DNA of 64,000 bases, taken from a virus. Positions within the stretch are counted from its first letter, which is position 1. The number at the start of each line of letters is the position of its first letter. Both the position numbers and the translations under genes were made by a program. The notes beneath the pieces were generated by a model. It had not been told where the DNA came from. It made no database searches and saw only the letters and a program-made list of their open reading frames with translations. This document shows positions 1-64,000 of this stretch, one piece after another. The stretch lies in the IMG/VR virus record IMGVR_UViG_3300050120_000230, positions 150,325-214,324 of that record; one strand, 5' to 3'.

Positions 1-539
1 TTTGCGCGATAACTTATGATTTGAACATTACCCGGCACATATCCGATATTCGAATCGATTCTATCTAGTGAAGGTGCACTTTCTCGATCTTGATGCGTTG
101 GTTTGACCAAAATAGAAATGTTCAAAATTGGACATGTTTTGGGGATTGGTGGCAAATTGGTTAACGTCAAATCAAAATGCACGCCTGATTTTTTTTGCTC
201 TTTGCTTCGCAGCAGAGAGCATCTTCGCCAGCACCATCTTTGGTGTCACGATCAGTGCTGCAACTCTTTCCCGAGCACATTCACGATGGCATTCCACACA
301 ATTGTTGATCGAGGTGTATCTCACAGACACATGACCTCGTTTGCACGGAATGCCTGTGAAGAATAATTTCGACTTACTTTTCGTCGCTGCATCTCGATTT
401 GCTGGAAGAGATAGCACATCGAGATCAATGTGTTTCAGCTTCGACGGCCCGCGTTTCATATGCATATTTAGCGTGAATCTGCTTGACCAAACTTTCTAGG
501 GTGGTAAGTTGATTTTCCAGTCAATCGAGGAGAACATCT

Positions 540-974
540 ATGGGCGCGCGCACCACCACCACCCTCGGCGATTTCGGCCGCAGCATCCGCAACGAACCGG
601 CCTACGGCATCTACAAGCATCGTTTCTATCTCGCGAAGGACACCGTCCCCGCCGCCGAAGTGGAAGCGTGGCTTCGCAAGGCATATGTCGAGGCCCGCTC
701 CGGCCGCCTCTATCGCGTCGTGAAGTATCGTCACGCGGACGGCAATCACTACGTCGATTACATCTGGATGCAGAAGTGCACGGACAACGACGAGATGTTC
801 ATCAAGATGAACTGGGGCTTCGAGAAGCACAAAATCGCTCGCGGCGAACGCGTCGCCCGCCGGAAGCTGACCAAGGAACAGAAGTCCGAACTGGACGAAC
901 TGATCGCCTACCACCGTCGTCGGTTCTACGAGATCAACGACGAGGCTCTCGCCGCGAAGGAAGCGCAAGCCTAA
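540..974 (+). CDS. hypothetical protein; carries an internal copy of the FK[LM]xW family motif (DEMFIKMNWG)
   Basis: ORF with AGGAGA Shine-Dalgarno 7 nt upstream of the ATG; non-repetitive composition; motif shared with the paralog family. Confidence 0.5.
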   Translation: MGARTTTTLGDFGRSIRNEPAYGIYKHRFYLAKDTVPAAEVEAWLRKAYVEARSGRLYRVVKYRHADGNHYVDYIWMQKCTDNDEMFIKMNWGFEKHKIARGERVARRKLTKEQKSELDELIAYHRRRFYEINDEALAAKEAQA

Positions 975-1396
975 TGCGGCTCCAATGGCAATTCAACGAC
1001 GGCTTGGGGTGGCGCGGTGGCGCCACCCTTGAGTCGGTCACCGTCGCGGAAGTGGCTGAAGCTGCCAAGGAAGCCCACTGGAGCCGGTGGCCGAACGATC
1101 ATCTCCGTGTCATGAAGGAAATCGCCCCGCAGCAGTATCGCATGGTGTGGTGGCAAGACGGCCATGCGGCCGAAGAAAGGATGTCCGATGCCGGTATCTG
1201 ATGTCAGGGAAGCGCAAGATCAGATCAAGGCCGTCGTGGCGAAGCTGAAGAAATCGGCCGACGATTTCGAACCAGTGACGCTCGAACCCAACGAGGCGAT
1301 GTGGGCGTTCCGCATCATCACCGAAGGGTTTCCGGGGCTCGCCCCGAAGTGATCCTGAACGATGATGCCAGCCCCGAGGAAAAGCAAGCGGTCCTG

Positions 1397-2092
1397 ATGG
1401 ACATGTTTGCTCCCGAGCCACTCAACGAGGAACTCGTGCCGTTCCTCGCGCAAGGGCGGCTGGGCCAAGGCATCTATCATCCGCTGATCCACGACCCATT
1501 TTACCAAGAGGCAATGAACAAGCGGATCAACGCGATGTTCAAGCACAAGACTGAAGCGGTGGCGAAAGCTATCGAAGAGGGACGCTGGGCCTCAATGCTG
1601 TTTCTGCATGAGCGCCCCTATCGTCTCGAAGCGTTGGAGGAAATCCTCTACACGCACGAGATCGACGATCCCGAGATCGTCTGGCCGCTGATCGCCAGCG
1701 TGTGGACCGACAGCGAGAACATCAATCAGAACTTGGATCAGTGGCTCGAAGTGTGGGATTCCTCGATCCCGCGCCGGTTCGAACTGGTCATGGACGAAGA
1801 AGAACGCGCGGCGCTCGCCGCTCTTCCCGAGACCTTCGAAATCTATCGCGGCATGGGCGCCGAAGAGGCCGCCGATGGGATGTCGTGGACGACCGACAAG
1901 GTCAAGGCGACATGGTTCGCCCATCGGTTCTCCGGGCTCACCGAGCACATGCCCTATCTGGCTACGGCGACCGTAGCCAAAGCCAATGTGCTGGCCCACT
2001 TCCTCGGCCGCAACGAAAGCGAGATCGTCGTGTTGCCGGAGAACGTGGAAGGTATGGTGGTCAAGCGCCTTCGCAAAAAGGTGCGAAAGTGA
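1397..2092 (+). CDS. hypothetical protein
   Basis: long ORF; start set at the first in-frame ATG after the upstream ORF stop; ends in a GTGA overlap with the next gene. Confidence 0.45.
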   Translation: MDMFAPEPLNEELVPFLAQGRLGQGIYHPLIHDPFYQEAMNKRINAMFKHKTEAVAKAIEEGRWASMLFLHERPYRLEALEEILYTHEIDDPEIVWPLIASVWTDSENINQNLDQWLEVWDSSIPRRFELVMDEEERAALAALPETFEIYRGMGAEEAADGMSWTTDKVKATWFAHRFSGLTEHMPYLATATVAKANVLAHFLGRNESEIVVLPENVEGMVVKRLRKKVRK

Positions 2093-2403
2093 GTTTCGAT
2101 GAAGCCCGCCGTTTCCGCGACCAGCCAAGCCCGTCCTTGGAATTTTCCGCCTTGGATGTTTACAAGCGACGTACCGAGATCACCGACAGCATCGACGTGT
2201 GGTTCACCGATACGGGCCAATGGCGCTATCTTGCCATGCAAAACGGGAAAATCAGTGACGAAGTGCGCGAGTGGTGTGAAGCCAATTTCAAATCAGCATT
2301 CACCTTCAGCAAAATGACTGTCGCGGCTATCACAGCCGAGAACCTGCATCTTCACGTCACCTCAGATACAGACGCGCTCAATTTCATCATGCGGTGGTTC
2401 TAG
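2089..2403 (+). CDS. paralog-family protein with conserved C-terminal W-x3-N-[LF]-K...DAxxFK[LM]x[WF] module
   Basis: GTG start overlapping the upstream stop (GTGA); C-terminus ...REWCEANFKSAF...DTDALNFIMRWF matches the family consensus. Confidence 0.55.
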   Translation: MSFDEARRFRDQPSPSLEFSALDVYKRRTEITDSIDVWFTDTGQWRYLAMQNGKISDEVREWCEANFKSAFTFSKMTVAAITAENLHLHVTSDTDALNFIMRWF

Positions 2404-3167
2404 ACGATGGCGTGAACGAGGCGTTTGACCTCGTCAGTGGCGTGCAGAGGAACGTGATTATAGATCATCTCCGGCGGACCATCGTCCTCGACGCGAACGA
2501 TCCCCACGATCCGGGTAGACCCGTCGAAACCGACGACGTTCGGAATGCGAACGGAGTGCCGTGATTTCAGTTCCGGGTGTTCCATTCGAGAGAAAATTCG
2601 GACGAGCTTTTCTTTGGTATCTCCCCAAGTGAACTCGGCTTCTCCATCGACACCGAGTTTCATTTCAAGCCACGCCTCTGCGGCTTCGTGGATCAAACCT
2701 TCGGGAAGGTCACCGTGTTGATCTCCTGCGAGTTCGGAGAAACCAACCGCCAACCGCTCGACATAGTTTTCGAAACTTTCGTCGCCCGGATACATGTCTT
2801 CGATCTCGGGACTACGAAGCTGATAGCCATCGGCTTGCAGCATGGACTTCAACACATGGTCGAAGATGATGTCGATGGTGTCCTCGTCCGGCAAGGCTTT
2901 CTTCATATCGACTTCGATGACGATCAGCAAATAGTCAGCGATCTCGTGCGCGTTGAGATAGTCTCGCAACTGGATGGCATACCGAGACGCGTAGACGCCC
3001 TCTAGGCTGGCCCAACGCATGTCATCGTAGTTGCCGCCATTATGGTTCGGCACGAGCCCGTGGGCTTGAATAGAAACCAGATTCGTCAGACGCGTGACAT
3101 GCAGGTAGAATGACCGAACGTCCGTCAACTGCCTCTCGACCAAATTAATCCATTCGCGCATTCCCAT
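2400..3167 (-). CDS. hypothetical protein
   Basis: ORF 2400..3266 trimmed to Met34 (MGMREW...), which lies immediately after an ATAAATATG late-promoter-like element; upstream portion looks non-coding. Confidence 0.5.
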   Translation of the reverse strand: MGMREWINLVERQLTDVRSFYLHVTRLTNLVSIQAHGLVPNHNGGNYDDMRWASLEGVYASRYAIQLRDYLNAHEIADYLLIVIEVDMKKALPDEDTIDIIFDHVLKSMLQADGYQLRSPEIEDMYPGDESFENYVERLAVGFSELAGDQHGDLPEGLIHEAAEAWLEMKLGVDGEAEFTWGDTKEKLVRIFSRMEHPELKSRHSVRIPNVVGFDGSTRIVGIVRVEDDGPPEMIYNHVPLHATDEVKRLVHAIV

Positions 3168-3207
3168 ATTTATCGACGGCACATTTGGTTTGCGATAATT
3201 TGAAAAT

Positions 3208-3786
3208 GTGCACCATCCTTTCACTCTCGCGTCGGTCAAGAAGGGCTCCCTCAAACTTGAGGGCACCGGGCGCGTGTTTCCTATGCAGCTTCTTCCGGTC
3301 TTTGCGTCGGCAGAAGAAGCTCATCAGTGCATGGGGTTCCATTTTTCCATGTGGCTCGAAGCCAACCCCGACGTGACGGACTATCGCTTGGCGTTGGATA
3401 TGGAAGTTTGCGACTCGCCAATTACCGTGCATCGTCAAGCGCCGGTGTGGATTTTCTTCGGGAAACTGAAAGACAAAAATGCGTTCCAAAGATGGATTGC
3501 ACGTTACAGGGAGTGGTTCGGCGGAAACGATATCGACCGCGCCTATTTTCCAGTATTGCCGATCAGCGGCCGTCACACACTGACTTTTCTGACTATTCCT
3601 TCTGGGATGAAACTCGATCCTAGAATGATGGACATGACTTTCCCTGATGGCAGCGTCGAACGTTGGGCGTGGGTATTGAGTAATTGTCGCAACCCAGTCT
3701 ATGTGACCCCTAACGGGCTTGCATTCACGTCTGCGAAAGAAGCTCTCCATTTCAAACTGCGATGGTCCGAGGCCCAAAATGTCTGA
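3208..3786 (+). CDS. paralog-family protein (C-terminal ...RWAWVLSNCRN...AKEALHFKLRW)
   Basis: family C-terminal module present; N-terminal start uncertain. Confidence 0.5.
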   Translation: MHHPFTLASVKKGSLKLEGTGRVFPMQLLPVFASAEEAHQCMGFHFSMWLEANPDVTDYRLALDMEVCDSPITVHRQAPVWIFFGKLKDKNAFQRWIARYREWFGGNDIDRAYFPVLPISGRHTLTFLTIPSGMKLDPRMMDMTFPDGSVERWAWVLSNCRNPVYVTPNGLAFTSAKEALHFKLRWSEAQNV

Positions 3787-4207
3787 GAAACCCAACGACC
3801 CATGGACTACGGCAAGTGGCTCACGCATCAAAGCGTGGTTTGTGATGCGTCTCGATCTGCCTATGTCGCAGGGCAAGTTCGGTATCCAAATTGGGCACGG
3901 CACCGATTTCATTCACATGGTCGGCGCCCAGAATCCATTCTACGAAACGTGGCTTGATCCGCACGGCGGAAACCGCCGTAAGATTGCCCTACGCGCCAAG
4001 ACTCTCGCCGATCTCGAAGTCGTAAAATCTGAATGCGACAAGGCTGGCATGATTACGAAGCTCATCATGGATGCGGGTCTGACCGAGTTCGGCCAACCGA
4101 CCATCACCGGATTGGTGATTCTCCCGCACGATGACGGCACAATCCCGAGCGTTTTGAAGCGGGCTCAAGCATGGCGGCCGACCGATGGCACAGCCCCGAC
4201 CAGCTAA
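3779..4207 (+). CDS. Pth2-type peptidyl-tRNA hydrolase
   Basis: KAWFVMRLDLPMSQGKFGIQIGHG... resembles the PTH2 core (RTDLxMgkGKiaAQcsHA); size about 140 aa; start overlaps the upstream stop. Confidence 0.55.
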   Translation: MSEKPNDPWTTASGSRIKAWFVMRLDLPMSQGKFGIQIGHGTDFIHMVGAQNPFYETWLDPHGGNRRKIALRAKTLADLEVVKSECDKAGMITKLIMDAGLTEFGQPTITGLVILPHDDGTIPSVLKRAQAWRPTDGTAPTS

Positions 4208-4628
4208 CGGACCTCGCGGCTATACCGGTCCACCCGGCTGCGTTGGTCCACCGGGTGTCACACGTCCGTATGGCACCCATGTGACTTCCTTGCCGGGAGT
4301 CTCTCCGTATTTGATGGCCCAATTCAGAGATCAATTTTACCACATGCAACATCGCAAGGGACGTAACGACAATCGAATTTGGCTGCTTGTCAAACTCTTA
4401 AAATGGACAAAGGTCGATCTGCCCATCGAAACCATCAGTCTGGCCGGAGGCCAACGTGATTCTTCTACAGACATGGGTCTGGTGTTTGCCAATTGTGACA
4501 GGGGTGTCCAGAACATTAAAGATTGGTGCGATAGCCAGTGCCGAAAGCCGTGGCGTTATGAACCGTCCGGCACATTTCTTTTTCGTTCAATGAACGATGC
4601 AGCCATTTTCAAACTTAGGTGGTTCTGA
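4185..4628 (+). CDS. paralog-family protein (C-terminal ...IKDWCDSQCRKPWRY...NDAAIFKLRWF)
   Basis: family module at C-terminus. Confidence 0.5.
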   Translation: MAQPRPANGPRGYTGPPGCVGPPGVTRPYGTHVTSLPGVSPYLMAQFRDQFYHMQHRKGRNDNRIWLLVKLLKWTKVDLPIETISLAGGQRDSSTDMGLVFANCDRGVQNIKDWCDSQCRKPWRYEPSGTFLFRSMNDAAIFKLRWF

Positions 4629-4837
4629 TGCCCGAACCGGTCGTTGAATATTGCGTTGAGGAAGCTGACACTGACGGGAAGGGCACCGAGATCGGCTGGG
4701 GCGGGTGGAGCACTCACTCGACCGAAAAAGAGGCCGAAGACGCGATGTGGGCGATGCCCAAAACTGAAGGCCGCCTGCGCGTCGCTAGGGTGACCACTGA
4801 GACACTTTGTGTGCGAGACTGTCCCAGTGAGCGGTAA
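4619..4837 (+). CDS. small hypothetical protein
   Basis: short ORF coupled to upstream stop (TGATG). Confidence 0.3.
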   Translation: MVLMPEPVVEYCVEEADTDGKGTEIGWGGWSTHSTEKEAEDAMWAMPKTEGRLRVARVTTETLCVRDCPSER

Positions 4838-5144
4838 TTCTCCTGAGCCCCTCAGAGAGGCTCTGTGGGCCGTTTTGGAGGGCATCCATTGCCGGATACC
4901 CGACAATGATGGCGATGGCTCTGAAACATCTTTCGAGAACCTGCGCTGGATGGTGGATCGCTGCTTGTCCGACGAGACCATGCCGCTCGACAAGGTCAGT
5001 CGGTGGGTGGGCTTCATCCAAGGCGTTCTGGCAACCAAGGGCTTGCTCAGTGTCGCCGAAGAGCGAGATCGAACGAGGCCGATCTTTCACAAAGCCTATC
5101 GCGAAATGGGCATCACGCCCCCGGCAAGCACCAGCCGTGGTTGA
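4809..5144 (+). CDS. hypothetical protein
   Basis: GTG-initiated ORF with protein-like composition. Confidence 0.4.
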   Translation: MCETVPVSGNSPEPLREALWAVLEGIHCRIPDNDGDGSETSFENLRWMVDRCLSDETMPLDKVSRWVGFIQGVLATKGLLSVAEERDRTRPIFHKAYREMGITPPASTSRG

Positions 5145-5358
5145 AAGAGTCTCTGACGTATTTGATCGCGAGTGGCCCTATCAAATCACGTTCTATACTC
5201 CCATTCTGTCGGACGGATCGCTCTATGAGATCAAGAAATGGTGTGTCGATAATCTCAAGGGCGATTGGAGCTATTTCAGTCGCGGCAGTTTTTTCGAGGT
5301 GTTCGTCTTTGATGACCACACCGACGTGATTTTCTTCAAAATGAATTTCGAATGTTGA
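5137..5358 (+). CDS. paralog-family protein (..IKKWCVDNLKGDWSYF...HTDVIFFKMNF)
   Basis: ORF 4906..5358 has a junk-like N-terminus; an in-frame GTG at 5137 overlapping the upstream stop gives a 74-aa family member. Confidence 0.4.
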   Translation: MVERVSDVFDREWPYQITFYTPILSDGSLYEIKKWCVDNLKGDWSYFSRGSFFEVFVFDDHTDVIFFKMNFEC

Positions 5359-5606
5359 CCCGCGTCGTTCACTGCAAACGAGAGCCCTACGATGTCTACA
5401 TCGGGCGGGGATCGAAATGGGGCAACCCGTTCGTAATCGGCAAGGACGGAGATCGGCCAACCGTGATCGCAAAATATTGCGACTATATCGCCCAACGTCC
5501 CGACTTGCTGGCAGATGTCCATGAACTTCGTGGTAAGGTCATCGGCTGTTGGTGTGCCCCACAAGCGTGCCATGGCGATGTGCTCGCGGAACTGGCGGAT
5601 TCATGA
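5352..5606 (+). CDS. DUF4326-like small protein (GNPF...CWCAPxxCHGD motif)
   Basis: VYIGRGSKWGNPF and CWCAPQACHGDVL motifs typical of DUF4326-type phage proteins. Confidence 0.5.
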   Translation: MLTRVVHCKREPYDVYIGRGSKWGNPFVIGKDGDRPTVIAKYCDYIAQRPDLLADVHELRGKVIGCWCAPQACHGDVLAELADS

Positions 5607-5878
5607 AAGTCTTTGTTTCGGATTCTATCATCAGAGATGGCCGCGATTTCTATGACTGGCTACGTCAGTCAAATTGGCGACTCGTGACTTCGCATTCCAA
5701 AACGGACGGGAAAGGCAAAGATGTCGGTGCGAGCGTCTACGAAACAGATGAACTTTCGGACGGCGAAATTCTTCTTTTGAAATTGCAGTGGCCCATCATT
5801 GGCGCGGTTGCGAATGATGGTTCGGTGCGATGGTCATCGGACGATTTCAGGTGGCTGGTAAAAGCTGGCTACGACTAA
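5603..5878 (+). CDS. paralog-family protein (..FYDWLRQSNWRL...DGEILLLKLQWPI) with C-terminal extension
   Basis: ATGA overlap with upstream stop; family motif internal. Confidence 0.4.
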   Translation: MKVFVSDSIIRDGRDFYDWLRQSNWRLVTSHSKTDGKGKDVGASVYETDELSDGEILLLKLQWPIIGAVANDGSVRWSSDDFRWLVKAGYD

Positions 5879-5886
5879 ATAATTCC

Positions 5887-6234
5887 ATGGAAAACATGGG
5901 CAAGACGACGATTGATCTGGCTGACGACAAGCAGATGGTCATCTCGAAAGATTTCGATGAAGATTTGGGACACCCGGTCTACACGGCCACGGTGCAAGGG
6001 GAGCCTAGCCCGGTCGCAAAAATTGTCGAAAGTGATATCGATAACTGGCTGAGCAATCAAACGCTCGCCAAGTCGTTGCAAGCACACGGCCTTACGAACC
6101 AAGCGGTCAACAATGCTCTAGAAGGTCTGGCTAATTTCCACGCCAGCTTCAAGACCGACGAAAACACCACGTTCGATGTGAGCGTTGATCCCGTCCACGA
6201 ATCGGTGGGCGTCGGAGTGACGATCAAGTTCTAA
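5887..6234 (+). CDS. hypothetical protein
   Basis: ORF 5830..6234 trimmed to MENMGKTT...; TAAATAAT element upstream. Confidence 0.4.
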   Translation: MENMGKTTIDLADDKQMVISKDFDEDLGHPVYTATVQGEPSPVAKIVESDIDNWLSNQTLAKSLQAHGLTNQAVNNALEGLANFHASFKTDENTTFDVSVDPVHESVGVGVTIKF

Positions 6235-6521
6235 GGAACAAGTTTCTCGACCGTCCAGATGCCGAGTTCTTCGCCATATGGATCGACACCGATTTCGCCA
6301 CGACACAGCGATGTCCACGCCGTCCCAACCCATCCATTTTCGTATTCGGGCATCCCGGCGCCGCAGAGGCTCAACTGATAGCCGAGATGTTTTTCCAGAG
6401 CGTGGTCGAACGCTGCGGGATCATGCGTCGCATCGTCATCTTCGAACGTGAATTTCTGCTCGCCGTTCAAAAACACAACATACGTCGTCATCGCAAACCC
6501 CATCTCGTGCAACGAATACAT
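6231..6521 (-). CDS. hypothetical protein
   Basis: ORF 6231..6737 trimmed to Met73 (MYSLHEMGF...); the upstream 70 codons are Cys/Arg/Pro-rich and fall in the structured non-coding region. Confidence 0.4.
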   Translation of the reverse strand: MYSLHEMGFAMTTYVVFLNGEQKFTFEDDDATHDPAAFDHALEKHLGYQLSLCGAGMPEYENGWVGTAWTSLCRGEIGVDPYGEELGIWTVEKLVP

Positions 6522-7294
6522 ATCATCAACTGGTTTGGGTGGAAAGGCCGCGAGTGCACTCCGCACCGTTTCGGCAAATCCCGCTACGCATAGCGGGCAG
6601 ACTAGCGGCCGGTCCCAGCCTTTCCCCCAAACCAATTGAGTGGTGAGTGTCGGACGACACAGTCCTGTCGGTCTGCATCCAGATTCCCGAGTCGGGCATT
6701 GCTCCCGAATTCTCCGCGAGGGGGTTATGATACCCAAGCGGTGGTGCTGTTACCCTCGGCGACAACTCAGCGGCCATCCCTCCACCCGTCATCCCTCGAC
6801 CCGAAAGTTGCCGGGATGGCGAATTCGTGGCACCCACTTCGTTGCACAATCAACCCCGGTATGGACTGCCGGGATGTGCACTAAAGGAGGGGGCAAGGCG
6901 CCGCAAGCTGGTCCCCTCTTTTTCTACCGAACTTCAGATGTCCAATCCTACGTGCTCGGCGACAGTTCGAATATTCCGCTACTGGGGGTCCTTTTTCAGG
7001 AGGCAGTCTACCCCCTTACTAAAAGACCCTTTTCGCGAGGACATCCGCTCTCCCCGATCTGCGCTGCGGAGACTAACCCGCCCGCTCTGACCGAAGTGCG
7101 CTACGCCCAAAACCCTTCGTGTGGTTACAAGAACCCCCGGCTCAATACGCTTAGGCTCAGCCCGCATTGGGCCTGCCCCAGCAACCTTCCGGCGTTGAAA
7201 CCGGCGTTTACGCGTCTTCGCTTACCGCACCCCACCACGAGGTGTTTCGGCTAGAGATGGTGGCCCGGAGGCTCATGTAACCACACGCATACTG

Positions 7295-7394
7295 TGCGGG
7301 GACTAGGGCTCGAACCTAGTGTCTTCCCTACCTCACCGAGTGTGGCCACACCCTCGTATAGTAGGACTGCTCTAACCCGCTGAGCTACCCAACA
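7295..7394 (-). ncRNA. tRNA-like element with D-arm, T-arm (CTAGG-TTCGAGC-CCTAG) and a 29-nt palindromic insertion in place of the anticodon loop; acceptor strands do not pair
   Basis: GCTCAGCGGGTTAGAGC D-arm and canonical T-arm found by eye; inserted hairpin contains GTGTGGCCACAC. Confidence 0.4.
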
Positions 7395-7616
7395 AAACCT
7401 TTTCGGACTTACCGGTTCATCACCGCGCCGAGCGTGCCCCGAAGGGCGGAATTGGCACCACGAGGAAGACTTGCACTTCCATACCCTTGTCAACAGCAAG
7501 GCTCATCATATTCCCGCAGATCGTGGCCACGATCTCCGGCTTTTAGATCACCGTGGTATCTCGTGCCCTCTCGGGCATGTTCATGTTGGTAGCCGTTCCC
7601 CGCTAAGGGACAGTCT

Positions 7617-7673
7617 TATTCGTGGTGGGGATCGAACCCACGACCCAAGGCTCTACCGCTGAGCTACACGACC
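7617..7673 (-). ncRNA. anticodon-arm-less mini tRNA-like element (acceptor + D-arm + T-arm, 57 nt)
   Basis: GGTCGTG-TA-GCTCAGCGGTAGAGC-CTTGGGTC-GTGGG-TTCGATC-CCCAC-CACGAAT; only 8 nt between D and T arms. Confidence 0.4.
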
Positions 7674-8467
7674 TACACTACCACACTTTCACTCAGTTCG
7701 CGTGCACGCTCCCCGAGCTAAACCTAGATTGCGTGAACCTCTCAACGATAGAGCGGAAGGATCAGGCCGCTTCATTGCTTCCACGGCCCATACGATCCAA
7801 TCACCACGCAACCAAACCTTCGTGCCCATTCGGGCGAAATCTCCAACCACGCCCTCGCTCTAAGCGAACGACAACGGATCGGCGAGGTGTCATCGCTGTC
7901 TAGCCCACGATGGTCCCCTTCGGATCGCTCACGCTATATTTCAAGACGCAGCGCCGCAACTTTTTGCCCATTCAGGCGAATTGGTGGAGGGACTTCCCTC
8001 TCCAACGAAGCGGCTCGCGCGGGGCCATCTCCAAAGTCGGAGTGTGAAGTTGGGCCTACCCCCTAAGCAATGGCATTTCGGCCACTCAGGTTTATCCCAC
8101 TTTTCCAGCCTAGTCTCGGGTCTAGAAATCCCTACCTTCAGCTTCTCTCGACACTGAGGGCCAGACACTTCCTCCTGAACCCTCGCGAGGGTTAGAGAAT
8201 CTGCGCTGACACTTTTAGCTCGGAATGCTCACGCAATCCCGCCTCAGTAATTCGTGTTGCCTTCCCGAGATCAGAACGCTGGTAAACCGCCGGGCCAAAC
8301 CCTTTGGCTCTTCCAAGGACTTCTGGTTAGCTAATGCCGAACCAGCGCCCCGTTCTCAAGAACAACCTCAATCTACACCGCCCCCGAGAACGGTCAAGCA
8401 ATTTCTTTTGGTTGACCAAAAATCTTTTCGTGGGAGTATTCAATCTATAGTCAGCCGGGAGAACCAT

Positions 8468-8938
8468 GTGCAATACGAGACCCACATCTTCAGCAAGAAT
8501 GAGCCGTGGGCCACCGAATGGCACATCCTCTACTTGACAGCCGCCGACGCGGAGAAGGTGTTTCTCAGCACAAATGAATCCGTGAAAGGCTACCGTCGCA
8601 ACGGTGGCGAATGGGCGCGCGCCAGTCATGATAGCTATCGCTATCTCAGGCGTGAAGTTGATGAATGGGTCCGTGCCAATGCCGGACCCCAAGAAGGTGA
8701 AGTGTGGGAATGCGACCGCTACTACCACGCGGACGAGCCTCTCCCAGCATTGCCGCAACGCGCCGGTCGCCGAGCATGGCTGGATGCCTTCAAATGCTGG
8801 CCAGAAGTCTACGGAAACTACCATCATCACCAGTGGGCGGCCGGATCGCACCTCGACACCGAAAAGAAAGGGATCAGAGCTTTCATTCGGTTCAGAAGCG
8901 AGACGACCGCTGTGCTGTTCAGGACGCTGTTCCTGTAA
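8468..8938 (+). CDS. paralog-family protein (...HQWAAGSHLD...IRAFIRFRSETTAVLFRTLFL)
   Basis: ORF 8225..8938 trimmed to in-frame GTG preceded by GGGAGA; upstream part lies in the structured region. Confidence 0.45.
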   Translation: MQYETHIFSKNEPWATEWHILYLTAADAEKVFLSTNESVKGYRRNGGEWARASHDSYRYLRREVDEWVRANAGPQEGEVWECDRYYHADEPLPALPQRAGRRAWLDAFKCWPEVYGNYHHHQWAAGSHLDTEKKGIRAFIRFRSETTAVLFRTLFL

Positions 8939-8940
8939 AT

Positions 8941-9014
8941 TGGCAGGGGTGGAGAGAATCGAACTCTCGTCTTGGGTTTTGGAGACCCCTACTCTACCAT
9001 TGAGCTACACCCCT
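8941..9014 (-). tRNA. tRNA-Trp (anticodon CCA)
   Basis: manual cloverleaf: AGGGGTG/CACCCCT acceptor, loop CTCCAAA, T-arm GAGAG-TTCGATT-CTCTC, CCA encoded; A1-U72. Confidence 0.75.
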
Positions 9015-9094
9015 ATTAGATAACTTGGGATACCACCGGTTGCAAATCAGGATATATACGTAATACTTACGTATTTCCGGGGGCTATCACGACA

Positions 9095-9364
9095 ATGACT
9101 ACTCCATCTACGATCAACGGCGCCACTGTGACTATTGTCAGGATTGGCAAATCTCTCGTTTCCTTGCAGTCACAAAATCTCGTCACACAACCCGCAAGCG
9201 CCGGGCAGATGTCCTTCCAGATCAATTGCGATTCGAAGCTGCTGATCGCGAACTCGAAGATCACGATTTTCTCTTCGACGTTCGGTGCGAAGATCGACAA
9301 CGTCACCGTCCTCGCCGATCATTTCGGCGCGGGTAGTCACCAGATCACTGGCCACGTCATCTGA
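9095..9364 (+). CDS. small hypothetical protein
   Basis: 89-aa ORF between tRNA genes; weak RBS. Confidence 0.3.
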   Translation: MTTPSTINGATVTIVRIGKSLVSLQSQNLVTQPASAGQMSFQINCDSKLLIANSKITIFSSTFGAKIDNVTVLADHFGAGSHQITGHVI

Positions 9365-9368
9365 ATTG

Positions 9369-9458
9369 AGAATCAGGTGGGACTCGAACCCACGGGGACA
9401 AGCTTCGCTTGTTACGGGGGTAAAAACCCCGCCCTCTCGCCGCTGAGGTGACTGATCC
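9369..9458 (-). tRNA. atypical long tRNA-like gene (90 nt, long variable hairpin ACAAGC-GAA-GCTTGT, anticodon loop TTTTTAC reading TTT); identity uncertain
   Basis: acceptor GGATCAG/CTGATTC, T-arm GTGGG-TTCGAGT-CCCAC, anticodon stem CGGGG/CCCCG; three nt between acceptor and D stem. Confidence 0.45.
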
Positions 9459-9498
9459 ATTTATTGAACATTCGTAGAGATATCAATACTATTGGTTA

Positions 9499-10092
9499 AT
9501 GTTTTGTGAATTTTGTTCTGACTTGATTTCTTCTCGATATGGTTCTGGTCGTTTTTGTTCTTCCAAAAGTGCCAGAGGTTTCAGCACCAAAGCTAGGCGC
9601 GCAGAGATCAATTCCAAGGTCAGCAAGAAATTATCGAATAGACCGTCTGGTCGAACGCTCGATTGCGTGACCATTTCTTTTCTGGCTGACAAACGACGTG
9701 AAAAACTCATGGAACTGCCATGGGAATCAATTGGCCTATACGCCAAAAAATCTCGCGTTCTGGGTGAACAAAATCACCGGTGCAATGGATGCAACCTTGA
9801 TGAATGGCGGGGCCAGCCGTTGGTTTTGGAAATCGAACATAAAGATGGCAATAACCAAAACAACGCCCGAGAAAATCTCGAAGGCTTGTGTCCGAATTGC
9901 CATAGCCAAACGCCAACATGGCGTGGTCGTAACAAGGGTCGATCTAAATCAATCTCAGATCAAGAATTCATCGAACATCTGCAAGCTGCTAGCAGCATTC
10001 ATCGCGCGCTGTTGAGCTTAGGTCTCTCAGCGAAGGGAACGAATTATAACCGTGCGAGAACTCTCATCCAATCACATGGCATTTCTATGTGA
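9499..10092 (+). CDS. HNH endonuclease
   Basis: HNH signature ...CNGCNLDEW...EIEHKDGNNQNNARENLEGLCPNCH; stop abuts tRNA-Lys. Confidence 0.65.
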   Translation: MFCEFCSDLISSRYGSGRFCSSKSARGFSTKARRAEINSKVSKKLSNRPSGRTLDCVTISFLADKRREKLMELPWESIGLYAKKSRVLGEQNHRCNGCNLDEWRGQPLVLEIEHKDGNNQNNARENLEGLCPNCHSQTPTWRGRNKGRSKSISDQEFIEHLQAASSIHRALLSLGLSAKGTNYNRARTLIQSHGISM

Positions 10093-10168
10093 TGGTGAAC
10101 CCCCTCGGATTTGAACCGAGAATCTCCTCCTTAAAAGGGAGTTGCATTAACCGTTATGCTAGGGGTCC
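10093..10168 (-). tRNA. tRNA-Lys (anticodon TTT)
   Basis: GGACCCC acceptor, D GCAT/ATGC, loop CTTTTAA, T-arm CTCGG-TTCAAAT-CCGAG, CCA encoded. Confidence 0.75.
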
Positions 10169-10354
10169 GTTAGAAAGTAGCATTCAGAGGTGAATTCATC
10201 TCGGGATATTCTGTCGCGAGAACAGACCCTTCATATGTTCCCCAGCCAACGAAAGCCAGAACTAAAGCAATGATTGTGGTGCCGAGCGCGATTTTGAATG
10301 TCTTTTGCATAGCAACAATTTATCTCTCTGAGATGTTGCGATGCAATATATTTG

Positions 10355-10438
10355 AGGGCGCGGTGGGACTCGAACCCACGGTGTGCTTACGCAAAAAGAT
10401 TAAGAGTCTTCCCCCTTCGCCGCTCGGGACACGCGCCC
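10355..10438 (-). tRNA. atypical class-II-like tRNA (84 nt; Tyr/Ser-like D-loop GAGCGGCGAA, 15-nt variable arm) whose anticodon loop reads CTCTTAA (CTT); identity uncertain
   Basis: acceptor GGGCGCG/CGCGCCC, T-arm GTGGG-TTCGAGT-CCCAC; anticodon stem AAGA/TCTT. Confidence 0.45.
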
Positions 10439-10442
10439 ATGT

Positions 10443-10517
10443 TGGTGGATCGGGAGAGATTCGAACTCTCGACCTTGGGCTTAAGAGGCCCCTGCACTAC
10501 CGCTGTGCTACCAATCC
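10443..10517 (-). tRNA. tRNA-Lys (anticodon CTT)
   Basis: GGATTGG acceptor, loop CTCTTAA, T-arm GAGAG-TTCGAAT-CTCTC, CCA encoded. Confidence 0.7.
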
Positions 10518-10521
10518 ATTG

Positions 10522-10609
10522 TAGTCCTGCTTGGATTCGAACCAAGATCACGCCCCGATCTGGGACTACGGATTATAAATCCGACGCTCTGCCGTTGAGC
10601 TACAGGACC
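10522..10609 (-). tRNA. atypical long tRNA (88 nt, about 21-nt variable region) with anticodon loop TTTATAA (TAT); Ile-UAU-like or other, uncertain
   Basis: GGTCCTG acceptor, D GCTC-AACGGCA-GAGC, T-arm CTTGG-TTCGAAT-CCAAG. Confidence 0.45.
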
Positions 10610-10667
10610 AAAGGGTCTGCTGTAGCAGCGATATTCGTTTACTCATTTGGTCCTCCTCTTTTTGCTG

Positions 10668-10751
10668 TGCGCTCGGCTGGGCTCGAACCAGCAAGACCTT
10701 CCGGCCGCTCCGTTTTAAGTGGAGTGTGGCTACCAGTTTCACCACGAGCGC
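10668..10751 (-). tRNA. tRNA-Leu (anticodon TAA)
   Basis: class II: 3-bp D stem, loop CTTAAAA, 15-nt variable arm, T-arm GCTGG-TTCGAGC-CCAGC. Confidence 0.7.
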
Positions 10752-10756
10752 ATGAT

Positions 10757-10838
10757 TGGTGCCCCTCCTCGGATTCGAACCGAGATGCTTTCGCGCCAGA
10801 TTTTGAATCTGGTGTGTCTACCGTTCCACCAGAGGGGC
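10757..10838 (-). tRNA. tRNA-Leu (anticodon CAA)
   Basis: loop TTCAAAA, stem CCAGA/TCTGG, 11-nt variable arm (GCGAAAGC), CCA encoded. Confidence 0.75.
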
Positions 10839-10881
10839 ATAGAAACCTGAAGATCACATGGCGTGAACCTCAAGTCCATAT

Positions 10882-10963
10882 TGGTGCGGATGGAGGGAAT
10901 CGAACCCCCACGCTTTCGCAACAGATTCTAAATCTGCCGTGGCTACCGTTACACCACATCCGC
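10882..10963 (-). tRNA. tRNA-Leu (anticodon TAG)
   Basis: loop TTTAGAA, variable TGCGAAAGCGT, T-arm GGGGG-TTCGATT-CCCTC, CCA. Confidence 0.75.
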
Positions 10964-10971
10964 ATTGTAGT

Positions 10972-11058
10972 TGGTGCGAATAGCAGGACTCGAACCTGCA
11001 CGGCCTTTCGGCCACTGACTTCTGAAGCCAGCGCGTCTACCTATTCCGCCATACTCGC
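10972..11058 (-). tRNA. tRNA-Leu (anticodon CAG)
   Basis: D GCGG-AATAGGTAGA-CGCG as in bacterial Leu, loop TTCAGAA, 15-nt variable arm, CCA. Confidence 0.8.
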
Positions 11059-11066
11059 ATTGTATT

Positions 11067-11148
11067 TGGTGCCCAGAACAGGACTCGAACCTGCACGCCG
11101 AAGCAACATCCTCTCAGAATGCCGTGTCTACCGTTTCACCATCTGGGC
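11067..11148 (-). tRNA. tRNA-Leu (anticodon GAG)
   Basis: loop CTGAGAG, variable TGCTTCGGCGT, CCA. Confidence 0.75.
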
Positions 11149-11156
11149 ATTGTAGT

Positions 11157-11232
11157 TGGCACAACCGACTGGGCTCGAACCAGTGGCCTCATCCTTCGGA
11201 GGGATGCGCTCTTCCAACTGAGCTACGGCTGT
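11157..11232 (-). tRNA. tRNA-Arg (anticodon CCG)
   Basis: loop CTCCGAA, stem CATCC/GGATG, A1-U72, CCA. Confidence 0.7.
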
Positions 11233-11244
11233 AAATGATGTGCT

Positions 11245-11321
11245 TGGCAGAGACGACAGGGATCGAACCTGTGACCTCCTGATTCGTAGTCAGGCGCTCG
11301 TTCCGGCTGAGCTACGCCTCT
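11245..11321 (-). tRNA. tRNA-Arg (anticodon ACG)
   Basis: loop CTACGAA, stem CCTGA/TCAGG, T-arm ACAGG-TTCGATC-CCTGT, CCA. Confidence 0.75.
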
Positions 11322-11346
11322 GCAAAGCACATCATCGAAGTGTGTT

Positions 11347-11422
11347 TGGCTGGAACGGAGGGGATCGAACCCACGACCTTCAATTCCGCAAACTGACGCT
11401 CTTCCAACTGAGCTACGTCCCA
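11347..11422 (-). tRNA. tRNA-Arg (anticodon GCG)
   Basis: loop TTGCGGA, stem TCAGT/ATTGA, CCA; T-stem has one U-U mismatch. Confidence 0.65.
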
Positions 11423-11847
11423 GCAAAACACACTTTATCAACGCCCCCGACCCATGGAAAAGCCGGGGGCGCCTATTCATCAACCTCACCGGTGGCGACC
11501 GGCGAAGCCTTGGATTCAATTGTCAAAGATCGGTTAAGGTTGAAGGGAAGAAAGCGAACAAGAAAAAACCCCGGAGGCGGTGGCCCTCGGGGTTCGTGTA
11601 GCTCTGAAGATTTTGGGAAGGCTTTTAGCCGTTACTCCCACCATCACCATGCACACGACTCCCCGAGCCCGCCAACCACTTCAGTCGGAGGGTTTTCAGT
11701 CGGAGAGTGGCGAGGCGCCGGTTCATGGAAAGGTTCAGAGTCCTTGGTGTTGGGTTGCAAACGCAGCAGTTGCCACGTCGTTCAGATTTTATTTATCACC
11801 GATGTGCTGACCATCTGTCAACATTCTTTTTTGTGGTGAACCAAAAA

Positions 11848-12267
11848 TTATCTGATGGCGGCTTCCTTGCCGCCCATTTTGGTGTAGAGCCGCTCGGCCG
11901 TCGCCAAGCTCTCGCGTCGGCTGATGGGCTGATAAGCCCAGTTGCCTTTGTGGTCTTTACTGAACACAACGTAGTAGGGCGACGGCTTTCCATTCCGAGA
12001 CACATTTTCGGCGCGAGCCAGCGCATATCGCCCATCGCTCTTGAGAATAGTCCAGCTTGGGGTCGATTGCATCGTGCTTTCGACGAGGTTCATTAGGTCA
12101 CGCATTCTCATGACGGTATTTAGCGGCTGACCGATCATGACCACACGATCTTGAACAGCAGGCGATCTTCGTCTCGGCTGAAGCAGAAATAGGTCATCCA
12201 AATCGAATGTGATCCGATCAGAGGTGAATCTCTTTTTTTCCGGCGAGTGCAAGAGAAGGCGGCCCAA
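11848..12267 (-). CDS. hypothetical protein
   Basis: 139-aa ORF with protein-like composition. Confidence 0.4.
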   Translation of the reverse strand: MGRLLLHSPEKKRFTSDRITFDLDDLFLLQPRRRSPAVQDRVVMIGQPLNTVMRMRDLMNLVESTMQSTPSWTILKSDGRYALARAENVSRNGKPSPYYVVFSKDHKGNWAYQPISRRESLATAERLYTKMGGKEAAIR

Positions 12268-12590
12268 GGCCCGAAGGCCATCGTCGCCAACATGGGCATT
12301 TCATCCAAAAACCGTTCGTTTTGGAACGTCGGCGTGGCCCATCGATAGTTGAGTTTGTTGTCCCGCACGCATTCAAGCGCCGTTCTGAGATGAATGGGCG
12401 AAGAGTGTGAAACTTCGTAGTCGGTTCTGTTTTTCGCGTGCAGATCGATGTAACCGGAGGGGATCATGGAGAACTCTTGCTCTCCCCCGAAAGATTGTTG
12501 AACGACGCGCACCCAATTTCGTTTCCGCTTCATGAGGTGGGGTAGGCTTTGAGCAGTTCCTCGAACATGTAGCCGAAGCACGAATCCCAC
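12135..12590 (-). CDS. paralog-family protein (C-terminal ...SRDEDRLLFKIVWS); start uncertain
   Basis: family motif at C-terminus; overlaps neighbouring ORF so true start probably internal. Confidence 0.35.
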   Translation of the reverse strand: MGFVLRLHVRGTAQSLPHLMKRKRNWVRVVQQSFGGEQEFSMIPSGYIDLHAKNRTDYEVSHSSPIHLRTALECVRDNKLNYRWATPTFQNERFLDEMPMLATMAFGPWAAFSCTRRKKRDSPLIGSHSIWMTYFCFSRDEDRLLFKIVWS

Positions 12591-12952
12591 GTCTGACCAG
12601 ACGGGCCGACTTCGTTACGAAGAGCTTGTCGAACTGCTCTATCGGCTTCCCAGACGGCGATGTGTGCGAGCGCCTTGGCAAGCGTCGGTTCTTTGCAGGC
12701 GATGGCGATCTGCTCTTGCAAGGGCGTAATGGTCATGACTTCGTCAGCCATTGATGATCCTCTGGATTTCTTCAGGACTCTTATCCTGCCAAAAAGTCCC
12801 GGTCGGGTAGATATATTTTTTGAACATATCGGTAGCCCACGTCCCGCCGGGGTTCAGTAGGTCTTCGGACGTTGCGTTGATGACGCAGTCTGCTGTCGCC
12901 CAAGCTCTAGCCATTGCTTCTTCGTCGGCTGGATCGACGGCCGACACTTGGG

Positions 12953-13861
12953 TCACAGCATGTCAGCCGTGATTTCGAGGGGAAGAAGCTTGGCGATGTA
13001 AGCTTTCTCAAGCTCCAAGGCGACCTGTCCGTGTTCGGTCTTCAACCAACTCGCGGCGCGATGTGCGGCCGAAATGTAGTGTGACACGCCGGGGTCGGCC
13101 TTGGCCTGTTGTTCCAAAAACTCCGGGTCAAGGTGGATGCGTTTGTCGGTGACGATGTTCACGGCCACGCGGTGTAGGCGCTTATCGAAGGTAGTCGTCC
13201 GTTTGATCTTGGTGGCCACGTTTTTGTCGGTGATGTCCCTGACCATATAGGTCGGCGTCGTCAACTCGGCGTTGAAGCCATGCCCGGCGGGGCGGGCGTC
13301 TTTATCGAAGATCGTCTTCCAGACTTCGCCACGATGTTTCCATTCTGCGCTCGGAACGGAACCGGGTCGTTCGTTGTCGTGCCACCAGAAGTGTTTCACG
13401 AGGCCAAGCCGCATGAACTTGTTGATCCACTCGTTGTGTTCGCAGCGAATGATGCCGTAGACGGCGCCGTCATAGGGGATGATGGAAACTTCGAAGTCGA
13501 AATCGTAGTCGGGGTTTCGGTATCCGGTTTTCTTGATCTCGCGTTGTGAATCCATCATCTCTTGATAGACGCCGGACAGCACTCTGGTCGGCATGGGTTT
13601 TTCCCGTGCCAAGGCGTCGTCGATGTTTCTCTGACTGGTGTTCGCGTAGAGATCGAGAATCTTGGCGTGCGTGAGCGCCTTGAGAGTCTCGCGCCATTGG
13701 GCGAGCCCGCGTTCGATCTCGAATATGTTGGTGGTCGTGAACTTCACGCCCCGACCAATGTGCCAGCCCATCTGATTCCACGCCCGCTTGTGATCGCGCG
13801 ACCCTATAGGCCGTAATTTTTTCGTCAACCAGTTTGATCCGCATAAATATCGGACAGTCAT
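12953..13861 (-). CDS. hypothetical protein (302 aa)
   Basis: long ORF, non-repetitive composition. Confidence 0.5.
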   Translation of the reverse strand: MTVRYLCGSNWLTKKLRPIGSRDHKRAWNQMGWHIGRGVKFTTTNIFEIERGLAQWRETLKALTHAKILDLYANTSQRNIDDALAREKPMPTRVLSGVYQEMMDSQREIKKTGYRNPDYDFDFEVSIIPYDGAVYGIIRCEHNEWINKFMRLGLVKHFWWHDNERPGSVPSAEWKHRGEVWKTIFDKDARPAGHGFNAELTTPTYMVRDITDKNVATKIKRTTTFDKRLHRVAVNIVTDKRIHLDPEFLEQQAKADPGVSHYISAAHRAASWLKTEHGQVALELEKAYIAKLLPLEITADML

Positions 13862-13875
13862 TTGTCCGGTGAGTC

Positions 13876-14967
13876 ATGCCTCTTGTTAACAACGTCCGCA
13901 CTACACCCGGCTCGGACGTAAAATTCTTCGCGAACACGACGCCCGATGCAAACTCGGTTGCTAAGGTCGATGCTGTCCCGACTGTTGCTGGACCTCCGGG
14001 TCCGCAAGGTGTTGGCATTCGTTCTATTACGATTTCCGACAGCGATGACCTTCTTTTCACTCTAACTGACAACACCACTATTGACGCAGGTACTCTGCCG
14101 CCCGGTCCCACTGGTCCAACTGGACCTACTGGTGTCACTGGGCCGCCGGGTCCGATTGGTAATATCGGCCCACAGGGTATCAAGGGCGACAAAGGCGACA
14201 CGGGTGCAACCGGCACGGCTGGTATTCCGGGTGTTCAAGGTCCGAAGGGCGACAAAGGCGACACTGGTCTGACGGGTTCCGTTGGCCCGGAAGGCGATCA
14301 CGTCACCAACGCGGTCATCAACGGCTCGAATCACATCATCTTCACGCTGAGCGACAACAGCACTATCGACGCTGGTCTGTTGCCTCCCGGCCCGACCGGC
14401 AACGCAGGCCCCACGGGTCCGCAGGGTCCTCAAGGCGTGGACGTGGCGAACGCGACGATCAACGGTTCGAACCATCTCATCTTCACGCTGTCGAACTCGG
14501 CTGTTATCGATGCCGGTCCTTTGCCGCCCGGCCCCACGGGTGGCATTGGTCCGACTGGACCGGCTGGTCCCGCTGGTCCGCAAGGTAACGCTTCGACGGT
14601 GGCTGGCCCGGCCGGACCCGCAGGCCCGAACTTCGAAACGGTCGTCAATCTCAACACCGCCACCGGAACGGTCACGCTCGATCTTGGCTCGAACAGTTTC
14701 TACAATCTGACCCTCACCGGCAACGTCACCATCGCGTTCTCCAACACGGCGCTGACGACTCGTTCCTATACGGCCGTCGTTTCCATCAAACAGAATTCCA
14801 GCGGTGCGGGAACGTTCACGGTGACGTGGCCGGGAACCTGCAACACGCCGGGCAACGTCGTCTATTCGCAATCGACGGGTCTGGGCGCCACTGACCTCTA
14901 CACCGTGTTCACGATCAACGGCGGGGCGAGCTACTTCCTCAGCCAAATTGGGCAACTGTATTCCTAA
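13876..14967 (+). CDS. collagen-like triple-helix repeat protein, probable tail fibre / structural protein
   Basis: long G-X-Y runs (GPPGPQG..., GPTGPTGPTGVTGPPGPIGNIGPQGIKGDKGDTGATGTAGIPGVQGPKGDKGDTGLTG); preceded by GCATAAATATCGG late-promoter-like motif. Confidence 0.8.
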   Translation: MPLVNNVRTTPGSDVKFFANTTPDANSVAKVDAVPTVAGPPGPQGVGIRSITISDSDDLLFTLTDNTTIDAGTLPPGPTGPTGPTGVTGPPGPIGNIGPQGIKGDKGDTGATGTAGIPGVQGPKGDKGDTGLTGSVGPEGDHVTNAVINGSNHIIFTLSDNSTIDAGLLPPGPTGNAGPTGPQGPQGVDVANATINGSNHLIFTLSNSAVIDAGPLPPGPTGGIGPTGPAGPAGPQGNASTVAGPAGPAGPNFETVVNLNTATGTVTLDLGSNSFYNLTLTGNVTIAFSNTALTTRSYTAVVSIKQNSSGAGTFTVTWPGTCNTPGNVVYSQSTGLGATDLYTVFTINGGASYFLSQIGQLYS

Positions 14968-16214
14968 TGCTCTACCGCTATCTTCGCCCTCTGCCGGTCC
15001 TCGCTACGCCCATTGGTTCGGTGCCTCTACCGTTGACGATGGATCGCGGAGCTTTGAGCACTATTTGGAAAGACGTTCCTACGCCAATCGCTATGCGTTC
15101 GGCTGATGGCACGAAAGTCGTGTTTGGCTCGACAGTGTCGGGAGCCCCGCCGAAGAGCTACATCCAAGGCTACGATTTCACGAACGCTATGGGGACTGTC
15201 TTCTCTACGGCCGGGAACGGCGTGGGTATCCTGATGGACACGCCCGGTGTCACCAACTCAACTGGTTTCCAACCGACCATTCGAAACATCGGCATTAGCC
15301 CGGACGCGCATTACGCGATTGGTATCGCTTCGACGAACGGCAAGATCGGCACCGGCAGCATCGCGGAATACACTTCGATTCAGTATTTCAAGCTGACCAG
15401 TGGTCAATACACGCTTGTCTTCCAGCGTCCGTCTACCAAGAACAAGGACCGGAACCAACTTCTCAATTTCTACGATGCGACGAGCTACACGCAGAACTTG
15501 GAGTTCACGGACGGCACAACAAACGAGGCCCTGCAAAACCTCCTGTTGAGCGACACTGCCTCGCCGACTGTGGTCAATCAGTTCACGACGGCCCTATTCA
15601 TCAAGGTGCTCACCTCATTCACGGTCGGGGGCGATGTCGTTGTCGTCTACACGACCTTGCAGTCCGGCCCGCAGAACACGGCCATCCTATACGATGTCTA
15701 CCGGCCTGCCGCAGGCTCCGTCTTCACGGCTATCGTGCAAGGTGTTCAGTTCCCCGGCTACGACAACACCGTTTGCGCGGCATTGCCGCAGTTCGAAGCC
15801 ATGCCCGGCAACAAGGTCGCCATGTCGTTGACTTGCACGACCATCTCTTTGAACCCGAGCCTGTTCCTCTATCAGTATGATGGAGCCGGTGGTTTCACGG
15901 CTCTGCCCATCGACGTGCCGCTATCTGGTCCGGCACAAGGATCGACGTTCAACAATTACAACCAGAATACGGTCCAGATGTCTTATGGCGTCGGCGCCAG
16001 CAAAAACATTCTGGCGATCAACAATGCGAGTGGCCAATTCCTCTATCGCTACACGGGAACTGGTCTTCAAAAGGTCCCGCACGCTCAATTTTTGCCGAAT
16101 CCGGCAGTCGTGACATATATTTGTGCAGACTACCTCGGCAGGCTTTTTGTCTATTGTAACAACCAGTTCGGCGGCAGCACCGCGACCGGACAACTCTTCG
16201 ATCTCGGGGTCTAA
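14967..16214 (+). CDS. probable fibre/structural protein (415 aa)
   Basis: coupled to the collagen-like gene; Thr/Ser/Gly/Asn-rich beta-rich composition. Confidence 0.55.
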   Translation: MLYRYLRPLPVLATPIGSVPLPLTMDRGALSTIWKDVPTPIAMRSADGTKVVFGSTVSGAPPKSYIQGYDFTNAMGTVFSTAGNGVGILMDTPGVTNSTGFQPTIRNIGISPDAHYAIGIASTNGKIGTGSIAEYTSIQYFKLTSGQYTLVFQRPSTKNKDRNQLLNFYDATSYTQNLEFTDGTTNEALQNLLLSDTASPTVVNQFTTALFIKVLTSFTVGGDVVVVYTTLQSGPQNTAILYDVYRPAAGSVFTAIVQGVQFPGYDNTVCAALPQFEAMPGNKVAMSLTCTTISLNPSLFLYQYDGAGGFTALPIDVPLSGPAQGSTFNNYNQNTVQMSYGVGASKNILAINNASGQFLYRYTGTGLQKVPHAQFLPNPAVVTYICADYLGRLFVYCNNQFGGSTATGQLFDLGV

Positions 16215-16231
16215 CTTTTTTCGGAACATTT

Positions 16232-16270
16232 TTTATTGACGGGCTTTTGGTGCTCTGACATAAATAGGTT
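16232..16270 (+). promoter_or_regulatory. sigma70-like promoter (TTGACG-N17-CATAAAT)
   Basis: TTGACGggcttttggtgctctgaCATAAAT upstream of a small ORF. Confidence 0.35.
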
Positions 16271-16318
16271 TCACAAACGGGGTTCGCCCCGCCAATCGTT
16301 CTAGGAGACTGCTTTTCA

Positions 16319-16462
16319 ATGTCGCTCGTGGCCAACGCCATTTTCGCAACCATTACCACCGCGCCAATCGGCGTGGCGATGGCTGCTGGCGTTGTCGTGG
16401 CCGCCCCGATGTTCCAAAATCAGCCGGTTTTCCAACCCGTGACCGGAGGCCGTATGTCATAA
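16319..16462 (+). CDS. small hydrophobic peptide (47 aa)
   Basis: GGAGA RBS, hydrophobic ORF MSLVANAIFATITTAPIGVAMAAGVVVAAP..., followed by a hairpin + T-run. Confidence 0.4.
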   Translation: MSLVANAIFATITTAPIGVAMAAGVVVAAPMFQNQPVFQPVTGGRMS

Positions 16463-16490
16463 ACTGACCAAACTCAGTTTCAGACATGCG

Positions 16491-16528
16491 AAGCCTCCGA
16501 GGGGAAACCTCCGGGGGCTTTTTTAATG
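16491..16528 (+). terminator. rho-independent terminator
   Basis: GC hairpin (cctccgagg...cctccggggg) followed by TTTTTT. Confidence 0.5.
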
Positions 16529-16567
16529 CCCTGAAACCAAGCCAATACCACCGCACTGCGATTTTGT

Positions 16568-16642
16568 AGTCTCTTAGCTCAGCGGTAGAGCAGCGTCTTG
16601 ATAAGGCGAAGGTCACTGGTTCAATCCCAGTAGGGACTACCA
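16568..16642 (+). tRNA. tRNA-Ile (anticodon GAT)
   Basis: loop TTGATAA, T-arm ACTGG-TTCAATC-CCAGT, CCA; A1-U72. Confidence 0.75.
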
Positions 16643-16657
16643 AATCGCAGGACTTAC

Positions 16658-16732
16658 GGGCGAATAACTCAGCGGTAGAGTGCCTCTTTCACACGGAGGA
16701 AGCCGGGGGTTCGATCCCCTCTTCGCCCACCA
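16658..16732 (+). tRNA. tRNA-Val (anticodon CAC)
   Basis: GGGCGAA acceptor, loop TTCACAC, T-arm GGGGG-TTCGATC-CCCTC, CCA. Confidence 0.7.
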
Positions 16733-16836
16733 CTACTCGATGAGTGACGTAGCTCATCAAGGTCTTTGACATCGTTGATAGCGTGAAATAACGGCCGCTC
16801 CCGTGATCGGGGGCGGCCGACTAAGAAGAGTTTTGC

Positions 16837-16909
16837 TGAGGATTAGTTCAGTTGGTAGAACGCCACACTCTGAATGTGGATGTCCGAGGTTCGAGTCCTT
16901 GATCCTCAG
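16837..16909 (+). tRNA. tRNA-Gln (anticodon CTG)
   Basis: U1-A72 acceptor TGAGGAT/ATCCTCA, D GTTC/GAAC, loop CTCTGAA; no CCA encoded; flanked by inverted repeat gaagagttttgc/gcaaaactcttc. Confidence 0.7.
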
Positions 16910-16966
16910 CAAAACTCTTCTAGTTTTTTCACAAGCGTCCGTCGCAAGACGGCGCCTGTGAACTAA

Positions 16967-17051
16967 TGGGGAATGGTGTAATGGTAACATCCCTGACTTT
17001 GAATCAGGAGACGAGGAGTTTATGTAGGTTCGAGCCCTACTTCCCCAGCCA
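16967..17051 (+). tRNA. tRNA-Gln (anticodon TTG) with unusually long (15-nt) variable region
   Basis: TGGGGAA/TTCCCCA acceptor, loop CTTTGAA, T-arm GTAGG-TTCGAGC-CCTAC, CCA; variable AGACGAGGAGTTTAT. Confidence 0.55.
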
Positions 17052-17073
17052 TATTTTACGCGATGTGTTTTGG

Positions 17074-17151
17074 TGCGGGATGGTAGCAGTCTGGTAGCTC
17101 GTTAGCCTCATAAGCTAAAGGTCAGCGGTTCAAATCCGCTTCCCGCACCCA
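17074..17151 (+). tRNA. tRNA-Met (anticodon CAT; elongator-type or Ile2-lysidine)
   Basis: fMet-like body (AGTCTGGTA D-loop, CTCATAA loop, T-arm AGCGG-TTCAAAT-CCGCT) but U1-A72 paired; CCA encoded. Confidence 0.7.
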
Positions 17152-17171
17152 AACACATCGCGAACCTTTGA

Positions 17172-17249
17172 CGCGGGAAGGACAAGACAGTTAGTCACTA
17201 GCCTCATAAGCTAGACATCTGGCAGATGCGAGCACTGCTCCCGCACCCA
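17172..17249 (+). pseudogene. degenerate duplicate of the tRNA-Met gene (tRNA pseudogene)
   Basis: shares the TAGC-CTCATAA-GCTA anticodon arm and TCCCGCACCCAAAC 3-prime end with the upstream tRNA-Met but lacks D and T arms; C1xA72 mismatch. Confidence 0.5.
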
Positions 17250-17324
17250 AACTTGGCACGGTGATGAACCGGTAAGTCCACAGAGTTATTGACTTGGTGC
17301 TACGAAAATCCGTAGCTGCAAGGT

Positions 17325-17657
17325 ATGAATGATCCACCCAAATTCGTCCGAGCCAGCCGCGAATATCGAGAGCATCTCATCGCTTTCGTTCAGCGGGCAG
17401 TTTGGGCGAGAGGACAGCCGGGTTTCGAGTTCGATGTGATGGGACGAACGTTCCTGATCGCGACCGAGACTGACTACCTTCCGGGTTGGTCAGCCCGGCC
17501 TCTAACTCAACCGGACTTGATCTTCTTCAAAATGTTGTCGCGAGAACGCGATGACAACCACTGGGGCGCCTATTGGCGTCGCGGCAAGGGGATGAAGGTT
17601 TACGGAAACAGCACCGTATTCGAGCGGGACATGCTTTTCCTCAAGTTCGCAGAATAA
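17325..17657 (+). CDS. paralog-family protein (two copies of the motif: DLIFFKMLS and ERDMLFLKFAE)
   Basis: 110-aa ORF between tRNA arrays; family motif at C-terminus. Confidence 0.5.
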   Translation: MNDPPKFVRASREYREHLIAFVQRAVWARGQPGFEFDVMGRTFLIATETDYLPGWSARPLTQPDLIFFKMLSRERDDNHWGAYWRRGKGMKVYGNSTVFERDMLFLKFAE

Positions 17658-17822
17658 GCGAAATATCGTACAACACGAAAAGCGATAAATCGTGCAAGGA
17701 ATCATCGGGATCAGCGTCGGCAGTTCCTCCCCTCGGGGTGTGAAAACGGACCCCCGGTGACTTAGGCTAGAGGGTTGTAGGTGACCTGTATTTGACTGGG
17801 AACCTTCGTCCATGTGTTTTGT

Positions 17823-17899
17823 CAGGGTGTAGCTCAGTCTGGTAGAGTGGCGTCCTCGGATGGCGAGGGTCGCAGGTTCAAATCCTGCCACCCTGACCA
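17823..17899 (+). tRNA. tRNA-Pro (anticodon CGG)
   Basis: C1-G72 acceptor CAGGGTG/CACCCTG typical of Pro, loop CTCGGAT, CCA; flanked by inverted repeat catgtgtttt/aaacacatg. Confidence 0.7.
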
Positions 17900-18071
17900 A
17901 ACACATGGTTCACCAAATGGATGTGCTTTCCGAGAGGCATGTTGTGCATCGTCAAGAACAATCACCGTCCGTAGAGGGACGCCCGAGCGGGTTGCGGAGA
18001 TTGTAGGAGACGATGTGCCAAGCGCGCGAACGGCTGCAAATCGGCATGTCTCGCGGTAAGCACATCCATGA

Positions 18072-18147
18072 TGGATAGTAGCTCAGTTGGTAGAGCTTTC
18101 GGTTGTTACCCGAATGGTCGCAGGTTCGAGCCCTGCCTATCCAGCCA
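18072..18147 (+). tRNA. tRNA-Asn (anticodon GTT)
   Basis: loop TTGTTAC, stem TTCGG/CCGAA, T-arm GCAGG-TTCGAGC-CCTGC, CCA. Confidence 0.7.
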
Positions 18148-18166
18148 AAATGACCTTCGGGTCTGA

Positions 18167-18241
18167 TTGGACGTAGCACAATGGTAGTGCAACTCCCTGT
18201 TAAGGAGAAGGTTGTAGGTTCGAGTCCTACCGTCCGAGCCA
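18167..18241 (+). tRNA. tRNA-Asn (anticodon GTT), second copy
   Basis: loop CTGTTAA, D GCAC/GTGC, T-arm GTAGG-TTCGAGT-CCTAC, CCA. Confidence 0.65.
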
Positions 18242-18331
18242 TTTCTGGGTGGGCTGCAACCCCCAACTTCATCCATCGGGTGAAGAGGTGAGACGCACAA
18301 AGCGCGTCTCTGACAAAGCGCAGCACATCAT

Positions 18332-18407
18332 GGGGCCATAGCTCAGTTGGTAGAGCGATTCCTCGGCAGGGAATAGGTCGCCGGTTCGACTCCGGCTGGC
18401 TCCACCA
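18332..18407 (+). tRNA. tRNA-Ala (anticodon GGC)
   Basis: G3-U70 identity pair (GGGGCCA/TGGCTCC), loop TCGGCAG (C at position 33), CCA. Confidence 0.7.
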
Positions 18408-18605
18408 TTAAAGAAAGCCCCGCTGTTTCCAGCGAGGCTCCCTAGACCGAATCCACCACCGCACCGAAGCGCGGACATCAAAGGTGGACATCGTCACAAG
18501 GGATGTCAAGACCCGCTGTCCAAGGCTTGGACGGCACTCGCTGTCCAAGGCTTGGACAGCACTCCGCACGGTGATGAGCCGATAAGTCGGCAGATTTTGC
18601 CCACC

Positions 18606-18640
18606 AAAAAAGGCCCCGGCGAACCGGGGCCTTGATGGCA
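18606..18640 (-). terminator. rho-independent terminator for the minus-strand gene ending at 18661
   Basis: ggccccggcgaaccggggcc hairpin followed (minus strand) by TTTTTT. Confidence 0.6.
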
Positions 18641-18660
18641 CTGCACCGAAGTGCGGATGC

Positions 18661-18858
18661 TTAGGCGGTTTCGGCGTCCGAGCGGGTCGCGTATTCGGCC
18701 TTCAGGGATTCGAGGATCGACTGCTTGGCGGTGGCGTCGGTGACCGACGTTTCGCCGAGTTCGCGTTCGACCTTGGAAATGGCGTTCTTGATGTGCGGGG
18801 TTGCCATCTTCGACACCGGGGTTTCCGTGGTGCCGGACTTCCAGACTGCTTCAGCCAC
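18661..18858 (-). CDS. small hypothetical protein (65 aa)
   Basis: GTG start with AAGGAGG 7 nt upstream; terminator immediately downstream. Confidence 0.55.
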   Translation of the reverse strand: MAEAVWKSGTTETPVSKMATPHIKNAISKVERELGETSVTDATAKQSILESLKAEYATRSDAETA

Positions 18859-18980
18859 AAGGGCCTCCTTGGTAGGTGGGTGGGAGTGCTAACCGGTTTG
18901 GTTAACGAAAACCATATATCCACCCCTGCGGCGTCATGTCAACAGCACAAAATCGTGCACTGCTCGTTGAGGGAAAACAC

Positions 18981-19054
18981 GGGGTAATAGCTCAATGGTC
19001 GAGCACCGGCTTCGCAAGTCGGGGATCAGGGTTCGATTCCCTGTTACTCCACCA
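18981..19054 (+). tRNA. tRNA-Ala (anticodon CGC)
   Basis: G3-U70 (GGGGTAA/TTACTCC), loop TTCGCAA, T-arm CAGGG-TTCGATT-CCCTG, CCA. Confidence 0.7.
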
Positions 19055-19079
19055 AACATAAATAGTTTCAACTACATAT

Positions 19080-19155
19080 GCTGTCTTAGCTCAGTTGGTA
19101 GAGCGCCGTATTGGTAATGCGGAGGTGGTGGGTTCGATCCCCGCAGTCAGCACCA
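19080..19155 (+). tRNA. tRNA-Thr (anticodon GGT)
   Basis: loop TTGGTAA, stem CCGTA/TGCGG, CCA; one acceptor mismatch. Confidence 0.65.
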
Positions 19156-19158
19156 TTT

Positions 19159-19235
19159 CAGGGTATAGCGCAGCATGGTAGCGCGTCACGTCGGGAACGT
19201 GAAGGTCGCAGGTTCAAATCCTGCTATCCTGACCA
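19159..19235 (+). tRNA. tRNA-Pro (anticodon GGG)
   Basis: C1-G72 acceptor CAGGGTA/TATCCTG, loop TCGGGAA (C33), T-arm GCAGG-TTCAAAT-CCTGC, CCA. Confidence 0.65.
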
Positions 19236-19241
19236 ATTAGG

Positions 19242-19547
19242 TCAATCCATACAGAACGGATTGGCGATGTTCGTCAGCGGCACAGTGTCCAAGATGATCG
19301 GGTTTTTGAAGAACTCGGACGTAAATTGATGCGAACCATTCGGGTTCATATATCGACGAGTTGCGGCCGTTTGGGCTCCCTTGACGGTTTTGAATACGCC
19401 GCTGAACCACATGATTTTATCAGCATCGCGTGGTGAGGTAACGCCGTACTGCCAAACGGTCATACCTTTCGGGTGTTCGATCCCTCTGGCATAGAACTTC
19501 TGCTCAATGGGAGCGTCATTCTCCGTGATGATTTCTCTCATACGCAT
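19242..19547 (-). CDS. hypothetical protein
   Basis: ORF 19242..19658 trimmed to an internal Met because its 5-prime end would overlap tRNA-Pro(TGG). Confidence 0.35.
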   Translation of the reverse strand: MRMREIITENDAPIEQKFYARGIEHPKGMTVWQYGVTSPRDADKIMWFSGVFKTVKGAQTAATRRYMNPNGSHQFTSEFFKNPIILDTVPLTNIANPFCMD

Positions 19548-19580
19548 ATGAATATTTAGGCCGCATGGCCAAACAGACAT

Positions 19581-19657
19581 CGGGGTGTAGCTCAGCTTGA
19601 TAGAGCATCCGGTTTGGGACCGGAGGGTCGGAGGTTTGAGTCCTCTCGCCCCGACCA
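19581..19657 (+). tRNA. tRNA-Pro (anticodon TGG)
   Basis: C1-G72 acceptor CGGGGTG/CGCCCCG, loop TTTGGGA, T-loop TTTGAGT, CCA. Confidence 0.7.
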
Positions 19658-19686
19658 ATTCAGAGACCTTCCCAAAGGGTCTCTAC

Positions 19687-19763
19687 GGTAATGTAGCTCA
19701 GTCAGGTAGAGCAGCGGGCTCATAACTCGCGTGTCGCTGGTTCGATCCCAGCCATTACCACCA
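19687..19763 (+). tRNA. tRNA-Met or tRNA-Ile2 (anticodon CAT)
   Basis: GGTAATG/CATTACC acceptor, loop CTCATAA, T-arm GCTGG-TTCGATC-CCAGC, CCA. Confidence 0.7.
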
Positions 19764-19764
19764 C

Positions 19765-19839
19765 GGACGATTAACTCAGCGGTAGAGTGCCTCTATGACA
19801 TGGAGGAAGCCACTGGTTCGATCCCAGTATCGTCCACCA
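19765..19839 (+). tRNA. tRNA-Val (anticodon GAC)
   Basis: one nt after the preceding tRNA; loop ATGACAT, T-arm ACTGG-TTCGATC-CCAGT, CCA. Confidence 0.7.
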
Positions 19840-19901
19840 ATTTACTTGACGAAACGCCCGTCCATGAGATCATATGTTGATCTTGCAAAGGGAGGGCATC
19901 C

Positions 19902-20177
19902 ATGACGACTGTGAAACTCTCCGAAGCGGAACACAACGCTCTCTCACTTCTGGTTCGCTCGGGCGGCTCGATCCTCACGTCGGCCATTCCCGATAAGAAC
20001 GAGAAGGACGTGTTTGACAACGTCGAGGCAGGCATCAAGGTCTACGTGAAACTTGAGACCCGTGGTCTGGTTGTCGTGACCGAGGAAGAGCCGTTCGAAC
20101 TTGAAGACGGCACCGAGTTCCAGTTCACGAACGAAGTCTACATCACCGACGAAGGTCGGCACGCTATCAACCGCTAA
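19902..20177 (+). CDS. hypothetical protein (91 aa)
   Basis: strong RBS AAGGGAGGG; acidic, protein-like composition. Confidence 0.55.
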   Translation: MTTVKLSEAEHNALSLLVRSGGSILTSAIPDKNEKDVFDNVEAGIKVYVKLETRGLVVVTEEEPFELEDGTEFQFTNEVYITDEGRHAINR

Positions 20178-20240
20178 CAGGCCACATATGGCCTATTAGG
20201 CGCCGGAAACGGTTCTAATAGGCCAACTATGGCCTCTTAT

Positions 20241-20315
20241 GCTTGGGTAGCTCAGGGGTAGAGCAGTGGGCTGAAAATCCGCGTGTCGTTGGTTCGATTC
20301 CAACTCCAAGCACCA
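20241..20315 (+). tRNA. tRNA-Phe (anticodon GAA)
   Basis: loop CTGAAAA, D GCTC-AGGGGTA-GAGC, T-arm GTTGG-TTCGATT-CCAAC, CCA. Confidence 0.75.
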
Positions 20316-20485
20316 TTTTGGTTATTTTGACCGCAAGGTAGATCATACCGCCCGGCCAAAGCAAACCGCCCCACAAAACTTGGCACAGAAATGTGCACAA
20401 GTCGAAGTGGTTGGATTTGATCTCTATGACCTGAAGAAGGCCCCAGAAGATCAATCCAATCAAAGAGTAAACAATCCATGGGCTC

Positions 20486-21616
20486 ATGCCCATATTTAGA
20501 GAGGAACGGTCCCTTGGAGTTTCACGGCTAAGCCCAGAGCGCCTTAATCGGTATCTGGCACTGCAAGATTTGACCGACGCATCGTCGGGCGAACACGCAA
20601 TCAACCTCGTGCTGGACAAGCTGGTAACGGCAATTGAGCAATGGTCGGGCCTCAAGGCAGACATCGTTCGGTCCACTCCTATCGTTTCCGTTCGGGACAA
20701 CTACGACCGGCTCTACTATGAGCCGGACGCGGTCGCACGCTCTGCGCGCTATTCCCACTACGTTGACGATGAGCACATTCTTCGCACCCACACGACGGCG
20801 GCCATTCCCGGCCTGCTGACGGAGACCACGGCCGACCGGCTGATGGTTCTACCGGGTCTTGTCTATCGCCGCGATGTGATGGATCGGATGCATGTGGGAG
20901 AACCGCACCAAGTCGATCTCTGGGTCGCTAGGCGGTCAAGGCTCCGTCGTGATGATCTGTTGAAGATGATCGGCGCGGTTCTCAACGCGATCCTGCCCGG
21001 CTGCGAATACCGCTGCAACGAGACAATCCATCCATACACAGTAAATGGCTTGGAGGTCGAGGTTCGTGTGGACGACCGGTGGATAGAGGTGCTCGAATGT
21101 GGGGAAATCCATCCGTGGCTTTTGAACGACAACGGCTTGCCTAGTCAGGAGTGGTCGGGCTTGGCGATGGGGCTGGGCCTAGACCGCCTTGTAATGCTCC
21201 TGAAGGGCATGGACGACATTCGGCTGCTTCGCAGCACGGATGCTCGTATTGCCCGCCAGATGGCTTCCCTGAGCCCCTACGAGGCTGTTTCGAACCAACC
21301 TATGACCAAGCGGGATATGTCGCTCACGGTGAGTGATCCTGACATCGAATTGATCGGAGATCGCATCCGGGTGGCGCTCGGTGATCGGGCTGACTGGTTG
21401 GAAGAGATCGTGGTCGTTTCGGCATCGAGTTGGGATGAAGTCCCGGCCGTGGCGAGGGAGCGTCTTGGGATGGCGCCTGAGCACACGAACCTGTTGCTGC
21501 GGCTCATCATGCGCTCACCGTCCGAGAGCATTCCGAAAGAGATCGCCAACGAAATCTACGACATAGTCTATGGCGAGCTTCACGAAGGATCGGCGGGGTA
21601 TCAGCGTGTATCATAA
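20486..21616 (+). CDS. pheS: phenylalanyl-tRNA synthetase alpha-subunit (PheS)-like class II aaRS catalytic core
   Basis: motif 2 VLPGLVYRRDVMDRMHVGEPHQVDLWV (cf. [27 protein letters not shown]) and motif 3 SGLAMGLGLDRLVMLLKGMDDIRLL (cf. [25 protein letters not shown]); ILRTHTTAAIPGLL matches LLRTQTSGVQIRTM; lies directly after tRNA-Phe. Confidence 0.75.
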   Translation: MPIFREERSLGVSRLSPERLNRYLALQDLTDASSGEHAINLVLDKLVTAIEQWSGLKADIVRSTPIVSVRDNYDRLYYEPDAVARSARYSHYVDDEHILRTHTTAAIPGLLTETTADRLMVLPGLVYRRDVMDRMHVGEPHQVDLWVARRSRLRRDDLLKMIGAVLNAILPGCEYRCNETIHPYTVNGLEVEVRVDDRWIEVLECGEIHPWLLNDNGLPSQEWSGLAMGLGLDRLVMLLKGMDDIRLLRSTDARIARQMASLSPYEAVSNQPMTKRDMSLTVSDPDIELIGDRIRVALGDRADWLEEIVVVSASSWDEVPAVARERLGMAPEHTNLLLRLIMRSPSESIPKEIANEIYDIVYGELHEGSAGYQRVS

Positions 21617-21766
21617 ACAAGACGGGAAGGCCCTTAATGCATCGTTTATGATGCACTACGGTCGATTTCACAGTCTAGTGCATCAGTTTTGATGCATTAC
21701 GCAATTCGCCAAAAATGACGAGTTATGAACAAAAATAGCCCTAACTCGTCAAAATTGGCGAATTAT

Positions 21767-21841
21767 GTCGATGTAGCTTAGTGGCTAAAGCATCCGGTTG
21801 AAACCCGGAGATCGGCGGTTCGAACCCGCCCATCGGCACCA
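21767..21841 (+). tRNA. tRNA-Phe (anticodon GAA), second copy
   Basis: loop TTGAAAC, stem TCCGG/CCGGA, T-arm GGCGG-TTCGAAC-CCGCC, CCA. Confidence 0.65.
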
Positions 21842-21900
21842 TTATACTTGACCAATAGTCAGACTGCGGTAGATTGAACTTAAGCAGAAGGAGTCGACCC

Positions 21901-22176
21901 ATGACTGTGCGCGGAAAGTTCAATATAACCCTCGGTGGCGCCATGACGTTCTTGGGTCGTGCGGTAATCGTCGGCGTGGTCATTGCCTCGATAGGTCTCG
22001 TGGTCCATTTGGTCTCATCCGAGATGCATCTGGAACTTCAGAACCGCGAGGCGCGCGGCGTCATGGAAGGTCAGTGCTCGCAAATGAAGTGGTCGCTGGA
22101 CACGAACGCCTACAGCAAGGACAACATGCCGATCTACAAGCACGTCTACGCTGAAATCTGCAAGGACGTGAACTAA
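21901..22176 (+). CDS. small membrane protein
   Basis: GAAGGAG RBS before ATG at 21901; one strong TM helix (GGAMTFLGRAVIVGVVIASIGLVVHLV). Confidence 0.55.
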   Translation: MTVRGKFNITLGGAMTFLGRAVIVGVVIASIGLVVHLVSSEMHLELQNREARGVMEGQCSQMKWSLDTNAYSKDNMPIYKHVYAEICKDVN

Positions 22177-22427
22177 AGCCAGAACGTCTTGAAGAGGACG
22201 GCATCGCGTTCGTCCTCGAAGCCGATCACCGGCGACGAGACATAGGGTAGGGCGCCATCCGGGTTGTCCGAAAACACCTTCGTTTGCTCTTCCCACTCGC
22301 CTTTGACGTTGACGATCAGCCATTCACGGACGTGCGGCTGAACCCGGCCGCGACGGCATCGGTTGTTTCTCTCGTCCGTTTCGAAATTGTATTGCCCAGT
22401 CTCGGGCGTCAGTCTGAGCCAGATCAT
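22173..22427 (-). CDS. paralog-family protein (...VREWLIVNVKGEWEE...FEDERDAVLFKTFWL)
   Basis: 84-aa ORF; whole length resembles the 46201..46449 member. Confidence 0.55.
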   Translation of the reverse strand: MIWLRLTPETGQYNFETDERNNRCRRGRVQPHVREWLIVNVKGEWEEQTKVFSDNPDGALPYVSSPVIGFEDERDAVLFKTFWL

Positions 22428-22444
22428 CTGACATAAATATCGGT

Positions 22445-22759
22445 ATGCGAGATTGGATCAAGCTTTTTGAAGATCAAGACGATGATGCTCAGGCGCTCTA
22501 CGCTCGTGAGCATTACATCGAGCACATGATCGTGCACACTTGCGCTCAGGCTGGGATGGACTTGGTCTCTCAGCGGCCGATCCTCTACGATGAGCAGGAC
22601 AATCGCACCGCGACCATTCGTGTCGCCGACTCGGTGACGTTGGAGCAACTCGCCAAGATCACGCATCTTGGGTCTGGTTGGACGATCCTTGGCGCCCCCA
22701 ATGGGTACGGCGTGAGCGTCCAATTCATCGTCGATCCGAAGCTCGACCTAGGGAAATAA
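22445..22759 (+). CDS. hypothetical protein
   Basis: ATG directly after ACATAAATATCGGT late-promoter-like element. Confidence 0.5.
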   Translation: MRDWIKLFEDQDDDAQALYAREHYIEHMIVHTCAQAGMDLVSQRPILYDEQDNRTATIRVADSVTLEQLAKITHLGSGWTILGAPNGYGVSVQFIVDPKLDLGK

Positions 22760-22768
22760 CCGCAAGGG

Positions 22769-22977
22769 CTCAGCTACTATTCCTGAGAGTCACGCAACCG
22801 GTGTAGCTGGTGCGATACTGGTCGGATTATTAACGACTATCACTTCCTGTTTTGGTCGGAAGAACCATGGTTCTCAGCTATTGTTCCTGAGAGTCACGCA
22901 ACCCGTATAGTCGGTGCGATACTGGTCGGAATAGTAACAACCATCACTCCCTGTTTGGGTCGGGAGCACCAAGACCT
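22769..22977. repeat. tandem duplication of a ~104-bp intergenic unit (2 copies, about 85% identical)
   Basis: ctcagctactattcctgagagtcacgcaacc... repeated at 22769 and 22873. Confidence 0.7.
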
Positions 22978-23045
22978 TTTAATAGCCGATCTAGGTATGT
23001 AGGTCAAACAATTTCGTTGACCGAATTTCAAATCACCATGAAACT

Positions 23046-23495
23046 GTGCGGATGGAAGTTTGTCTCATTCGCCCCGACCATTTCGACGCCATGGATGACA
23101 TCCTGAATGGTAATGGGATGCCGCTCGCTCGTGCGTTCCCGCCGACCTATTTCGTGGCGCTGGATAGAGGGGAAGTCATCGGTGGTGGGGGATACGCCAA
23201 GATCAACCCAAGTACGGGCTGGCTGGCGTCTGTGGCCGTCGCCAAGCACCGCAAGCGCACCGGGGTGGGTTCGGCTGTCGTTGCCGCCAATCTACGCTAT
23301 GCGGCCGAACGTGGAATGGGGTCGATGTGGCTGGAAACGTATTTCTGGAACAGCCGGTTCTATGAGAGCCTTGGTTTCGAAGGCATCGCACCCGCCCTCG
23401 TCCCGGCTCGCATCAAGGAGTGGAGAACCAAGAAGCACTGCCGCTTCATGGCGAACACTCTATTGCCAGCGCATTTTGAAATGAAGCGCCTCTGA
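23046..23495 (+). CDS. GNAT-family N-acetyltransferase
   Basis: acetyl-CoA binding region VAKHRKRTGVGSAVVAANLRYAAERG and C-terminal YESLGFEGI. Confidence 0.6.
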   Translation: MRMEVCLIRPDHFDAMDDILNGNGMPLARAFPPTYFVALDRGEVIGGGGYAKINPSTGWLASVAVAKHRKRTGVGSAVVAANLRYAAERGMGSMWLETYFWNSRFYESLGFEGIAPALVPARIKEWRTKKHCRFMANTLLPAHFEMKRL

Positions 23496-24053
23496 TTCGT
23501 TCATGAATTTGAAGACTGCTTTGATCGGATCATCACCGCCGGGTCCGTAACGGCGATACGTCCACTTCGTATGCGGAGCATGGGCGATCAGCCAATCGCG
23601 AAGCTCCGGCGTCATGGTCCCAGTACCATTCGACAGTTCTTCGCGATCTTCGAGGATCACGACACAATCATTGTCGCCGAAGAAAGGATCAACCATGGTC
23701 ATCGGTCCTTCGAAGTAAATGTTGCGATGGGAAAAAGAGTTCACCAGCGCATACGTGTTATCTACTGCTTTATAGTGTTCGATTATGCGATGTGCAAGTT
23801 TTGAAATGTCGCTTTCATCCCAAAAACTGATCTCGACTTGCCCCGCCCTAGAAAAATCAACGTCGTAGGCTTTGCGATCCGTGTGACGTTTCAGAACATT
23901 GTCGTCGAGCCAATTGCGAACCTTGGCGTTCAAACAAAAGATGTGATGAGTTCGATCCTTATCATCGACTACCCACCGCCAATGCCCCAATTCTGCTTGA
24001 AGCTGATGTGTGAGTTCGAAGACATATCTATGTGGACGATGGCGTCGTCTCAT
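23460..24053 (-). CDS. paralog-family protein (...LRDWLIAHAPHTKWTY...NESEALHFKMRWQ)
   Basis: family module at C-terminus. Confidence 0.5.
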   Translation of the reverse strand: MRRRHRPHRYVFELTHQLQAELGHWRWVVDDKDRTHHIFCLNAKVRNWLDDNVLKRHTDRKAYDVDFSRAGQVEISFWDESDISKLAHRIIEHYKAVDNTYALVNSFSHRNIYFEGPMTMVDPFFGDNDCVVILEDREELSNGTGTMTPELRDWLIAHAPHTKWTYRRYGPGGDDPIKAVFKFMNESEALHFKMRWQ

Positions 24054-24391
24054 AGGAACATCAGTTTGAATAGCGCCGCGTCTTCCTGTCGGAAGAACTC
24101 GATAAACAGGTCTCGATTTGTCGTGTCTGCGTCGGACAACACCCCGTAGCGCGTTCTAAACGTCTCGGACGAGTGCGGTGCATTCCGGCTCTCTCGGCGC
24201 TCAGCCGGAACGTTGTCTTCGATCCAACGAAATGCTTTCTCGGCTCTGGGTTTGAACGTGTCATAGTTGCACCGAAGTCGGAAAACGTTTCCACTCTCGT
24301 GCGCTATGTCCGGCGGGGTGAACTCCATCAAAAGCGGAATGTACGGGCAGTAGTACCCGGCTATTTCTTCGTCTTCGATCTTGACTACCAT
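24050..24391 (-). CDS. paralog-family protein (...AFRWIEDNVPAE...QEDAALFKLMFL)
   Basis: ORF 24050..24640 trimmed to Met84 (MVVKIEDEE) adjacent to the stop of the upstream gene. Confidence 0.45.
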   Translation of the reverse strand: MVVKIEDEEIAGYYCPYIPLLMEFTPPDIAHESGNVFRLRCNYDTFKPRAEKAFRWIEDNVPAERRESRNAPHSSETFRTRYGVLSDADTTNRDLFIEFFRQEDAALFKLMFL

Positions 24392-25326
24392 GTCGTGTTC
24401 TTGTCGTCCGCGCCGCACGCCTTCAGCCATTGGAAGAGGGGCACACTGCCATCGTAGAGCATGTTGATATGGTCCGGCCGATAGTTCGCCAGCGAGATCG
24501 GGGGACCAACGCGGCCCGGTTCGGGCGAGATGAGATAGGTCCCGCACATTTGCGGCGGAAGATATTTGTGCAAGCTGATTTGCGACTGCGGACCATTGCC
24601 GCAGCCACCACCGATGTTCATGATGTCTGCGATATGCCACGCCATGGGTTTGCCGAACGGCAACCGCGTGGTTCGAATGTTTTCAAGAACGATCAGGTCT
24701 CGCGCCGTGATCGACATGTAACGCACACCGTGCATTCTTGCGACGATGCAGACGGAATCGAGCACGATGTTGTATTCGGTCTGCATCATGGCCCGATGCT
24801 CTTCCGAGTATTTGTCGATCAGCAATTGCATCAGGCCATCGGCGCGCTGCTCTCGCGAAAGCGAATCGTGCCATTTGGAAAAATCTTCACCTCTTTCGTC
24901 GATGCGATTCTTGGCGCCGACGAGACGGCCGATCTGAAAGTCCAAGGTCGTGGAAAGGTTGTGTGCGTCGCCGAGAGCATCATCCAGTTCTTCGAGGAAC
25001 ATGAAAAGTTTGGCGAGCGATTCACCGTTGGTCGCAAACAGTTCAAGGAACTGACGGTTGTGCGAACCTTTTTCGTGCCCCTCCGCATGAAGCAGGACGG
25101 TTTCTTTTCCGAAGTCCGCGCGGAAGGTGCGGGCCATTCGATCCATGCACCAAGGGAAGCCGTTCGTCCAACCGTAGAGCGGTCGGGGACTACCGTAGCG
25201 TTGGCGGTCATCCAGCCATTTGCTGATAATGTTCCACGATCCGTCCTCGCCCATCGCAAGTTTTTGCTGAAGGCTCAGGCGTTCGTTCAGTCCATATTCG
25301 TGGAGCTTTGTGAAGCCATCTCCCAC
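24385..25326 (-). CDS. hypothetical protein (313 aa)
   Basis: long ORF with protein-like composition. Confidence 0.5.
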   Translation of the reverse strand: MGDGFTKLHEYGLNERLSLQQKLAMGEDGSWNIISKWLDDRQRYGSPRPLYGWTNGFPWCMDRMARTFRADFGKETVLLHAEGHEKGSHNRQFLELFATNGESLAKLFMFLEELDDALGDAHNLSTTLDFQIGRLVGAKNRIDERGEDFSKWHDSLSREQRADGLMQLLIDKYSEEHRAMMQTEYNIVLDSVCIVARMHGVRYMSITARDLIVLENIRTTRLPFGKPMAWHIADIMNIGGGCGNGPQSQISLHKYLPPQMCGTYLISPEPGRVGPPISLANYRPDHINMLYDGSVPLFQWLKACGADDKNTTW

Positions 25327-25778
25327 GAATTGTCTCCTTCAGCGTTGCCGGTAATCAGGTCGGTGAAGAGCATGACCAGCGGGACGATATTCTGGTTGGA
25401 ACAGCCGACCACGAATTGATGGTCCGCATATTCTTTCCCCTTTCTGTCAGTATAAACTTTGGGGACGAAAGCCGCAATCAGGATGTCGTTCCCGAGTTTA
25501 ATCTCGACCCAGCGAGCAAACCGGATGACGGCGAATCCGTTGCCCTTGAGACGCACCGGGCAGGAACCTCGCTCCCATTGAATACCGCAAGAGGCGCCAC
25601 TACCCTGCAAGTTGGTAGATGAAGTGAGGTGCAACAGAAGTCGTGTCCAACTTCCGGCTCGCTGCGTCAACGCATCTACGGACGTAAAGAGACTTGTCTC
25701 TGCATCATCGAGCACGAACACTTCTGGTAGAAATTGCAAAGCCTCAACCACGCGAGGCGGCTTCTTGAAATCCAGCAT
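25287..25778 (-). CDS. hypothetical protein
   Basis: 163-aa ORF in minus-strand gene block. Confidence 0.4.
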   Translation of the reverse strand: MLDFKKPPRVVEALQFLPEVFVLDDAETSLFTSVDALTQRAGSWTRLLLHLTSSTNLQGSGASCGIQWERGSCPVRLKGNGFAVIRFARWVEIKLGNDILIAAFVPKVYTDRKGKEYADHQFVVGCSNQNIVPLVMLFTDLITGNAEGDNSWEMASQSSTNMD

Positions 25779-26042
25779 TTGAAATCTTCAAAATATATTG
25801 GACAACCTCCGGCGAAATAGTCGGAGGCGTAGATCAACGCGACTTGGTGTAGGTTCCGTCTCCGTGGCGCTCTACGAAACAGAGCCAGCGAACTTTGCCG
25901 TTCCGACAACGGCGAGGCATCCACGCAAATACGTGAAAGCCATAGCATTCAATCGGGCTGCGGATTTCATCATCACACCACGGCGTGCCGATCTTCACTC
26001 CGACCGAGTTGTGCTCATCGATGTCGAGCCAGATGAGGTCAC

Positions 26043-26459
26043 TCATATGGCTGTCTTCGCCAGCATTCGCAGAACGGCCGCGACGTGATCGGAAGACGCA
26101 CGACACTTGAACTCGCTCATTCCACCGAGCTTACTCGGATGACTGGCGAGCACCAACGTCTCTCCCTCGTTTCGAGTGAGCGAAAGGATCAACAATTTCC
26201 CGTGGGATCGAGATTGCTCGTTGCCGAATGTGAACACCGTGTGTCGCACGTCGGCGTGCGTGCCGCTGATGTCCCAGCCCATCCAATTGAGTCGGTCATC
26301 CTCGTCGGGAGTGTCCCGCATATGGATGACCAAATTGTCCATGAAGCCGTCCCAGAGGCGCGGGCCTTTTACGGAGACACGCTCATCGGTCAGGTCGATG
26401 GGAAGGCGTTCGACCGCCTCCATCGTCGTGTCCAGTTCGTCGAGCGTGAAAACTTTCAT
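26043..26459 (-). CDS. hypothetical protein
   Basis: 138-aa ORF. Confidence 0.45.
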   Translation of the reverse strand: MKVFTLDELDTTMEAVERLPIDLTDERVSVKGPRLWDGFMDNLVIHMRDTPDEDDRLNWMGWDISGTHADVRHTVFTFGNEQSRSHGKLLILSLTRNEGETLVLASHPSKLGGMSEFKCRASSDHVAAVLRMLAKTAI

Positions 26460-26497
26460 ATGGCCAGACTACACATCTCGAACTGGTTCACCAAATA

Positions 26498-26725
26498 TTA
26501 TGACCAGAACAGCTTGAAAAAGAGAGCGTCCTTTTCGAGCGCAAACATCACATCGGGTGGGGCGTCTTTGTTAGGACGAAAATACACCGGACCCATGAGA
26601 TTATCTCGACACCATGCAAGCAGTTCCGGTTTGAGGACAAACGCGTGCCCGCTGAAATATTCCACGCCTTGCTCTGGCACCACCACCGCCAGAGGATATT
26701 CGATATCGTTTTCCTTAAGAAACAT
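26498..26725 (-). CDS. paralog-family protein (...LLAWCRDNLMGPVYF...EKDALFFKLFWS)
   Basis: 75-aa ORF ending in the family module. Confidence 0.55.
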   Translation of the reverse strand: MFLKENDIEYPLAVVVPEQGVEYFSGHAFVLKPELLAWCRDNLMGPVYFRPNKDAPPDVMFALEKDALFFKLFWS

Positions 26726-27248
26726 GGCGGGCGAGGATGGGAGGACCGACGCGAGTGATGACCAACATAGTCACCAGAAGCCCGGCGGACATTAACAGGC
26801 ACGCAAGAGCAAGATGAGGGTGCCCGGCGCGAACCATCAGAATGTAGTAGACACCGGCCATGAAGACATGCGCGTAGCGTGTGCGATAGCGAAGCAGCAC
26901 TGATCGGACAGATCGATAGGCTTCGGCTTTCTTGGTCCCTTGCAATCGTCTGATGGCGAACGGGACCACGCCGAAAGCACAGATAATGTAGCCAAGACCG
27001 ATGACCGCGACGACGAGATGAAACCAACATTGGATCGTCACCGGCCATGCGATCCATTTCAGATGCCAGCGTGTTTCATTGGCGCCGCCGAGCAGCAAGA
27101 CCATCACGCCAATGCAGCCCCAGAAAAGATTCTGGACATGGGTCGCGCGATCTTTCTGCCGGGCTTCATCGAAACGTTCCCGCTGCATGTCTTCCGGCAT
27201 AATTTGCTTGAGGATGCCAGCGAGATGAATGATCGATGCCCGCCTCAT
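26715..27248 (-). CDS. integral membrane protein (about 4 TM helices)
   Basis: hydrophobic stretches VMVLLLGGANETRWHLKWIAWPVTIQCWFHLVVAVIGLGYIICAFGVVPFAI. Confidence 0.5.
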   Translation of the reverse strand: MRRASIIHLAGILKQIMPEDMQRERFDEARQKDRATHVQNLFWGCIGVMVLLLGGANETRWHLKWIAWPVTIQCWFHLVVAVIGLGYIICAFGVVPFAIRRLQGTKKAEAYRSVRSVLLRYRTRYAHVFMAGVYYILMVRAGHPHLALACLLMSAGLLVTMLVITRVGPPILARHVS

Positions 27249-27709
27249 GCCGGGACCAGTGCTTCAACGAGTTCACCGATGTGTCGAGCTTCATACGACG
27301 CGCACCGACACCGCGCCGCTCGCTCGCGGTCGTCCTGTTGCTCATACAATTCGACGCGAGCGCGTTGGGCGTGCATCCGTTCCTTCGCGAGATCGACGAT
27401 GATTGTCTTCAATTCGGCCGCCGTTTTGGCGCTGATCTTGGAGATCAATTCGACGATGGCGTCCGCCTCCAACGCGGCGCTCCATTCGGTCTCATAGGAG
27501 AACGTGCGGCCCTTGGCGAGGTATCGCAGGGCCTCAACCTCGCTCACGCGTTTTCGCTCGTTGGCGATGCCTAGGGCGGCCTCTTTGAGCCGTCGCATGT
27601 TCAAGGGTCGGCTGGTCGCCATCCGCGTGTTAGGGCCTCTGGTTATGCTGCCGCGTGGTGTATTGCTCGACCAGTTCGGCGACCATCGCATACAGAATGG
27701 GGTCACCAT
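27245..27709 (-). CDS. hypothetical protein
   Basis: 154-aa ORF, helical charged composition. Confidence 0.45.
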   Translation of the reverse strand: MVTPFCMRWSPNWSSNTPRGSITRGPNTRMATSRPLNMRRLKEAALGIANERKRVSEVEALRYLAKGRTFSYETEWSAALEADAIVELISKISAKTAAELKTIIVDLAKERMHAQRARVELYEQQDDRERAARCRCASYEARHIGELVEALVPA

Positions 27710-28316
27710 CCTTCAGCGCGGGCAGCAGATCGGCCTTCTCGCTCATCCACTTCCGAGCGAAGCCCGGATCATGTTCAATGATCGAGGGCGCGTTGGACAG
27801 GATGTCGGCCAGCTTGTCCGTTTTCACGTCGGCGTCTTGTTCGGCGGTGTGGACCAGATCGAGCGCCTTGCGTTCGGCACGATTGCCATCCCACGGCATA
27901 CTCACGTCGGTCAGACCAGACGTGATCCGTCGAACTTCCAGACCGAACCTGTGCCCATCCACCAAGCCGCCGAATTCTTCGATCAGGTCCAACGTGATAC
28001 CCTCGACCAGAATCAGTTTGGCTCCACTCTTCAGGAATTTCGCGGTATCTTTGACCCGAGTGCCGTGTTCGTCGGTGAAGTAGCGAGTATCTTCAACCAA
28101 ATCGTGGAACATCATCGCCACTTGCTGGGCGACAGTGATCTTCGACCCGCGTGGCAGCCATTGCAGGATCGCGACGCACTCAGCCGGGTGAACGATGTAG
28201 GGCTCGCCAGAATATTTCCGCATCTGACCCACCGCAGCGTGACCCGCCATAGCGAAGAAGTAAGCCTTCTCCACACGGTGGTCGCTCAGACTAGGGGTTT
28301 GGTTCCATTGGGTCAT
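27630..28316 (-). CDS. HD-domain phosphohydrolase
   Basis: HD motif region ...YIVHPAECVAIL...MMFHDLVEDT... Confidence 0.55.
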   Translation of the reverse strand: MTQWNQTPSLSDHRVEKAYFFAMAGHAAVGQMRKYSGEPYIVHPAECVAILQWLPRGSKITVAQQVAMMFHDLVEDTRYFTDEHGTRVKDTAKFLKSGAKLILVEGITLDLIEEFGGLVDGHRFGLEVRRITSGLTDVSMPWDGNRAERKALDLVHTAEQDADVKTDKLADILSNAPSIIEHDPGFARKWMSEKADLLPALKDGDPILYAMVAELVEQYTTRQHNQRP

Positions 28317-28346
28317 GTCCCAAATCTACCCTAAAAACGAGTTTGG

Positions 28347-28634
28347 TCAACGAAAATGGTCCCACTTCATGCGGAATAGCATCTCGGCGCCGGGGTTCGG
28401 AAATTCCAACTCGACCTTTGTCGGCCGCGTCATCCAGCCGCCTTTGTTTCCCCAGCCGTTATGCGACCGTGCTTTCTTTTCATGATAGCTAATTTTGGTG
28501 CCAGCGATATTGTTCTGCATCCATTTTGCGAACTCGGGTTCGAAATACGGATGGTTGATGCACTGCCATGTAGAAGGTGCTTGGAAAAATCTCTCATCGT
28601 AGAAATCGGAAAGGAAAAGCGTCAATGGTGCCAT
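28347..28634 (-). CDS. paralog-family protein (...FAKWMQNNIAGTKISY...GAEMLFRMKWDHFR)
   Basis: family module near C-terminus. Confidence 0.5.
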   Translation of the reverse strand: MAPLTLFLSDFYDERFFQAPSTWQCINHPYFEPEFAKWMQNNIAGTKISYHEKKARSHNGWGNKGGWMTRPTKVELEFPNPGAEMLFRMKWDHFR

Positions 28635-29190
28635 AGGAAATGATCCACGATGGCGAACACTACGACGACAACGAGCAAGATCGTCGAAAGGATACTTGGG
28701 GCTCCATCTTCTCCGCGAGGGCCGCGCTCACCCTGCTCGCCACGAGGGCCTGTCGCCCCGGTTGCACCCGGCGGTCCCGATATCATTTGACTCTCCGATT
28801 CGCGAAGTCACTGAACTCTTTCAAGCGACGTTCGACGGGTTCGGGATCACCGTTGGAGACCCTTATTAGGTCTTGATAGATCGATGGCGACGCCACGGCG
28901 TCAAATTCTTCGAACCACCTACGCCGCTTCGCAGCCCACCAGTATGGGTTTTCGCTTCGAGTATAGCCGTAGCGTGCAGCCTCCCCACCGTCGCGCGGCG
29001 TCAGCGTGATGATGCTGGGCATTCGGGGATTTCTTTGATCGTATCGAGATCAGGATAGGGCTTCATCACATGCGGATACATGTAATTGATCTGCTCGTGG
29101 ATTGGCAGAGCAATGAGCTTGTCCCAGAGCCGTTCAGCTTTTTGCCCACCTTTGTTCAACGTTTTGATGCGGCGCTGAACGAGAGATTTC

Positions 29191-29517
29191 TTAGACATAG
29201 AGCACCACGATCCGGCCGACGCTGGCGAACTGGTTGTAGTTCAATTCATGTTTCTCGCAAACGACTTCTCGCACACGTTTGCGTTTGGCCATGCCCTTCA
29301 ACACCAGCCGGGCCATAGCGAGACGATCTTCATCCCGCTCTGGCACCATGGCGTAGACAGCGGCCTTCCGAGGGATCACCCGAACGCGCCCGGCGTATGG
29401 GTTTTCTTCGCCATCCTTGTAGTAGTCAGGCACGTCCATGCGTGTGTGCTCGGCGTAGAGGGTCTCCACGCTCTCGACGGTCACGCCTTCCAGACCTGTT
29501 TGAATGATCGCGGTCAT
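29191..29517 (-). CDS. hypothetical protein
   Basis: 108-aa ORF in coupled minus-strand block. Confidence 0.4.
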   Translation of the reverse strand: MTAIIQTGLEGVTVESVETLYAEHTRMDVPDYYKDGEENPYAGRVRVIPRKAAVYAMVPERDEDRLAMARLVLKGMAKRKRVREVVCEKHELNYNQFASVGRIVVLYV

Positions 29518-29870
29518 TTGCCAGCCAATAGGTCCATGAACCCTATGAAACTGGCAGCATCAGCCTTGGCCTCTGCTTCGGTTCTCAACGGGGGATAGGG
29601 AACCTCACCGTCAATCACCTTGAAGTCCGTGCCTTCGCGAACTCCCGTCTTCAGGGTGCGGAAGTTCCACGCACCGGTCGCCTTGCCCAGTGAGAGGGAG
29701 GTATCGTCATCGGGATACGGTTCTTGACGCACAAGGCATTGGTCGCCCTTGCGAATCTTCATGAGACTCCCACGCCGCCATTCAACCTCAACGTCGATCA
29801 GCGAGATGACGCGAAGGTTTTGCTGAAGGTGAACAACGATGCCGTTGCTCATCGTCGTCGATGTCCACAT
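29514..29870 (-). CDS. hypothetical protein
   Basis: 118-aa ORF. Confidence 0.4.
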   Translation of the reverse strand: MWTSTTMSNGIVVHLQQNLRVISLIDVEVEWRRGSLMKIRKGDQCLVRQEPYPDDDTSLSLGKATGAWNFRTLKTGVREGTDFKVIDGEVPYPPLRTEAEAKADAASFIGFMDLLAGK

Positions 29871-29878
29871 GTCGTCCT

Positions 29879-30250
29879 CTACGAACAGTTCGAGATGATG
29901 TGCAGTTTCACCGGCGATGTTATCTGAAACCGTTCGAGCAGGATAGAGGACACTTCGGCGATTTCTTGAGTCAACCGCTCAACATCGAAGGCTTCGAAGA
30001 ACGTTGAACCGTCTGACCACTTGCCTTTGTCGCACGCGATTACCCGGCCGATATAGCGATAGTGGGCGCTGTCCATGTCAGTGAACGTCACCAGATCGCC
30101 GGGCTTTGGCTCGTAGATCACCAGATCGCCGTAGCGGTCGGACCAGTCGTCATAGGCGTGTTGGCCATTTTGCCCATCGGTCGGAAGTTTGCCCCACTGC
30201 GGACCAACGTCGGTTCCGATTAGAACATAGGTGTCAACGTTCGTGCCCAT
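29879..30250 (-). CDS. hypothetical protein
   Basis: 123-aa ORF. Confidence 0.4.
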   Translation of the reverse strand: MGTNVDTYVLIGTDVGPQWGKLPTDGQNGQHAYDDWSDRYGDLVIYEPKPGDLVTFTDMDSAHYRYIGRVIACDKGKWSDGSTFFEAFDVERLTQEIAEVSSILLERFQITSPVKLHIISNCS

Positions 30251-30253
30251 GTT

Positions 30254-30763
30254 CTAGCTCACGTAGTTGATGAGATGCAGACCGAAATTGGTGTCTGCGA
30301 TGCTGGGCGGGGGTTCGATTCCTTGCGCGACGAGATAAGCGAAAGCCGCTTTCTCCCATGTCGCGATTTCGGACTTCAGGTCCGTGGTCGGGATTGGATA
30401 AGAAGCGAAGCACTGGCGACCGTATCCGCCCGCCTCGCCGCCGTAACCGATGAAGATGCCATTGTTGCGGTGGGCATCGCCACGATTCCAGTCATAGTAG
30501 ACGGTCTCTGCGATGAACAACTTCTTGTTCGGGTTGGTTTTTTGGAAAGCTTCCACGAAACAATCGCGGGTGCCTTGCTCTTCGACGATTATTTCCACCT
30601 TCTTGCCACAGGCTGGACAGAAGGTGTTGTCCACCCGCTCGGGATGATCGCAGCTTGGCGTAGAGGTTGACGGCCACTTAATGTCGTTCGTCCAGAGTAG
30701 GACACCGATACCGCCATAGGCGCGTGTTGTGATGCTCATTTTGCATCCCATTCTTTTTTGCAC
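30254..30763 (-). CDS. hypothetical protein
   Basis: 169-aa ORF with Cys pairs (CDHP...CPACG). Confidence 0.4.
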   Translation of the reverse strand: MQKRMGCKMSITTRAYGGIGVLLWTNDIKWPSTSTPSCDHPERVDNTFCPACGKKVEIIVEEQGTRDCFVEAFQKTNPNKKLFIAETVYYDWNRGDAHRNNGIFIGYGGEAGGYGRQCFASYPIPTTDLKSEIATWEKAAFAYLVAQGIEPPPSIADTNFGLHLINYVS

Positions 30764-31089
30764 TCAGGGCACTCGCCCACGTCGAAGCGGGTTACGCCGT
30801 GAAAGCATCGCCAGAATTGACCGCTCGTGACCATGGTCCTGAACGGTGGTTCGTAGAAATTGCGTGGCCGCCCTTCGAACTCGATCTCGCGCATCACGAT
30901 GGTGCTGCATCGATTGACTTCGGCCGCCAGTTTGTGCGGTGTTGCCATGAAGACGGGCATGTCGCCCTCGTCGTCCCAACCACAAAAATAATGACCGGTT
31001 TTGCCACCCATCGTGCAGTTGCAGCGTTCGAGATCATCGCCCTCTGGCATGATCCCCGTCGCGGAGAGGAACATCGTCGCGGTAATCAC
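30736..31089 (-). CDS. hypothetical Cys-rich protein
   Basis: 117-aa ORF with CNC...C and GECPECKKEW motifs. Confidence 0.4.
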   Translation of the reverse strand: MITATMFLSATGIMPEGDDLERCNCTMGGKTGHYFCGWDDEGDMPVFMATPHKLAAEVNRCSTIVMREIEFEGRPRNFYEPPFRTMVTSGQFWRCFHGVTRFDVGECPECKKEWDAK

Positions 31090-31550
31090 AGGGCTTCCAG
31101 CGCAGCCTTGGCTTCGGAGATAGCGAGGTGCATGTCTTCGATATCTTGGAAAGACATCTGAGCGGCGCCATTGAGAGCTACGTGCACGTTGATCCCGGCG
31201 GTCGAGTCCCGAGCGGCGTAACGGTCGATCTCGTCTTGCGTCATCGGATATCGAAAATCTGCGGGAGTTTTTCCTCCGTAGGTTTTCGATATGGCGAGGT
31301 AGTGCTTGTAGTTGTAGCCTTTGCCCAAATTGACGATGATCGTCATCTGAGCGCCCGCTGTGCTCTTTCGAATCTCGACTTGCGGAAACCCGAGTTTCAC
31401 GCCGGTGAGTTTCGCCTTCCAGCGTTCCTCGTCATTCTTCGACATATTGGGAACGAAGCCACCCACGGGTCCACCATCAAACCCGTGAGCGTCTTTCCAT
31501 TCCTGAGTGGACTGCACCTTCTGCGGCTTGTCCCACATCAGGATGCCCAT
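31086..31550 (-). CDS. hypothetical protein
   Basis: 154-aa ORF. Confidence 0.45.
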   Translation of the reverse strand: MGILMWDKPQKVQSTQEWKDAHGFDGGPVGGFVPNMSKNDEERWKAKLTGVKLGFPQVEIRKSTAGAQMTIIVNLGKGYNYKHYLAISKTYGGKTPADFRYPMTQDEIDRYAARDSTAGINVHVALNGAAQMSFQDIEDMHLAISEAKAALEAL

Positions 31551-32395
31551 CAGTGTTTCCCCGTCGCGATGACGGCGGCAACCGGTTGTTCGGAATCCAC
31601 CACCGTGACGTTGGCCGTGCCGTTCTCGGCCGCCTTGGCGACCGCTTGGGCGCGCATGACCTTGGTGTAGTCGGTGACCGACCGATCCGAAGGAGCCTTC
31701 GTGCGAGCCGCATCCGCCTGCGCTTGCAGGGATGCGGTGACCAACTTCTCATTGGCATCCGCGATCTTTTCGGTGGGATACATGCCGCGCAATTGGACGA
31801 GACCGTAGCGAACGATTTTGTCCGACTGATCGCCAAAACCCTGAGCCTGATAGTAGGCAATGGTCTTCGCTTGAATGCGGTTCGTGATGGCTTTTTCGAC
31901 CGCGTCACGATCTCGGATCGAACCGTCCTTGAAGCCAAACCCAGCCATAGCGTCACGCACGGCAGAACGGACGATGGTGATCTCGCGGTCGGTGTAAGGT
32001 CCCGGCAGCCGAGACTTCACGTTCGTCAAATTACGCGGGTCGATGGCCCAACTGACGCTCACCGGCACTTCGATGCTGACGCCGTCGTTGGTGACAGACG
32101 TGATCGAAGTGTAGTCGGGATCGGCATTGGCGCCATCGGTCATGAAGTTCAGATCGCTGAACTCCATGGTGACTTTGTCGGCATGAGACAGCGGGACCAC
32201 GTAGTGGAGGCCGGGACCAATAATGTTCGGCTGAACGACACCGAATCGAGTGGTGAACGCCACCTCATGGCTCTTCACCGTCACCCACTGACCGGGGCCA
32301 ATCAGAGTAAGGAACGAAACGATGGCGATGATCCAGATTGCGATCACGCCAGCCTTACGCATCGCCTTGTAGGAGATGACAAATTCTTGGTCCAC
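31550..32395 (-). CDS. SPFH / band-7 (HflK/HflC/stomatin-like) membrane protein
   Basis: N-terminal TM helix followed by VKSHEVAFTTRFGVV...PGLHYVVP... SPFH-type core and Ala/Gln-rich coiled-coil tail. Confidence 0.65.
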   Translation of the reverse strand: MDQEFVISYKAMRKAGVIAIWIIAIVSFLTLIGPGQWVTVKSHEVAFTTRFGVVQPNIIGPGLHYVVPLSHADKVTMEFSDLNFMTDGANADPDYTSITSVTNDGVSIEVPVSVSWAIDPRNLTNVKSRLPGPYTDREITIVRSAVRDAMAGFGFKDGSIRDRDAVEKAITNRIQAKTIAYYQAQGFGDQSDKIVRYGLVQLRGMYPTEKIADANEKLVTASLQAQADAARTKAPSDRSVTDYTKVMRAQAVAKAAENGTANVTVVDSEQPVAAVIATGKH

Positions 32396-32445
32396 GGGTA
32401 GCCCCCAAAAGAGTGCCCTCGCCGAAGCGAGGGCTGACCGGTGCC

Positions 32446-33162
32446 TTACTTACGGACGCCGACGAATTGCAGCAGGAATTGGAACAGGTTGATGAAATCG
32501 AGGTAGAGGTTGAACGCTGACAGGTTGGCTCGAACGACCATATCGCCGCCATTCGCGTAATCGCTCTTCAGGCGTTGCGTATCGTAGGCGATGAAGCCTG
32601 AGAAAATCAGCACGCCGATGGCCGAGACGATGAAGTGCATACCGGGGATGAAGATCGAAGCGATCATCGCGACGATCAGCCCGAAGAGAGCCGCGAACAG
32701 GAATCCACCAATGGGTCCAAGATCGCGCTTCGTTGTGTAGCCCCACAGGCTCAACGCACCGAACATCGCCGACGTTATGACGAACGTCGAAGCCAGCGAC
32801 ATACCGGTGTAGATTTGGAACAACACGCCGCTGCTGATGCCGAACATCACGGAAGACGCGTAGAACAGGAAGGCGCTTCCCCCGCGTGTGGCCGTGTTCT
32901 TCAGCAGCCATCCCATGACGAGGATCAGCACGATGGGGCCGAAGCAGACGGCCATCCCGAGGATCGTGTAATCGATCTTGCCGTTAGGCAGCGTGTGGAA
33001 AAAGGCGTTGCCGAATGCGGTGTTGCCGGTCAACCACGCAAGGGCGGCCGTAATCAGCAATCCCACCGCAAGGCGATTGTAGACGCTGATGAGAAAGGCG
33101 CGAAGCCCGATGTCGTAGTCGGCGTCAGTGCGAACGCCGGAAACAGTTTGATCCAAGTCCAT
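32446..33162 (-). CDS. Bax-inhibitor-1 / YccA-family 7-TM protein
   Basis: seven hydrophobic helices; overall architecture and ...FIAYDTQRLK... region typical of BI-1/YccA. Confidence 0.65.
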   Translation of the reverse strand: MDLDQTVSGVRTDADYDIGLRAFLISVYNRLAVGLLITAALAWLTGNTAFGNAFFHTLPNGKIDYTILGMAVCFGPIVLILVMGWLLKNTATRGGSAFLFYASSVMFGISSGVLFQIYTGMSLASTFVITSAMFGALSLWGYTTKRDLGPIGGFLFAALFGLIVAMIASIFIPGMHFIVSAIGVLIFSGFIAYDTQRLKSDYANGGDMVVRANLSAFNLYLDFINLFQFLLQFVGVRK

Positions 33163-33171
33163 AGATTCCTC

Positions 33172-33456
33172 CTAGTTCCACCAGCCGAACCACAAACCCC
33201 AACCATCAATCGAGCCAAGCGGCGCGAGGAAGGCGAGGACGAACAGACGAATCCATTCGTGGTGCTGGAAGCAGTATACTAAGTGGTGAACATAGCCCAC
33301 GAGTGCGAGAATCCAAATAACAATCCACGCGATGCCCATTCCGGCAATGATACGCATCATGGTTTTTTCCTCAGCGGATTTTTTGAGTTCAGGAGACTGA
33401 ACGGGTTCAGCATGTTGCGTTCGCTCACCAGCTTTCCCTTTCCAGCAAAATTTCAA
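33172..33456 (-). CDS. small membrane protein
   Basis: 94-aa ORF with two TM helices and C-terminal WGLWFGWWN. Confidence 0.4.
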   Translation of the reverse strand: MKFCWKGKAGERTQHAEPVQSPELKKSAEEKTMMRIIAGMGIAWIVIWILALVGYVHHLVYCFQHHEWIRLFVLAFLAPLGSIDGWGLWFGWWN

Positions 33457-33877
33457 GTTTGGTCGCCGCGCCTCTCAACCGCACGAGCGTCGTCCGTCCT
33501 TCGATGCGTTCGCGCACCTCTTGGAGGATCGCTTCTAGTTCGGCCGCAAGATCGTCGCGGTGCAGGACTTTGTCGTCGGCTTCAGTCATCGGCTCCGTAT
33601 TTCCCGAACTCGGAGGCGGTCACGGTAAACGGTTCGCAGGCGGCCTCGATTTCCGCGATGAATGCCTCGGCGTGCTTCGAATCGACCATCATGATCCGAT
33701 GGAGCATGGTGCCCGAGCATTTCGGGAAATCGATCATCAGTGGGCCGGATTGAACCGAGCGCGTGGCAATCCCATCGTTGATGGCTTTCATCTCGATGTC
33801 GAAAATCGCTTCTCGTGCTGCGGATGGAAAAGCGAAATCCAGATAGCGATAGTCCCAGTTCTCGCGGAAGCGAATGC

Positions 33878-34099
33878 TCACAGACGGCCCTCGCGACGAT
33901 CAATGCTGCGTTGTTCTTCGACGGTCACGCAAACGAACTCCCGCTTGCTTGCATAGCCACACGAGCGAGACATGCAGAACCACACGTCCTTTTGTTTCTC
34001 GACATCAATCGAGCCGCATTCCGGGCAGGAATACCGGGCGGTCAGCTTACCATCGGTATAGACCTTGCCGTAGATGAGTGTGACTTCGGGCGCTTCCAT
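33878..34099 (-). CDS. zinc-ribbon protein
   Basis: CPECG...C...SRSCGYAS Cys4 arrangement. Confidence 0.4.
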   Translation of the reverse strand: MEAPEVTLIYGKVYTDGKLTARYSCPECGSIDVEKQKDVWFCMSRSCGYASKREFVCVTVEEQRSIDRREGRL

Positions 34100-34425
34100 C
34101 AGCAGTCACCGAGGTTGTCATCGGCGGTGAGCCACCCCTGCCGCCACCAACCCCGTTCGCCATCGCGATGATAGGGGTTGCGATCAAGGGCCACCGTCCC
34201 GGTCACTCGGGCTGCGAAGCCCTCGTCGCGGATACGTTGGACGATGCCGGGCTCGTTGCGAATGATGTTGGCGACGTAGCCGAGCAGCGGATCATGCGGC
34301 ATCGGTTCGGCGCCACGTTCCACCAGTTGGGCACTCATGCGACCTTCGGGATCGCCGCCCTCATTGCGCTTCATGACACGAAGACCTTCACGCGCCGTAG
34401 CGATGTCGTTTTCGACCCAACTCAT
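34099..34425 (-). CDS. hypothetical protein
   Basis: 108-aa ORF. Confidence 0.4.
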   Translation of the reverse strand: MSWVENDIATAREGLRVMKRNEGGDPEGRMSAQLVERGAEPMPHDPLLGYVANIIRNEPGIVQRIRDEGFAARVTGTVALDRNPYHRDGERGWWRQGWLTADDNLGDC

Positions 34426-34838
34426 GCCGCCACCTTCGGGATGACCTTGGAGACGTAGACCAAGTGGTCAACGAAGAACGCTTTCTCGACGGCGCCGCCG
34501 GGGACGCGGTTGAGAATGTCCCGGCCTTCGGCTTCGGTCGTTGCGGCTTTCACCAGCGGCCAGAAATGGGCGGCGATCTCGGCCGCTGCGATGGTCTCTT
34601 CCTCACGGGCAGCGACATAGCGCGCCACGATCTTGGCTTCGGTATCCTTGGGCGGCGTGGCGGCGCGAAGCGTCGCAGTGGCCCTCACCAGATCATTGAT
34701 CTCGGACTCTCCGGCCAGCCCGGCGCGGATCATCGCGACGACGTGTTCGAGGTTCGTGACCGCGTTTTCCATGGATGAAGTCATGTTGGTCCCTCCCTCA
34801 AGTGGCGGCCAGATTCGCAGGTTTTTGCGTTTCGTCAA
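34422..34838 (-). CDS. hypothetical protein
   Basis: start preceded by GAGGGAGGG RBS and TTGACG-N17 promoter-like element on minus strand. Confidence 0.5.
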   Translation of the reverse strand: MTKRKNLRIWPPLEGGTNMTSSMENAVTNLEHVVAMIRAGLAGESEINDLVRATATLRAATPPKDTEAKIVARYVAAREEETIAAAEIAAHFWPLVKAATTEAEGRDILNRVPGGAVEKAFFVDHLVYVSKVIPKVAA

Positions 34839-34907
34839 CGAAATTCTAAGCGCGGGACGGCAGAGCCGCCCACACGATCCCCGTGATGGTGAGAACGATT
34901 ATCAACA

Positions 34908-35486
34908 TCAATAGCCCTCCAACATGCCCGAGAACTTCAGGGCTTGGCCCATGGCGGAAACGCCGTAGACATCTTCGTATTCGCGAATGCGCGCGTCGAG
35001 ATCGTCTTCCTCGGCGGCCCACTTGGAGATGTCGGGGTCAAACCGGTCGCCGTCCACTTCATCTTCCTCGTCGTCGAGGAAGTCTTCCAGCGGCGGCACG
35101 TTGTCCATGAACGCCTTCATCGTGGCGTAGGAATATTCGCGCGGGCGGACGTTGTAGCGATCCTTGTAGAGATCGCTGTAGCTGTCGGCCATCCACGGAT
35201 CGACCAGATGGCCGGGGGCCTCGGCGCCGTAGGCGGCCAGTAGGGCGGGTTGAAGAACGGTCTTGTATTCGGCGGTGCGAGCAGTTTGCTCAGCATCCGA
35301 GCACCGAAAAAAGCCTTCGGTCAGTTCGGAGATGCGGTCCACAACGATGGAAAGTTCGTTCATCTTGCCCATGAAAGTATCTCCTGTGCCGTTGGCGTTT
35401 CGCCATTGATTAGAGTTTCGCACGGATATGAATCTGGTCAACCAAAATAAATTGACTTGGAGACCTCTCCTAACGCCTTCTGACAC
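34908..35486 (-). CDS. hypothetical acidic protein
   Basis: 192-aa ORF. Confidence 0.45.
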   Translation of the reverse strand: MSEGVRRGLQVNLFWLTRFISVRNSNQWRNANGTGDTFMGKMNELSIVVDRISELTEGFFRCSDAEQTARTAEYKTVLQPALLAAYGAEAPGHLVDPWMADSYSDLYKDRYNVRPREYSYATMKAFMDNVPPLEDFLDDEEDEVDGDRFDPDISKWAAEEDDLDARIREYEDVYGVSAMGQALKFSGMLEGY

Positions 35487-35488
35487 TC

Positions 35489-36175
35489 ATGTTCGTCGAA
35501 GACATCATCAACGATCTGGCTCACCGGATTGCCGCAGCAGATAAGGACCCCGTTGGGGCCGCTCTGCGCGAGGACCCGTGGACGCAAAAGTTCGTGGAAA
35601 GCCTGCAAGGCTCGGTGAAGTCTGGACGTGCTCTTTCGACAGAGCAAGGCCGAGTTTTCTTGAACGTGTTGCGGCGCCTGAAGCGCCAGTGCGGTGGCCC
35701 GGTAAGCGGCATGTCTGCCGAACTGCTCGATCAGTTTCTATTGGCGCCTCGCTTTCGAAACCCACCGTATCAATCCACGCCGGTGAAGAAAGAGGTTCGC
35801 TACCTCGGGGACAATAAGCTGGGATTTCGTTGCAAACGATCCGATGAGATCATGCACGACATCAAAGCCATGTCTAATCGTGGCCGCGATAGCACTTGGA
35901 AAGAACAACACCGCCCATACTTCAATCGGCAGCACAAGTTGTGGGTGATCTCCATCACCGCTGACACCTACCAAAGCGTGGTCAAACTGATCGGCAGTCA
36001 TGGCTTCGACGCTGACGACGCGGTGATCGAATATCTCGCATTGGCAGACAGCAGTCGAGGCCAAGCCAGCACCTTTGTTCTCGATGATACGACGGGCTCC
36101 ATTGTCGTCAACATCTGTGACAATCCTGTGCTCGAAAGCTGGGTCAAGCGCGTGATCTTTGGGGAAATCCTGTGA
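35489..36175 (+). CDS. hypothetical protein
   Basis: 228-aa ORF, first of a long plus-strand coupled gene block. Confidence 0.5.
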   Translation: MFVEDIINDLAHRIAAADKDPVGAALREDPWTQKFVESLQGSVKSGRALSTEQGRVFLNVLRRLKRQCGGPVSGMSAELLDQFLLAPRFRNPPYQSTPVKKEVRYLGDNKLGFRCKRSDEIMHDIKAMSNRGRDSTWKEQHRPYFNRQHKLWVISITADTYQSVVKLIGSHGFDADDAVIEYLALADSSRGQASTFVLDDTTGSIVVNICDNPVLESWVKRVIFGEIL

Positions 36176-36960
36176 ACCAAGATTTTCTCATCTCTGGTTC
36201 ACCGGGCATGGCACGCCGTCTTGTGCAATTGGCTTCCGTTTGCACAATCAATCTCGATCCTGCGGTCGTCGCTCTGGCTGGCACTGGCTTCCTGACTGAC
36301 GAAGATTTCGCGCCATATCCGAAGCTTTCGCTGACCGAACGCTCAGCCGTTCAGCGCATCATCGACTTCGAATTCCGTTGTGTGTTCCCGGCCCAAGGAA
36401 CAGTCGGTGGCATGGTGCTATTGGCGGCAGCGAAACTCGCCAAGATCGAACCGATCTTCGTGCTCACGCGCCGTGAACGCTACTGGCAATCCTTCGCCGA
36501 AGAGATGAAAATCCCGCCCGAGAATCTCGTGATGATGACGCGCATTGATCGTCGCAAAGGGCCGGACCCCGACCTGATCCGTGACCGTCGCCATGGTCTA
36601 TTGATCGTGGACGAGATGATGGACTCACTGGAATCCTCGATCCTCGCCATGGATTTCCAGAAGACGGTTATTCTCTCCAATCGACGACTCATCACCGATC
36701 TCACACAGGCGATCACCGTGCTCTCGCCGGACTCACCGACCGACCTTCTCACCAACATCAATCCGTATTTCAAGAAAGACTTGGCGGCGGCTGGCTTCAA
36801 GACGACACGCCGCGAAGATTTGGCGTTCATGCTGGGTGTCGTCACCGATCTCATGGTGTTCACCTCCGAGCCTGATCCCGAAGACATCGAGATCGACCCC
36901 GAACTGTTTGCCCGGTTGGAGCGCAATGTGGCGCTCGGCCACCTCCGTTTGGACGGCTGA
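36172..36960 (+). CDS. hypothetical protein
   Basis: 262-aa ORF overlapping upstream stop. Confidence 0.5.
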   Translation: MNQDFLISGSPGMARRLVQLASVCTINLDPAVVALAGTGFLTDEDFAPYPKLSLTERSAVQRIIDFEFRCVFPAQGTVGGMVLLAAAKLAKIEPIFVLTRRERYWQSFAEEMKIPPENLVMMTRIDRRKGPDPDLIRDRRHGLLIVDEMMDSLESSILAMDFQKTVILSNRRLITDLTQAITVLSPDSPTDLLTNINPYFKKDLAAAGFKTTRREDLAFMLGVVTDLMVFTSEPDPEDIEIDPELFARLERNVALGHLRLDG

Positions 36961-37100
36961 TCTTCATAAATAAGTATATGTAAAAGCTCGATATTTTCGA
37001 GCAAAGGTCTAGCTAGTATTTCTGACTAGACAGAAGATATTGCATTTCAAGTTCCTCAGCAATTACGCTGAGGCTATTCATTTTTACTGGTATATTTTAA

Positions 37101-38558
37101 GTGAAAACTGCTGTTCTCAAGATCAGCGACCAAGTCAACTGCAAGCTAGAGGGCCTAGAGCCTGAAGTTCGCCGCAAGATTTCGGACGCCTGCAAATATT
37201 TCGTGCCCTACGCTCGCCATATGCCCGCTTTCAAGCTCGGGCGGTGGGACGGGAAGATTGCGTTCGCGTCCATCGGCGGCAGCACGTTCATCAATATGCT
37301 TGATCGCATCCTGCCGTTGGTGATCGAAGCGGGTTACGACATTCAGGTTGATGATCGTCGTCCGAGCTACAGTTTTGAGTTCCCTGAGATCACGGAAGAC
37401 ATGCTGGCCGAAAAGGTCTGGCCGGAAGGTCACCCTATTGCTGGGCAGTCGATCATGCTGCGCGACTATCAGGTGCAGGCGATCAAGACCTATCTCGACA
37501 ACCTGCAATCCATTCAGTCGATCTCTACCGGCGCCGGTAAGACGCTGCTGACGGCCACGCTGTCGTCGCTGATTGAGCCCTACGGCCGCTCCATTGTCAT
37601 TGTGCCGAACAAGAGCCTCGTCGAGCAAACCGAGGAAGATTACCTGAACCTTGGCCTCGACGTGGGCGTGTTCTACGGCGACCGCAAGGAATGGGGCAAG
37701 ACCCACACCATCTGCACATGGCAGAGCCTCGGAGCGTTTTCCAAGAAGACCAAAGCAGGCGAAGCCGACATTCCGATTCACGACTTCCTTGACGGTGTGG
37801 TCTGCGTAATGGTGGATGAAGTGCACTCGGCCAAGGCTGACGTGCTGAAAGACCTGTTGACTGGGCCGATGGCTCACATCCCGATCCGGTGGGGCCTTAC
37901 CGGCACCATCCCGAAGGAAGACTTCGAATATATGTCGCTGGCGGTTTCGCTCGGCCCGGTGGTCGGTGAAATCAAGGCATCGGACCTGCAAGCGCAGGGT
38001 GTCCTTGCACAGTGTCAGGTTGAAGTGCTTCAACTTCAGGACGAGGGTGAGTTCGGGACCTACCCAGACGAATACGAGTTTCTCACGTCTGACAAGACGC
38101 GTCTCGATTACATCGCCGCCCAGTGCAAGAAATTTGCGCTCGAAGGCAACACCCTGATCCTCGTGGATCGTATCGAGTGCGGAAAATATCTGCGCGACGC
38201 AATTGGCGATGAAGCGGTGTTCGTCTCTGGCGAAGTGAAGACCAAAGATCGTCGCAAGGAATACAAGGAAGTCCAGACTTCCGAAGGCAAGATCATCATC
38301 GCCACTTATGGCGTTGCGGCGGTCGGTATCAACATCCCGCGCATCTTCAATCTCGTGCTGATCGAGGCTGGAAAGAGTTTTGTCCGCGTCATCCAATCCA
38401 TCGGCCGGGGCATCCGTAAGGCAGAGGACAAGGACTTCGTCCAAATCTACGACATCACGTCGTCGATGAAGTTCTCGGCACGTCACCTCACCAAGCGGAA
38501 GGGTTTCTACAAAGACGCCAACTATCCGTATCACGTCACGAAGGTGAACTACCGGTGA
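37101..38558 (+). CDS. uvsW: UvsW-like SF2 DNA helicase
   Basis: Walker A STGAGKTLL, DEVH box MVDEVHSA; C-terminal VSGEVKTKDRRKEYKEVQTSEGKIIIATYGVAAVGINIP...IQSIGRGIRK closely parallels T4 UvsW; N-terminal KLGRWDGKIAF parallels T4 RYGNWDGRIRL. Confidence 0.85.
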   Translation: MKTAVLKISDQVNCKLEGLEPEVRRKISDACKYFVPYARHMPAFKLGRWDGKIAFASIGGSTFINMLDRILPLVIEAGYDIQVDDRRPSYSFEFPEITEDMLAEKVWPEGHPIAGQSIMLRDYQVQAIKTYLDNLQSIQSISTGAGKTLLTATLSSLIEPYGRSIVIVPNKSLVEQTEEDYLNLGLDVGVFYGDRKEWGKTHTICTWQSLGAFSKKTKAGEADIPIHDFLDGVVCVMVDEVHSAKADVLKDLLTGPMAHIPIRWGLTGTIPKEDFEYMSLAVSLGPVVGEIKASDLQAQGVLAQCQVEVLQLQDEGEFGTYPDEYEFLTSDKTRLDYIAAQCKKFALEGNTLILVDRIECGKYLRDAIGDEAVFVSGEVKTKDRRKEYKEVQTSEGKIIIATYGVAAVGINIPRIFNLVLIEAGKSFVRVIQSIGRGIRKAEDKDFVQIYDITSSMKFSARHLTKRKGFYKDANYPYHVTKVNYR

Positions 38559-38977
38559 CCATTGATCTAAGCAAACTGGCTTTGAAACCCGGAAGCCCTC
38601 CCGTCCACTTGTGGCGTGATCCGAACCCAGTTCCTTTTCCAAGAAAAACAACGCCCGTGACTCGAAAGGCTCCGGCTTTCGTCATAAGCACAAAATCATA
38701 TTCCGACGATGATCTTGTGCGAGATGAGATGGGATTGAGGCAAGTATATGCATCCGCCGTGATTTTGGTTTTCGATCACGAAGGAAATGGCAAATACGTT
38801 TTTCGGTTCGTGAAAAACAGACATGCGTCCGATTTTGTAGAGACGGAGTATTACGAAAGACTTCGATCTACTATCACCGGAAATTTGACGTTTTATCCAA
38901 CCTCTGCGGAATACGAGTTTGGGTCCTTGGTAATGGACGTGGTTGCGTTCATTGACATGAGGGCAAAATATCCATGA
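38555..38977 (+). CDS. hypothetical protein
   Basis: coupled to uvsW stop. Confidence 0.45.
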   Translation: MTIDLSKLALKPGSPPVHLWRDPNPVPFPRKTTPVTRKAPAFVISTKSYSDDDLVRDEMGLRQVYASAVILVFDHEGNGKYVFRFVKNRHASDFVETEYYERLRSTITGNLTFYPTSAEYEFGSLVMDVVAFIDMRAKYP

Positions 38978-39354
38978 CCCGTGAAAACTCAGTCGAACGT
39001 CTGCTTGCCCGCGTAGATGAGATCGTGGACTTCACGCCGTATTTTCCGAACACGATTGTTGTCGTGCCGCACAGCGATTTTCGTGGAGTGGTGGCCAATG
39101 CGTTGATCGATGCATACACCAAAGCCGGGCAATATCTGAAGTGGGCCAGAATTGGCACCGTGGGCAACTACGATTTCTTGACCCAGATTTTCACCGTCTC
39201 CACGAATGCACTGCGCGGGCGGACGGTCGATACTCTCTACATGCCACCGCCGGATGGACTGACAAAAAATCAACTTCATCACTACAATGAGATGATGAAC
39301 TCCATGTATCCCGTCATATCGTCGATGCGCTTCTCAAGACTATACGTGTATTAA
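38974..39354 (+). CDS. hypothetical protein
   Basis: 126-aa ORF. Confidence 0.45.
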   Translation: MTRENSVERLLARVDEIVDFTPYFPNTIVVVPHSDFRGVVANALIDAYTKAGQYLKWARIGTVGNYDFLTQIFTVSTNALRGRTVDTLYMPPPDGLTKNQLHHYNEMMNSMYPVISSMRFSRLYVY

Positions 39355-39390
39355 ATTGCACCGGAGTCAACGACTTAGTATAGTCAACTC

Positions 39391-39930
39391 TTGTTCGGGC
39401 AATATTCCGCCCTTTCTAGGAGTAACATGAGAATCCTTCTTCCTGATAACATCTCCTTCAACATGGAAGAGGTGCCTAACCAAGTAGACGATCTTCGGTA
39501 TTGTGTCCTTGATTACTCAAACCAAGCCGATGTTGATTTCTACTTCATTCCGTTGATTTTCTTGGACCAGTTCCCTCGTCCGGCGGCCGATCTTCAGATT
39601 GGAAATTATCGAATCCAAATGCCACTCGATTGGTCGATCATCATCGCGGACAAACATCTTGGCGCCATGGAGATCGTGGAACTCAAGCACCTCAACGACC
39701 GTGACTTCGACGCTTTCGTGCTCAATCCGATCAATGGCTACATGCCGCAGTTCCTTGAGATCACGATACAAAACGTCTTTCCAGACGTGACGTGGAATAT
39801 CCCGAAGTTGAAGCGCGGCCACATTCTAGCTGTCCCACTGTCAGACACGCCGGGAGCACCCTGTGCTTTCTTCGTGAAAGACACCAACAAGTTGCCCGAT
39901 GGGCTCGACATCTCAAAGGTCTTCGCATGA
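39391..39930 (+). CDS. hypothetical protein
   Basis: 179-aa ORF with AGGAG RBS. Confidence 0.45.
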   Translation: MFGQYSALSRSNMRILLPDNISFNMEEVPNQVDDLRYCVLDYSNQADVDFYFIPLIFLDQFPRPAADLQIGNYRIQMPLDWSIIIADKHLGAMEIVELKHLNDRDFDAFVLNPINGYMPQFLEITIQNVFPDVTWNIPKLKRGHILAVPLSDTPGAPCAFFVKDTNKLPDGLDISKVFA

Positions 39931-40118
39931 CGAACTCTGACATCACCTTCCAACAGTGGCTTGCTGAAATCGACAAGCTTGCCGCCGCCGAAGGTTGCAC
40001 CACTCCCTACACTCAACAGACCGGTTACGAATGCTGGGCAGACGCTTACGCCGATGGTGTCAGCGCAGCCGAAGCATGGTCCGAAGAGAAGGCGTGCGGC
40101 GCCTACGACGTAGCTTAA
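39927..40118 (+). CDS. small hypothetical protein
   Basis: ATGA-coupled 63-aa ORF. Confidence 0.35.
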   Translation: MTNSDITFQQWLAEIDKLAAAEGCTTPYTQQTGYECWADAYADGVSAAEAWSEEKACGAYDVA

Positions 40119-40140
40119 CCTCCAACCCCGAAAGCAAGAC

Positions 40141-40629
40141 ATGACACGCACTGAACTCGAAACGCTCATCACCCAATACGAAAACCAAGTCGGTCGGGGC
40201 AAGATGGACAACGCGGCGCTGACACTCGCCGAAATCATCCGCAGTCTTGCGGATGTGATCCTCCCCCAAGAGGCCAAGCTGAACCCGCCGCCGTGCGCGC
40301 CGTGTGACGTGTCGATCCCGAACAATCCGGTCTTGATCGATCAGTTCAAGTCCACGATCAGCGTGGACGTGCCTGAAGCCGAACCTGTCGTTGAACCGGT
40401 GGTTGAGCCCGAACCTGTGATCGAACCGGTCATTGAAGCACCGGCCGAACCCGTTGTCGAAGTTGAGACAGTGATCGAAGCGCCGGTCGAAGAGACGGCT
40501 GACTCGACAGTCGATGCAGCGGACGAAGAGCCCACTGAAGAAGCGGCGGCTGAAGAGCCTGCCGCTGAGGTCACTGCCGAAGACGGCGTCGATCCCGCAC
40601 CCAAGACGCCGAAAAAGCCGAAAGCCTAA
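40141..40629 (+). CDS. Pro/Glu/Val-rich repeat protein
   Basis: periodic EPVVEPVVEPEPVIEPVIEAPAEPVVEVETVIEAPVEE tract followed by acidic tail and KTPKKPKA. Confidence 0.5.
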   Translation: MTRTELETLITQYENQVGRGKMDNAALTLAEIIRSLADVILPQEAKLNPPPCAPCDVSIPNNPVLIDQFKSTISVDVPEAEPVVEPVVEPEPVIEPVIEAPAEPVVEVETVIEAPVEETADSTVDAADEEPTEEAAAEEPAAEVTAEDGVDPAPKTPKKPKA

Positions 40630-40781
40630 CCCGGTTGGAAAACATCTCCCCGCGAGAAAGAATGATCCTCGCGGGGAGATGGAGCAACCAAACAGCGGGA
40701 GACTGTCGGAAAAATTGACACTGGCGTCTACCGGTATTTATGCTGATATGGTAAACGAGTTTCGATAAGGCGTATTTTCCC

Positions 40782-41312
40782 GTGGCAGCCCACAAGCTAG
40801 ACATCTTCGAAACGCTCGCAGCTATCGATAAGCGAGACGGGGAGTTCTACGCCCGCCTGCCTGAAGAAATGCAAAAAGGTTTCGCGCCACCGGTGGTGCT
40901 TCGCTGGGCAAGCGCCGCTGAAGGCCCGGCCGCCGAGCATTACATTTGGCTGGTCAACGACCGGGCCAATGTGAACTTCCACGACATTTGGGAACACCCC
41001 GAGCTTCAATATAAGCTCTTGGCCTCCTGCGGCTATGGCCGGGGTCAGCGCCACCAGTGGATTCCGATGGTCGGAAAAAATGCTAAATCCGATCAGGTGA
41101 GGGAGTTCCTCTGGCAGTTTTGGCCCGATGCGAACGCCATGGAATTGGACATCCTGTTCAAGCAATTCACTGACGAAACGTTTGAAGATTTTGTGCTGTC
41201 GAGCGGATGCGCGCCAGACGAAGCCAAGGAGATTTTGAAAGCATATGGGCGTCTCACAGGTAAGACCGCAGCTAAACCCAAAGGCAAAAAAGGCAAGTCC
41301 GCCATCGCCTGA
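40782..41312 (+). CDS. hypothetical protein
   Basis: 176-aa ORF. Confidence 0.45.
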   Translation: MAAHKLDIFETLAAIDKRDGEFYARLPEEMQKGFAPPVVLRWASAAEGPAAEHYIWLVNDRANVNFHDIWEHPELQYKLLASCGYGRGQRHQWIPMVGKNAKSDQVREFLWQFWPDANAMELDILFKQFTDETFEDFVLSSGCAPDEAKEILKAYGRLTGKTAAKPKGKKGKSAIA

Positions 41313-41982
41313 GTTTACCTGTGACTACTGTAAGAAGTCCTACGTGAATGAGAGGACGTTTCTCGTTCATATGTGCGAACCCAAGCGCCGTTGGCTCGAT
41401 CAAGACGCCAAGCATGTGAAGCTCGGGTTCTTCGTTTTCCAACGGTTCCACGAGGTGAACTACAAGGGTCGCCGAGAGAAGACATTCGACGATTTCATGC
41501 AGAGCCAATTCTACACATCGTTCACAAAATTTGGACGATATCTGCTGAACGTCAATGCCATCAATCCCAAGGGGTTCATCGACTTCCTAATCAGGACGGA
41601 AGTGAAGCTCAACAAGTGGGAAAGCCCTCTCGTCTACGAAACCTACGTGAGGGAGTTGAACAAGAAAGAAACGCCTGACGCGGCCATCGAGCGGAACTTC
41701 CTCTTGATGCAGCAGTGGGCGAATGACACCGGCGAACCTTGGACGGATTTCTTTCGCAAGATCGAACCGGCCTTGGCCACCAATTGGATCAGATCGGGCC
41801 GTATCAGCCCGTGGATTTTGTTCACTGCGTCGAGCGCGAAAGACCTGTTCGCTCGGCTGTCGGATGAGCAATTGGCTCTGGTCCAGAAAAACATCGATCC
41901 AGACTTTTGGAGCTTCAAGCTCGAAAAGGCCGGAGACGATGTGGGATTCATCCGCGAGCAGCTAGACGCAGCGGGTCTGTAA
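41245..41982 (+). CDS. hypothetical protein (start uncertain)
   Basis: 245-aa ORF overlapping the previous ORF by 68 nt; probably starts at a downstream Met. Confidence 0.4.
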   Translation: MGVSQVRPQLNPKAKKASPPSPEFTCDYCKKSYVNERTFLVHMCEPKRRWLDQDAKHVKLGFFVFQRFHEVNYKGRREKTFDDFMQSQFYTSFTKFGRYLLNVNAINPKGFIDFLIRTEVKLNKWESPLVYETYVRELNKKETPDAAIERNFLLMQQWANDTGEPWTDFFRKIEPALATNWIRSGRISPWILFTASSAKDLFARLSDEQLALVQKNIDPDFWSFKLEKAGDDVGFIREQLDAAGL

Positions 41983-41992
41983 GGGGACGACT

Positions 41993-42400
41993 TTGACACC
42001 GGAAGAGAAGGCCGCGCTGCTGGCCATGATGTATGAGCAGCCGGACGAAACCGAAAATACGGAAGACGGTCTGGACATTTTGAAGCGAGTGCGGCCGGAC
42101 GTGGATTACGATGATCCCAATCCTCCACCACTGGCGAGGCCGTTGACTGAGCCTCCCGGTGTCCGATTCGAAACGGATGGTCGATACGTCACATTGACGG
42201 TCGATGGTAAGAAGGTGAGCGTCGCCAGCGGGACCTATTGCAAGTCGCTCGAAAAGCGCATCGAGCAACAGGATCGATTGTTTCTGCAAATGAAATCGCA
42301 GGTTAAGGCAATGCGGCAATTGGTGAACCAGCACGTCGGTGAATTGAGCGACGTGTGGCGGGAACTGGATCGCAAGATCAACCTGCGTGATTTGCCATGA
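41993..42400 (+). CDS. hypothetical protein
   Basis: 135-aa ORF. Confidence 0.45.
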   Translation: MTPEEKAALLAMMYEQPDETENTEDGLDILKRVRPDVDYDDPNPPPLARPLTEPPGVRFETDGRYVTLTVDGKKVSVASGTYCKSLEKRIEQQDRLFLQMKSQVKAMRQLVNQHVGELSDVWRELDRKINLRDLP

Positions 42401-42861
42401 CCACGGTCATCTTGAACGATTTCGTTACGGATAGCCGAACGGCTATCCTGTTCAACTACCCGCAGGACTTCCAGCGGGTGAACACTTTTTGGGAGACGGA
42501 GGATCAGCTTCTCACCAACCTGCAAGGTAACGAAGCGTTCAAGGATCGAACGCGATGGTGTGATCTGTCGCCGACCCATTTTCGTTTCCTCATCATGTCG
42601 AACCTGAACAAGGTTTCGGCTCTGAACGACGACGAACGTGGCGACCCGAACAACATCATCATGGCCAGCCTGACGTTCCTGCTGACGGGCTTCATCAAGT
42701 GCCTTGAGACGCGGACGGAGAGCACGCTCGAACTCATGCGTATCAATCGTCTTGGCGATCATGAGGTGCTCTACGACTATGCCGGGAGCATCAACATGAG
42801 CCTCGAATCACTTCGCCCAAAATCCGGCCTTCGGGTCATCGTGGACAATACCGGGGCCTAA
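42397..42861 (+). CDS. hypothetical protein
   Basis: 154-aa ORF. Confidence 0.45.
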   Translation: MTTVILNDFVTDSRTAILFNYPQDFQRVNTFWETEDQLLTNLQGNEAFKDRTRWCDLSPTHFRFLIMSNLNKVSALNDDERGDPNNIIMASLTFLLTGFIKCLETRTESTLELMRINRLGDHEVLYDYAGSINMSLESLRPKSGLRVIVDNTGA

Positions 42862-43245
42862 ATGTCGATCAAAGATATGCCGATGGGTGGCAACGTTAAG
42901 ATTTTCACGATGACGAAAATCCCACCCAAGGTTGGCGTCCGCAGCCCCATGAATCGCGTGGGCAAGCCGTTCTACGACACGACGAAGGGCCACGACACGA
43001 TCACTGACATCACCAAAGAAATGTTCGAGAATTATTGGGGCGCCTCGATGCTTCGCAATGTGGGGTTCGAAGTTGTCCGAGTTTTTTCTATCCCGAATGG
43101 TGAGCGCGACAATCAAGAAACGATCATCAAGACCGTGAGAGCAGCGTGCAAAGGTAAGCTCGCTGCACTCGTGACCGATACCACCTTGAAAATCGCTCTC
43201 GAAAAAGAAGAGGACTCTGTCCTCCTGAAGATGTTCCTTGGATGA
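42862..43245 (+). CDS. hypothetical protein, weak family-like C-terminus (...EEDSVLLKMFLG)
   Basis: 127-aa ORF. Confidence 0.4.
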   Translation: MSIKDMPMGGNVKIFTMTKIPPKVGVRSPMNRVGKPFYDTTKGHDTITDITKEMFENYWGASMLRNVGFEVVRVFSIPNGERDNQETIIKTVRAACKGKLAALVTDTTLKIALEKEEDSVLLKMFLG

Positions 43246-43676
43246 CCTACGCCGTCAGCATCGCTGGCAACCAAGACAGCGTCCATTGGGATAGCATCAC
43301 CCGATGGGTCGAAGCCGTCGCTGGTCCACCCGGCGAACGCTGGTGTCTCTCCAACGACGACGAAGCCTCCATCTACATTTTCAAGCACCGAGCCCACGCC
43401 GAGCATTTCAAGCGAGTGTGGTCCTTCACGCCGCTGATTTTGGGTTACGAAGTGTGGGAAGAATTTTGCAATAGCCGTCTCAGCCGTGCAAGAGTGGATG
43501 ATTATTGGAGGCATCGAAAGTGGCTCCCGAAAGTGGTCTTGTTTTTCGACCGACCAAAGGCGGTAAGTTCGACATTCGGCGGACAGAGACATTTTTCGAT
43601 GCGGCATAAGTGTTGGTTCTTCGAAAACTACACCGATGCATGGCTATTCTGGATTGAGCATTACGAGGGCAAATAG
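43242..43676 (+). CDS. hypothetical protein, weak family-like motifs (IYIFKHRA..., DAWLFWIEHY)
   Basis: 144-aa ORF. Confidence 0.4.
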   Translation: MTYAVSIAGNQDSVHWDSITRWVEAVAGPPGERWCLSNDDEASIYIFKHRAHAEHFKRVWSFTPLILGYEVWEEFCNSRLSRARVDDYWRHRKWLPKVVLFFDRPKAVSSTFGGQRHFSMRHKCWFFENYTDAWLFWIEHYEGK

Positions 43677-44272
43677 TGCGCGTTACGACCGACATCGACA
43701 TCGATTTTGCCGACCGCGATATGGCGCTGGTTGGTCTGATGCATGTCGCCGCCAGCATGGAGCAGAAAGGTCAGCTTTCTCGTCACCCGACTGGGGTCTA
43801 CTTCCAGAACATCCCCACCGATCCGATCACGGGCTACTCGTCATTCAACTACGAGCAGGCGGCCGACAACGGCTATTTCAAGATCGACTTCCTCAACAAC
43901 TCGATCTACGGCGACGTGCGCGACGAAGAGCACCTCATTGCGTTGATGGCCGATCCCGACTGGGAAATGTTGGAGGTCGAAGAGATCGTGTCGATGCTCG
44001 CACACATCCACAACAGTTTCGGGTTGGTGAGCCAAATCCGACCCAAGAGCGTTGACGATCTGGCCGTTATCCTCGCGCTGATGCGGCCGGGCAAACGCCA
44101 CCTGATGAGTCGTTCACGCGAAGAAATCGCCGCCGAAATCTGGAAGACCGGACAAGATGGTTTCGTCTTCAAGCGTGCCCACGCGATTGCATATGCGGTT
44201 AGCATTGTCGTGCAACTCAATTTGCTTTGCGAAAAAACCGCCGCAGCAATCGATGAGGCTGCTGGCCAATGA
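43676..44272 (+). CDS. hypothetical protein
   Basis: 198-aa ORF. Confidence 0.45.
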   Translation: MRVTTDIDIDFADRDMALVGLMHVAASMEQKGQLSRHPTGVYFQNIPTDPITGYSSFNYEQAADNGYFKIDFLNNSIYGDVRDEEHLIALMADPDWEMLEVEEIVSMLAHIHNSFGLVSQIRPKSVDDLAVILALMRPGKRHLMSRSREEIAAEIWKTGQDGFVFKRAHAIAYAVSIVVQLNLLCEKTAAAIDEAAGQ

Positions 44273-44631
44273 ACACTTGCTACGTCGAGAATACCACTAG
44301 ACGCCCGATGACACTCTGTTATGACGTGATGAAGGGATGGCATCACCTCTACACAATGGAGATGATGAAACTCCAAAGTGGTGAACTCACACTCAACGCG
44401 GGGCGCTTTGCTTCGTTCGTCAGAGATGAGCAACCGCACACTGTCACTTTGCGCGTGGATGGCAATGGCGATCAAATGCAACGCCGTCTCGCGGAACTCA
44501 TCACATGGATCGCGGGCCAGCCGGGACTATGGTCTTTCACGTTGAACGCCGAAAGTGTCGGCCGCACGTCGATCACGTTTAGCTTCAATCACGTCACGAC
44601 CGCCGTGACGTTCAAACTGGTCTGGTTTTGA
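44269..44631 (+). CDS. paralog-family protein (...LITWIAGQPGLWSF...TTAVTFKLVWF)
   Basis: family module at C-terminus. Confidence 0.5.
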   Translation: MNTCYVENTTRRPMTLCYDVMKGWHHLYTMEMMKLQSGELTLNAGRFASFVRDEQPHTVTLRVDGNGDQMQRRLAELITWIAGQPGLWSFTLNAESVGRTSITFSFNHVTTAVTFKLVWF

Positions 44632-45350
44632 TGGGCAAAGTCATTCTCGTCCCCGCGATGTCGCGATTTGAAATCCCTGTCCCGGCCAATGGTGGCCAGT
44701 TCACCGGAATGTCGCACGTCTATCCAGTTCAGATGAACATGACATCGGGCTACAACGACGTGGTCGCTGGCGTGCAGTCGCATGTTCTGGCAGCGTCGGT
44801 GACGATTCAAGACCCGAAGACTGAATACCACTACCATGATCCAATGCTCAGCTATGCTGCGTTCTACAGCTTTTCAGGGTCTTCGGGCGGCACCAACATA
44901 ACCAGTCGAGCACTCGGCGGCGCCTCGCCGCTGATTCACCGGGTTGATGCGACCATGGTCCCGCGCATGTTCTGGGATCACACCGAAATTGAAGACATCG
45001 TCCACGAACGGTTCCATGGTCATTTGCTGGTTCAAATCAACAACCAGTCATCCGATTACCGTGAGCCATCGACTTGGAATTTCTGTGCGGCCGATGGTCG
45101 AGATAACGCGGCCTTGTCTGATATGTTGACCCGCCGCAAATCGAACAAGCTGGAATCGCACAAGGGACTGAGAACTGAGGTCGCCGCGTGGCTTCGAGCT
45201 AATGCGACCGACTACGATCTCTTCGATGCGGCCCATTTCGCCGAGCCGAATGACGAGGTTTACATTCGCAACGCGACCGAAGCGATCCACTTCAAAATGA
45301 AGTGGCACAAACAAGAGCCGGACCCCGAGGAAATCGAGGTTCCGTTCTAG
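44628..45350 (+). CDS. paralog-family protein (...VAAWLRANATDYDLF...ATEAIHFKMKW) with short C-terminal tail
   Basis: 240-aa ORF. Confidence 0.5.
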   Translation: MMGKVILVPAMSRFEIPVPANGGQFTGMSHVYPVQMNMTSGYNDVVAGVQSHVLAASVTIQDPKTEYHYHDPMLSYAAFYSFSGSSGGTNITSRALGGASPLIHRVDATMVPRMFWDHTEIEDIVHERFHGHLLVQINNQSSDYREPSTWNFCAADGRDNAALSDMLTRRKSNKLESHKGLRTEVAAWLRANATDYDLFDAAHFAEPNDEVYIRNATEAIHFKMKWHKQEPDPEEIEVPF

Positions 45351-45372
45351 CGATTTTGGTTGACCAAAATCA
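45351..45372. promoter_or_regulatory. best example of the recurrent dyad motif ATTTTGGTTGACCAAAAT (candidate operator/promoter element)
   Basis: near-perfect 18-bp dyad; related copies at about 8406, 11835, 16237, 17897, 18896, 26478, 28343, 34821, 35437, 47903, 50512, 56517. Confidence 0.4.
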
Positions 45373-45664
45373 TAATTGTGAGAAACTGATCCTTCAATCG
45401 CAGGAGGGATCGCATGGCCGTTTTCGCAGAGAAGATCGCGCGTCCCATCGGCCCGGCCGACATGGAATTCTACTATGGCGGCATTGTTTTACGGATGGCG
45501 CTGTTGCTTTCCGGCTACGACGACGCTGGATGGGTCGCTGCGAGCGTCAGGACGCGCATACGCTGGCTTAATCGTGCAGCACGGGCAACGTGCAGCCTTT
45601 TCAATGATTCGGCTGTAGCGGCTCGCCTGCCCCTTCTGGCGCGTAACCTTCAAGAGCGTTCGAA

Positions 45665-46204
45665 GTGATCGACTACGAAGACGGCATGGACGACGATGAT
45701 GTGCGGCAGGCCGAAGACGAACGCCTCCGAGTCATGCGCGCAAGGCAAGCCGAGGTGGATTTCTGCGAGACCCTCTGTGGGATCGCCCCGTCAGAAGTCA
45801 TGGGCCTGTTGGCCAAGATGATGCGGCAGGAGTTCTATCTCTTCCGCACGTCCACCGGCGGCAAGCGGGTTCGCAAATGGAAAGGCGAGCTTCTCGGCAT
45901 CAACGTCGAAGTGACCGAGGTGGATACCGGCAGTATGCCCCTCATGGGCTTTGATAACCGCATGTCGTCCGTGGACTACCACGTCGAAAACGTCGAGTGG
46001 GAGTTTCGAGTTTGCGTGGGCGGCTCCGACAGCTATGTTCGTGACGACGTTCCGCAAGGCAACGCGAAACTGGGTAAGCATCGCGTCAAGGTATCCTATC
46101 CGTGGTTCGAGGGCGATGAAGACACCTATCGCAGCGACATGTCGTTGATCCGACTCATGGGTCTGAACAACGATGACGAGGATTCGAAGGAAGTCATGAT
46201 TTGA
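45665..46204 (+). CDS. hypothetical protein
   Basis: 179-aa ORF. Confidence 0.45.
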   Translation: MIDYEDGMDDDDVRQAEDERLRVMRARQAEVDFCETLCGIAPSEVMGLLAKMMRQEFYLFRTSTGGKRVRKWKGELLGINVEVTEVDTGSMPLMGFDNRMSSVDYHVENVEWEFRVCVGGSDSYVRDDVPQGNAKLGKHRVKVSYPWFEGDEDTYRSDMSLIRLMGLNNDDEDSKEVMI

Positions 46205-46449
46205 AGCCGACTAAGCCGCTTCCGACACACGCAGTTCGCCTGAATCCAATCGACCACGGTTATGCTCTCCGATCCGTTGCCGCAAGCTGGCGAGGCGTTC
46301 GGTATGACATTCGACCGGAAATCAGAACTTGGATGAGGGCCAATTTCAAGCACTTCCGCTACGACCGCGTTCATCGACGGTATGGCGAAGTCATCATCCG
46401 TTTCGATGACCCCAGAGACGCGGTGCTGTTCAAGCTCTTCATGTCCTAA
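46201..46449 (+). CDS. paralog-family protein (...IRTWMRANFKHFRY...RDAVLFKLFMS)
   Basis: 82-aa minimal family member. Confidence 0.55.
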   Translation: MKPTKPLPTHAVRLNPIDHGYALRSVAASWRGVRYDIRPEIRTWMRANFKHFRYDRVHRRYGEVIIRFDDPRDAVLFKLFMS

Positions 46450-46456
46450 ATATGGG

Positions 46457-46861
46457 ATGCGCGCGCGAGAAATCTTCGAGGCCCCGGAACAACTGCGTCT
46501 CTCGATAGAGCGCACCAGCGACACTGCATGGCTCATCACGGCGACCATGGGAGATGAACTGGCGGGAACACTGAGCATTGCCCCATCCCGCTCTGGCTAC
46601 GGCCTGCCGGGCAGCTATTCTGTCATGAACGTCGGCGTGAACCCGCAATATCAGCGCAAGGGCATCGCCACGGCCATGTATGATTTCGCCTACAAGAAGG
46701 GTTTCGCGCCCTTGACGCCTGATCCGAAGCAATCGCCGGACGGGCAGGCATTCTGGGCGAGGGCATACGAGAAAAAGCTGAGACTCGGTAAACCGCGTCC
46801 GACCCATGAGTGGGGCAAACTTCGTGGTTTCCGCAAGCCTCGCAATGGGCCGCCGGAATGA
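46457..46861 (+). CDS. GNAT-family acetyltransferase
   Basis: QYQRKGIATAMYDFAY acetyl-CoA binding motif. Confidence 0.5.
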   Translation: MRAREIFEAPEQLRLSIERTSDTAWLITATMGDELAGTLSIAPSRSGYGLPGSYSVMNVGVNPQYQRKGIATAMYDFAYKKGFAPLTPDPKQSPDGQAFWARAYEKKLRLGKPRPTHEWGKLRGFRKPRNGPPE

Positions 46862-47904
46862 AGCTCTTCGAAGTCCACAAGCAGGGCCAGACGTTCTACG
46901 AGACGGATCACCGGTATCTCTACCACCTGACCGATCATCACGGGTTCGCTTACACCGTGGATCAAAACGCGTTGCGCGCAATGCGACAGGGCTACGTCAG
47001 CACGACGTATGATGCCAACAAGAACGGCGTTTTCGGTTACTCGCATTACGACTTCAAGTTCGTGCTCGACGGCAAGGCGCTCGTGTCAGAATACGGCGGT
47101 TTCAACTACGACCACCACATCATGGTCGGCGACGCAAAGAACATCGAGTCGTTGGATGAACGCGAGATCGGTATCGAGACGGGCGAGATTGAACCGTTCA
47201 GCCAATACCTTCTCGGCACCCAACTTCTGTTCCCGATTTTCAGTCAGAAATCTATCCAATGGCTGCTCTACGACAACAAGGAAATGTCGGGATGGGGCAC
47301 GAAGCGGACGCAGGCTCCGCGCACCATCGAGACGCTCTACAAGGTCATGGTCGAGTGGAAGAAACCGATCTGGGTCTACGACACCAAACCGCGCAAAATG
47401 AACGCCCACGAGATGCAATTCATCGAAGATGTCCTGAAGCTCCACAACGCCGGTGCGAACTTCGACGAGGGGATGCGAGAGCTTTCCGCGAAATACCCGA
47501 TCAAGGATCACTGGGACAAAGATTTGGATCGCCGGATGGTGGAACGCCGCCAGCAATCCGAGGTGATCTACAAGGCCCTGAACAAATATTATCAGGGGCG
47601 CCCATACCAGAAGGTGGACACGAGCGTCGTTCGCAATCTCATCACCAAAGCGATCAATGTGCTCGGGCTCGGGAACAACATCGAATCTGTTGTGCTTGGA
47701 GCAATTGAAGAGCAGGGCTTGTTCCACCAGATGATGGCCCCTGTGGATTGGGGAATTATCCTCAAGCCGCTCATGGATGGCGATGTCGAGGACGCTCTAG
47801 AGCATATCCAGTGGACCGGCCGTGAGAAGGCCAGCCACAAGCGTCGATATGATGCCGACCCGGAACAATTTGCCTATTCGAACCACGTTGGAACGCGTTT
47901 CTAA
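46858..47904 (+). CDS. hypothetical protein (348 aa)
   Basis: ATGA overlap with GNAT stop. Confidence 0.5.
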   Translation: MKLFEVHKQGQTFYETDHRYLYHLTDHHGFAYTVDQNALRAMRQGYVSTTYDANKNGVFGYSHYDFKFVLDGKALVSEYGGFNYDHHIMVGDAKNIESLDEREIGIETGEIEPFSQYLLGTQLLFPIFSQKSIQWLLYDNKEMSGWGTKRTQAPRTIETLYKVMVEWKKPIWVYDTKPRKMNAHEMQFIEDVLKLHNAGANFDEGMRELSAKYPIKDHWDKDLDRRMVERRQQSEVIYKALNKYYQGRPYQKVDTSVVRNLITKAINVLGLGNNIESVVLGAIEEQGLFHQMMAPVDWGIILKPLMDGDVEDALEHIQWTGREKASHKRRYDADPEQFAYSNHVGTRF

Positions 47905-48003
47905 TTTTTGGTTAACGAGATTTTGACTTCAGTGCGATACCTGCCTATTGTGCGGAGATCGGGCGGTGACGCCTGAATTTCACTGAAGGAAGACAAAAAA
48001 ACT

Positions 48004-48543
48004 ATGAAGCAATTTATTGCGACTTTGGCCGCTGTGGCGGCTTTCGCGGTTGCCGGTTCGGCTGCTGCGGCTTCTCCGGTTGCGGGCTATTACGTCCAAG
48101 GCTCCGGTGGTCAGAACTACCAATCCGACCGTGACAGCGGCACTGCCCTGTCCGCGTCGTTCGGCAAGGACTTCGGCAAGGTCCGGGTTGAAGGCGAATA
48201 CCTCGCGACTCGCGGCACCAACTCCGCGACGCTCGGCGACACTGCCGCCAACCTCGTGAACGCCAACGTGTTCTATCAGCCGATCACGTTCGCGAACATC
48301 ACCCCGTTCATCGGAGCGGGCGTCGGTTACGGCGAACTGTTCCGCAGCGGCGTGGTGGGTGACCAAAATGGCGTCGTGTTCAACGGCACCGTGGGCGTCT
48401 CCTATCCGATCAGCGGCAAGCTGAGCGCGGTTCTGCAATATCGTGAGTTCCTCGCGAACTCGATCCAGTTCCGCAAGGCTCCGGGCAACACCGACAACTA
48501 CAAGGCGTCGGTTGCCACCATGGGTCTGCGCTACACCTTCTAA
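48004..48543 (+). CDS. outer-membrane beta-barrel protein (Lom/Ail/OmpX-like)
   Basis: signal peptide MKQFIATLAAVAAFAVAGSAAAA, alternating beta-strand pattern, C-terminal aromatic ...GLRYTF. Confidence 0.6.
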   Translation: MKQFIATLAAVAAFAVAGSAAAASPVAGYYVQGSGGQNYQSDRDSGTALSASFGKDFGKVRVEGEYLATRGTNSATLGDTAANLVNANVFYQPITFANITPFIGAGVGYGELFRSGVVGDQNGVVFNGTVGVSYPISGKLSAVLQYREFLANSIQFRKAPGNTDNYKASVATMGLRYTF

Positions 48544-48570
48544 GGTTAACGCCCCATTGAAGTAGTTATG

Positions 48571-48602
48571 AGGGGCGGGGGCAAGTTCTCCCGCCCCTTT
48601 TT
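48571..48602 (+). terminator. rho-independent terminator
   Basis: aggggcggggg...cccgcccc hairpin followed by TTTTT. Confidence 0.55.
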
Positions 48603-48613
48603 CTTGACACGAC

Positions 48614-49831
48614 ATGGAACTCTTCTATGGTGTGTCGTATACAGTCTCGGAGGCTCACTTGCCAGAACCGCTCTTGTTCGGGATCATTTTGATCCCCGTC
48701 GCGATTTCGTTGTTCTGCAAGTATGCCTTGCGGTTCGAGATTTCGTGGCTCGAATTCGCCGCGCAACTGGTGATTGGTTTCTGCGTCTTCAGCCTGATTT
48801 GGGCTGTCGGTCGCTACTCGGCCGCCGGAGACACCGAAATCCTCAATGGCACGGTGCAGTCGAAGAACGCATGGCGTTTCTCCTGTCCGACCAACACCAG
48901 CAATCCGTGCCGCAACGGCTATTCCTGCCACTCGCACCAAGTCTGCTCGACCGTTGGTAGTGGCAAGGACGCCCATGAGTCGTGCCATGAAGAGCACGAT
49001 ACCTGCTACGAATACGACTGGGAGCAGAACTGGTATGTGAAGTCGAACGTGCCGACCGCTTCCGAGATCGAGATCAAGCGCGTGGACGCGCAGGGCGCCT
49101 ATATGCCGCCGCGCTACGACAAGGTTCAGGTCGGCGACCCGGTCTCCGGCACACATGCCTACAAGAACTGGGTGAAGGCTTCGGTCAACTCGCTCTTCAA
49201 GGAAGATGCGGGCAAGGACGAGACCTACAAGGCGCTGATGAAGCCCTATCCCATCGGCATCGTCGATTACTACAACATCGACCGGATCGTGACGCCCAAT
49301 TTCCCGCTCGCCAACAAGCAAGCTTGGAACTGGGAACTGTCCAAGATGCTGGGCAAGCTCGGCCCGAGCCGTCAGATGAACATGGTGGTGGTCATCGCCA
49401 ACAACGTTCCGCGCGACTACGCCTATGGCGTTCGTCGTAGCTGGCAGGGGTTCAAAAAGAACGACGCGATCATCGTGATCGGCCTGCAAAATGGCAAGGT
49501 GTCGTGGGGCGAAACGATGTCGTGGTCGAAAAACTCGATCTTCAACATCGAAATGCGTAATATGGTGACCGATCTGCAAGGGACGGACATCAATGCGGTG
49601 AACCCCGCGACGTTCTTCGCCAACGTTCAGACGATCTCCACCAAGGACTTCGTCCGCCGCCCGATGAAAGAATTCGAGTACCTCAAGGGGGACATCCCGC
49701 CGCCGGTTTGGTTGATCGTCCTCTCCGTCATTCTCGCCATCCTGTTTGGCGTGGGAACCAGCGTGCTTTTCAACAACGTCGATCTTGACGCCGCGATCTT
49801 CTCCGGCCGTCGCAACCAGAATTGGAGCTAA
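48614..49831 (+). CDS. membrane protein (N-terminal 2 TM + C-terminal TM, Cys-rich periplasmic region)
   Basis: 405-aa ORF. Confidence 0.5.
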   Translation: MELFYGVSYTVSEAHLPEPLLFGIILIPVAISLFCKYALRFEISWLEFAAQLVIGFCVFSLIWAVGRYSAAGDTEILNGTVQSKNAWRFSCPTNTSNPCRNGYSCHSHQVCSTVGSGKDAHESCHEEHDTCYEYDWEQNWYVKSNVPTASEIEIKRVDAQGAYMPPRYDKVQVGDPVSGTHAYKNWVKASVNSLFKEDAGKDETYKALMKPYPIGIVDYYNIDRIVTPNFPLANKQAWNWELSKMLGKLGPSRQMNMVVVIANNVPRDYAYGVRRSWQGFKKNDAIIVIGLQNGKVSWGETMSWSKNSIFNIEMRNMVTDLQGTDINAVNPATFFANVQTISTKDFVRRPMKEFEYLKGDIPPPVWLIVLSVILAILFGVGTSVLFNNVDLDAAIFSGRRNQNWS

Positions 49832-50460
49832 CTTTGTCCGACACCACCGCAACTCGTTCGGGGCCGAACGGCCTCATCATCGGCCTCTGCGTCGCCGCAG
49901 CCGTCGTGGCCGTGCTCTTCGTCATGCTGTTCAGCAGCTACACCGGCGCCGTCGCCTATGGTGCTCAGTCCGAGCAGCAGATCAACGCGACGTGGGAGAA
50001 CAACAAGCAAATCCTCGGGACCTACACGACCAAGATCGGCGAAATGGCCCAAGTCCCCGGCATGGCTCGCGGCGACCTTCAGAAGGTCATCCAGACCAGC
50101 ATGTCGGCGCGCTACGGCGAGGATGGGTCCAAGGCCACCGTGCAGTGGATTCACGAGAACTATCCGGGCTCCGTTGACCCCGCGCTTTATCGCAACATCC
50201 AGACCGCTATCGACGCGGGCCGTACCGACTTCTCGGAGAACCAGAAGCGCCTTCTGGACCAGAAGCGTGAATACCAGACCCACCTCGCCTACGTGGTGCA
50301 GGGGTTCTGGCTGCACGCCGCTGGCTATCCGAAGATGGACCTGAACAAGTTCAACGTGGTCACCTCGACTTCGGCCGAACACTCGTTCACCACCGGCGTC
50401 GATGACGGCGTGAAGCTGCCGAGTTCCGACCCGGCGCCTGCGGCTCCGGCCAGCAAGTAA
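49822..50460 (+). CDS. LemA-like single-pass membrane protein
   Basis: N-terminal TM then ...QINATWENNKQILGTYT... region resembling LemA; moderate. Confidence 0.4.
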   Translation: MELTLSDTTATRSGPNGLIIGLCVAAAVVAVLFVMLFSSYTGAVAYGAQSEQQINATWENNKQILGTYTTKIGEMAQVPGMARGDLQKVIQTSMSARYGEDGSKATVQWIHENYPGSVDPALYRNIQTAIDAGRTDFSENQKRLLDQKREYQTHLAYVVQGFWLHAAGYPKMDLNKFNVVTSTSAEHSFTTGVDDGVKLPSSDPAPAAPASK

Positions 50461-50476
50461 GCGTTCACCCATCGGC

Positions 50477-50510
50477 AATACTGGGAGAGGCGGGGCATGT
50501 CCCCGCCTTT
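50477..50510 (+). terminator. rho-independent terminator
   Basis: ggagaggcggggcatgtccccgcc hairpin followed by TTTTCTATTT. Confidence 0.5.
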
Positions 50511-50580
50511 TCTATTTGGTTGACGAGAATCACTTCTGGGGTAAACTGTAGGCATAAGGGAACAACCCGGAGGCACAACT

Positions 50581-51018
50581 ATGACCGAGCGCATGACTTT
50601 CACCACCGTCAATGGCTACAAGGCTTCCGCTGCGGATCAGGTCGATACCATCCGCAAGCTTCTCGAAGGCTTCGGCTCCATCGCCTACATGTCCGGCACG
50701 CGCGGCATCGAAATGAAGCTCGGCGCCGAAATCAACATGCGTCTGGCCATCCTTCACAATCTGTTCGCCCGCATGACGGTCGCTGACCAGATCGACGAAG
50801 AAGAACTCGAAGGGAAGGGCGCGCGCATCGACCGCCTCGACAAGCAAGGCCGCGAAGTTCTCCGCGAAGAACTGGCCTTCATCGCCGGGACCGTCAACGA
50901 CCCCTATCTCTACGCCTCGGAACCGGTCAACTACCAGCAGGCCGCCGTCATCAACCTCCACAAGGCCCGCGACATCCTCGCCTATCGTGTGGAACGCAAC
51001 ACGCGCGACCCGGCCTGA
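50581..51018 (+). CDS. hypothetical protein
   Basis: 145-aa ORF downstream of TTGACG-N17-TAAACT promoter-like element. Confidence 0.45.
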   Translation: MTERMTFTTVNGYKASAADQVDTIRKLLEGFGSIAYMSGTRGIEMKLGAEINMRLAILHNLFARMTVADQIDEEELEGKGARIDRLDKQGREVLREELAFIAGTVNDPYLYASEPVNYQQAAVINLHKARDILAYRVERNTRDPA

Positions 51019-51196
51019 TGCGTCGCGAAGTCGTAACCGTGGGGGCGCTTTTGCGTCGTGGCTTCCGGCGAATGCTGGACCAAGAGGGTGTTTCCTATTC
51101 GGAAGACAGGGGGTTCCTCGACAGCCAGTTCATCGTCAAGGGTGAACCCGAGGCGATGGCCCGCGTCGAAAAGCGCATCAAGGACACGCTCGGGAA

Positions 51197-51766
51197 ATGA
51201 AGGCCATTTCCAAAGCCATCAAACGCGTTGAGGTAAAGGCCACCATCGAACGCAAGTATGAGGTGGTTCTCACGAACAGCGAGAACCAGACCATTTGCGC
51301 GCTGCTGACCAATTCGCTCCGCGAGGCCCTCACCGAGGCAGCGGAGTGGGCCGACTTCTGTGGCATCGTTCTAACGCCGTATCGCGTCATGGGTAAGATC
51401 GTAGAGCCGGTCACCAAGGACACCTACAAGCAAACCACGCTCAAGACGTTCGCGCAGCTTCATGCGGAATATCGGACGAGCGGTGGCGAACTGAATTGGA
51501 ACAAGCTGATGCATTGGGAGTGGCAACGCTTCCGGGGCACCTACAAGGACAAGGAAGCCATGAAGTTGTGGCTCCTGCCGCATTTCATGGAGAGCAAGCC
51601 GCCGACGTTTGATGAGGCGGTGGCCCGTGCAGGGACCAAAGACTCCCCGGCCGTCGAATGGCTGAGCGCCAACGCCACGGGCTCGTGGATGCCTTCCAAG
51701 GGCGGCTATCGGTTCTCCGATGATCGAGATGCCGCTCTGTTCAAACTGTTTTTCGCTGGAAACTAG
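51197..51766 (+). CDS. paralog-family protein (...AVEWLSANATGSWMP...DDRDAALFKLFFAGN)
   Basis: 189-aa ORF. Confidence 0.5.
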   Translation: MKAISKAIKRVEVKATIERKYEVVLTNSENQTICALLTNSLREALTEAAEWADFCGIVLTPYRVMGKIVEPVTKDTYKQTTLKTFAQLHAEYRTSGGELNWNKLMHWEWQRFRGTYKDKEAMKLWLLPHFMESKPPTFDEAVARAGTKDSPAVEWLSANATGSWMPSKGGYRFSDDRDAALFKLFFAGN

Positions 51767-51775
51767 GAGGATCGC

Positions 51776-52165
51776 ATGTTCGAGATTCACGGCGAGGCCG
51801 ATTCGAAAGTTCTCTACGATCTGTGCACCGAGCTTGGCGCGGATTACCGCAAGACCGCCGTCGTGCCGCTGGCGAGCGACATTGACACACGCATCGCCGC
51901 CGCACTGGCCGTGCCTGTGGCGCCCTACGCCAACTCCTTGGAAGCGGCTTTCGCGTTGAGGGACATCGTTTTCCCGAACGTCGAATATCTGAACGTGGAT
52001 TTTCGCGAATATTTCTATGCGGATCACGGCATGTCCTATCATTGTGACGTGCGACATGAATACGGAGAAGGCTGCGGCCGGGGCTCCACCCGCGCCCGCG
52101 CGCTGGTGTGCGCTATCCTGATGCACGTCATCTATGCGTTGGATGAGCAACGGACTTCACGCTGA
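51776..52165 (+). CDS. hypothetical protein
   Basis: 129-aa ORF with GGAGGA RBS. Confidence 0.4.
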   Translation: MFEIHGEADSKVLYDLCTELGADYRKTAVVPLASDIDTRIAAALAVPVAPYANSLEAAFALRDIVFPNVEYLNVDFREYFYADHGMSYHCDVRHEYGEGCGRGSTRARALVCAILMHVIYALDEQRTSR

Positions 52166-52587
52166 TGTTCTACGAGAAGGCCCTGCGTGGCCTCTCCATC
52201 GATGAGATGCAAAAGCTCATCAACATCATCGTAGCCGAAGGTCAGCGAAGCCAACCCCTCCTGACCGACTACGGGAAGATTACCAACGACGTTGTGTGGC
52301 TGCATAGCATCATGGGTATCGCGTTGCAGTTCACCTACCACAAGGGCAACGTGAACGTGCCGTCGTTCCGTCTAGAGGGTTCAGAGTGGGCGATCACTTT
52401 CAAAGGGTCGCGAAGCTCATCGCTGATGCCGCGCTTTCACGATTACATCGAAATCAGGATCGGGCCTCTGGAACGTACCATGCGTCCGCCGCCCACCGCG
52501 ACTAAGTTTTTCGCGCACCAATTTCGGCGGCGTGGTAAACTGTCGGACTTCAAGCACGACCTGACTTTGCTGAGGCTGACCCTGTGA
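52165..52587 (+). CDS. hypothetical protein
   Basis: 140-aa ORF. Confidence 0.4.
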   Translation: MFYEKALRGLSIDEMQKLINIIVAEGQRSQPLLTDYGKITNDVVWLHSIMGIALQFTYHKGNVNVPSFRLEGSEWAITFKGSRSSSLMPRFHDYIEIRIGPLERTMRPPPTATKFFAHQFRRRGKLSDFKHDLTLLRLTL

Positions 52588-52883
52588 CCAGATATCGATT
52601 GAACATCGAAAGCGTAGCTCGTGTCGGCGGCTTCGTTGCGATGCTGTCTGTGTTTTTTATTTTGATGGGAACAACACCGGAAGATAGTGTGCCGCCGTGG
52701 TGGGCCATCGCTCCCATGATCGTGTTGTTTTTGATGAGCGTCATCTATCTCTCTGGCGGCAACGCAGGCATGAAGTATTTCGGAGACTGCCTCGCCAAGT
52801 TCTTCCTCATCAAGATCGAACCCGCCGATGAGATTTCCGAGATCGACGAGGATCGCTGCAAGGGCCGAGAGGTTCCAGATTGA
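52584..52883 (+). CDS. small membrane protein
   Basis: two TM helices. Confidence 0.4.
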   Translation: MTRYRLNIESVARVGGFVAMLSVFFILMGTTPEDSVPPWWAIAPMIVLFLMSVIYLSGGNAGMKYFGDCLAKFFLIKIEPADEISEIDEDRCKGREVPD

Positions 52884-53188
52884 AGCTCTTCCTCGACGAT
52901 GAACGGTTTCCTCCGAACGATGGTGCGTTCTGGATCATCGTCAGAGACGTGGGCGAAGCCGTGACGTTGATGGAGCAGACCGGCTGTCCGGGTTTCCTGT
53001 CGTTCGATCATGATCTCGGGAAGAACGTCCCCACGGGTTATGATCTGGCTCACTGGATGGTTGAGCGAGACATGGACCAAGATGGCAAGTTCATCCCCGC
53101 CAATTTTGAATACTACGTTCACAGTCAAAACCCACCGGGGGCCGCGAACATCAAGGCTTTGCTCGACAATTACTTGAAACAGCGGTAA
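52880..53188 (+). CDS. hypothetical protein with receiver-like acidic pocket (LFLDDER...SFDHDLG)
   Basis: 102-aa ORF. Confidence 0.4.
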   Translation: MKLFLDDERFPPNDGAFWIIVRDVGEAVTLMEQTGCPGFLSFDHDLGKNVPTGYDLAHWMVERDMDQDGKFIPANFEYYVHSQNPPGAANIKALLDNYLKQR

Positions 53189-53593
53189 ATAGGGTCTCCA
53201 CCAACGGAGAACCCCGATGAAACAGAAGCAGCCGCGCAAGGCGCGGAACATGGTGGCGAAGGCAATGCACGAGTGCAAGCTGTTCGCCCCGAAAGCCATC
53301 CCCTCCAAAAAGGGCAAGGGCACCATCTACAACCGTAAGAGCCGGAACGCCAAAGAGCCTTCCGGCTCTTATTATTTTGGACTACTGGTTCGCTCCGACA
53401 TATACTTTGGGCATGGCGTTTGCATTTAGAAACTTCGTGATTGCTATCGGTTGCTTGGGCGTTGTGCTCGGCTTCGGCGGCATGATCGTGGATTGTTTCT
53501 TCAATGCCGTCTGGCCGGTCACCGCAGTGGGGTTCTTGCTTTGGTGGATCGCTGGCGAAACGCTCTGCAAAATAGACGGAGACGAGGATTAAC

Positions 53594-53866
53594 ATGCCAT
53601 CCATGGAACTAGATGCATCTGACATTCAATTGCTGGCCAAGGCCAAGCAAGGCCCCGTATATCGCGGGCTGTTCGGCTGGCCGATCAACTCGATGATCGG
53701 CCCCATGCGAATCCAACACATGGTAGACTACGGCTACCTGCAATTCATTTACGACTGGGGTAAGGATCGCCCGGCCGTCCGCATCACGTCGCTGGGAGAC
53801 TGTCGCCTGCGAGAAGAGTTGGAGCGCGACGTGCAGATCGTTCGGGGCGTCGATATTCGCGTCTAA
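53594..53866 (+). CDS. hypothetical protein
   Basis: 90-aa ORF with GGAGA RBS. Confidence 0.4.
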   Translation: MPSMELDASDIQLLAKAKQGPVYRGLFGWPINSMIGPMRIQHMVDYGYLQFIYDWGKDRPAVRITSLGDCRLREELERDVQIVRGVDIRV

Positions 53867-54184
53867 GCGAAGAAAAATATTGCAGCCCAATCTCGTATAC
53901 CATATATTCAAATCTCGGGTCGGCCAAACGTGCACGTTCGGCTTTTCCGAGTTACGCCCGTCCAAGCGACCGCATGAGGACGTTAAACTAAAGGGTGGTG
54001 GCTTTTAGCCCGGTTGGGTCGAAACCGGCTCTTGTTTAGGGGACCAAGTTCAACATCCTCTGCGCTCGCTTGTGGCGCGATGGCGCTAGTCATCATTACA
54101 GGTCGGCCCCGCTCTGGGCCGCATTATGGGGTAAGCTACCCCTTGAAAGGCCCCGGCGTATGGCATCGCCGGGGCTTTGGCATG

Positions 54185-54433
54185 TCAGGGCGGATAATCC
54201 ACCCAGAACCCCAGTTTGAACATCACGCCGTGTTCCGCTTCCGTGAAGAACATGAACGTGTTGTTCCATTCGGCATCATAGCCACTGTGATCCGCCCAAC
54301 GCAGAGCGCGCCCAATTTCTTCGGTAGTCGCCCTTCGACAGAGTATGTCGAAAAATGCGACGCGAAACGGATACTTCTCCGCGAACTCGCCCGTCGCTTC
54401 AGCCGTCCAAGAGACTTTGTAGGACGGAATCAC
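54185..54433 (-). CDS. paralog-family protein (...ALRWADHSGYDAEWNNTFMFF...HGVMFKLGFW)
   Basis: ORF 54185..54571 trimmed to GTG overlapping the upstream stop (GTGA). Confidence 0.45.
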   Translation of the reverse strand: MIPSYKVSWTAEATGEFAEKYPFRVAFFDILCRRATTEEIGRALRWADHSGYDAEWNNTFMFFTEAEHGVMFKLGFWVDYPP

Positions 54434-54861
54434 GCGGCCAGTTCCAACAGATCGTCTTTCAGATCGTTCATGAACTGGTTGGCCAACCGCACGGCATGAT
54501 CGGAGTTGGCTTTCACGCCATCCGCCCAAACCTGCTGAAGCTTCGCATCGGTGAACACCTCGTCGGCACACGATGCATGTAGCGCGTCTCGGCGTTTCTG
54601 AATGATCGCGACGGCCTGCCGCACGTCGCTCATCGTAAACTGGCTGGTGGCGATTTTGCCGAACAGTTTTGCTTCCAAAGCGGCCGGGCCAAGTTCATCT
54701 CGGCGGCGAGACTGCGCTTCGTGCTTGGCGCCATGGCGATTACCTCCCACGAGGTTCCACGCGTTCGACAGGTGGCTCAGGCGAGCCCGGTCGGAACTGG
54801 ACAAGGTGATGACGGTTTCGATCTTCATGGCGGCCTCCTTCATTTCCAGTATACCCCACAT
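54430..54861 (-). CDS. hypothetical protein
   Basis: 143-aa helical ORF. Confidence 0.45.
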   Translation of the reverse strand: MWGILEMKEAAMKIETVITLSSSDRARLSHLSNAWNLVGGNRHGAKHEAQSRRRDELGPAALEAKLFGKIATSQFTMSDVRQAVAIIQKRRDALHASCADEVFTDAKLQQVWADGVKANSDHAVRLANQFMNDLKDDLLELAA

Positions 54862-54879
54862 TCTGGAAATGATGACCGC

Positions 54880-55212
54880 CTAGTAGGATTTTAATTTCGG
54901 AGGGTTTTCCATACCGGGCCAATGTGTCGGCTCCGGCATGGACTCGTCACTGAAGAACAGCCTGAACATCGCGCGGTCACGTTCGTCTCTAAAGGAGAAC
55001 GATCCGTAGCGATTGCTCCACACCATATGGCTCTTCAAGTTGCGGTCGCACCAGTCGAGCATCTCGTTCATTTTCACGCGACTGTAGGGCTGAGCCATCG
55101 ACATCTTGTCCGTCGATGTCCAATATTCACAGGCCGGATAGAGACCGAACTCAAGCGAACCTTTGCGCTGCTGAAGTTCGTTGATCGGTTCGAGATACCA
55201 GAACTTGGCCAT
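54880..55212 (-). CDS. paralog-family protein (...MLDWCDRNLKSHMVW...DERDRAMFRLFFS)
   Basis: 110-aa ORF. Confidence 0.5.
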   Translation of the reverse strand: MAKFWYLEPINELQQRKGSLEFGLYPACEYWTSTDKMSMAQPYSRVKMNEMLDWCDRNLKSHMVWSNRYGSFSFRDERDRAMFRLFFSDESMPEPTHWPGMENPPKLKSY

Positions 55213-55964
55213 CAGGCTGCTTCCGGCTGTCTGAAGTCGAACGTCAGCCTGAACTCGACCATGTCGGTCAGGTTCTCGAACATGAAGCGATACGGTTGTT
55301 TCGCCTTGGAGTCCTCAATCTCGTCTTCATCGGGAAGCCAGACGGTCCACCGCCCGCCGTGACGGGTCCTGCCCCAAATATCGCGCGCGACTTGCCCGGC
55401 CGTGGCATGGCCGACCAAGAATACGGCGGTGTGGAACTCGACACCCGCCTTGATGGCGTCCTTGAGATGATCTTCAGGGATGAAGCCCGAATGTGGGTCC
55501 GTCCAGAACGGCGTCTTGAAGTCGTTGAAAACTGGCGGCAGGCCGCTGTTGAAACGTATGATCCGAACAGTCTGCAAGCGGTTCCTCGTGCGTTTCTTCA
55601 AATCCACCATCGGATCATGCCCTTTGGCGATCAACGCTTTGTCTATCTGCCGGTCGCGAGAGATGTCATTGAACATACCGAACGCACTGTCGCGCATGGT
55701 CTTTTCCAAGACCATCGTCTTGATGTATCTCTTGATCTCCTGCTTTTGAGCATGGAGATTGTTGATGCCGGGCGAGCGCCCGTATTCCATCAGTTCCGCG
55801 ATCTCACGACCGCGAGTAGCCTTGCCTCTATACCATTCGAGGATTTCTTTGCGGTAAGGCATTAGGGGAACATCGAGACGGAAATGCCGTTCGCGGTCGC
55901 GATGTCCGCAGCATCTTTGAATTCGATTTTCTGCGACCAATACTCCCCACGATTGAACGACCAC
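55212..55964 (-). CDS. paralog-family-related protein (...LTDMVEFRLTFDF)
   Basis: 250-aa ORF. Confidence 0.45.
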   Translation of the reverse strand: MVVQSWGVLVAENRIQRCCGHRDRERHFRLDVPLMPYRKEILEWYRGKATRGREIAELMEYGRSPGINNLHAQKQEIKRYIKTMVLEKTMRDSAFGMFNDISRDRQIDKALIAKGHDPMVDLKKRTRNRLQTVRIIRFNSGLPPVFNDFKTPFWTDPHSGFIPEDHLKDAIKAGVEFHTAVFLVGHATAGQVARDIWGRTRHGGRWTVWLPDEDEIEDSKAKQPYRFMFENLTDMVEFRLTFDFRQPEAA

Positions 55965-56464
55965 CCCACGCGGTTCCAGATCGCTTCACAGACCTCGGAG
56001 TCGGTGATGCCGGGGAACTTGTCTTCGAGGGGCGCCAGCTTGTCACGGGCCACGACGTAGGCCACCGTGGCTCGGGCTTCATCGTCCAACGCGACGGTGA
56101 TGCCCTTGGCGGCACTCACGGCGTCTTTGACGATGGCGGCCACGGCCTTATCACCGGCGGGGCTACCGGCCGAGAAACGGGTGGCTGACGGCGCGCGGTA
56201 GACCGGCGCGGGCGCTTCCATCAATTCGGCGACCCGGCCCGGCAGGCGGTCGATGGTCGTGGTCATAAGCCCCGACACGTCGAACTGTCCGGTCCTGCCA
56301 TCAGGGAGAGTCCATTCGACGATGCCCTTCAGGCTGTAGGGCCGGATATATTCGATGGGGAACACGTCTTCGCCGATGGTGAAGGTGATCTTCTCGCCGT
56401 CTACGAGCAGGATGATGGGAATGACGGTTTGACCGATGACCGCTTGGGTCTTCCACTCTCGCAT
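55862..56464 (-). CDS. hypothetical protein
   Basis: 200-aa ORF; divergent promoter region upstream. Confidence 0.45.
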   Translation of the reverse strand: MREWKTQAVIGQTVIPIILLVDGEKITFTIGEDVFPIEYIRPYSLKGIVEWTLPDGRTGQFDVSGLMTTTIDRLPGRVAELMEAPAPVYRAPSATRFSAGSPAGDKAVAAIVKDAVSAAKGITVALDDEARATVAYVVARDKLAPLEDKFPGITDSEVCEAIWNRVGWSFNRGEYWSQKIEFKDAADIATANGISVSMFP

Positions 56465-56550
56465 TGTTTGCTCCTAGTTGGGCCGGACGTGCTTCAACGA
56501 TCAAGATACCATTCTTCCTATTTCCGTCAACGAAAACGCTAAATAGGTAT

Positions 56551-57141
56551 ATGCGTGCTTTTGAAGTCCTGTGTGAAGGTTATCGATACGTCGGCAATTG
56601 CACAGACCGATCTACGGCTCCCCATCTTCAAGACATGATGGACAAGGCTCGACAAATCACCTACCGAACTTTTGTAAAGGCCGTGGGGCTGGACAGCCTG
56701 CGCGGTATCTTTGCTGACTATTCGTGGGGTCATCATCGCGGTGACCTTCGCATGAAGAACGATCCCTACGTCACGTATTTCCGTAGTGTCTTCAACGGCG
56801 AGCAATGCTATTATGTCCGGCATTCGGGCATCGAATACATCTTCATCGACGACAAAGATGAGGTTGAGGACGCCGATGCACCGGCCGCCATGCCGGTCTC
56901 GGCCAACGACTGGTCGATCACGGGCGATGGCCAACTTCATCGCGGTTTGGGACGTGCTCCGACATTCTACGGCACGAAGACCCCCACCTCGTTGACGATC
57001 AACAGCACAGAGCAGCCGAGCAAGAATGCGTCGCTGACCATGATGCGGATGATTAAGCAGTCGAAACTTGAAACGGTGACCTTCGCGGACGACGAAGAGC
57101 CCGCCAAAGAGACCCTACGCTGGCTCAACCAGTTCGTCTGA
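56551..57141 (+). CDS. hypothetical protein
   Basis: ORF 56464..57141 trimmed to ATG following TAAATAGGTAT element. Confidence 0.45.
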   Translation: MRAFEVLCEGYRYVGNCTDRSTAPHLQDMMDKARQITYRTFVKAVGLDSLRGIFADYSWGHHRGDLRMKNDPYVTYFRSVFNGEQCYYVRHSGIEYIFIDDKDEVEDADAPAAMPVSANDWSITGDGQLHRGLGRAPTFYGTKTPTSLTINSTEQPSKNASLTMMRMIKQSKLETVTFADDEEPAKETLRWLNQFV

Positions 57142-57423
57142 GTCTTTCATCTTCTCGAAAATAAAGCTCGACAGGAGCCGTCCCTCAAAATTGGGGATGT
57201 GACGGTTCATCTCGGCTGTCGATTTTTGATGGATCGAGATTTCTTGAGTGCGCTGCATGTTCTTCAGCGCCGCAGTCTCGTTGCGATGACAGAACCACTT
57301 CAGGCTCAGTTTGTCGCCATCGGGGCGCCACTTGCCGAAATATTCCCAAATTTGCCCGTCAACTCTACCCCAGCCCCAAACGGTAGCGGTTTCGCGATCA
57401 TATAGATGAAAATGCCAGTCCAT
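57115..57423 (-). CDS. hypothetical protein
   Basis: 102-aa ORF. Confidence 0.4.
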   Translation of the reverse strand: MDWHFHLYDRETATVWGWGRVDGQIWEYFGKWRPDGDKLSLKWFCHRNETAALKNMQRTQEISIHQKSTAEMNRHIPNFEGRLLSSFIFEKMKDSDELVEPA

Positions 57424-57470
57424 TAGACTCCCCTTGCGGCAAAACTACAGCAAAGATTGTGCCAAGCAAG

Positions 57471-57914
57471 TTAGTCTGGACGGCGGACCAATGTCACCTG
57501 ACGCTTGCGAACCCGGCGAGCGATAGTTTCTTGGAGGCTGACACATGGGCCAGCTTGGAGATCGAAGTTCTTACGGTCGAAATGCTTCAGGTAGGGGCGG
57601 AACGGTTTGAAGCGATCCTTCAGGAAAATGTTGATAGGAATTTGGCGGTTGCTACCCCACCACCATTCGAGCCCGTAGTTGAGGAATTGACGACGCAGTT
57701 TCTCGTCAGGAATCGAATCCAGCACATACATCGAGAGAAGTTGGTTATCCGAGTTCTGAATGATCCCAAGGTAGGGTGTGTCCAACAGCACACCATAGCT
57801 CAAGAATGGGAACTTCGTCAGGATAAGGGCGATGCGCTCGTCTTCCATAAGACCAATACTGAAAGCTTTGTGGGGGTATTTATACTCGCACAAAACCACA
57901 ACCTTTCGTCTCAA
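57471..57914 (-). CDS. hypothetical protein
   Basis: 147-aa ORF. Confidence 0.4.
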   Translation of the reverse strand: MRRKVVVLCEYKYPHKAFSIGLMEDERIALILTKFPFLSYGVLLDTPYLGIIQNSDNQLLSMYVLDSIPDEKLRRQFLNYGLEWWWGSNRQIPINIFLKDRFKPFRPYLKHFDRKNFDLQAGPCVSLQETIARRVRKRQVTLVRRPD

Positions 57915-57925
57915 ATAAATATCGG

Positions 57926-58522
57926 ATGCGCTATCACGAGATCATCAGAGAAGACACCGCCGTAGACGGCTTGATGAGCTATTGGGACCTCGTGGATTAC
58001 TATGATTTGAAGGACGCTGCCGACAAACTACACGACGCATCGCTTCCATGGATTAATCGTAATGCGACTTCAGCAATCGCCCGGCTCGCCACCAACAAAA
58101 AGATGCGTCTGCTCTCAAAGTTGAAACTATTTTGCTCCCTAGAAGGTCCGCGCAGCTATAGCGACAAATGGACGACCCCCGAGGTGTTCGAGCACGTCTT
58201 GCACCAGCCCGTGACCATGTGGCGCGGCGGTGGTGGGGTCTACGATCCCAATTATGCCTACCCTCTGCCGTGGACGAGTTTCACGGTGAAGGAAGCCCGT
58301 TCGGAAACATTTTCGAAATATGACGGCACCCGCGCAACGCGAACTTTCAGGCTGCCACTCCGCGATCAATATTGGATAATCAAGCTGACGATTCCCCTCG
58401 ACAGCATTTTGCTTTATCTGCCCCACGGCTCGGATGAAGAAGTGATCGTCAGCACAGAGATCGCACGCGCCGCCGAACTCGTTACCCAGACCAATACCGG
58501 GATGGCCAATGAGGTATCGTGA
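57926..58522 (+). CDS. putative R-S-E-type ADP-ribosyltransferase-like protein
   Basis: TMWRGGGG (Arg), TSFT (Ser-Thr-Ser-like) and SDEEVIV (Glu-x-Glu-like) in the order expected for Alt/ModA-type ARTs; ATG directly after AAATAAATATCGG. Confidence 0.35.
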   Translation: MRYHEIIREDTAVDGLMSYWDLVDYYDLKDAADKLHDASLPWINRNATSAIARLATNKKMRLLSKLKLFCSLEGPRSYSDKWTTPEVFEHVLHQPVTMWRGGGGVYDPNYAYPLPWTSFTVKEARSETFSKYDGTRATRTFRLPLRDQYWIIKLTIPLDSILLYLPHGSDEEVIVSTEIARAAELVTQTNTGMANEVS

Positions 58523-59747
58523 ACTCGTTGAGAGCCGCTCGGCTCCGCTCTACCACATCATGGAGTTCAAGAAGGCGATCAGCGTTTTCGAAGCAGATAT
58601 GATGCCCGCCCGCTGGGAGCACTTGGTGCCGAAGATCGGCAAGCTGCTCGGGAACAGTTTCACCCGCAACAAAGAATTCAAGAACCGGCTCGTGCGGATC
58701 ACCGTTGACCAAGCCAGACTGGCACATACCCATCGCATCATCCCGGTCGATGGCGAACGCATTTTCATGCACACCACGAAGAGCGCCGAAGACCCGACAC
58801 CGGAGCGTGGTGAACTTTCTCTCGGCCGCCGAGGTGACCGCGATATGAACACCACACCACTCGCCGAAGAGTTCGTGGTCGGCGACATCAAGCAGCTTCA
58901 CCGGTTCATCACCAAGATTGAAATCGGCACACCCAATTTCTCGGTTATCTCCGGCGCCAACGCCATTCACTTGTTGGAAACCACACAGGCATATGCCGCA
59001 AAATACGGTATCGAACTGGTCGTTTCCCAGCGGTTCATCGACAACGTGGAAGAGATCAAGCAACGGTGGGCCGATGAGGCTGCCGAAGACGAACTTGATG
59101 AGATGGCGCCGACCGATCAAATGCGCTCGACCACGTTCTACCATGGCACTGGCGGGACTGTGAACGCCAAGGCTATCATGAAGCAGGGCCTCAAAGGGCG
59201 TGAGACGCAGGGCAAGAGTCACTTGGCCCCGGTCGCAGGTAAAGCCTATCTGTCGCAAGACCTACGCTATGCGATCATCTATGCGCTCGGTGGAGACTAT
59301 CTAGGCCATGCCACACCGAAGTTCGCCACCGAAAGCGGCGATCCGTATGGCTATCTGTTCGTGGTCAAGGGTGACAGCTTGGAGACGGCCCAGCCGGATG
59401 AAGACTCTGTCGGACAGTTCCTCTACGATTTCTATCACAAGTCCAAGGATGAGCAGATGGCTGATCCGCACGGCGTCTCAGTGGCGACTTTCATCGCCCA
59501 GTCTGTCACGGACGGCCAGCGCCGCGCCATTCGCGATGGAGAATACTCCTACTTTGCGGCCGGTGGGAAACGTGCTCTCAAGAAAATGCCAGATTGGATC
59601 AAAGAGTATCTGATAAAGCACGGCGCGCATGTTGCGGCGACTGGCAAGCTCATGCCGTCAGAAGTCTGGCGGATCGACCGTCGCAAATCGGACAAGCTGG
59701 CCAAGGATGGTTCCAATTTCTTCGAGATCGCCAAACGAGTGAAGTGA
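58509..59747 (+). CDS. hypothetical protein (412 aa)
   Basis: N-terminus MRYRELVE similar to the start of the preceding ORF. Confidence 0.45.
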   Translation: MRYRELVESRSAPLYHIMEFKKAISVFEADMMPARWEHLVPKIGKLLGNSFTRNKEFKNRLVRITVDQARLAHTHRIIPVDGERIFMHTTKSAEDPTPERGELSLGRRGDRDMNTTPLAEEFVVGDIKQLHRFITKIEIGTPNFSVISGANAIHLLETTQAYAAKYGIELVVSQRFIDNVEEIKQRWADEAAEDELDEMAPTDQMRSTTFYHGTGGTVNAKAIMKQGLKGRETQGKSHLAPVAGKAYLSQDLRYAIIYALGGDYLGHATPKFATESGDPYGYLFVVKGDSLETAQPDEDSVGQFLYDFYHKSKDEQMADPHGVSVATFIAQSVTDGQRRAIRDGEYSYFAAGGKRALKKMPDWIKEYLIKHGAHVAATGKLMPSEVWRIDRRKSDKLAKDGSNFFEIAKRVK

Positions 59748-60079
59748 CTTACATATCAGTCACAACGGCCTCTTATGACTGATATGTCAGTCAGCGAAAA
59801 AATAGTGCCGGTTGGTGTCCTGATCGTAGATGATGTAGACACCATCGGCTTCTAGAAACTCGCACTCATGGCCGTCGATTTCTTGCTCAATATGTTCGTC
59901 CGGTGGGACGTTGGCATAGAACTCGTTCTCGGTGATGTGCTCTGCCTGTTGATCCGCGTATTGGAAGTCTTCTTCCGTAGCCCACGGCAGTTCGGGAACA
60001 ATGCACCGTCCGGCATCGTCGAATGACGTAACGCACGTTCCAACGCAGTGATAGCCTTCTGCGATGATGACCGTCCTCA

Positions 60080-61864
60080 TTAGAGCATGGTCATCAGCTT
60101 ACGCCAGTTGTCCGTCAGACGCAGATCGAAGCACTGCTGGACAAGGCGGAAGTTGACCTGACGCTTGAGCTTGCCGGTCGTGTAGAGTTCGCGCAGATAG
60201 TCCATGACTTCCTGCTTCATTTCGTCGGTCAGACCGGGCGTCTTGATGTGTCCCTTGATCTTGTCGATGTAGTCCAACATGTCAGCCGACGAGAAGTTCA
60301 TGTTGATCGAGAAGGCGCGCGTCAGAATCGCGCTGTCCCACTCGGACTCATCCATGTTGGAAATGAAAATGATCCGGCCACGGAAGTCGATCTTGTTCGG
60401 AAGGTGACGTTCCAGATAGGCTTGTGTCTTCAGCAACAGGTTGTAGCTGTAGCGATACTTGCCGGTGCCGCCTTCGGCCTCGTCACCTTCCGGGGTTTCA
60501 TCGTCATCGGGGATGTCGTCGAAGTCATCTTCATTCTTGCTGTTGATGACGTAGCGTTCGAACGTTTCCAGATCGCCTTCTTCGGGCTTGCCGCGCAGGA
60601 TGCGGGAAATCTTCTCGACGTAGATGTCACGTTCTTTGGGTTCGAGAACGCCAGTGTTGATGGTGCCGCGAACGTCATATGAGATTTCGCGAACAGGATC
60701 GGTGTCAAGCGCGCCCTTGAGCATGTTGACGGCGTTCTTGTCGTCCACGACGCTGTCGCAGTCATCGAAGATGACCATGCCGTCGATCTGTTCGATCAGC
60801 GTGCGATAGAGGGCGACCGTGGTGATACGGCCCTTCTTGACGATGTAATTGACGCCGGGCTTCAGACCAAGTTCGTTGATCGTCTTCATGACGACGAACG
60901 TCTTACCCGATGACGGGGCGCCGGTGATGAGCAGGGACTTGATGAAGTTCGATTCGCCACCGGCGACCAGCTTCACCTTGTCGTGCAGCATGTCATATTG
61001 TTCATCCATGCTGTCGCCCTTGCCACCGGTGGTTTCAAGTTCACGACCCAACATGCGCTCAAGCTGAGCAGAATAGTCTTCGAGACCGGGGATGCGGAAC
61101 CACGCGCCCTTGGGTTTGCGGCCCATCAGATAGATTTTGCCCTGACCGGCAAGGCGGCGGACGGTCTTGGCCTTGGCCAGCGCCAAAGCATCTTGATAGG
61201 CCGGATCGACGGATGCGTCAGGCGCCTCGACCGGACCACCCATGGCTTTGCCAAGTTCGGTGTCGGTCTGATCGGGTTCACCAGCACCGTGACCGGAAAG
61301 GTTCCAGTGGTGGGCGTCCACTTTGTATTCGTTGCCCATGCGAACGTCGCCGGGAATTTGCACTTCGTTTTCGGCCGCCAGAGCCATCATCTGAGGCATC
61401 GTGATCTTGGACGCGCCAGCGTCGCCGAACTTGGCGACGGCCATACGCATGAACTCTTGGGCGTTCGAACGTCTCGCCATTTCATCGAGTTCGACGCTTT
61501 CGTTCACTTCGCCCTCTTTGCCAACGCTGGGATGATTGATCCATTCAGCGACTTGATCTGCCATTTGCAGGAAAGAACCTGTCACAGGAATATCCAGAAC
61601 ATAGTCCGGTTCACGGCTGATGTCGAACTGTTCCCAGACATAAATGCTGTCAACTCCAATGGCGCCAGTCGAACGCGACCAAGCAAGACCAATGGCCTTG
61701 GTAGAGTTGCCGAGAACGTAAACAACACCAAGATGATCTTCGCCAAGTTCGTAGACGCGCTTCGGACCACCGACGCGTTCAAGTTGACCCAGCTTGTTTT
61801 GCAGGATGTTAGCCACGCTAAGCGGGAGACGAGAACTGTCACCTTGGAATTCAACTAGACGCAT
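60080..61864 (-). CDS. AAA+/P-loop ATPase (594 aa)
   Basis: Walker A GAPSSGKTF, Walker B MVIFDDCD. Confidence 0.6.
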   Translation of the reverse strand: MRLVEFQGDSSRLPLSVANILQNKLGQLERVGGPKRVYELGEDHLGVVYVLGNSTKAIGLAWSRSTGAIGVDSIYVWEQFDISREPDYVLDIPVTGSFLQMADQVAEWINHPSVGKEGEVNESVELDEMARRSNAQEFMRMAVAKFGDAGASKITMPQMMALAAENEVQIPGDVRMGNEYKVDAHHWNLSGHGAGEPDQTDTELGKAMGGPVEAPDASVDPAYQDALALAKAKTVRRLAGQGKIYLMGRKPKGAWFRIPGLEDYSAQLERMLGRELETTGGKGDSMDEQYDMLHDKVKLVAGGESNFIKSLLITGAPSSGKTFVVMKTINELGLKPGVNYIVKKGRITTVALYRTLIEQIDGMVIFDDCDSVVDDKNAVNMLKGALDTDPVREISYDVRGTINTGVLEPKERDIYVEKISRILRGKPEEGDLETFERYVINSKNEDDFDDIPDDDETPEGDEAEGGTGKYRYSYNLLLKTQAYLERHLPNKIDFRGRIIFISNMDESEWDSAILTRAFSINMNFSSADMLDYIDKIKGHIKTPGLTDEMKQEVMDYLRELYTTGKLKRQVNFRLVQQCFDLRLTDNWRKLMTML

Positions 61865-62191
61865 GTTTTGCCCTTGACAGAAGTATAGATGGTGATATTT
61901 ATGTTAGATTGGAGGGATACAAACGTGTCCAGCTTCGAAAACTGCTCGCCGGAAGAAATCGCGGTCTTTGCGAAGATCGCCGATGGGGAACCTGTGGAAA
62001 AACAGGACCCCGAGATCGTTCAACGACTGTTAGAACGAAATCTTCTGACCCACATCACATCGACAGACCTGACGGTCCCAGCCATGGTCTGGAACCAGTG
62101 GAATCACTTCAAGGGATGACGTTCCAGAGGCGCTGCCCAAGGCCGCCTCCGTAGAAGTCTCTCAAGCCGTCTCCCTAGTCTAAATAAGGGC

Positions 62192-63952
62192 ATGACGGCC
62201 ACCATCAACGTTTTCAACATGCCTCAAGTCGTGACGTTGACTCTGGGTGGCGACACCGGAGCCACACTCATGAACTACCCGGTCAATAGGACTGACTTCA
62301 AGCTCGCCAAGGGCGTCACGACCGAGATCATGTTCTTCGTGAAGGACACGGATCGGCATCCGATTACTGTCTCCGGTCTGGCAAATGCTGGAATCGTTGG
62401 TCTGCGTTTGATTGTCACCGACATCGACGACAACGTTTTGCTACTTGGTAGCCAGAACTCGACCACGACGACGTACACCATTTCGCAGGGCGAGACGGTG
62501 ACGACATATTCGAACAGTGCGATGTTCACGTCGAACACGGTCACCATTTCCTCGACTTCCAATTCTTCTGGTTCGAACTCGATTGTCAGCAACACGACGA
62601 TGACCACGGTTTTGACCGTCTCTCCGGGCGCTGGTGATTACGTGGTCCCCGACTTCGTCAATGCCATTGTGGTTGAGACATGGGGTCCGGGCGGCGCGGG
62701 TGTGCTTTCTCCCGAAACTGGCGCCGGTGGCGGCGCCTACGCGCTCAAGAACTTCACGGTCACGTCCGGCGAAACGTTCCCGTTTTTCGTCGGCAATTCG
62801 TCTGCACCTGAAAAGGCGACGTTCTGGGGCAACTCGACTGACCACAACGCCGCGACTTTTGGTGCGTTCGGTGGTGCTTGGGTCGCGAACAATGTCACCG
62901 ACGTTTCAGCCCAACTCGGTTCCCCGTTCGGCGCTTACGACGTGGGCTACTACGGCGCCCCGCCGATCACCGGGCAACTGGACGGCCGCGCATCGGCGTG
63001 GTCGGGCGGCAACGCTTCTACCAATCCGGCTGGGGTCAATGTAAGCACAATCGAAGGCGGCGGCCAGAGTAACGGCGTTGTGGGCACCTCGCCCGGCGGC
63101 GGCGCCCCGGCATCTATCAGCAACAGCACGATGTATGGCGGCAATGGCCAGCTTCGCATCACGGAATACTACGATCAAGAGGCTATCGCGAACGCAATTG
63201 CGAACGCGCAGTCGAACTCCAATTCGATCTCGAACACCGTGACTTCCAATTCGAACGTGACGACCAATTCGGTGACGATCACGAACACCGTCACTACCTC
63301 GGTTACTTACTTCAGCAACGTCGTGACCCTCGACCCGAGCGTCTTGGTCCCGGCTCCGGGTATCGACCCCGCCAAGGGCGTTTGGATGCTTCGTCTAAAG
63401 GCCACCGACATCGTCGATTGGCCGCTGGGCTTCCTGCGTTACTCGGTGATTGCCGACCGGATCGGTGGAGATCAGGTGATGCTCTACACCGACCGTGGCT
63501 ACGGACCTTATAGTTCGCTGCTAGTGATCGATGGGCCGTTCCCGATGCCAAACGAAGCCACGAACGTTACGGCCAACAGTATGGTCATGCTCGGCCAAAG
63601 TCTACAGAGCGGCGCCTACGCGGGTCCTGCCCAAGTCCGCAATTTGAGTGGACTGTCGAGCGTTGTCTATCACATGGGTGGCGTTGGTGACGGGTTCACT
63701 GGCTCGGTTACAATTCAAGGTTCATTGGATAATTCCATTTCGCAAAACGACGCGGACTGGATGCCAGTGGAGATTACCGATTCCACCGGTCAAGGCACCA
63801 TTTCTGGCGGGACGATCACCTTCAATACCCCACCGACTCTAACGGATTTTAACGTTACTGTGCGTGGCAACTACATGTGGCTCCGTTTCATCGTCACTGA
63901 AATGACCATTGGCGCCAAAGCGTTCACCAGCCTTGACTTCCGAGCAGACTGA
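62192..63952 (+). CDS. Gly/Ser/Thr/Asn-rich structural protein, probable tail fibre or baseplate component
   Basis: 586-aa ORF with low-complexity NSxxSNT runs and Gly-rich segment (GPGGAGV...GGGAYA...GGGQSNGVVGTSPGGGAP). Confidence 0.5.
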   Translation: MTATINVFNMPQVVTLTLGGDTGATLMNYPVNRTDFKLAKGVTTEIMFFVKDTDRHPITVSGLANAGIVGLRLIVTDIDDNVLLLGSQNSTTTTYTISQGETVTTYSNSAMFTSNTVTISSTSNSSGSNSIVSNTTMTTVLTVSPGAGDYVVPDFVNAIVVETWGPGGAGVLSPETGAGGGAYALKNFTVTSGETFPFFVGNSSAPEKATFWGNSTDHNAATFGAFGGAWVANNVTDVSAQLGSPFGAYDVGYYGAPPITGQLDGRASAWSGGNASTNPAGVNVSTIEGGGQSNGVVGTSPGGGAPASISNSTMYGGNGQLRITEYYDQEAIANAIANAQSNSNSISNTVTSNSNVTTNSVTITNTVTTSVTYFSNVVTLDPSVLVPAPGIDPAKGVWMLRLKATDIVDWPLGFLRYSVIADRIGGDQVMLYTDRGYGPYSSLLVIDGPFPMPNEATNVTANSMVMLGQSLQSGAYAGPAQVRNLSGLSSVVYHMGGVGDGFTGSVTIQGSLDNSISQNDADWMPVEITDSTGQGTISGGTITFNTPPTLTDFNVTVRGNYMWLRFIVTEMTIGAKAFTSLDFRAD

Positions 63953-64000
63953 TGAGGCAATATATCGACATCGTTTCTGAAGAGAATTCGCAATTGGACG

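What the first reader, a model, noticed from the sequence alone, without database searches (positions are those of the whole stretch)
7295..7394. tRNA-like module whose anticodon loop is replaced by a 29-nt palindromic hairpin
On the minus strand there is a canonical D-arm (GCTCAGCGGGTTAGAGC) and T-arm (CTAGG-TTCGAGC-CCTAG) plus 3-prime strand TCCCCGC-A. The anticodon stem (CCTAC/GTAGG) instead closes a 29-nt insert containing GTGTGGCCACAC. The 5-prime acceptor strand (TGTTGGG) does not pair with the 3-prime strand. This could be an intron-like insertion, a split or processed tRNA, or a tRNA-derived structural element of the larger RNA.
Basis: seen in the sequence. Interest (0 to 1): 0.6.

Follow-up and report, generated by a model that had tools for sequence, protein, structure and literature searches.

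The report
Anticodon-less tRNA mimic in phage RNA
The flagged sequence is a real, evolutionarily conserved tRNA-shaped RNA module with no anticodon, lying in a roughly 1.8 kb gene-free stretch that carries other conserved RNA folds, next to the tRNA genes of a huge bacteriophage; what it does is unknown.

Summary
On the minus strand at 7394-7295 there is a canonical D-arm, a canonical T-arm and a 3' acceptor strand, and a long hairpin capped by GTGTGGCCACAC stands where the anticodon loop should be. It is not a tRNA gene. Rfam's tRNA model scores it 19.4 bits against a threshold of 29, and ARAGORN finds nothing, even with introns allowed. It has no anticodon loop, no encoded CCA, and only 3 acceptor base pairs.

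It is not a decaying pseudogene either. Two other huge-phage lineages, one on a 570 kb contig, carry the same element in the same gene-free gap of 1.7-1.9 kb. Its stems are kept there through compensatory changes, including one pair that reads A-U, U-A and C-G in the three lineages. The palindrome and the internal loop UAUA/GUGAG are invariant. The module is more conserved (78-85% nucleotide identity) than the neighbouring protein gene (68-74%).

The gap begins with a conserved promoter-like site. It also holds a second anticodon-less tRNA mimic, enclosed by a covarying helix, and other blocks with covarying folds. No Rfam family other than tRNA matches it. I read the module as a tRNA-derived structural or binding branch of an undescribed phage non-coding RNA locus. 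That function is inferred, not shown. The ARAGORN low-threshold tmRNA call is a false positive.

The parts
7295..7394 (-). Module 2, the finding: a tRNA-like cloverleaf in which a long hairpin replaces the anticodon loop
   Evidence: Rfam tRNA model 19.4 bits, model positions 5-66. Orthologs in L242 and L244 score 133 and 132.6 bits with covariance model R1. RNAalifold independently predicts a cloverleaf.
7369..7385 (-). D-arm GCTC-AGCGGGTTA-GAGC, with A14, R15, G18, G19 and A21 in place
   Evidence: All 4 stem pairs are invariant in the three lineages.
7326..7366 (-). Extended anticodon-like arm: 6-bp stem, internal loop UAUA/GUGAG, 3-bp stem, G bulge, 4-bp stem, GGCC tetraloop
   Evidence: 3 of the 6 basal pairs change on both sides. 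The inner pair reads A-U, U-A and C-G in the three lineages by my own reading of the alignment; as aligned by MAFFT, columns 48-62 read G-U, U-A and C-G.
7340..7351 (-). Invariant 12-nt palindrome GTGTGGCCACAC at the tip of the arm
   Evidence: Identical in all three lineages while the stems below it vary.
7303..7319 (-). T-arm CTAGG-TTCGAGC-CCTAG, with T54 T55 C56 R57 A58
7388..7390 (-). GGG, the only part of the 5' acceptor strand that pairs (with UCC at 7302-7300)
   Evidence: The upper four acceptor positions are unpaired in the window and L242. In L244 positions 2-7 pair and only the terminal 1-72 position does not.
7295..7302 (-). 3' acceptor strand TCCCCGC plus an A at the discriminator position; no CCA follows
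   Evidence: Genuine tRNAs of this genome that I read, such as tRNA-Trp at 8941-9014, encode CCA.
7118..7287 (-). Domain C: a 170-nt domain closed by a helix of about 23 bp, always adjacent to module 2 (3' of it here and in L244, 5' of it in L242)
   Evidence: RNAalifold finds 6 pairs changed on both sides.
7403..7432 (-). Block B: a 30-nt stretch identical in L242, lying upstream of the module 2 / domain C unit
7617..7673 (-). Module 1: a second tRNA-like element with no anticodon arm at all. The relatives keep a stub hairpin of 4-5 bp there.
   Evidence: Rfam tRNA 37.3 bits. Two acceptor pairs are compensatory.
7677..7686 (-). 5' strand of the helix that encloses module 1 and the small hairpin after it
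   Evidence: 10-bp helix, 4 pairs changed on both sides. For the whole module 1 domain, 0 of 500 shuffles reach the observed score.
7583..7593 (-). 3' strand of the helix that encloses module 1
7596..7612 (-). Small hairpin UCCC-UUAGC-GGGA. It contains the GCGGGGA that ARAGORN, at a lowered threshold, took for a tmRNA 5' acceptor strand.
7514..7539 (-). Second palindromic hairpin, with the same GTGGCCAC core, inside a stretch absent from L244 where it aligns (about 7564-7433)
7963..8150 (-). Block A: the most conserved block of the gap (80-85% identity)
6544..6952 (-). Block D: the conserved 3' part of the gap (71% identity to L244 over 421 nt)
8370..8397 (-). Promoter-like site TTGACC-N16-TAGATT at the upstream edge of the gap. 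Both hexamers and the spacing are conserved in the three lineages while the spacer sequence varies.
   Evidence: scan; (sequences).

Best explanation
Module 2 is a tRNA-derived RNA module that does not decode. It lies in a conserved non-coding stretch of about 1.8 kb (window about 8362-6540, minus strand) beside the tRNA arrays of a clade of huge phages.

Shown here:
- It keeps the nucleotides that build the tRNA L-shape: U8, A14, G18G19, A21, the T-loop TTCRA, and the D and T stems.
- It has no anticodon loop, no complete acceptor stem and no CCA, so I infer that it cannot be charged or read codons.
- In place of the anticodon loop it carries a rod whose base pairs are kept by compensatory change. 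The rod's internal loop (UAUA/GUGAG) and tip (GUGU-GGCC-ACAC) do not vary.
- G-U pairs place the functional strand on the minus strand.

Inferred:
- It works as a tRNA-shaped handle. The D/T-loop elbow would give a docking surface. The rod would present an invariant motif at a fixed distance from it.
- The partner could be in cis (domain C stays adjacent to the module even where their order is swapped) or in trans (a protein or RNA that binds tRNA).
- The identity of the partner and the biological role are unknown.
For: Conservation:
- Three lineages carry the module once each, in the same gene-free gap.
- Module identity is 78-85%, against 68-74% for the adjacent protein-coding gene.

Structure:
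- The stem proposed from the window alone survives in the relatives through changes on both sides.
- All D, T, anticodon-like and apical pairs are 100% paired.
- Sliding the partners by 1-3 columns drops pairing from 91% to 29-51%.
- RNAalifold independently predicts a cloverleaf.

Not protein-coding:
- The module alignment contains 1-nt insertions and deletions.

Not a tRNA gene:
-.

Context:
- There is a conserved promoter-like site upstream.
- The sister module 1 is enclosed by a covarying 10-bp helix. For that domain, 8 pairs change on both sides and 0 of 500 shuffles reach the observed score.
- Block A and domain C have covarying folds.
- The homologous domains in L244 and L242 fold far better than shuffles: z = -3.4 and -5.2.
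- Module 2 and domain C remain neighbours although their order is inverted in L242.
Against: - Only three independent lineages exist, so the statistics for module 2 are modest. The covariation score is reached by 3 of 500 shuffles, but pairs with a change on both sides are reached by 37 of 500.
- There are no expression or end-mapping data.
- A helix enclosing module 2 plus domain C is only weakly supported: 81% paired, one compensatory pair, reached by many shuffles. Whether module 2 stays embedded or is cut out is therefore open.
- The order of modules differs between lineages, which also fits independent units on one transcript.
- The window copy alone shows no thermodynamic signal.
Confidence: 0.6

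Rival explanations
1. Punctuation or a released small RNA. The tRNA-like modules would be processing signals, cut out of the long transcript by RNase P and RNase Z/E. That would free the flanking structured RNAs and yield small tRNA-like RNAs. Known parallels are mascRNA cut from MALAT1 and the tRNA-like/miRNA units of MHV68.
For: - The order of modules differs between lineages, like beads on a string.
- Anticodon-arm-less tRNA-like genes with full acceptor stems are common in viral contigs. Of 90 distinct elements, 57 have a 7-bp acceptor.
- L244 keeps a 6-bp acceptor in module 2.
- The elbow that RNase P recognises is intact.
Against: - Positions 1-4 of the acceptor are unpaired in the window and L242, so there is no canonical RNase P site.
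- Module 1 is enclosed by a covarying helix in a three-way junction, which is the layout of a structural branch.
- No CCA is encoded.
Confidence: 0.2
2. A trans-acting decoy. The module would mimic a tRNA body in order to bind and sequester a host tRNA-binding factor, for example a defence nuclease that targets tRNA or a tRNA-modifying or tRNA-processing enzyme.
For: - The tRNA core is intact but the anticodon loop, a site cleaved by known anticodon nucleases (own knowledge), is absent.
- It lies among phage tRNA genes.
- The window and its relatives carry many tRNAs plus tRNA-related enzyme genes: a PheRS-like gene in the window and peptidyl-tRNA hydrolase in the relatives.
Against: - This is purely inferential, and no partner has been identified.
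- The invariant tip and internal loop of the rod point to a specific contact that ordinary tRNAs do not offer.
- Only one copy exists per genome.
Confidence: 0.12
3. A decaying tRNA pseudogene that happened to pick up a palindromic insertion, with no function.
For: - It scores below the Rfam threshold, the acceptor stem is broken, and there is no anticodon.
- Phage tRNA arrays turn over quickly (own knowledge).
Against: - It is more conserved than the neighbouring coding DNA.
- Substitutions in its stems are compensatory.
- The insert is conserved in position, length and tip sequence in three lineages whose adjacent protein is only 61-65% identical.
Confidence: 0.04
4. A tRNA with an intron, or a split tRNA, that matures into a decoding tRNA.
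For: The insert sits exactly where tRNA introns sit. Many viral tRNA genes with inserts at this place exist.
Against: - ARAGORN with introns allowed finds nothing.
- There is no bulge-helix-bulge. The two unpaired stretches face each other as an internal loop.
- 29 nt is too short for a self-splicing intron.
- No 7-nt loop with U33 and a purine at position 37 can be made from the flanks.
- The acceptor has only 3 bp in two lineages, and no CCA is encoded.
- The distant complementary strand GCGGGGA is not supported in the relatives.
Confidence: 0.02
5. A tmRNA-like gene spanning 7603-7294, as ARAGORN calls it at an 80% threshold.
For: ARAGORN -m -ps80 reports a 5' tRNA domain, a 3' tRNA domain and a tag AGDRGHDLREYDEPCC*. 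GCGGGGA is an exact complement of TCCCCGC.
Against: - There is no call at the default threshold and no Rfam tmRNA hit.
- There is no G3-U70 pair, the tag is unlike known tags, and a full D-arm is present.
- In L244 the same GCGGGGA faces CCCCGGA (4 of 7 pairs). In L242 the hairpin has a different sequence.
- The proposed tag lies in a stretch that is absent from L244 where it aligns.
Confidence: 0.01
6. A DNA-level signal. The invariant 12-bp palindrome would be a binding site for a dimeric DNA-binding protein, with the surrounding tRNA-like sequence incidental.
For: It is a perfect palindrome, invariant in three lineages. A second GTGGCCAC palindrome lies nearby in the window.
Against: - Covariation extends far beyond the palindrome.
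- G-U pairs (U37-G73, U35-G75, G85-U97 in alignment columns) would be A-C mismatches on the other strand, which points to an RNA read from the minus strand.
- The second palindrome is absent from L244 where it aligns.
- TGGCCA is not unusual in this genome for a single site: 27 copies in the window.
Confidence: 0.04

Closest known systems
Canonical tRNA (Rfam RF00005)
   Same: It has the D-arm, the T-arm, U8, A14, G18G19, the T-loop TTCRA, the cloverleaf order of arms and an A at the discriminator position. It clearly derives from a tRNA gene.
   Different: It has no 7-nt anticodon loop, only 3 acceptor pairs here, and no CCA. It scores 19.4 bits, below the threshold of 29, and ARAGORN does not call it. 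Its anticodon arm is roughly 17 stacked layers long instead of 5 bp plus a loop.
GOLLD and ROOL, large ornate RNAs of phages and prophages
   Same: They are large structured non-coding RNAs of unknown function, encoded by phages and often beside tRNA islands (PMC12286853, PMC5737381). That is the same genomic setting as this locus.
   Different: No Rfam match to either family appears at E<=10 in the gap. The sequences and folds are unrelated. Here the tRNA-like elements lie inside the conserved non-coding region, and one of them is enclosed by a covarying helix.
tRNA-like processing modules: mascRNA from MALAT1, and the vtRNA-miRNA units of MHV68 (own knowledge; mascRNA also in bioRxiv 10.64898/2026.01.19.700226)
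   Same: A tRNA-shaped element without decoding function, embedded in a longer non-coding transcript.
   Different: Those are eukaryotic or herpesviral and are cut out by RNase P/Z at a complete acceptor stem. Here the acceptor is incomplete, and the sister module is enclosed by a helix.
YrlA, the bacterial Y RNA-like RNA (RF02553; PMC4201824)
   Same: A bacterial or phage non-coding RNA with a domain that mimics the tRNA D-arm, T-arm and acceptor without decoding.
   Different: YrlA has the opposite topology. Its acceptor end is capped and its RNA ends leave through the anticodon-side stem. Here the anticodon side is capped and the acceptor side is open. No YrlA hit was found in the gap. I did not look for a Ro60 gene.
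tRNA-like domain of tmRNA
   Same: A T-arm and acceptor from a tRNA, joined to a long helix where the anticodon stem would be.
   Different: tmRNA has no D stem, has a complete alanine-accepting acceptor stem with CCA, and carries a tag reading frame. None of these is present or conserved here.
Anticodon-arm-less and insert-bearing tRNA-like genes of viral metagenomes (candidate tRNA-like structures in PMC10690425)
   Same: They are viral, have a class I D-arm and T-arm, and have the anticodon loop missing or replaced.
   Different: None is homologous to module 2: all score 43 bits or less with model R1, against 108-133 bits for the orthologs. Most have a full 7-bp acceptor stem, and only 34 of the 90 share their locus with an ARAGORN-called tRNA.

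Membership tests
tRNA gene (RF00005 / ARAGORN) | Reaches the Rfam gathering score (29 bits) | tested here: not met
   19.4 bits, covering model positions 5-66 only.
tRNA gene (RF00005 / ARAGORN) | 7-nt anticodon loop with U33 and an anticodon | tested here: not met
   A conserved helical insert of 29 nt (28 nt in the relatives) stands in its place, and no 7-nt loop can be derived from it.
tRNA gene (RF00005 / ARAGORN) | 7-bp acceptor stem and a 3' CCA, which other tRNAs of this genome encode | tested here: not met
   3 bp in the window and L242, 6 bp in L244, and no CCA in any of them. tRNAs that I read, such as tRNA-Trp, encode CCA.
tRNA gene (RF00005 / ARAGORN) | D-arm and T-arm with the conserved tertiary nucleotides | tested here: met
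   U8, A14, G18G19, A21 and T54-T55-C56-R57-A58 are present in all three lineages.
Intron-containing tRNA (archaeal or eukaryal bulge-helix-bulge intron, or group I intron) | Detectable as a tRNA once an anticodon-loop intron is allowed, with a bulge-helix-bulge or a group I core | tested here: not met
   ARAGORN -i finds nothing at the default threshold. The insert forms a continuous helix with a symmetric internal loop. No group I hit was found.
tmRNA | Detection by ARAGORN or Rfam, and a conserved long-range acceptor pairing | tested here: not met
   It is called only at -ps80. The pairing is not conserved in L242 or L244. There is no Rfam hit.
GOLLD / ROOL | Match to the family covariance model | tested here: not met
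   No hit at E<=10 in searches of 2 kb or less, nor at E<=5 in L242 and L244.
GOLLD / ROOL | A large structured phage RNA next to a tRNA island | tested here: met
   The conserved gap of 1.7-1.9 kb carries covarying blocks and abuts the tRNA array that starts at 8941.
YrlA / Y RNA | Match to RF02553, with the ends of the RNA leaving through the anticodon-side stem | tested here: not met
   No hit in the gap. The topology is the opposite.
YrlA / Y RNA | A Ro60 (Rsr) gene in the genome | not tested
   I did not scan the window's proteins for a TROVE domain.
RNase P RNA | Match to any Rfam RNase P model | tested here: not met
   My recollected likeness to CR-I (GGGAAGUCC at about 8003-7985) gives only a noise-level hit to RNaseP_arch: 6.8 bits, E=5. 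Wider searches find nothing.
tRNA-like processing signal (mascRNA type) | Cleavage by RNase P/Z at the module's borders | not testable with these tools
   This needs end mapping or an in vitro cleavage assay. The incomplete acceptor stem argues against it.

The most novel reading that the evidence does not exclude
The 1.7-1.9 kb gap would be a previously undescribed class of giant, modular phage non-coding RNA. It would carry two anticodon-less tRNA mimics as built-in branches and display their tRNA elbows. In this reading module 2's invariant rod and the always-adjacent domain C form a unit that either reads the elbow in cis or captures tRNA-binding machinery of the host. It would be a third kind of large phage RNA associated with tRNA islands, besides GOLLD and ROOL.
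Probability: 0.3. Interest if true: 0.8.

Novelty: new variant of a known kind. Interest (0 to 1): 0.6.

Why it matters
Large structured phage RNAs that sit beside tRNA islands, such as GOLLD and ROOL, are known to form striking assemblies, but their function is unknown. This locus shares that setting and has no Rfam match other than tRNA. It adds a feature that can be tested directly: two tRNA mimics that have lost decoding but keep the tRNA elbow, one of them with an invariant rod.

That points to a concrete link between such RNAs and the tRNA machinery, whether RNase P, the ribosome, tRNA enzymes or tRNA-targeting defences. It offers a defined bait of about 100 nt for pull-downs and structure work.

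It also shows that standard tRNA finders miss a sizeable population of anticodon-less tRNA-like genes in viral metagenomes.

Tried and rejected
1. ARAGORN at default settings and with introns allowed found nothing. At -ps80 it gave four implausible 'tRNAs' with introns of 16-651 nt and one tmRNA-like call. I rejected the tmRNA call because the long-range acceptor pairing is not conserved.

2. Rfam found nothing but tRNA in the gap, both at gathering thresholds and at E<=10 on 64 kb, 6.5 kb, 2 kb and two windows of 216 and 336 nt. The RNase P likeness I recalled from memory gave only 6.8 bits.

3. blastn of the island and of the hairpin against 50,697 phage records found no match. tblastn of the neighbouring protein found none either.

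4. Protein-anchored searches of IMG/VR with three flanking proteins found no relatives.

5. Pattern scans for module 2 and block A found nothing in IMG/VR. The metagenome scan only re-found the L244 contig. The genome-contig hit, L248, is a chance match in what reads as a protein-coding frame in a Sphingomonadales bin.

6. I searched the protein database with the spurious ORF that overlaps block A, hoping to catch mis-called ORFs in relatives, and found nothing. The 415-aa neighbour found only itself.

7. The PheRS locus of the huge phage LR745206 has no tRNAs and no related RNA.

8. A long-range pairing of block A (UCCCUCCACC) with block D (GGUGGAGGGA) is perfect here and has a counterpart in L242, but not in L244. 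I left it open.

9. A helix enclosing module 2 plus domain C is only weakly supported.

10. Model R1 found no homolog among 100 viral loci that carry insert-bearing tRNA-likes.

Full report
**Setting.** The window is part of a huge-phage genome. ARAGORN finds 31 tRNA genes in two arrays, 8941-11422 on the minus strand and 16568-21841 on the plus strand. There is a PheRS-alpha-like gene. A UvsW-type helicase is 59.6% identical to that of the 469 kb Sinorhizobium phage Phosso and about 52% identical to those of Agrobacterium and Pseudomonas jumbo phages. The protein database holds the window's own protein on a JGI contig of 415,409 bp. The finding lies in a stretch of roughly 6520-8400 with no convincing reading frame. 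That stretch is G-rich on the minus strand and sits immediately beside the minus-strand tRNA array.

**The observation.**
- D-arm GCTC-AGCGGGTTA-GAGC at 7385-7369
- T-arm CTAGG-TTCGAGC-CCTAG at 7319-7303
- 3' strand TCCCCGC plus A at 7302-7295
- a stem, TCCTAC/GTAGGG, that closes 29 nt containing GTGTGGCCACAC (7351-7340)

Two details need correcting. The 29 nt are not a loop but a continuing irregular helix. The last three G of the 5' strand do pair with UCC. Rfam's tRNA model matches 7390-7300 at only 19.4 bits against a gathering score of 29. It covers model positions 5-66 and skips 35 nt where the model has 9 positions. ARAGORN finds nothing at default settings or with introns allowed. Folding the window copy alone gives no thermodynamic signal (z = +0.22). 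On the window alone, therefore, the element could have been a dead tRNA gene.

**Relatives.** Nucleotide searches of phage records and several protein-anchored searches of IMG/VR failed. A search of the large protein collection with the neighbouring protein (8225-8938, plus strand) found homologs of 61-65% identity. Their contigs are syntenic. One lineage is a 569,661 bp contig of GCA_040384025.1 (L242), together with a Logan contig (L243) whose matches to the window are the same. The other is a JGI, ENA and Logan trio (L244-L246). In every lineage a DUF4326 gene is followed, after a few genes, by a gap of 1.7-1.9 kb without called genes, and then by the homologous gene pair. The gap aligns to the window at 71-85% identity in blocks. 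I could find only these three independent lineages. All further pattern scans and searches were negative or spurious.

**Module 2 is under selection for structure.** The three sequences align over the whole module. The D stem, the T stem, the tertiary nucleotides (U8, A14, G18G19, A21, T54-T55-C56-R57-A58), the internal loop UAUA/GUGAG and the 12-nt palindrome are all invariant.

Three of its six pairs change on both sides and none is broken.

Just below the palindrome a 3-bp stem, CG[A/U/C]...[U/A/G]CG, shows three different Watson-Crick pairs in the three lineages. In MAFFT's columns the window's extra G makes this appear as G-U, U-A and C-G.

All helices except the acceptor are 100% paired. 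Sliding the 3' partners by 1-3 columns drops pairing from 90.7% to 29-51%. RNAalifold independently returns a cloverleaf.

With three sequences the shuffle statistics are modest. The covariation score is reached by 3 of 500 shuffles, and pairs with double changes by 37 of 500.

The module is 78-85% identical between lineages, while the adjacent protein gene is 68-74%. One-nucleotide insertions and deletions in the alignment exclude a protein-coding reading. Several pairs are G-U on the minus strand and would be A-C on the plus strand, so the functional molecule is an RNA read from the minus strand. Covariance model R1 finds exactly one copy per genome at 108-133 bits. Genuine tRNAs score 45 bits or less.

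**What it is not.**
- It is not a working tRNA. Acceptor positions 1-4 are unpaired in the window and in L242, L244 has 6 bp, and no lineage encodes CCA, although tRNAs of this genome that I read do.
- It is not an intron-bearing tRNA. The two unpaired stretches face each other as an internal loop rather than forming a staggered bulge-helix-bulge. 29 nt cannot be a group I intron. No 7-nt loop with U33 can be assembled from the flanks.
- It is not a tmRNA. At an 80% threshold ARAGORN joins GCGGGGA (7602-7596) to the 3' strand and reports a 310-nt tmRNA-like gene. In L244 the same GCGGGGA faces CCCCGGA. In L242 the corresponding hairpin has another sequence. The heptamer is simply one arm of a conserved small hairpin.

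**The surroundings.** The upstream edge of the gap carries TTGACC-N16-TAGATT on the minus strand. Both hexamers and the spacing are conserved in all three lineages while the spacer sequence differs. This is the only promoter-like site inside the gap, and it points into the region.

Downstream lie these elements:
- Block A (8150-7963): 80-85% identity, with a covarying fold.
- Module 1 (7673-7617): a second tRNA-like element that passes the Rfam threshold (37.3 bits) but has no anticodon arm at all.
- Block B (7432-7403): 30 nt, identical in L242.
- Module 2 (7394-7295).
- Domain C (7287-7118): closed by a helix of about 23 bp, with six pairs changed on both sides.
- Block D (6952-6544).

In the relatives, module 1 keeps a stub hairpin of 4-5 bp with a 3-4 nt loop where the window has nothing. 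Its 5-bp acceptor shows two compensatory pairs. The whole element, together with the small hairpin after it, is enclosed by a 10-bp helix with four compensatory pairs. For this domain 98.9% of cells are paired, eight pairs change on both sides, and none of 500 shuffles reaches the observed values. Module 1 is therefore a branch of a three-way junction, not a free-standing gene.

For module 2, a comparable helix that would enclose block B, module 2 and domain C is only weakly supported.

In L242, domain C lies 5' of module 2 instead of 3' of it. The two stay adjacent, but the order of modules in the island is not fixed. The corresponding domains of L244 and L242 fold much better than shuffled sequences (z = -3.4 and -5.2). 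The window segment that includes a stretch absent from L244 does not.

**Mechanism.** Three things are shown. The element is a conserved tRNA-shaped RNA fold on the minus strand. It lacks the features needed for decoding. It has an invariant rod-like arm, and it sits in a conserved non-coding region that has a promoter-like site and other structured domains.

My inference is that the module acts as a structural or binding branch. The preserved D/T-loop elbow is the surface that RNase P, T-box leaders and the ribosome use to recognise tRNA (own knowledge; see also PMC4919913). The rod holds an invariant internal loop and a GGCC-tipped palindrome at a fixed distance from that elbow. The partner could be the adjacent domain C, or a factor in trans.

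The main rival is that the modules are processing signals, cut out by RNase P/Z. The incomplete acceptor stem of module 2 and the helix around module 1 argue against that, but only end mapping can settle it.

**Comparison with known systems.** The setting matches GOLLD and ROOL, which are large structured phage RNAs of unknown function near tRNA islands (PMC12286853, PMC5737381). No Rfam family other than tRNA matches the gap at E<=10. YrlA has the opposite topology. tmRNA and RNase P are excluded by the tests above.

The short-spacer set contains 90 distinct anticodon-arm-less elements. Of these, 57 have perfect 7-bp acceptor stems, and ARAGORN calls only one. None is homologous to module 2. 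tRNA mimics without an anticodon are thus a recurrent viral theme, and this is a new, structurally distinct variant of it.

**Verdict.** The element is a new variant of a known kind (a tRNA mimic within a larger non-coding RNA locus), inside what appears to be an undescribed phage RNA family. The limits are three lineages, no expression data, and a function that is inferred.

Noticed in passing
window 9368-9458(-), 10354-10438(-), 10521-10609(-), 16967-17051(+); also L242 10912-10997, 11398-11491, 12073-12159, 20203-20288 and L244 12177-12270, 13029-13115: These tRNAs carry a long, class II-like variable arm and a Ser/Tyr-like D-arm, but have Lys (UUU, CUU), Ile (UAU) or Gln anticodons, and Trp or Asn in relatives. 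Several sit next to a normal-length tRNA with the same anticodon, and the pairing is conserved across lineages. They may be allo-tRNA-like or miscoding tRNAs (compare PMC5389517).
   Followed up: partly
IMG/VR loci L122-L241: IMG/VR holds a large population of anticodon-arm-less tRNA-like genes of about 55 nt, in which the D-arm is joined to the T-arm by 5-15 nt. Of 90 distinct sequences, 57 have a perfect 7-bp acceptor stem. ARAGORN calls only 1, and only 21 lie within 300 nt of a tRNA.
   Followed up: partly
IMG/VR loci L002-L121, e.g. L045 10272-10343, L051 3854-3927; L002, L025, L087, L092, L094, L108, L112, L116: Other families of viral tRNA-like genes have conserved inserts in the anticodon loop and intact acceptor stems. 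One has a 29-31 nt loop of the form AAA-hairpin-ACCTAA followed by CCA. Another shares CTCATGGTGAAGGRCC. Neither is related to module 2.
   Followed up: no
window 7514-7539: A second near-perfect palindrome, CCGGAGATCGTGGCCACGATCTGCGG, shares the GTGGCCAC core with the tip of module 2. It lies in a stretch of about 130 nt that is absent from L244 where it aligns.
   Followed up: partly
window 8406-8421: The palindrome TTTTGGTCAACCAAAA lies just upstream of the conserved promoter-like site and is conserved in all three lineages. It could be an operator, or a terminator for the convergent gene.
   Followed up: no
L244 9026-9121(-); L242 about 9461-9521(-) and about 8114-8200(-): The relatives' gaps hold further tRNA-like pieces that the window lacks. 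L244 has a 96-nt element with a 7-bp acceptor and CCA, which ARAGORN calls 'Leu-aag'. L242 has a small cloverleaf with an odd T-loop. L242 also has a T-arm followed by CACCGAC-ACCA.
   Followed up: no
L242 gap, about 8439-8501(-), versus L244 gap, about 9485-9547(-): A 63-nt conserved element (GGGATCAG.GTCGGCAGT...GAAAACGGACCCCCGGTGACTTG, 84% identity) sits downstream of module 2 in L242 but directly upstream of block A in L244. It is absent from the window. The modules of the island have been shuffled.
   Followed up: partly
window 7983-7992 with 6777-6786: A perfect 10-nt complementarity links block A (UCCCUCCACC) to block D (GGUGGAGGGA), 1.2 kb apart. L242 has a compensated 8-bp counterpart, and L244 does not. 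It could be a long-range contact that ties the island into one RNA.
   Followed up: partly
window 9499-10092(+): An HNH endonuclease ORF sits inside the minus-strand tRNA array.
   Followed up: no
window 7230-7240 with 7620-7630: An 11-nt perfect complement, UCGUGGUGGGG inside domain C, matches the T-stem and acceptor 3' strand of module 1 (CCCCACCACGA). I did not check it in the relatives.
   Followed up: no

Follow-up and report, generated by a model that had tools for sequence, protein, structure and literature searches.

Bacterial phenylalanyl-tRNA synthetase (PheRS) is a heterotetramer of PheS alpha and PheT beta chains (E. coli, PDB 3pco; M. tuberculosis, hereafter Mtb, 7ka0), and in bacteria the FDX-ACB anticodon-binding module is carried at the C-terminus of PheT. 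The mitochondrial enzyme (human FARS2; 3cmq and 3tup) is a single chain of ~380-415 aa in which a PheS-type module is followed by a short linker and a C-terminal FDX-ACB domain. It has no editing domain and reads G34 of the anticodon with Asp364 (essential), the stacking Phe366, Ser375 and Arg414. A 2010 review still treated mitochondrial PheRS as the sole monomeric representative of this type within class II. Huge phages are known to carry tRNAs and aminoacyl-tRNA synthetases (aaRSs), the latter TIGRFAM-confirmed and host-related, with the proposed role that the phages "charge their own tRNA variants" (Al-Shayeb et al. 2020, PMC7162821); that report mentions neither a PheRS-type nor a monomeric enzyme. 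A curated model of a PheS-related family, SrmL, was already available, and we describe here a phage-encoded copy located between two tRNA-Phe genes.

The gene is located on a 64-kb stretch of viral DNA (hereafter, the window), which is a huge-phage fragment with a syntenic relative, 87% identical, on a 570-kb contig (JAWVHG010000015.1). A preliminary description, made from the letters alone, had reported an open reading frame directly after a tRNA-Phe gene and a second tRNA-Phe gene in the window, and both were confirmed (Table 1). The ATG at 20486 is the earliest possible start downstream of an in-frame stop. ARAGORN detected 31 tRNAs across the window, only two of them tRNA-Phe, both with the GAA anticodon. 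An array of 15 tRNAs (Ile, Val, Gln x2, Met x2, Pro x3, Asn x2, Ala x2, Thr and Val) leads into the SrmL locus on the same strand, its order is common to the related phage loci L087, L089, L090 and L098, and the SrmL gene is probably co-transcribed with it. A promoter and terminator scan of the 170-nt spacer between the upstream tRNA-Phe and the start codon gave counts no higher than those from shuffled sequence and nothing convincing, and in a search of the same interval for a T-box or other leader RNA, Rfam matched tRNAs only.

Table 1. Features of the SrmL locus, in window coordinates.
Feature	Coordinates	Strand	Basis
tRNA array, upstream part, 15 tRNAs	16568..19839	+	ARAGORN, Rfam tRNA matches
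tRNA-Phe(GAA), upstream type	20241..20315	+	ARAGORN, Rfam tRNA
Spacer from tRNA-Phe to start codon, 170 nt	20316..20485	+	Sequence
SrmL-family gene, single-chain PheRS-like class II ligase, 376 aa	20486..21616	+	NF051887, AF2 model
Class II PheS-type catalytic module, aa 34-259	20585..21262	+	Pfam PF01409, PDB PheS alpha chains
Motif 2 region, aa 124-146, GLVYRRDVMDRMHVGEPHQVDLW	20855..20923	+	Conservation in 85 members
HPYT, aa 182-185, where bacterial and mitochondrial PheRS have the FPFT phenyl-ring sandwich	21029..21040	+	
Motif 3, aa 225-234, GLAMGLGLDR	21158..21187	+	Conservation in 85 members
C-terminal FDX-ACB (PheT-B8-like) domain and short linker, aa 262-376	21269..21613	+	
tRNA-Phe(GAA), downstream type	21767..21841	+	ARAGORN, Rfam tRNA

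The encoded protein belongs to NCBIfam NF051887, "PheS-related mystery ligase SrmL" (443.1 bits, E=6.6e-133, against a curated equivalog cut-off of 300), which it matches end to end (aa 27-368 on model positions 2-349 of 349). It carries all of the SrmL signature residues that we derived from 85 members, namely R129, P140, D144, W146, H182, Y184, G188, E204, L226, N335 and N355, the last two of which lie in the C-terminal domain. In contrast, it fails the curated models for bacterial PheS (TIGR00468; 108.3 bits vs a cut-off of 237) and mitochondrial PheRS (TIGR00469; 114 bits in two stretches vs 258). Encoded beside its putative cognate tRNAs, it fits the role proposed for the aaRSs of huge phages, but it differs from those TIGRFAM-confirmed enzymes in failing the PheS models. 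SrmL occurs as a stand-alone gene in at least 570 bacterial species, with a sporadic distribution, and on a few phage contigs of 145-635 kb, and the nearest relatives of the window protein are stand-alone bacterial SrmL genes. Complete genomes with SrmL include those of Sorangium So ce1078 and Minicystis rosea, and Patescibacteria contigs of 608-704 kb carry it too. The gene, initially viewed as a phage PheS, is not a phage invention but belongs to a curated, mostly bacterial and uncharacterised family. The profile searches did not lead to a non-aaRS family either, as SrmL is aaRS-like, though not PheS proper. A search of the available literature on SrmL and on monomeric or PheS-like bacterial enzymes returned nothing relevant and no biochemistry. 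A role as a defence-system component was rejected, since the PADLOC defence and counter-defence models gave no match at E<=0.01.

The catalytic core is of the PheS type, with a match to Pfam PF01409 (E=1.2e-34) that is far above chance and had been proposed as a check on the preliminary assignment. PDB PheS alpha chains match the same module with E down to 2e-22 (25-33% identity). Motif 2 (YRRD...HQVD), motif 3 and the LRTHTT region are all present, as first described, and can be aligned with PheS structures. Also as described, the protein has no N-terminal coiled coil like that of bacterial PheS; the alignment with E. coli PheS begins at about E. coli residue 103, and the N-terminus of the AlphaFold2 (AF2) model contains short helices only. 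Among the 85 members, which span several phyla and phages, R128, H136, Q142, E201, G225, A227, G229, G231 and R234 are kept in 84 or 85, with R128 (motif 2), R234 (motif 3), E201 and H136 in all 85 and Q142 in 84. The motif 2 and motif 3 arginines, shared with bacterial PheRS, and the acidic and Gln residues for ATP and the alpha-amino acid, as expected of an active class II aaRS, are therefore in place. Also conserved, and invariant in SrmL, are T185 and A227, which correspond to T251 and A294 of the E. coli enzyme. A294 is the determinant of para-position specificity in E. coli PheRS, a role that T251 presumably has too.

The conservation of ATP- and Phe-binding residues gave a divided picture, with the adenylation residues invariant but the adenine-stacking and Phe-cavity positions replaced by other family-invariant residues. 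The FPF of bacterial PheRS (Thermus Phe258/Phe260) is HPY in 85/85 members, and the H, Y and T of HPYT are invariant. When the motif 2 region was mapped to the Mtb adenine clamp (His209/Phe213), alphaPhe213 corresponded to Pro140 in 84/85 members, and the invariant Glu204 aligned with Gly282 of the Mtb L-Phe cavity. P140, D144 and W146 are family-specific residues of motif 2, the latter two being further invariant deviations, and every family-invariant residue is intact in the window protein. The H182/Y184 pair resembles the Asn/Tyr found at the FPF positions of human cytosolic PheRS, which still binds and selects Phe (PMC3275996), and we therefore dropped the FPF-to-HPY change as an argument against Phe specificity.

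The C-terminal extension noted earlier exists, but comprises ~115 aa and not ~85, and could be identified as an FDX-ACB domain homologous to domain B8 of PheT. Pfam PF03147 scored 13.6 bits on the window protein, below threshold (model positions 1-86 of 94), and passed the threshold in another SrmL member (P0117; 36.2 vs 31.1). The SrmL family profile matched PheT B8 of 4p71 at E=2e-5 and also the C-terminus of mitochondrial PheRS, hhalign against E. coli PheT B8 gave a probability of 89% (E=2.5e-6), and the AF2 model of the domain has a beta-alpha-beta ... beta-alpha layout. In the alignment, D277 and S279 fall at the positions of Mtb beta'Asp745 and beta'Ser747, two residues in contact with A35-A37. 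Neither the Asp-x-aromatic dyad for G34 (mitochondrial, Mtb and Thermus PheRS; HMMER or hhalign register) nor the conserved C-terminal Arg that also reads G34 (mitochondrial Arg414) was recognisable in SrmL, and the position of mitochondrial Ser375 is the invariant Asn335, all in a segment whose alignment is uncertain.

As the core is fused to an FDX-ACB domain, the whole protein has the architecture of mitochondrial PheRS. The AF2 model (pLDDT 88, pTM 0.84) had human mitochondrial PheRS (3cmq) as its top full-length fold match (TMq 0.75, TMt 0.70, 391 columns), whereas bacterial PheS alpha chains covered only half of it. Unlike the bacterial heterotetramer, SrmL is one chain that lacks both the coiled coil and domains B1-B7 and would thus not edit; nothing supports the editing role once considered, there being no B3/B4-like editing domain. 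This absence of editing is shared with the mitochondrial enzyme, but the two proteins are only ~21% identical, and mitochondrial PheRS keeps the FPF, the motif 2 Phe and the Asp364/Phe366/Arg414 readout of G34. In pairwise scores, which used a partial human sequence and are not a phylogeny, mitochondrial PheRS was closer to bacterial PheS than to SrmL, which sets SrmL apart from the mitochondrial lineage. On the same rough comparison, SrmL was rejected as a bacterial ancestor or sister of the mitochondrial enzyme. Judged from sequence, SrmL is a separate lineage that shares the architecture of mitochondrial PheRS and is not its orthologue.

To place the gene in its genomic context, we compared the neighborhoods of SrmL genes. 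A tRNA-Phe gene on each side was found at six loci (the window, L089, L090, L091, L098 and L099), whose proteins are as little as 73% identical, and at L087 a tRNA-Phe is one gene away from SrmL. With random placement in a 17-tRNA array that includes two tRNA-Phe, both neighbors would be Phe in ~(2/17)(1/16) = 0.7% of cases, and the arrangement is kept while the remainder of the array rearranges among relatives. As all of the flanked loci fall within a single phage clade, they count as roughly one evolutionary event that was then maintained. No tRNA-Phe was found near SrmL at any of 80 bacterial genome loci or 78 other metagenome loci. The window copy thus has the two-domain layout and invariant residues of the 84 other members, but is phage-borne between tRNA-Phe genes, whereas the examined bacterial members are stand-alone without tRNA-Phe. 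Where SrmL has a recognizable context, it consists of tRNA arrays, aaRS genes, tmRNA or RNA repair. At L085, SrmL is beside a HisRS-like ORF and near SerRS, itself located after five tRNA-Ser genes; at L084 it overlaps a PNKP RNA-repair gene (kinase), and in a Patescibacteria group SrmL and a class IIb aaRS gene are convergent. The SrmL gene is under purifying selection, with dN/dS of 0.11-0.20 against phage relatives of 58-91% identity.

No PheT gene is visible nearby, in agreement with the preliminary description (best tblastn E=1.0 in the 64-kb window), and PheT is also absent from a complete 635-kb SrmL phage genome that encodes 59 tRNAs including two tRNA-Phe. The ORF neighborhoods of the 80 bacterial SrmL loci, after GC3 filtering, contained no conserved partner gene, as expected for a self-sufficient enzyme. 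An apparent conserved neighbor proved to be a shadow ORF antisense to SrmL in genomes of high GC content and disappeared with the GC3 filter.

Both tRNA-Phe genes of the window encode canonical cloverleaves with A73 and an encoded CCA (Rfam tRNA scores of 61.9 and 65.3 bits). The upstream tRNA is bacterial-like, with the anticodon loop CUGAAAA, and is 93-100% identical to the upstream copies of L089, L090 and L091 and 82% identical to E. coli tRNA-Phe. The downstream tRNA has the anticodon loop UUGAAAC (U32, C38) and is the faster-evolving type; it is also found 3' of the gene in L089, L090, L091, L098 and L099, and the copies of L089, L090 and L091, those that were aligned, are 67-83% identical among themselves. 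We considered whether the pair arose by att-site duplication during insertion of a mobile element and rejected this, because neither tRNA is truncated and the two share only 61% identity.

We favor, with moderate confidence, the interpretation that the SrmL gene product is a beta-independent, one-polypeptide class II synthetase of the PheRS type that charges tRNA-Phe. The monomeric PheRS, as in mitochondria, suggested at the outset agrees with the architecture, the fold match, the absence of PheT, the invariant catalytic Arg, His, Gln and Glu, and the tRNA-Phe linkage in the phage clade; it agrees less well with a protein that is not PheS proper and in which the adenine, Phe-cavity and G34 residues are replaced. 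As these positions hold other family-invariant residues, Phe-tRNA-Phe synthesis is a predicted activity, in which the acceptor would be a tRNA, namely tRNA-Phe, the amino acid Phe, and the enzyme a monomer. The catalytic module would form an aminoacyl-adenylate, for which phenylalanine or a very similar aromatic residue is the most probable substrate; the FDX-ACB domain would dock the anticodon stem-loop of tRNA-Phe(GAA), and the amino acid would then be moved to A76. With a PheS-like module fused to a PheT-type FDX-ACB domain, no beta subunit should be needed. The phage would in this way supply both Phe-accepting tRNAs and the enzyme that charges them, within the translation-support gene set typical of huge phages. 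We count against the PheRS interpretation that SrmL fails the curated PheS and mitochondrial models, that its own curators named it a mystery ligase, and that the 80 bacterial and 78 other metagenome loci have no tRNA-Phe near the gene.

The substitutions in the cavity and at the G34-reading positions raise the possibility, which we consider unlikely, that SrmL is tRNA-dependent but has another specificity, so that tRNA-Phe or the U32/C38 species would receive an amino acid other than Phe, such as a polar aromatic one, either as an orthogonal-like pair or as a source of aminoacyl-tRNA for non-ribosomal use. The polar and charged invariants of the cavity (H182, Y184 and E204, with D144 and W146) are absent from bacterial and mitochondrial PheRS, and E204 falls by alignment within the L-Phe cavity. 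The G34 readout residues are also unlike those of canonical PheRS, two distinct tRNA-Phe species are kept beside the gene with the U32/C38 species always 3' of it in this clade, and the paralog is retained in bacteria that presumably already have PheST. However, T185 and A227 are invariant, human cytosolic PheRS selects Phe despite polar and Tyr residues where SrmL has H182 and Y184, and the neighborhoods contain no conserved gene for a biosynthetic or transferase partner. Since the GAA anticodon of both flanking tRNAs is an ordinary one, mis-charging would mean substitution at Phe codons throughout the proteome. Paralogs derived from aaRSs can have other jobs, as do HisZ, AsnA, EpmA/PoxA and the SerRS-like amino acid:carrier-protein ligases. 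That SrmL is likewise no tRNA synthetase, but ligates an amino acid to a protein or small molecule or acts as a tRNA-binding regulator, would fit its name and its failure to reach the cut-off of any curated PheRS model, the Pro in place of the adenine-stacking Phe, the lack of recognizable canonical G34 readers, and the sporadic bacterial distribution without tRNA linkage. We regard this as quite unlikely, given that selection has kept a complete, conserved FDX-ACB domain, including the Asp and Ser of the A35-A37 contacts, that the genomic contexts are those of tRNA arrays, aaRS genes, tmRNA or RNA repair, and that neither a conserved carrier-protein or target gene nor a defence-system match was found.

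An ordinary PheS alpha subunit that pairs with host PheT, by which the phage would boost or replace the host alpha chain, could account for the PheS-type core and for the lack of a phage PheT. It is largely refuted and very improbable, as the protein lacks the coiled coil, has a PheT-type anticodon domain of its own, scores less than half the PheS cut-off, is further from bacterial PheS than human mitochondrial PheRS is, and has stand-alone bacterial SrmL as its nearest kin. The confinement of the flanked loci to one clade might also reflect a decaying or functionless acquisition that came to lie next to tRNA-Phe by accident, but the low dN/dS contradicts this, the family-invariant residues are all intact and the arrangement persists amid rearrangement of the array, so that we give this explanation almost no credence.

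If SrmL is a beta-independent PheRS, it would be the first such enzyme outside organelles, and its ~1.1-kb gene would encode a very compact PheRS with potential use in synthetic biology. It would then have to be asked what maintains SrmL alongside PheST in hundreds of bacterial species, reduced Patescibacteria among them. More speculatively, and we hold this as a tentative and rather doubtful extension, SrmL may be a second, independently assembled single-chain PheRS-type lineage of bacteria, Patescibacteria and huge phages with its own pocket and anticodon readout, and the phage clade may deliver a quasi-orthogonal pair with the U32/C38 tRNA-Phe, which would serve either to sustain the decoding of Phe codons once the host's tRNA-Phe or PheRS has been disabled or to introduce an analogue of Phe. 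A second lineage of this kind, if true, would overturn the view that mitochondrial PheRS is the sole monomer of its type in class II. The placement between tRNA-Phe genes in phages is the best available clue to the substrate of SrmL, and the flanking tRNA-Phe species are its natural candidate partners.

We examined the 376-aa protein encoded between the two tRNA-Phe genes, whose ATG is the earliest start codon downstream of an in-frame stop. The PheS-like class II core noted beside tRNA-Phe in the preliminary description was recovered by Pfam tRNA-synt_2d (E=1.2e-34, aa 34-259) and by PDB PheS alpha chains (E down to 2e-22). All curated PheRS models were missed widely (TIGR00468 pheS, 108 bits against a cut-off of 237; TIGR00469 pheS_mito, 114 against 258; archaeal-type NF003210, 74 against 350), and NF051887, the "PheS-related mystery ligase" (SrmL), matched end to end with 443 bits (cut-off 300). 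Given this pattern of matches, we assign the protein by sequence to SrmL, a family delimited by NCBI curators whose function is unexplained according to its own name. Full-text literature searches for SrmL, monomeric PheRS, PheS-like or FDX-ACB (ferredoxin-fold anticodon-binding) proteins found no paper about the family, and a review of aaRS duplications did not mention PheRS; a curated family already exists, and SrmL as a kind is uncharacterised.

Coordinates of the features discussed, in the window and in other loci or genomes carrying SrmL homologues
Feature	Sequence	Coordinates	Strand	Remarks
tRNA array	window	8941-11422	-	divergent from the second array
tRNA-Lys	window	9368-9458		91 nt
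tRNA-Lys	window	10354-10438		85 nt
tRNA-Ile(UAU)	window	10521-10609		89 nt
Collagen-repeat protein	window	13876-14967	+	many phage tail-fibre PHROGs; syntenic in L089
tRNA array	window	16568-21841	+	second array
tRNA-Gln	window	16967-17051		85 nt
tRNA-Met	window	17074-17151		37 bits against Rfam
tRNA-Phe(GAA), upstream	window	20241-20315	+	ARAGORN, Rfam
SrmL-family ORF	window	20486-21616	+	376 aa
tRNA-Phe(GAA), downstream	window	21767-21841	+	ARAGORN, Rfam
GNAT acetyltransferase	window	23046-23495	+	Acetyltransf_1
GNAT acetyltransferase	L089	12851-13315		same place as in window
Polynucleotide kinase-phosphatase	L084	6907-8004		HAD_PNKP + AAA_33
HisRS-like class II core	L085	7348-7983		truncated, 211 aa
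HisRS-like copy	LR745206.1	345440-346057		78% identical to L085 copy
Permuted tmRNA	L086	3853-4228		tag ANDTNYSLAA
PTH2 peptidyl-tRNA hydrolase	L090	7389-7811
Ribosome-modulation-factor-like gene	L091	10648-10866		weak match

ARAGORN predicted 31 tRNAs across the window, among which the two copies of tRNA-Phe(GAA) previously counted were confirmed; they are the only ones and directly flank the ORF on the same strand. Both have a canonical cloverleaf, A73 and an encoded CCA (62-65 bits against Rfam). The two are distinct species: the upstream type is bacterial-like (82% identity to E. coli tRNA-Phe; loop CUGAAAA) and the downstream type is faster evolving with U32 and C38. Elsewhere in the two arrays, four tRNAs are of odd length for their isotype (both tRNA-Lys, tRNA-Ile(UAU) and tRNA-Gln) and one tRNA-Met scored low, which may reflect insertions, introns or mis-calls.

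The C-terminal extension reported earlier is present, at ~115 aa rather than ~85, and is identified as FDX-ACB. It gave a full-length, sub-threshold match to Pfam FDX-ACB (PF03147), and another family member (P0117) scored above the threshold. A profile built from 25 C-terminal domains was run against the sequences of the whole PDB and matched only two kinds of domain: B8 of the PheRS beta subunit, PheT (P. aeruginosa 691-784, E=2e-5; M. tuberculosis), and the C-terminal domain of mitochondrial PheRS; hhalign against E. coli PheT B8 agreed (probability 89%, E=2.5e-6). An AlphaFold2 model built with 26 family members was confident (pLDDT 88, pTM 0.84), and its best full-length PDB fold match was closed-state human mitochondrial PheRS (3cmq; TM 0.75/0.70, 391 columns), while bacterial PheS chains covered only the catalytic half. 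Because of these matches and the model, the protein is a single-chain fusion of a PheS-type catalytic module and a PheT-type anticodon-binding domain, a layout previously reported for mitochondrial PheRS alone (PMC3275996). No protein in the BFVD viral structure library matched the two-domain fold. The protein has neither a coiled coil nor an editing domain, and nothing supports the editing role once proposed for it.

The reported lack of a nearby PheT held in the 64-kb window and in every fetched locus. The complete 634,780-bp phage genome LR745206.1, searched as a whole, encodes 59 tRNAs that cover the 20 amino acids, two of them tRNA-Phe. Its sole PheS-like gene is the SrmL homologue, and nothing resembling PheT turned up even at E<=1; a HisRS-like and a class IIb-like gene are present as well. 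The one-chain architecture and the absence of PheT favour the suggested functional monomeric PheRS as in mitochondria; orthology to the mitochondrial enzyme did not hold in a rough test with partial segments of the human enzyme, which is not a phylogeny. These segments were 39-47% identical to bacterial PheS versus 27-39% to five diverse SrmL proteins, which makes SrmL the outlier of the three. Since mitochondrial PheRS is nearer to bacterial PheS than to SrmL, the shared two-domain architecture more likely stems from a fusion that was separate or very old.

To characterize the active site we aligned 85 members (80 bacterial loci, the phage loci and the window). The adenylation residues are intact, with R128 (motif 2), H136, Q142, E201, G225, A227, G229, G231 and R234 (motif 3) conserved in 84-85 of the 85. 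H136 corresponds to alphaHis209 of M. tuberculosis (Mtb) PheRS, one jaw of the adenine clamp, and T185 and A227 to E. coli T251 and A294. T251 has a role equivalent to that of A294. E. coli A294 is the para-position specificity determinant (PMC3275996). Other positions deviate: H182 and Y184 replace Thermus Phe258 and Phe260, which sandwich the phenyl ring, E204 replaces Mtb alphaGly282 of the L-Phe cavity, and D144 and W146 stand at E. coli Glu210 and Leu212, all family-invariant, and P140 (84/85) replaces the second clamp jaw, Mtb alphaPhe213. These changes show a site that is remodelled yet strictly conserved, not decayed.

Mtb beta'Asp745 and beta'Ser747 make contacts to A36/A37 and A35; in the anticodon domain of SrmL their aligned counterparts are D277 (77/85) and S279 (85/85). 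The human mitochondrial enzyme reads G34 through Asp364 (essential), Phe366 and Arg414 (PMC7540514), and the Mtb enzyme through Asp778, Phe780 and Arg830. Such residues were not recognisable in the SrmL domain in either the HMMER register (S312 and T314) or the hhalign register (a variable position), and a conserved C-terminal Arg is lacking; the human mitochondrial Ser375 position is an invariant Asn335. We say not recognisable rather than absent because the two methods disagree in that segment.

Two less probable readings, that SrmL uses a different amino acid or is a non-tRNA ligase, are kept in play by the invariant Pro140 and Glu204 and by the lack of a recognisable G34 dyad. The HPY stretch at 182-184 was dropped as an argument against Phe: human cytosolic PheRS, a genuine PheRS, has Asn410/Tyr412 there and Asn434 at the Gly282 position (PMC3275996, PMC8136816), so the pocket changes do not decide the amino acid. 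The best-supported reading, at slightly better than even confidence, is a PheRS-type synthetase that would work without a beta subunit and without editing and would charge tRNA-Phe. The data establish its family, architecture, intact adenylation residues, purifying selection and genomic context; the acceptor tRNA, amino acid and oligomeric state are inferred.

The genomic linkage was followed across phage loci. tRNA-Phe genes lie on each side of SrmL in the window, in two loci with 91% identity (L098, L099), in the 87% relative (L089; downstream copy 8 nt past the stop) and in a 74% one (L090; third copy farther upstream), whereas a 73% locus (L091) has two upstream and one 7 nt past the stop, and a 66% locus (L087) has one upstream only, one tRNA away. 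Random placement in the 17-tRNA same-strand window array, with two Phe, would give both neighbours as Phe in ~0.7% of cases by simple arithmetic. All linked loci belong to one clade, so they count as a single arrangement that has persisted while the sequences diverged considerably and the array was rearranged, and not as many separate events.

Other phages place SrmL among translation genes. In a 517-kb phage (L084), a polynucleotide kinase-phosphatase gene overlaps the SrmL start codon, suggesting an operon joining tRNA repair and charging; enzymes of this type repair nuclease-cut tRNAs. In a 508-kb phage (L085), SrmL comes after a HisRS-like ORF, with a SerRS gene 1.6 kb away that is itself preceded by five tRNA-Ser genes. 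This HisRS-like core is directly upstream of SrmL, its LR745206.1 copy sits beside the tRNA cluster holding both tRNA-Phe, and it may be another aaRS-derived paralog. A 181-kb phage contig (L086) has a permuted tmRNA ~4 kb from SrmL, and the PTH2 and ribosome-modulation-factor-like genes near the SrmL/tRNA region of L090 and L091 are further translation-related cargo. A GNAT gene lies ~1.4 kb downstream of the window SrmL locus, without a PADLOC match. Some GNAT enzymes acetylate aminoacyl-tRNAs.

In IMG/VR, SrmL was found in five contigs only (145-578 kb), and one 635-kb genome had the sole full-length match among GenBank phages. An identical protein occurs on a 69.7-kb metagenome contig. The window is a huge-phage fragment, because its syntenic relative L089 lies on a 569,661-bp contig with a T4-like capsid domain, and its own genes include a collagen-like tail fibre and a virion structural protein (the remainder unknown). 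In a rough NJ tree, the protein grouped with high-GC huge phages in a clade whose sister is formed by alphaproteobacterial sequences, and low-GC huge phages made up a second clade. The gene is under purifying selection in phages (dN/dS of 0.11-0.20 against phage relatives).

In bacteria, a large protein database gave more than 4,000 matches, and a one-genome-per-species scan found full-length SrmL (44-68% identity) in at least 570 species; the matches listed include Myxococcota, Actinomycetota, Patescibacteria, Gemmatimonadota, Alpha- and Gammaproteobacteria. Across the 80 loci no neighbour was conserved in a GC3-aware analysis (best cluster 9/80, at scattered positions), and none had tRNA-Phe within 8 kb. 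In Patescibacteria, SrmL sits among cellular genes (polysaccharide synthesis, dCTP deaminase, DAP decarboxylase), and in five loci a class IIb aaRS lies ~100 bp downstream in convergent orientation. These five (L016, L020, L045, L054, L056) share synteny around SrmL under the labels Patescibacteria, Gammaproteobacteria, Saccharibacteria, Hyphomicrobium and 'uncultured bacterium', and for the short contigs among them (13-22 kb) that carry a Proteobacteria label, mis-binning of Patescibacteria DNA is the probable explanation. The bacterial SrmL nearest the phage clade (L003/L004) lies at ~2.01 Mb of a 7.2-Mb alphaproteobacterial chromosome (OY970184.1), near an rve integrase, a Phage_capsid fragment, a small NusG-like gene and tRNA-Asn, which would fit exchange between phages and hosts by way of an integrated mobile element.

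Huge phages are known to carry translation-support genes (PMC7162821), and this phage carries SrmL with two tRNA-Phe species, probably within such a repertoire. The phage context of SrmL offers a directly testable hypothesis for an uncharacterised family.

Follow-up and report, generated by a model that had tools for sequence, protein, structure and literature searches.

We describe two adjacent genes of a huge phage of about 415 kb, with a host probably among the Alphaproteobacteria, that encode membrane proteins of the BI-1/TMBIM and the SPFH/Band-7 families, respectively. Both families are tied to FtsH-type proteases, in bacteria as well as in mitochondria. The first-pass annotation of this DNA had reported the two genes as neighbours, which is confirmed here, with both open reading frames on the minus strand of the window, the whole 64-kb stretch that was analysed (Table 1). 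The families that it had assigned are supported by the Pfam profiles Band_7 and Bax1-I, both above their curated cutoffs. The pair is not confined to this phage, a point on which the annotation had made its reading depend: seven distinct loci of relatives have both genes, and in five of these they are adjacent.

Table 1 Features of the BI-1/SPFH region in the window.
Feature	Position	Strand	Support
Small 2-TM protein, 62 aa	33172..33360	-	phrog_7319 match, homologues, GAGGA ribosome-binding site
BI-1/TMBIM seven-helix inner-membrane protein, 238 aa	32446..33162	-	Pfam Bax1-I, AlphaFold2
GC-rich 8-bp hairpin with TTCG tetraloop, then ACTCTTTTGG	32415..32434	-	Terminator-like site, conserved
Divergent SPFH/Band-7 membrane protein, 281 aa	31550..32395	-	Pfam Band_7, phrog_200, AlphaFold2
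Conserved soluble protein, 154 aa	31086..31550	-	Homologues in relatives; ATG overlaps SPFH stop

Genomic setting

A phage contig of 415,409 bp (JGI record) carries an identical BI-1 protein. The window contains 31 tRNA genes, in arrays, and it also encodes a PheRS-like protein, a collagen-like tail fibre and one protein with a virion structural PHROG match. The majority of its open reading frames have no Pfam match. The window also encodes a helicase, to which the helicase of the 469-kb Sinorhizobium phage Phosso is 59.6% identical; for those of Agrobacterium phage Atu_ph07 and Pseudomonas phage PA5oct, identity is about 52%. The neighbourhood of the Phosso helicase has no synteny with the window. 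Searches by megablast, and by tblastn with the SPFH protein, gave no significant match among 50,697 deposited phage genomes. Two observations could be taken to mean that this is a piece of bacterial DNA, from a chromosomal island or through mis-binning of the contig, with ordinary host housekeeping genes: the BI-1 protein is about 50% identical to Phenylobacterium/Caulobacteraceae proteins, and an NCBI metagenome-assembled genome includes a contig with one relative. This reading is effectively refuted by the tRNA arrays, the tail fibre, the virion structural PHROG and the Phosso-like helicase, by the scarcity of Pfam matches, by the phage tail-sheath gene that adjoins the SPFH gene in one related locus, and by the actual bacterial BI-1 locus, which is wholly unlike that of the phage.

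The pair lies in a block of small accessory genes that all run in one direction, with the transcription order small 2-TM gene, BI-1 gene, SPFH gene. A small 2-TM protein does lie beside the pair, as the annotation had it, but its gene precedes BI-1 in transcription instead of coming last. As listed, its open reading frame (33172-33456) encodes 94 aa from a TTG; translation more likely begins at Met33 (ATG at 33360), as the homologues have 61-65 residues and this ATG is preceded by a GAGGA ribosome-binding site. The resulting protein has two hydrophobic helices and the conserved motif HHxVYCFQ...WIRL...LAPLG...DGWGLWFGWW(N/D), and it matches phrog_7319, a family of unknown function (E=5e-6, residues 40-93 of the listed frame). 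Only 2 word-indexed matches were found among 5.8 billion proteins. In the related loci, which are numbered from L001, homologues stand directly upstream of BI-1 in L004/L005 (76% identity), L007 (60%) and L013 (41%), and are absent from L001, L003, L006 and L015.

The 50-nt gap between the BI-1 and SPFH genes is occupied by a hairpin (folding z-score -2.19); the 64 kb contain only one other perfect tetraloop hairpin whose stem reaches 7 bp. In L004/L005, L001, L003, L007 and L015 the hairpin is conserved and follows directly on the stop codon of BI-1, with a full T-run in L003, and its stem has U-A to C-G compensatory changes among relatives. It looks like a terminator, an attenuator or an RNA-stability element. 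On the other side of the SPFH gene, the stop codon overlaps the next start (TGATG). The product of this downstream gene has no Pfam or PHROG match and has homologues of 49-65% identity in L001-L005, L007 and L010; in two of these loci, L003 and L007, the homologue comes after BI-1, not SPFH. This gene shares the conserved block, without a specific tie to SPFH.

The BI-1 protein

The BI-1 protein matches PF01027 (Bax1-I) with E=2.7e-48 and 165 bits (cutoff 34.1), over model positions 1-206 of 207. Its AlphaFold2 model (pLDDT 85.2, pTM 0.83) has seven long helices, which consist of residues 3-47, 67-86, 93-117, 120-143, 149-168, 175-203 and 208-234. Escherichia coli YccA and Bacillus subtilis YetJ (BsYetJ) belong to the same Pfam family, with full-length coverage and seven helices. 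YccA is a modulator as well as a substrate of FtsH, while YetJ is a pH-sensitive Ca2+ leak channel. The alignment with BsYetJ (E=1.6e-8) brings the C-terminal YD and LYLDF motifs of the two proteins together, YD and LYLDFINLF being kept in the phage protein. The di-aspartyl motif, which senses pH in BsYetJ, is kept in the window BI-1, with both aspartates aligned. The first of them, D194 (AYDTQ), is invariant across a 19-sequence alignment; the aspartate of LYLDF is replaced by asparagine in the homologue P0009 and in some bacterial homologues.

The gene is served by an AGGAGG ribosome-binding site. It is intact and under purifying selection, with a dN/dS of about 0.19-0.32 against relatives, values that are approximate with dS near saturation. 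Bacterial relatives number in the thousands, and the gene was captured from a Caulobacterales-like bacterial host. A separate acquisition of BI-1 in L013 was considered; a neighbour-joining tree places the L013 copy in the phage clade, with a bootstrap of only 59%. The nearest relatives are alphaproteobacterial BI-1 proteins, among which a deletion phenotype is available only for Brucella BrBI (PMC7876416).

BI-1 is also found in other viruses. In IMG/VR, at least 128 viral contigs encode it, several of them longer than 400 kb. In a library of viral structures, the fold matches were the BI-1 homologues of giant eukaryotic viruses and the betaherpesvirus US12 family, which are likewise host-derived (TM 0.6-0.72). 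Poxvirus vGAAP is another BI-1/TMBIM homologue of a eukaryotic virus. These differ from the protein described here, which is of bacterial type in sequence and belongs to a virus of a bacterium, where there is no apoptosis or ER pathway. We found no paper that describes a BI-1 protein encoded by a phage.

All 11 phage copies of BI-1 have 11-16 residues ahead of the DxGLR motif, compared with 19-22 in 109 of the 111 nearest bacterial homologues. They lack the host-conserved motif MSD(F/Y)N(R/G), and in four loci no start codon is available upstream of the short tail. Wild-type YccA is degraded by FtsH, and a truncated, non-degradable inhibitor of the YccA11 type was considered. This candidate was rejected, for LR falls at positions 21-22 in wild-type YccA and at 20-21 in the window BI-1, and equally short, similarly patterned tails are found in most other viral BI-1 proteins; the short tail may therefore be ancestral. 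At about 20 residues, the tail of the window BI-1 has the length of that of wild-type YccA, and a 20-residue tail rule for FtsH is given in PMC4914591, in a passage citing Chiba 2000.

The SPFH protein

The SPFH protein matches PF01145 (Band_7) with E=1.7e-15 and 58 bits (cutoff 23.6), over model positions 2-173 of 176, and phrog_200 with E=8e-14. Its AlphaFold2 model (pLDDT 74.8 overall, 80-94 in the core) has an N-terminal TM helix, an SPFH domain, two long helices and a C-terminal strand region; it is thus predicted to have the full architecture of the cage-forming members of the family. In a Foldseek search of the PDB, HflK/C (7vhq) came first with E=7.6e-12, and prohibitin, stomatin, erlin and QmcA, which share this succession of TM helix, SPFH domain, long helices and C-terminal strand, were close behind. 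The matches have a probability of 1.0 and are full-length alignments of 225-270 columns, at 14-18% identity and a TM of about 0.5-0.6.

The gene starts with a GTG at 32395, which corresponds to the ATG of the L001 gene in the alignment and is preceded by a GGGGG ribosome-binding site. The gene is under purifying selection, with a dN/dS against relatives of 0.16-0.24, which is approximate with dS near saturation. The family is old, highly divergent and phage-borne: only 8 word-indexed relatives were found among 5.8 billion proteins, and a search of 1.84 billion gave 15 representatives at E<=1e-30. A scan of IMG/VR with the SPFH alignment and strict search patterns returned no relatives. HflK/HflC have the N-terminus inside and the SPFH domain in the periplasm; under the positive-inside rule, K+R residues in 10 close members of the phage family number 26 in the N-flank and 16 in the C-flank, which is only a mild bias.

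There is no second SPFH paralogue, a single SPFH reading frame being present in the 64-kb window and in every related locus. No neighbouring reading frame matches Pfam NfeD, the partner in operons of the QmcA-YbbJ type, and in this the phage protein differs from SPFH proteins of the QmcA type. Membership of a defence or anti-defence system was rejected for the small 2-TM, BI-1 and SPFH proteins, none of which matches a PADLOC model at E<=0.01. Among phages, phrog_200 members, Rak2-like jumbo phage proteins, a protein of Rhizobium phage Pasto and an actinophage "band-7-like membrane protein" likewise combine one TM helix with an SPFH domain (PMC7760394, PMC13148394). The window protein is set apart from these by its pairing with BI-1 and by the lack of a significant match in the deposited phage genomes searched.

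Conservation and separability of the pair

Where the pair is retained, its proteins have diverged down to 47% identity for SPFH and 43% for BI-1. Each gene is also found without the other: SPFH without BI-1 in three loci (L010, L011/L012 and L016), and BI-1 without SPFH in L006, on a different backbone, and in all of 80 viral loci from IMG/VR, among them phage-like contigs of 436-561 kb. The two genes are separable and of different origins. BI-1 was inserted beside, or at most 2.4 kb from, a pre-existing SPFH gene and both stayed in one block; in L003 and L007, the two are separated by 5-6 inserted genes. By a rough estimate, chance adjacency would be about 0.3% in a genome of some 600 genes, a figure that would be higher if the block is a hotspot of accessory-gene insertion, as is possible.

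The locus of the Phenylobacterium BI-1 homologue has no SPFH neighbour, and the pairing thus arose in the phage. The alternative that both genes came from a host as one cassette was rejected on this ground and because the SPFH family has almost no bacterial-type relatives. Genes neighbouring the pair in relatives encode RMF-like and HD_4-like proteins, which look like modulators of host physiology.

Discussion

The annotation had gone further than the families and likened the two proteins to YccA and to HflK/HflC, and these narrower labels do not hold. Against the NCBIfam YccA equivalog NF007765, the BI-1 protein scores 33.2 bits, far below the cutoff of 353, and its BLASTP identity to YccA is 34% over only 109 C-terminal residues; unlike YccA, it is phage-encoded. 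The SPFH protein has no NCBIfam HflK/HflC match and is the product of one gene, not a member of a heteromeric HflK/HflC pair. It is also no closer to HflK/C than to other subfamilies, the Foldseek E-values and TM-scores being near-equal for prohibitin, stomatin and erlin. The two proteins are not orthologous to YccA and HflK/HflC, respectively.

A connection with FtsH would rather be one of analogy, drawn from the behaviour of YccA, HflKC, TMBIM5 and prohibitin in other systems. FtsH and HflKC are cross-linking partners of YccA, and the YccA11 mutant keeps SecY from being degraded, according to the summary of Kihara 1998 in PMC7876416. In Brucella, an alphaproteobacterium, deletion of BI-1 leads to higher levels of the HflK/C proteins (PMC7876416). 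In mitochondria, TMBIM5 binds and inhibits AFG3L2, and it combines ion transport and protease inhibition in one protein (PMC9379554). By this analogy, it is possible, if still short of probable, that the phage BI-1 and SPFH proteins target the FtsH-centred quality control of the host, and this is the sole reading that would explain their co-location. Both proteins would then act on inner-membrane protein quality control in the infected cell, with FtsH at the centre. BI-1 would occupy host FtsH, or FtsH-HflKC, as a competing pseudo-substrate, as YccA does with FtsH in E. coli and TMBIM5 with the m-AAA protease, and SPFH would assemble an HflK/C- or prohibitin-like enclosure that limits the access of substrates to FtsH. 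As a result, SecY, phage membrane proteins or both would be stabilised, and the cell would remain viable for the duration of a long infection. Of the two proteins, the main effector is probably BI-1, which other huge phages have on its own as well; at most, SPFH would be a lineage-specific partner.

Its recurrence alone could also mean that BI-1 acts by itself, as a pH-gated cation (Ca2+/H+) leak channel or a cytoprotective TMBIM protein, next to an SPFH protein with an unrelated scaffolding role. We regard this as somewhat unlikely, together with the role that BI-1 would then have, a buffering of ion and membrane homeostasis that lets the cell live through a prolonged infection by a huge phage. 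Such a role is supposed for viral BI-1 homologues in eukaryotic cells, and it is those of giant viruses and the US12 family that the fold search returned. We know of no role for a Ca2+ leak in phage infection, which counts against a channel acting alone. The alignment with BsYetJ, including the two aspartates of the window protein, fits such a channel, BsYetJ being a crystallised bacterial BI-1 and a Ca2+ homeostasis protein (PMC7876416, where Chang 2014 is cited); the asparagine at the second position in some homologues does not. The conserved hairpin, which closes the BI-1 unit ahead of SPFH, agrees with separate action, yet the arrival and retention of BI-1 beside SPFH in this clade would be left unexplained. 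Moreover, channel and protease inhibitor are not mutually exclusive, as TMBIM5 illustrates (PMC9379554).

The two could also be independent accessory genes, brought together only by a variable insertion region and serving separate membrane roles. Their histories differ, with thousands of bacterial relatives for BI-1 and a handful of indexed ones for SPFH, and the block has been rearranged, as is seen from the genes between the pair in two loci and the variable presence of the small 2-TM gene. SPFH proteins without a known function are, furthermore, common in phages: they are widespread, Rak2-like jumbo phages included, and they were detected by virion mass spectrometry of Erwinia jumbo phages (PMC7760394, PMC6034870), while a Band-7-like mycobacteriophage protein is toxic on overexpression (PMC13148394). 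We nevertheless find independence doubtful, since the pair is kept in seven distinct loci in spite of the divergence of its proteins and a partner protease known for both families would be a coincidence. Roles such as superinfection exclusion, lysis timing or the scaffolding of phage assembly or replication sites are equally doubtful.

Competition for FtsH has a precedent in CIII of phage lambda, an FtsH inhibitor and substrate (PMC1838920). The analogy with CIII, a small amphipathic peptide, is functional only, as neither its sequence nor its fold is related to those of the BI-1 or the SPFH protein. We would go only hesitantly, and with low confidence, as far as to say that this clade of huge phages of Alphaproteobacteria has built its own YccA/HflKC-like module, out of a BI-1 gene captured from a host and an old SPFH gene of phages, that controls host FtsH during infection.

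The locus brings two well-known families into a new genomic setting, with a mechanism that is proposed by analogy. If it is correct, BI-1 would be the first phage-encoded protease modulator of the TMBIM type, and the pair a bacterial-virus parallel to the control of mitochondrial m-AAA proteases by TMBIM5 and prohibitin. BI-1 would then recur in huge phages as a gene that serves to "keep the host alive", in parallel with the BI-1 of giant eukaryotic viruses. Very large phages probably have long infection cycles, and action on FtsH or on membrane ion homeostasis would show how they maintain the envelope of the host. The proposed mechanism, if true, would tie phage biology to the relationship between BI-1, SPFH proteins and AAA proteases that is conserved in bacteria and mitochondria.

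Gene organization of the BI-1/SPFH locus

The locus consists of three co-directional genes that encode, in transcription order, a small protein with two transmembrane helices (2-TM), a Bax-inhibitor-1/TMBIM membrane protein (BI-1) and a Band-7, stomatin/HflK-like membrane protein (SPFH). Pfam profile searches bore out the Band_7 and Bax1-I assignments of the first-pass annotation (Table); the small gene, which that annotation had placed after the pair, precedes it. Because the homologues of the small protein have 61-65 amino acids, a GAGGA ribosome-binding site stands upstream of the ATG at 33360, and the match to phrog_7319 is restricted to residues 40-93 of the listed ORF, its true product is most likely a 62-residue protein with two hydrophobic helices. 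An AGGAGG ribosome-binding site for BI-1 is found 9 nt past the stop codon of the small gene. SPFH begins at a GTG, in register with the ATG start of a homologue, and ends in a stop codon that shares bases with the ATG of the downstream gene (TGATG). The latter encodes a conserved protein with homologues at 49-65% identity in every relative, including L010, a locus that lacks BI-1; in two others, L003 and L007, it sits after BI-1 and not after SPFH.

A hairpin occupies the gap between BI-1 and SPFH. The 64 kb contain only one other perfect tetraloop hairpin with a stem of at least 7 bp; the folding z-score of the one between the two genes is -2.19. Every syntenic relative has an equivalent hairpin after the stop codon of BI-1, with compensatory U-A to C-G changes in the stems. 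In L003, in which BI-1 is not followed by SPFH, it carries the full T-run typical of an intrinsic terminator. Because of this conserved element, BI-1, with or without the small gene, behaves as a unit that has its own 3' element.

Features of the window and of related loci
Feature	Position	Strand	Description
tRNA array	8941-11422	-	
tRNA-Lys(ttt)	9368-9458		91 nt, over-long
tRNA-Ile(tat)	10521-10609		89 nt, over-long
tRNA array	16568-21841	+	
Second hairpin	18610-18633	-	GC-rich, 10-bp stem, TTCG tetraloop, then TTTT; inside the plus-strand tRNA array
tRNA-Phe(GAA), two copies	20241-20315; 21767-21841		flank the PheRS-alpha-like gene, cognate
PheRS-alpha-like gene	20486-21616		Pfam tRNA-synt_2d, E=1.2e-34
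HD_4-like gene	27630-28316	-	228 aa; weak HD_4 match, E=4.5e-4, under curated cutoff
Downstream gene	31086-31550	-	154 aa, soluble; no family match
SPFH gene	31550-32395	-	281 aa; Pfam Band_7/SPFH, E=1.7e-15, 58 bits (cutoff 23.6)
Hairpin	32434-32415	-	GC-rich, 8-bp stem, TTCG tetraloop, then ACTCTTTTGG; in the 50-nt gap 3' of BI-1
BI-1 gene	32446-33162	-	238 aa; Pfam Bax1-I, E=2.7e-48, essentially whole model
Small 2-TM gene	33172-33456	-	ORF as listed, 94 aa from TTG; probable start ATG 33360
108-aa ORF	34099-34425	-	weak tblastn match to L015 RMF copy, E=1.4e-5
Divergence point	35486-35489		minus-strand block (with BI-1/SPFH) and plus-strand helicase block
RMF-match small protein	L001 5312-5542		Pfam
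RMF-match small protein	L004 5564-5782		Pfam
RMF-match small protein	L015 5759-5962		Pfam
SPFH of L015	L015 6726-7594		called as two ORFs, 97 and 197 aa

The phage genome

The 31 tRNA genes of the window lie in two arrays, one on each strand. The window also has a PheRS-like gene, a gene for a collagen-repeat tail fibre and a virion-structural PHROG; the majority of its ORFs have no family match. The adjoining helicase shares 59.6% identity with its counterpart in Sinorhizobium phage Phosso (469 kb) and about 52% with those in Agrobacterium phage Atu_ph07 (490 kb) and Pseudomonas phage PA5oct. Identical BI-1 and SPFH proteins are recorded on a 415,409-bp JGI contig, and no DNA-level similarity to deposited phage genomes was found. 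The source is an uncultivated huge phage, a relative of the Atu_ph07/Phosso/Rak2-like jumbo phages, and its host is probably an alphaproteobacterium.

Other features were observed in the surroundings. Four tRNA calls are over-long, the remaining two being tRNA-Lys(ctt) and tRNA-Gln(ttg), both of 85 nt; these may contain introns or be mispredicted. The HD_4-like protein, named for a RelA/SpoT-type HD hydrolase domain, is conserved in both L001 and L015 and is a possible alarmone hydrolase of the phage. Small proteins matching Pfam RMF (ribosome modulation factor) are encoded closely upstream of BI-1 in three relatives; the 108-aa ORF of the window shares the motif NPY...W..GW with the L015 copy and has no Pfam match at E<=0.05. 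The divergent blocks, with near-zero intergenic space as called, are kept in L001, L004, L007 and L015. This conserved divergence point suggests divergent promoters; a sigma-70 scan gave nothing exceeding chance.

Conservation and origin of the pair

Within the clade the pairing is conserved. BI-1 is followed directly by SPFH in the window, in L004/L005, in L001/L002 (570 kb contig), in L013 and in L015, where the break in SPFH coincides with ambiguous assembly bases (XXXX in translation) and is therefore probably an assembly artefact, not a pseudogene. In L003 (288 kb contig) and L007, SPFH lies 2-2.4 kb downstream, separated by 5-6 genes, among them genes that in the window come after SPFH, which indicates local rearrangement. 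SPFH occurs without BI-1 in L010 (39% identity, same helicase block), L011/L012 (33%, adjoining a class I aaRS) and L016 (43%, near a tail sheath gene). BI-1 occurs without SPFH in L006, where it is 75% identical, adjoins a B-family DNA polymerase and has nothing else in common with the window.

A scan of IMG/VR gave at least 128 viral contigs with BI-1 relatives at 35-46% identity, several above 400 kb. A broad SPFH profile, which detected all positive controls, was used on 80 of the 128 loci and found an SPFH gene within 6 kb of BI-1 at none of them. Three such contigs, L017 (516,805 bp), L018 (561,116 bp) and L023 (435,856 bp), share only BI-1 with the window. Their neighbouring genes are phage-like (HNH endonuclease, ART-PolyVal, T5orf172, aaRS, radical SAM enzyme), with BI-1 adjoining the aaRS in L023 and the ART-PolyVal protein in L018. 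The BI-1 homologue of Phenylobacterium immobile likewise has no SPFH neighbour. Since the clade keeps the pair and these other loci have no adjacent SPFH, the pairing was built by the phage lineage and is specific to it; BI-1 alone recurs as an accessory gene in large phages.

The two genes differ in their history. BI-1 has thousands of relatives in bacteria. Its nine closest, at 56-81% identity, are on contigs up to 570 kb, after which identity falls to about 50%, the named matches at that level being 'Bax inhibitor-1/YccA family' proteins of Phenylobacterium and Caulobacteraceae. Neighbour-joining groups the nine phage copies together in 492 of 500 bootstraps, and the more divergent L013 copy joins this clade in 294 of 500. 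The simplest reading is a single capture from a Caulobacterales-like host followed by rapid divergence; this slot may also have received BI-1 a second time. For SPFH, by contrast, only 8 word-indexed relatives turned up among 5.8 billion proteins. When 1.84 billion cluster representatives were searched exhaustively with a profile, 742 matched at E<=1e-3, only 15 of them at E<=1e-30, and there was no significant match among 50,697 phage records. On these grounds SPFH is an old, divergent phage family restricted to this lineage. Purifying selection acts on both genes (dN/dS roughly 0.19-0.32 in BI-1 and 0.16-0.24 in SPFH, approximate values with dS near saturation).

Structural features of the two proteins

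The AlphaFold2 model of BI-1, a confident one (pLDDT 85.2, pTM 0.83), has seven long helices. The protein aligns with B. subtilis YetJ (E=1.6e-8) and retains the YD and LYLDFINLF motifs. Its earlier description as YccA-like does not extend to orthology: it scores 33 bits with the NCBIfam equivalog, against a cutoff of 353, and BLASTP gives 34% identity to E. coli YccA over 109 residues.

The phage copies have short N-terminal tails. The conserved DxGLR motif is preceded by 11-16 residues in all 11 phage BI-1 copies and by 19-22 in 109 of the 111 nearest bacterial homologues, and the phage copies lack MSD(F/Y)N(R/G), the N-terminus that the host proteins strongly conserve; upstream extension of the ORF is impossible in four loci. 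The YccA11 mutant, eight residues shorter at its N-terminus, retains binding to FtsH/HflKC and is not degradable (PMC7876416), and FtsH reportedly requires an N-tail of about 20 residues (PMC4914591, citing Chiba 2000). We considered a YccA11-like tail as support for an action on FtsH and dropped it: the LR motif lies at 21-22 in wild-type E. coli YccA, which FtsH degrades, versus 20-21 here, and in most BI-1 proteins of other viral contigs the tail is 10-14 residues long and similar in pattern. Because these are equally short, the short tail may be ancestral and the Caulobacterales extension derived.

The SPFH model (pLDDT 74.8, core 80-94) comprises an N-terminal TM helix, the SPFH domain, two long helices and a C-terminal strand region, and the protein is a genuine SPFH protein with the architecture of the cage-forming type. 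A specific HflK/C-like label was not upheld. Full-length Foldseek comparison matched HflK/C (E=7.6e-12) and, with nearly the same scores, prohibitin, stomatin, erlin and QmcA (TM about 0.5-0.6 and 14-18% identity across all), and there was no match to the NCBIfam HflK/HflC families. The window has only this one SPFH gene, and no NfeD partner was found among the neighbouring ORFs. Flanking K+R counts (26 versus 16) show only a mild N-in bias by the positive-inside rule.

Possible function

In bacteria as in mitochondria, the BI-1 and SPFH families are both linked to proteases of the FtsH type. YccA can be cross-linked to FtsH and HflKC and modulates how SecY is degraded (PMC7876416), Brucella deleted for BI-1 has higher levels of HflK/C protein (PMC7876416), TMBIM5 is a binding partner and inhibitor of the m-AAA protease AFG3L2 (PMC9379554), and FtsH is enclosed by HflK/C (PMC12048511). 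Lambda CIII is a precedent for FtsH inhibition by a phage (PMC1838920). We infer any FtsH, ion-flux or oligomerisation step from this knowledge of the families. Tentatively, and at less than even odds, we rank first the reading that the pair modulates FtsH-centred membrane quality control, the only one that explains a captured BI-1 beside SPFH. In it, the principal effector would be BI-1, with SPFH as a lineage-specific partner.

Nearly as probable is that BI-1 instead acts alone, as a cation-leak or cytoprotective protein to which SPFH is unrelated. Its recurrence without SPFH, its retained aspartates and the hairpin boundary toward SPFH speak for this; that boundary also counts to some degree against obligatory co-expression with SPFH, even if phages often show read-through. 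That the two are independent accessory genes in an insertion hotspot is somewhat less likely again, and a non-phage origin of the locus is effectively excluded. PADLOC defence models matched none of the three proteins.

SPFH proteins of phages, Rak2-like jumbo phages included, are already known, with no function assigned (PMC7760394, PMC6034870, PMC13148394). Giant eukaryotic viruses and betaherpesviruses are known to encode BI-1 homologues, and these gave the only significant named matches in the viral structure library. For BI-1 encoded by a phage we found no paper in the literature and no matching PHROGs family; the gene looks like a recurrent accessory of huge phages for which no description was found. 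The locus thus presents known kinds of protein in a new, clade-specific arrangement, and the pair is open to experiment by a clear route.
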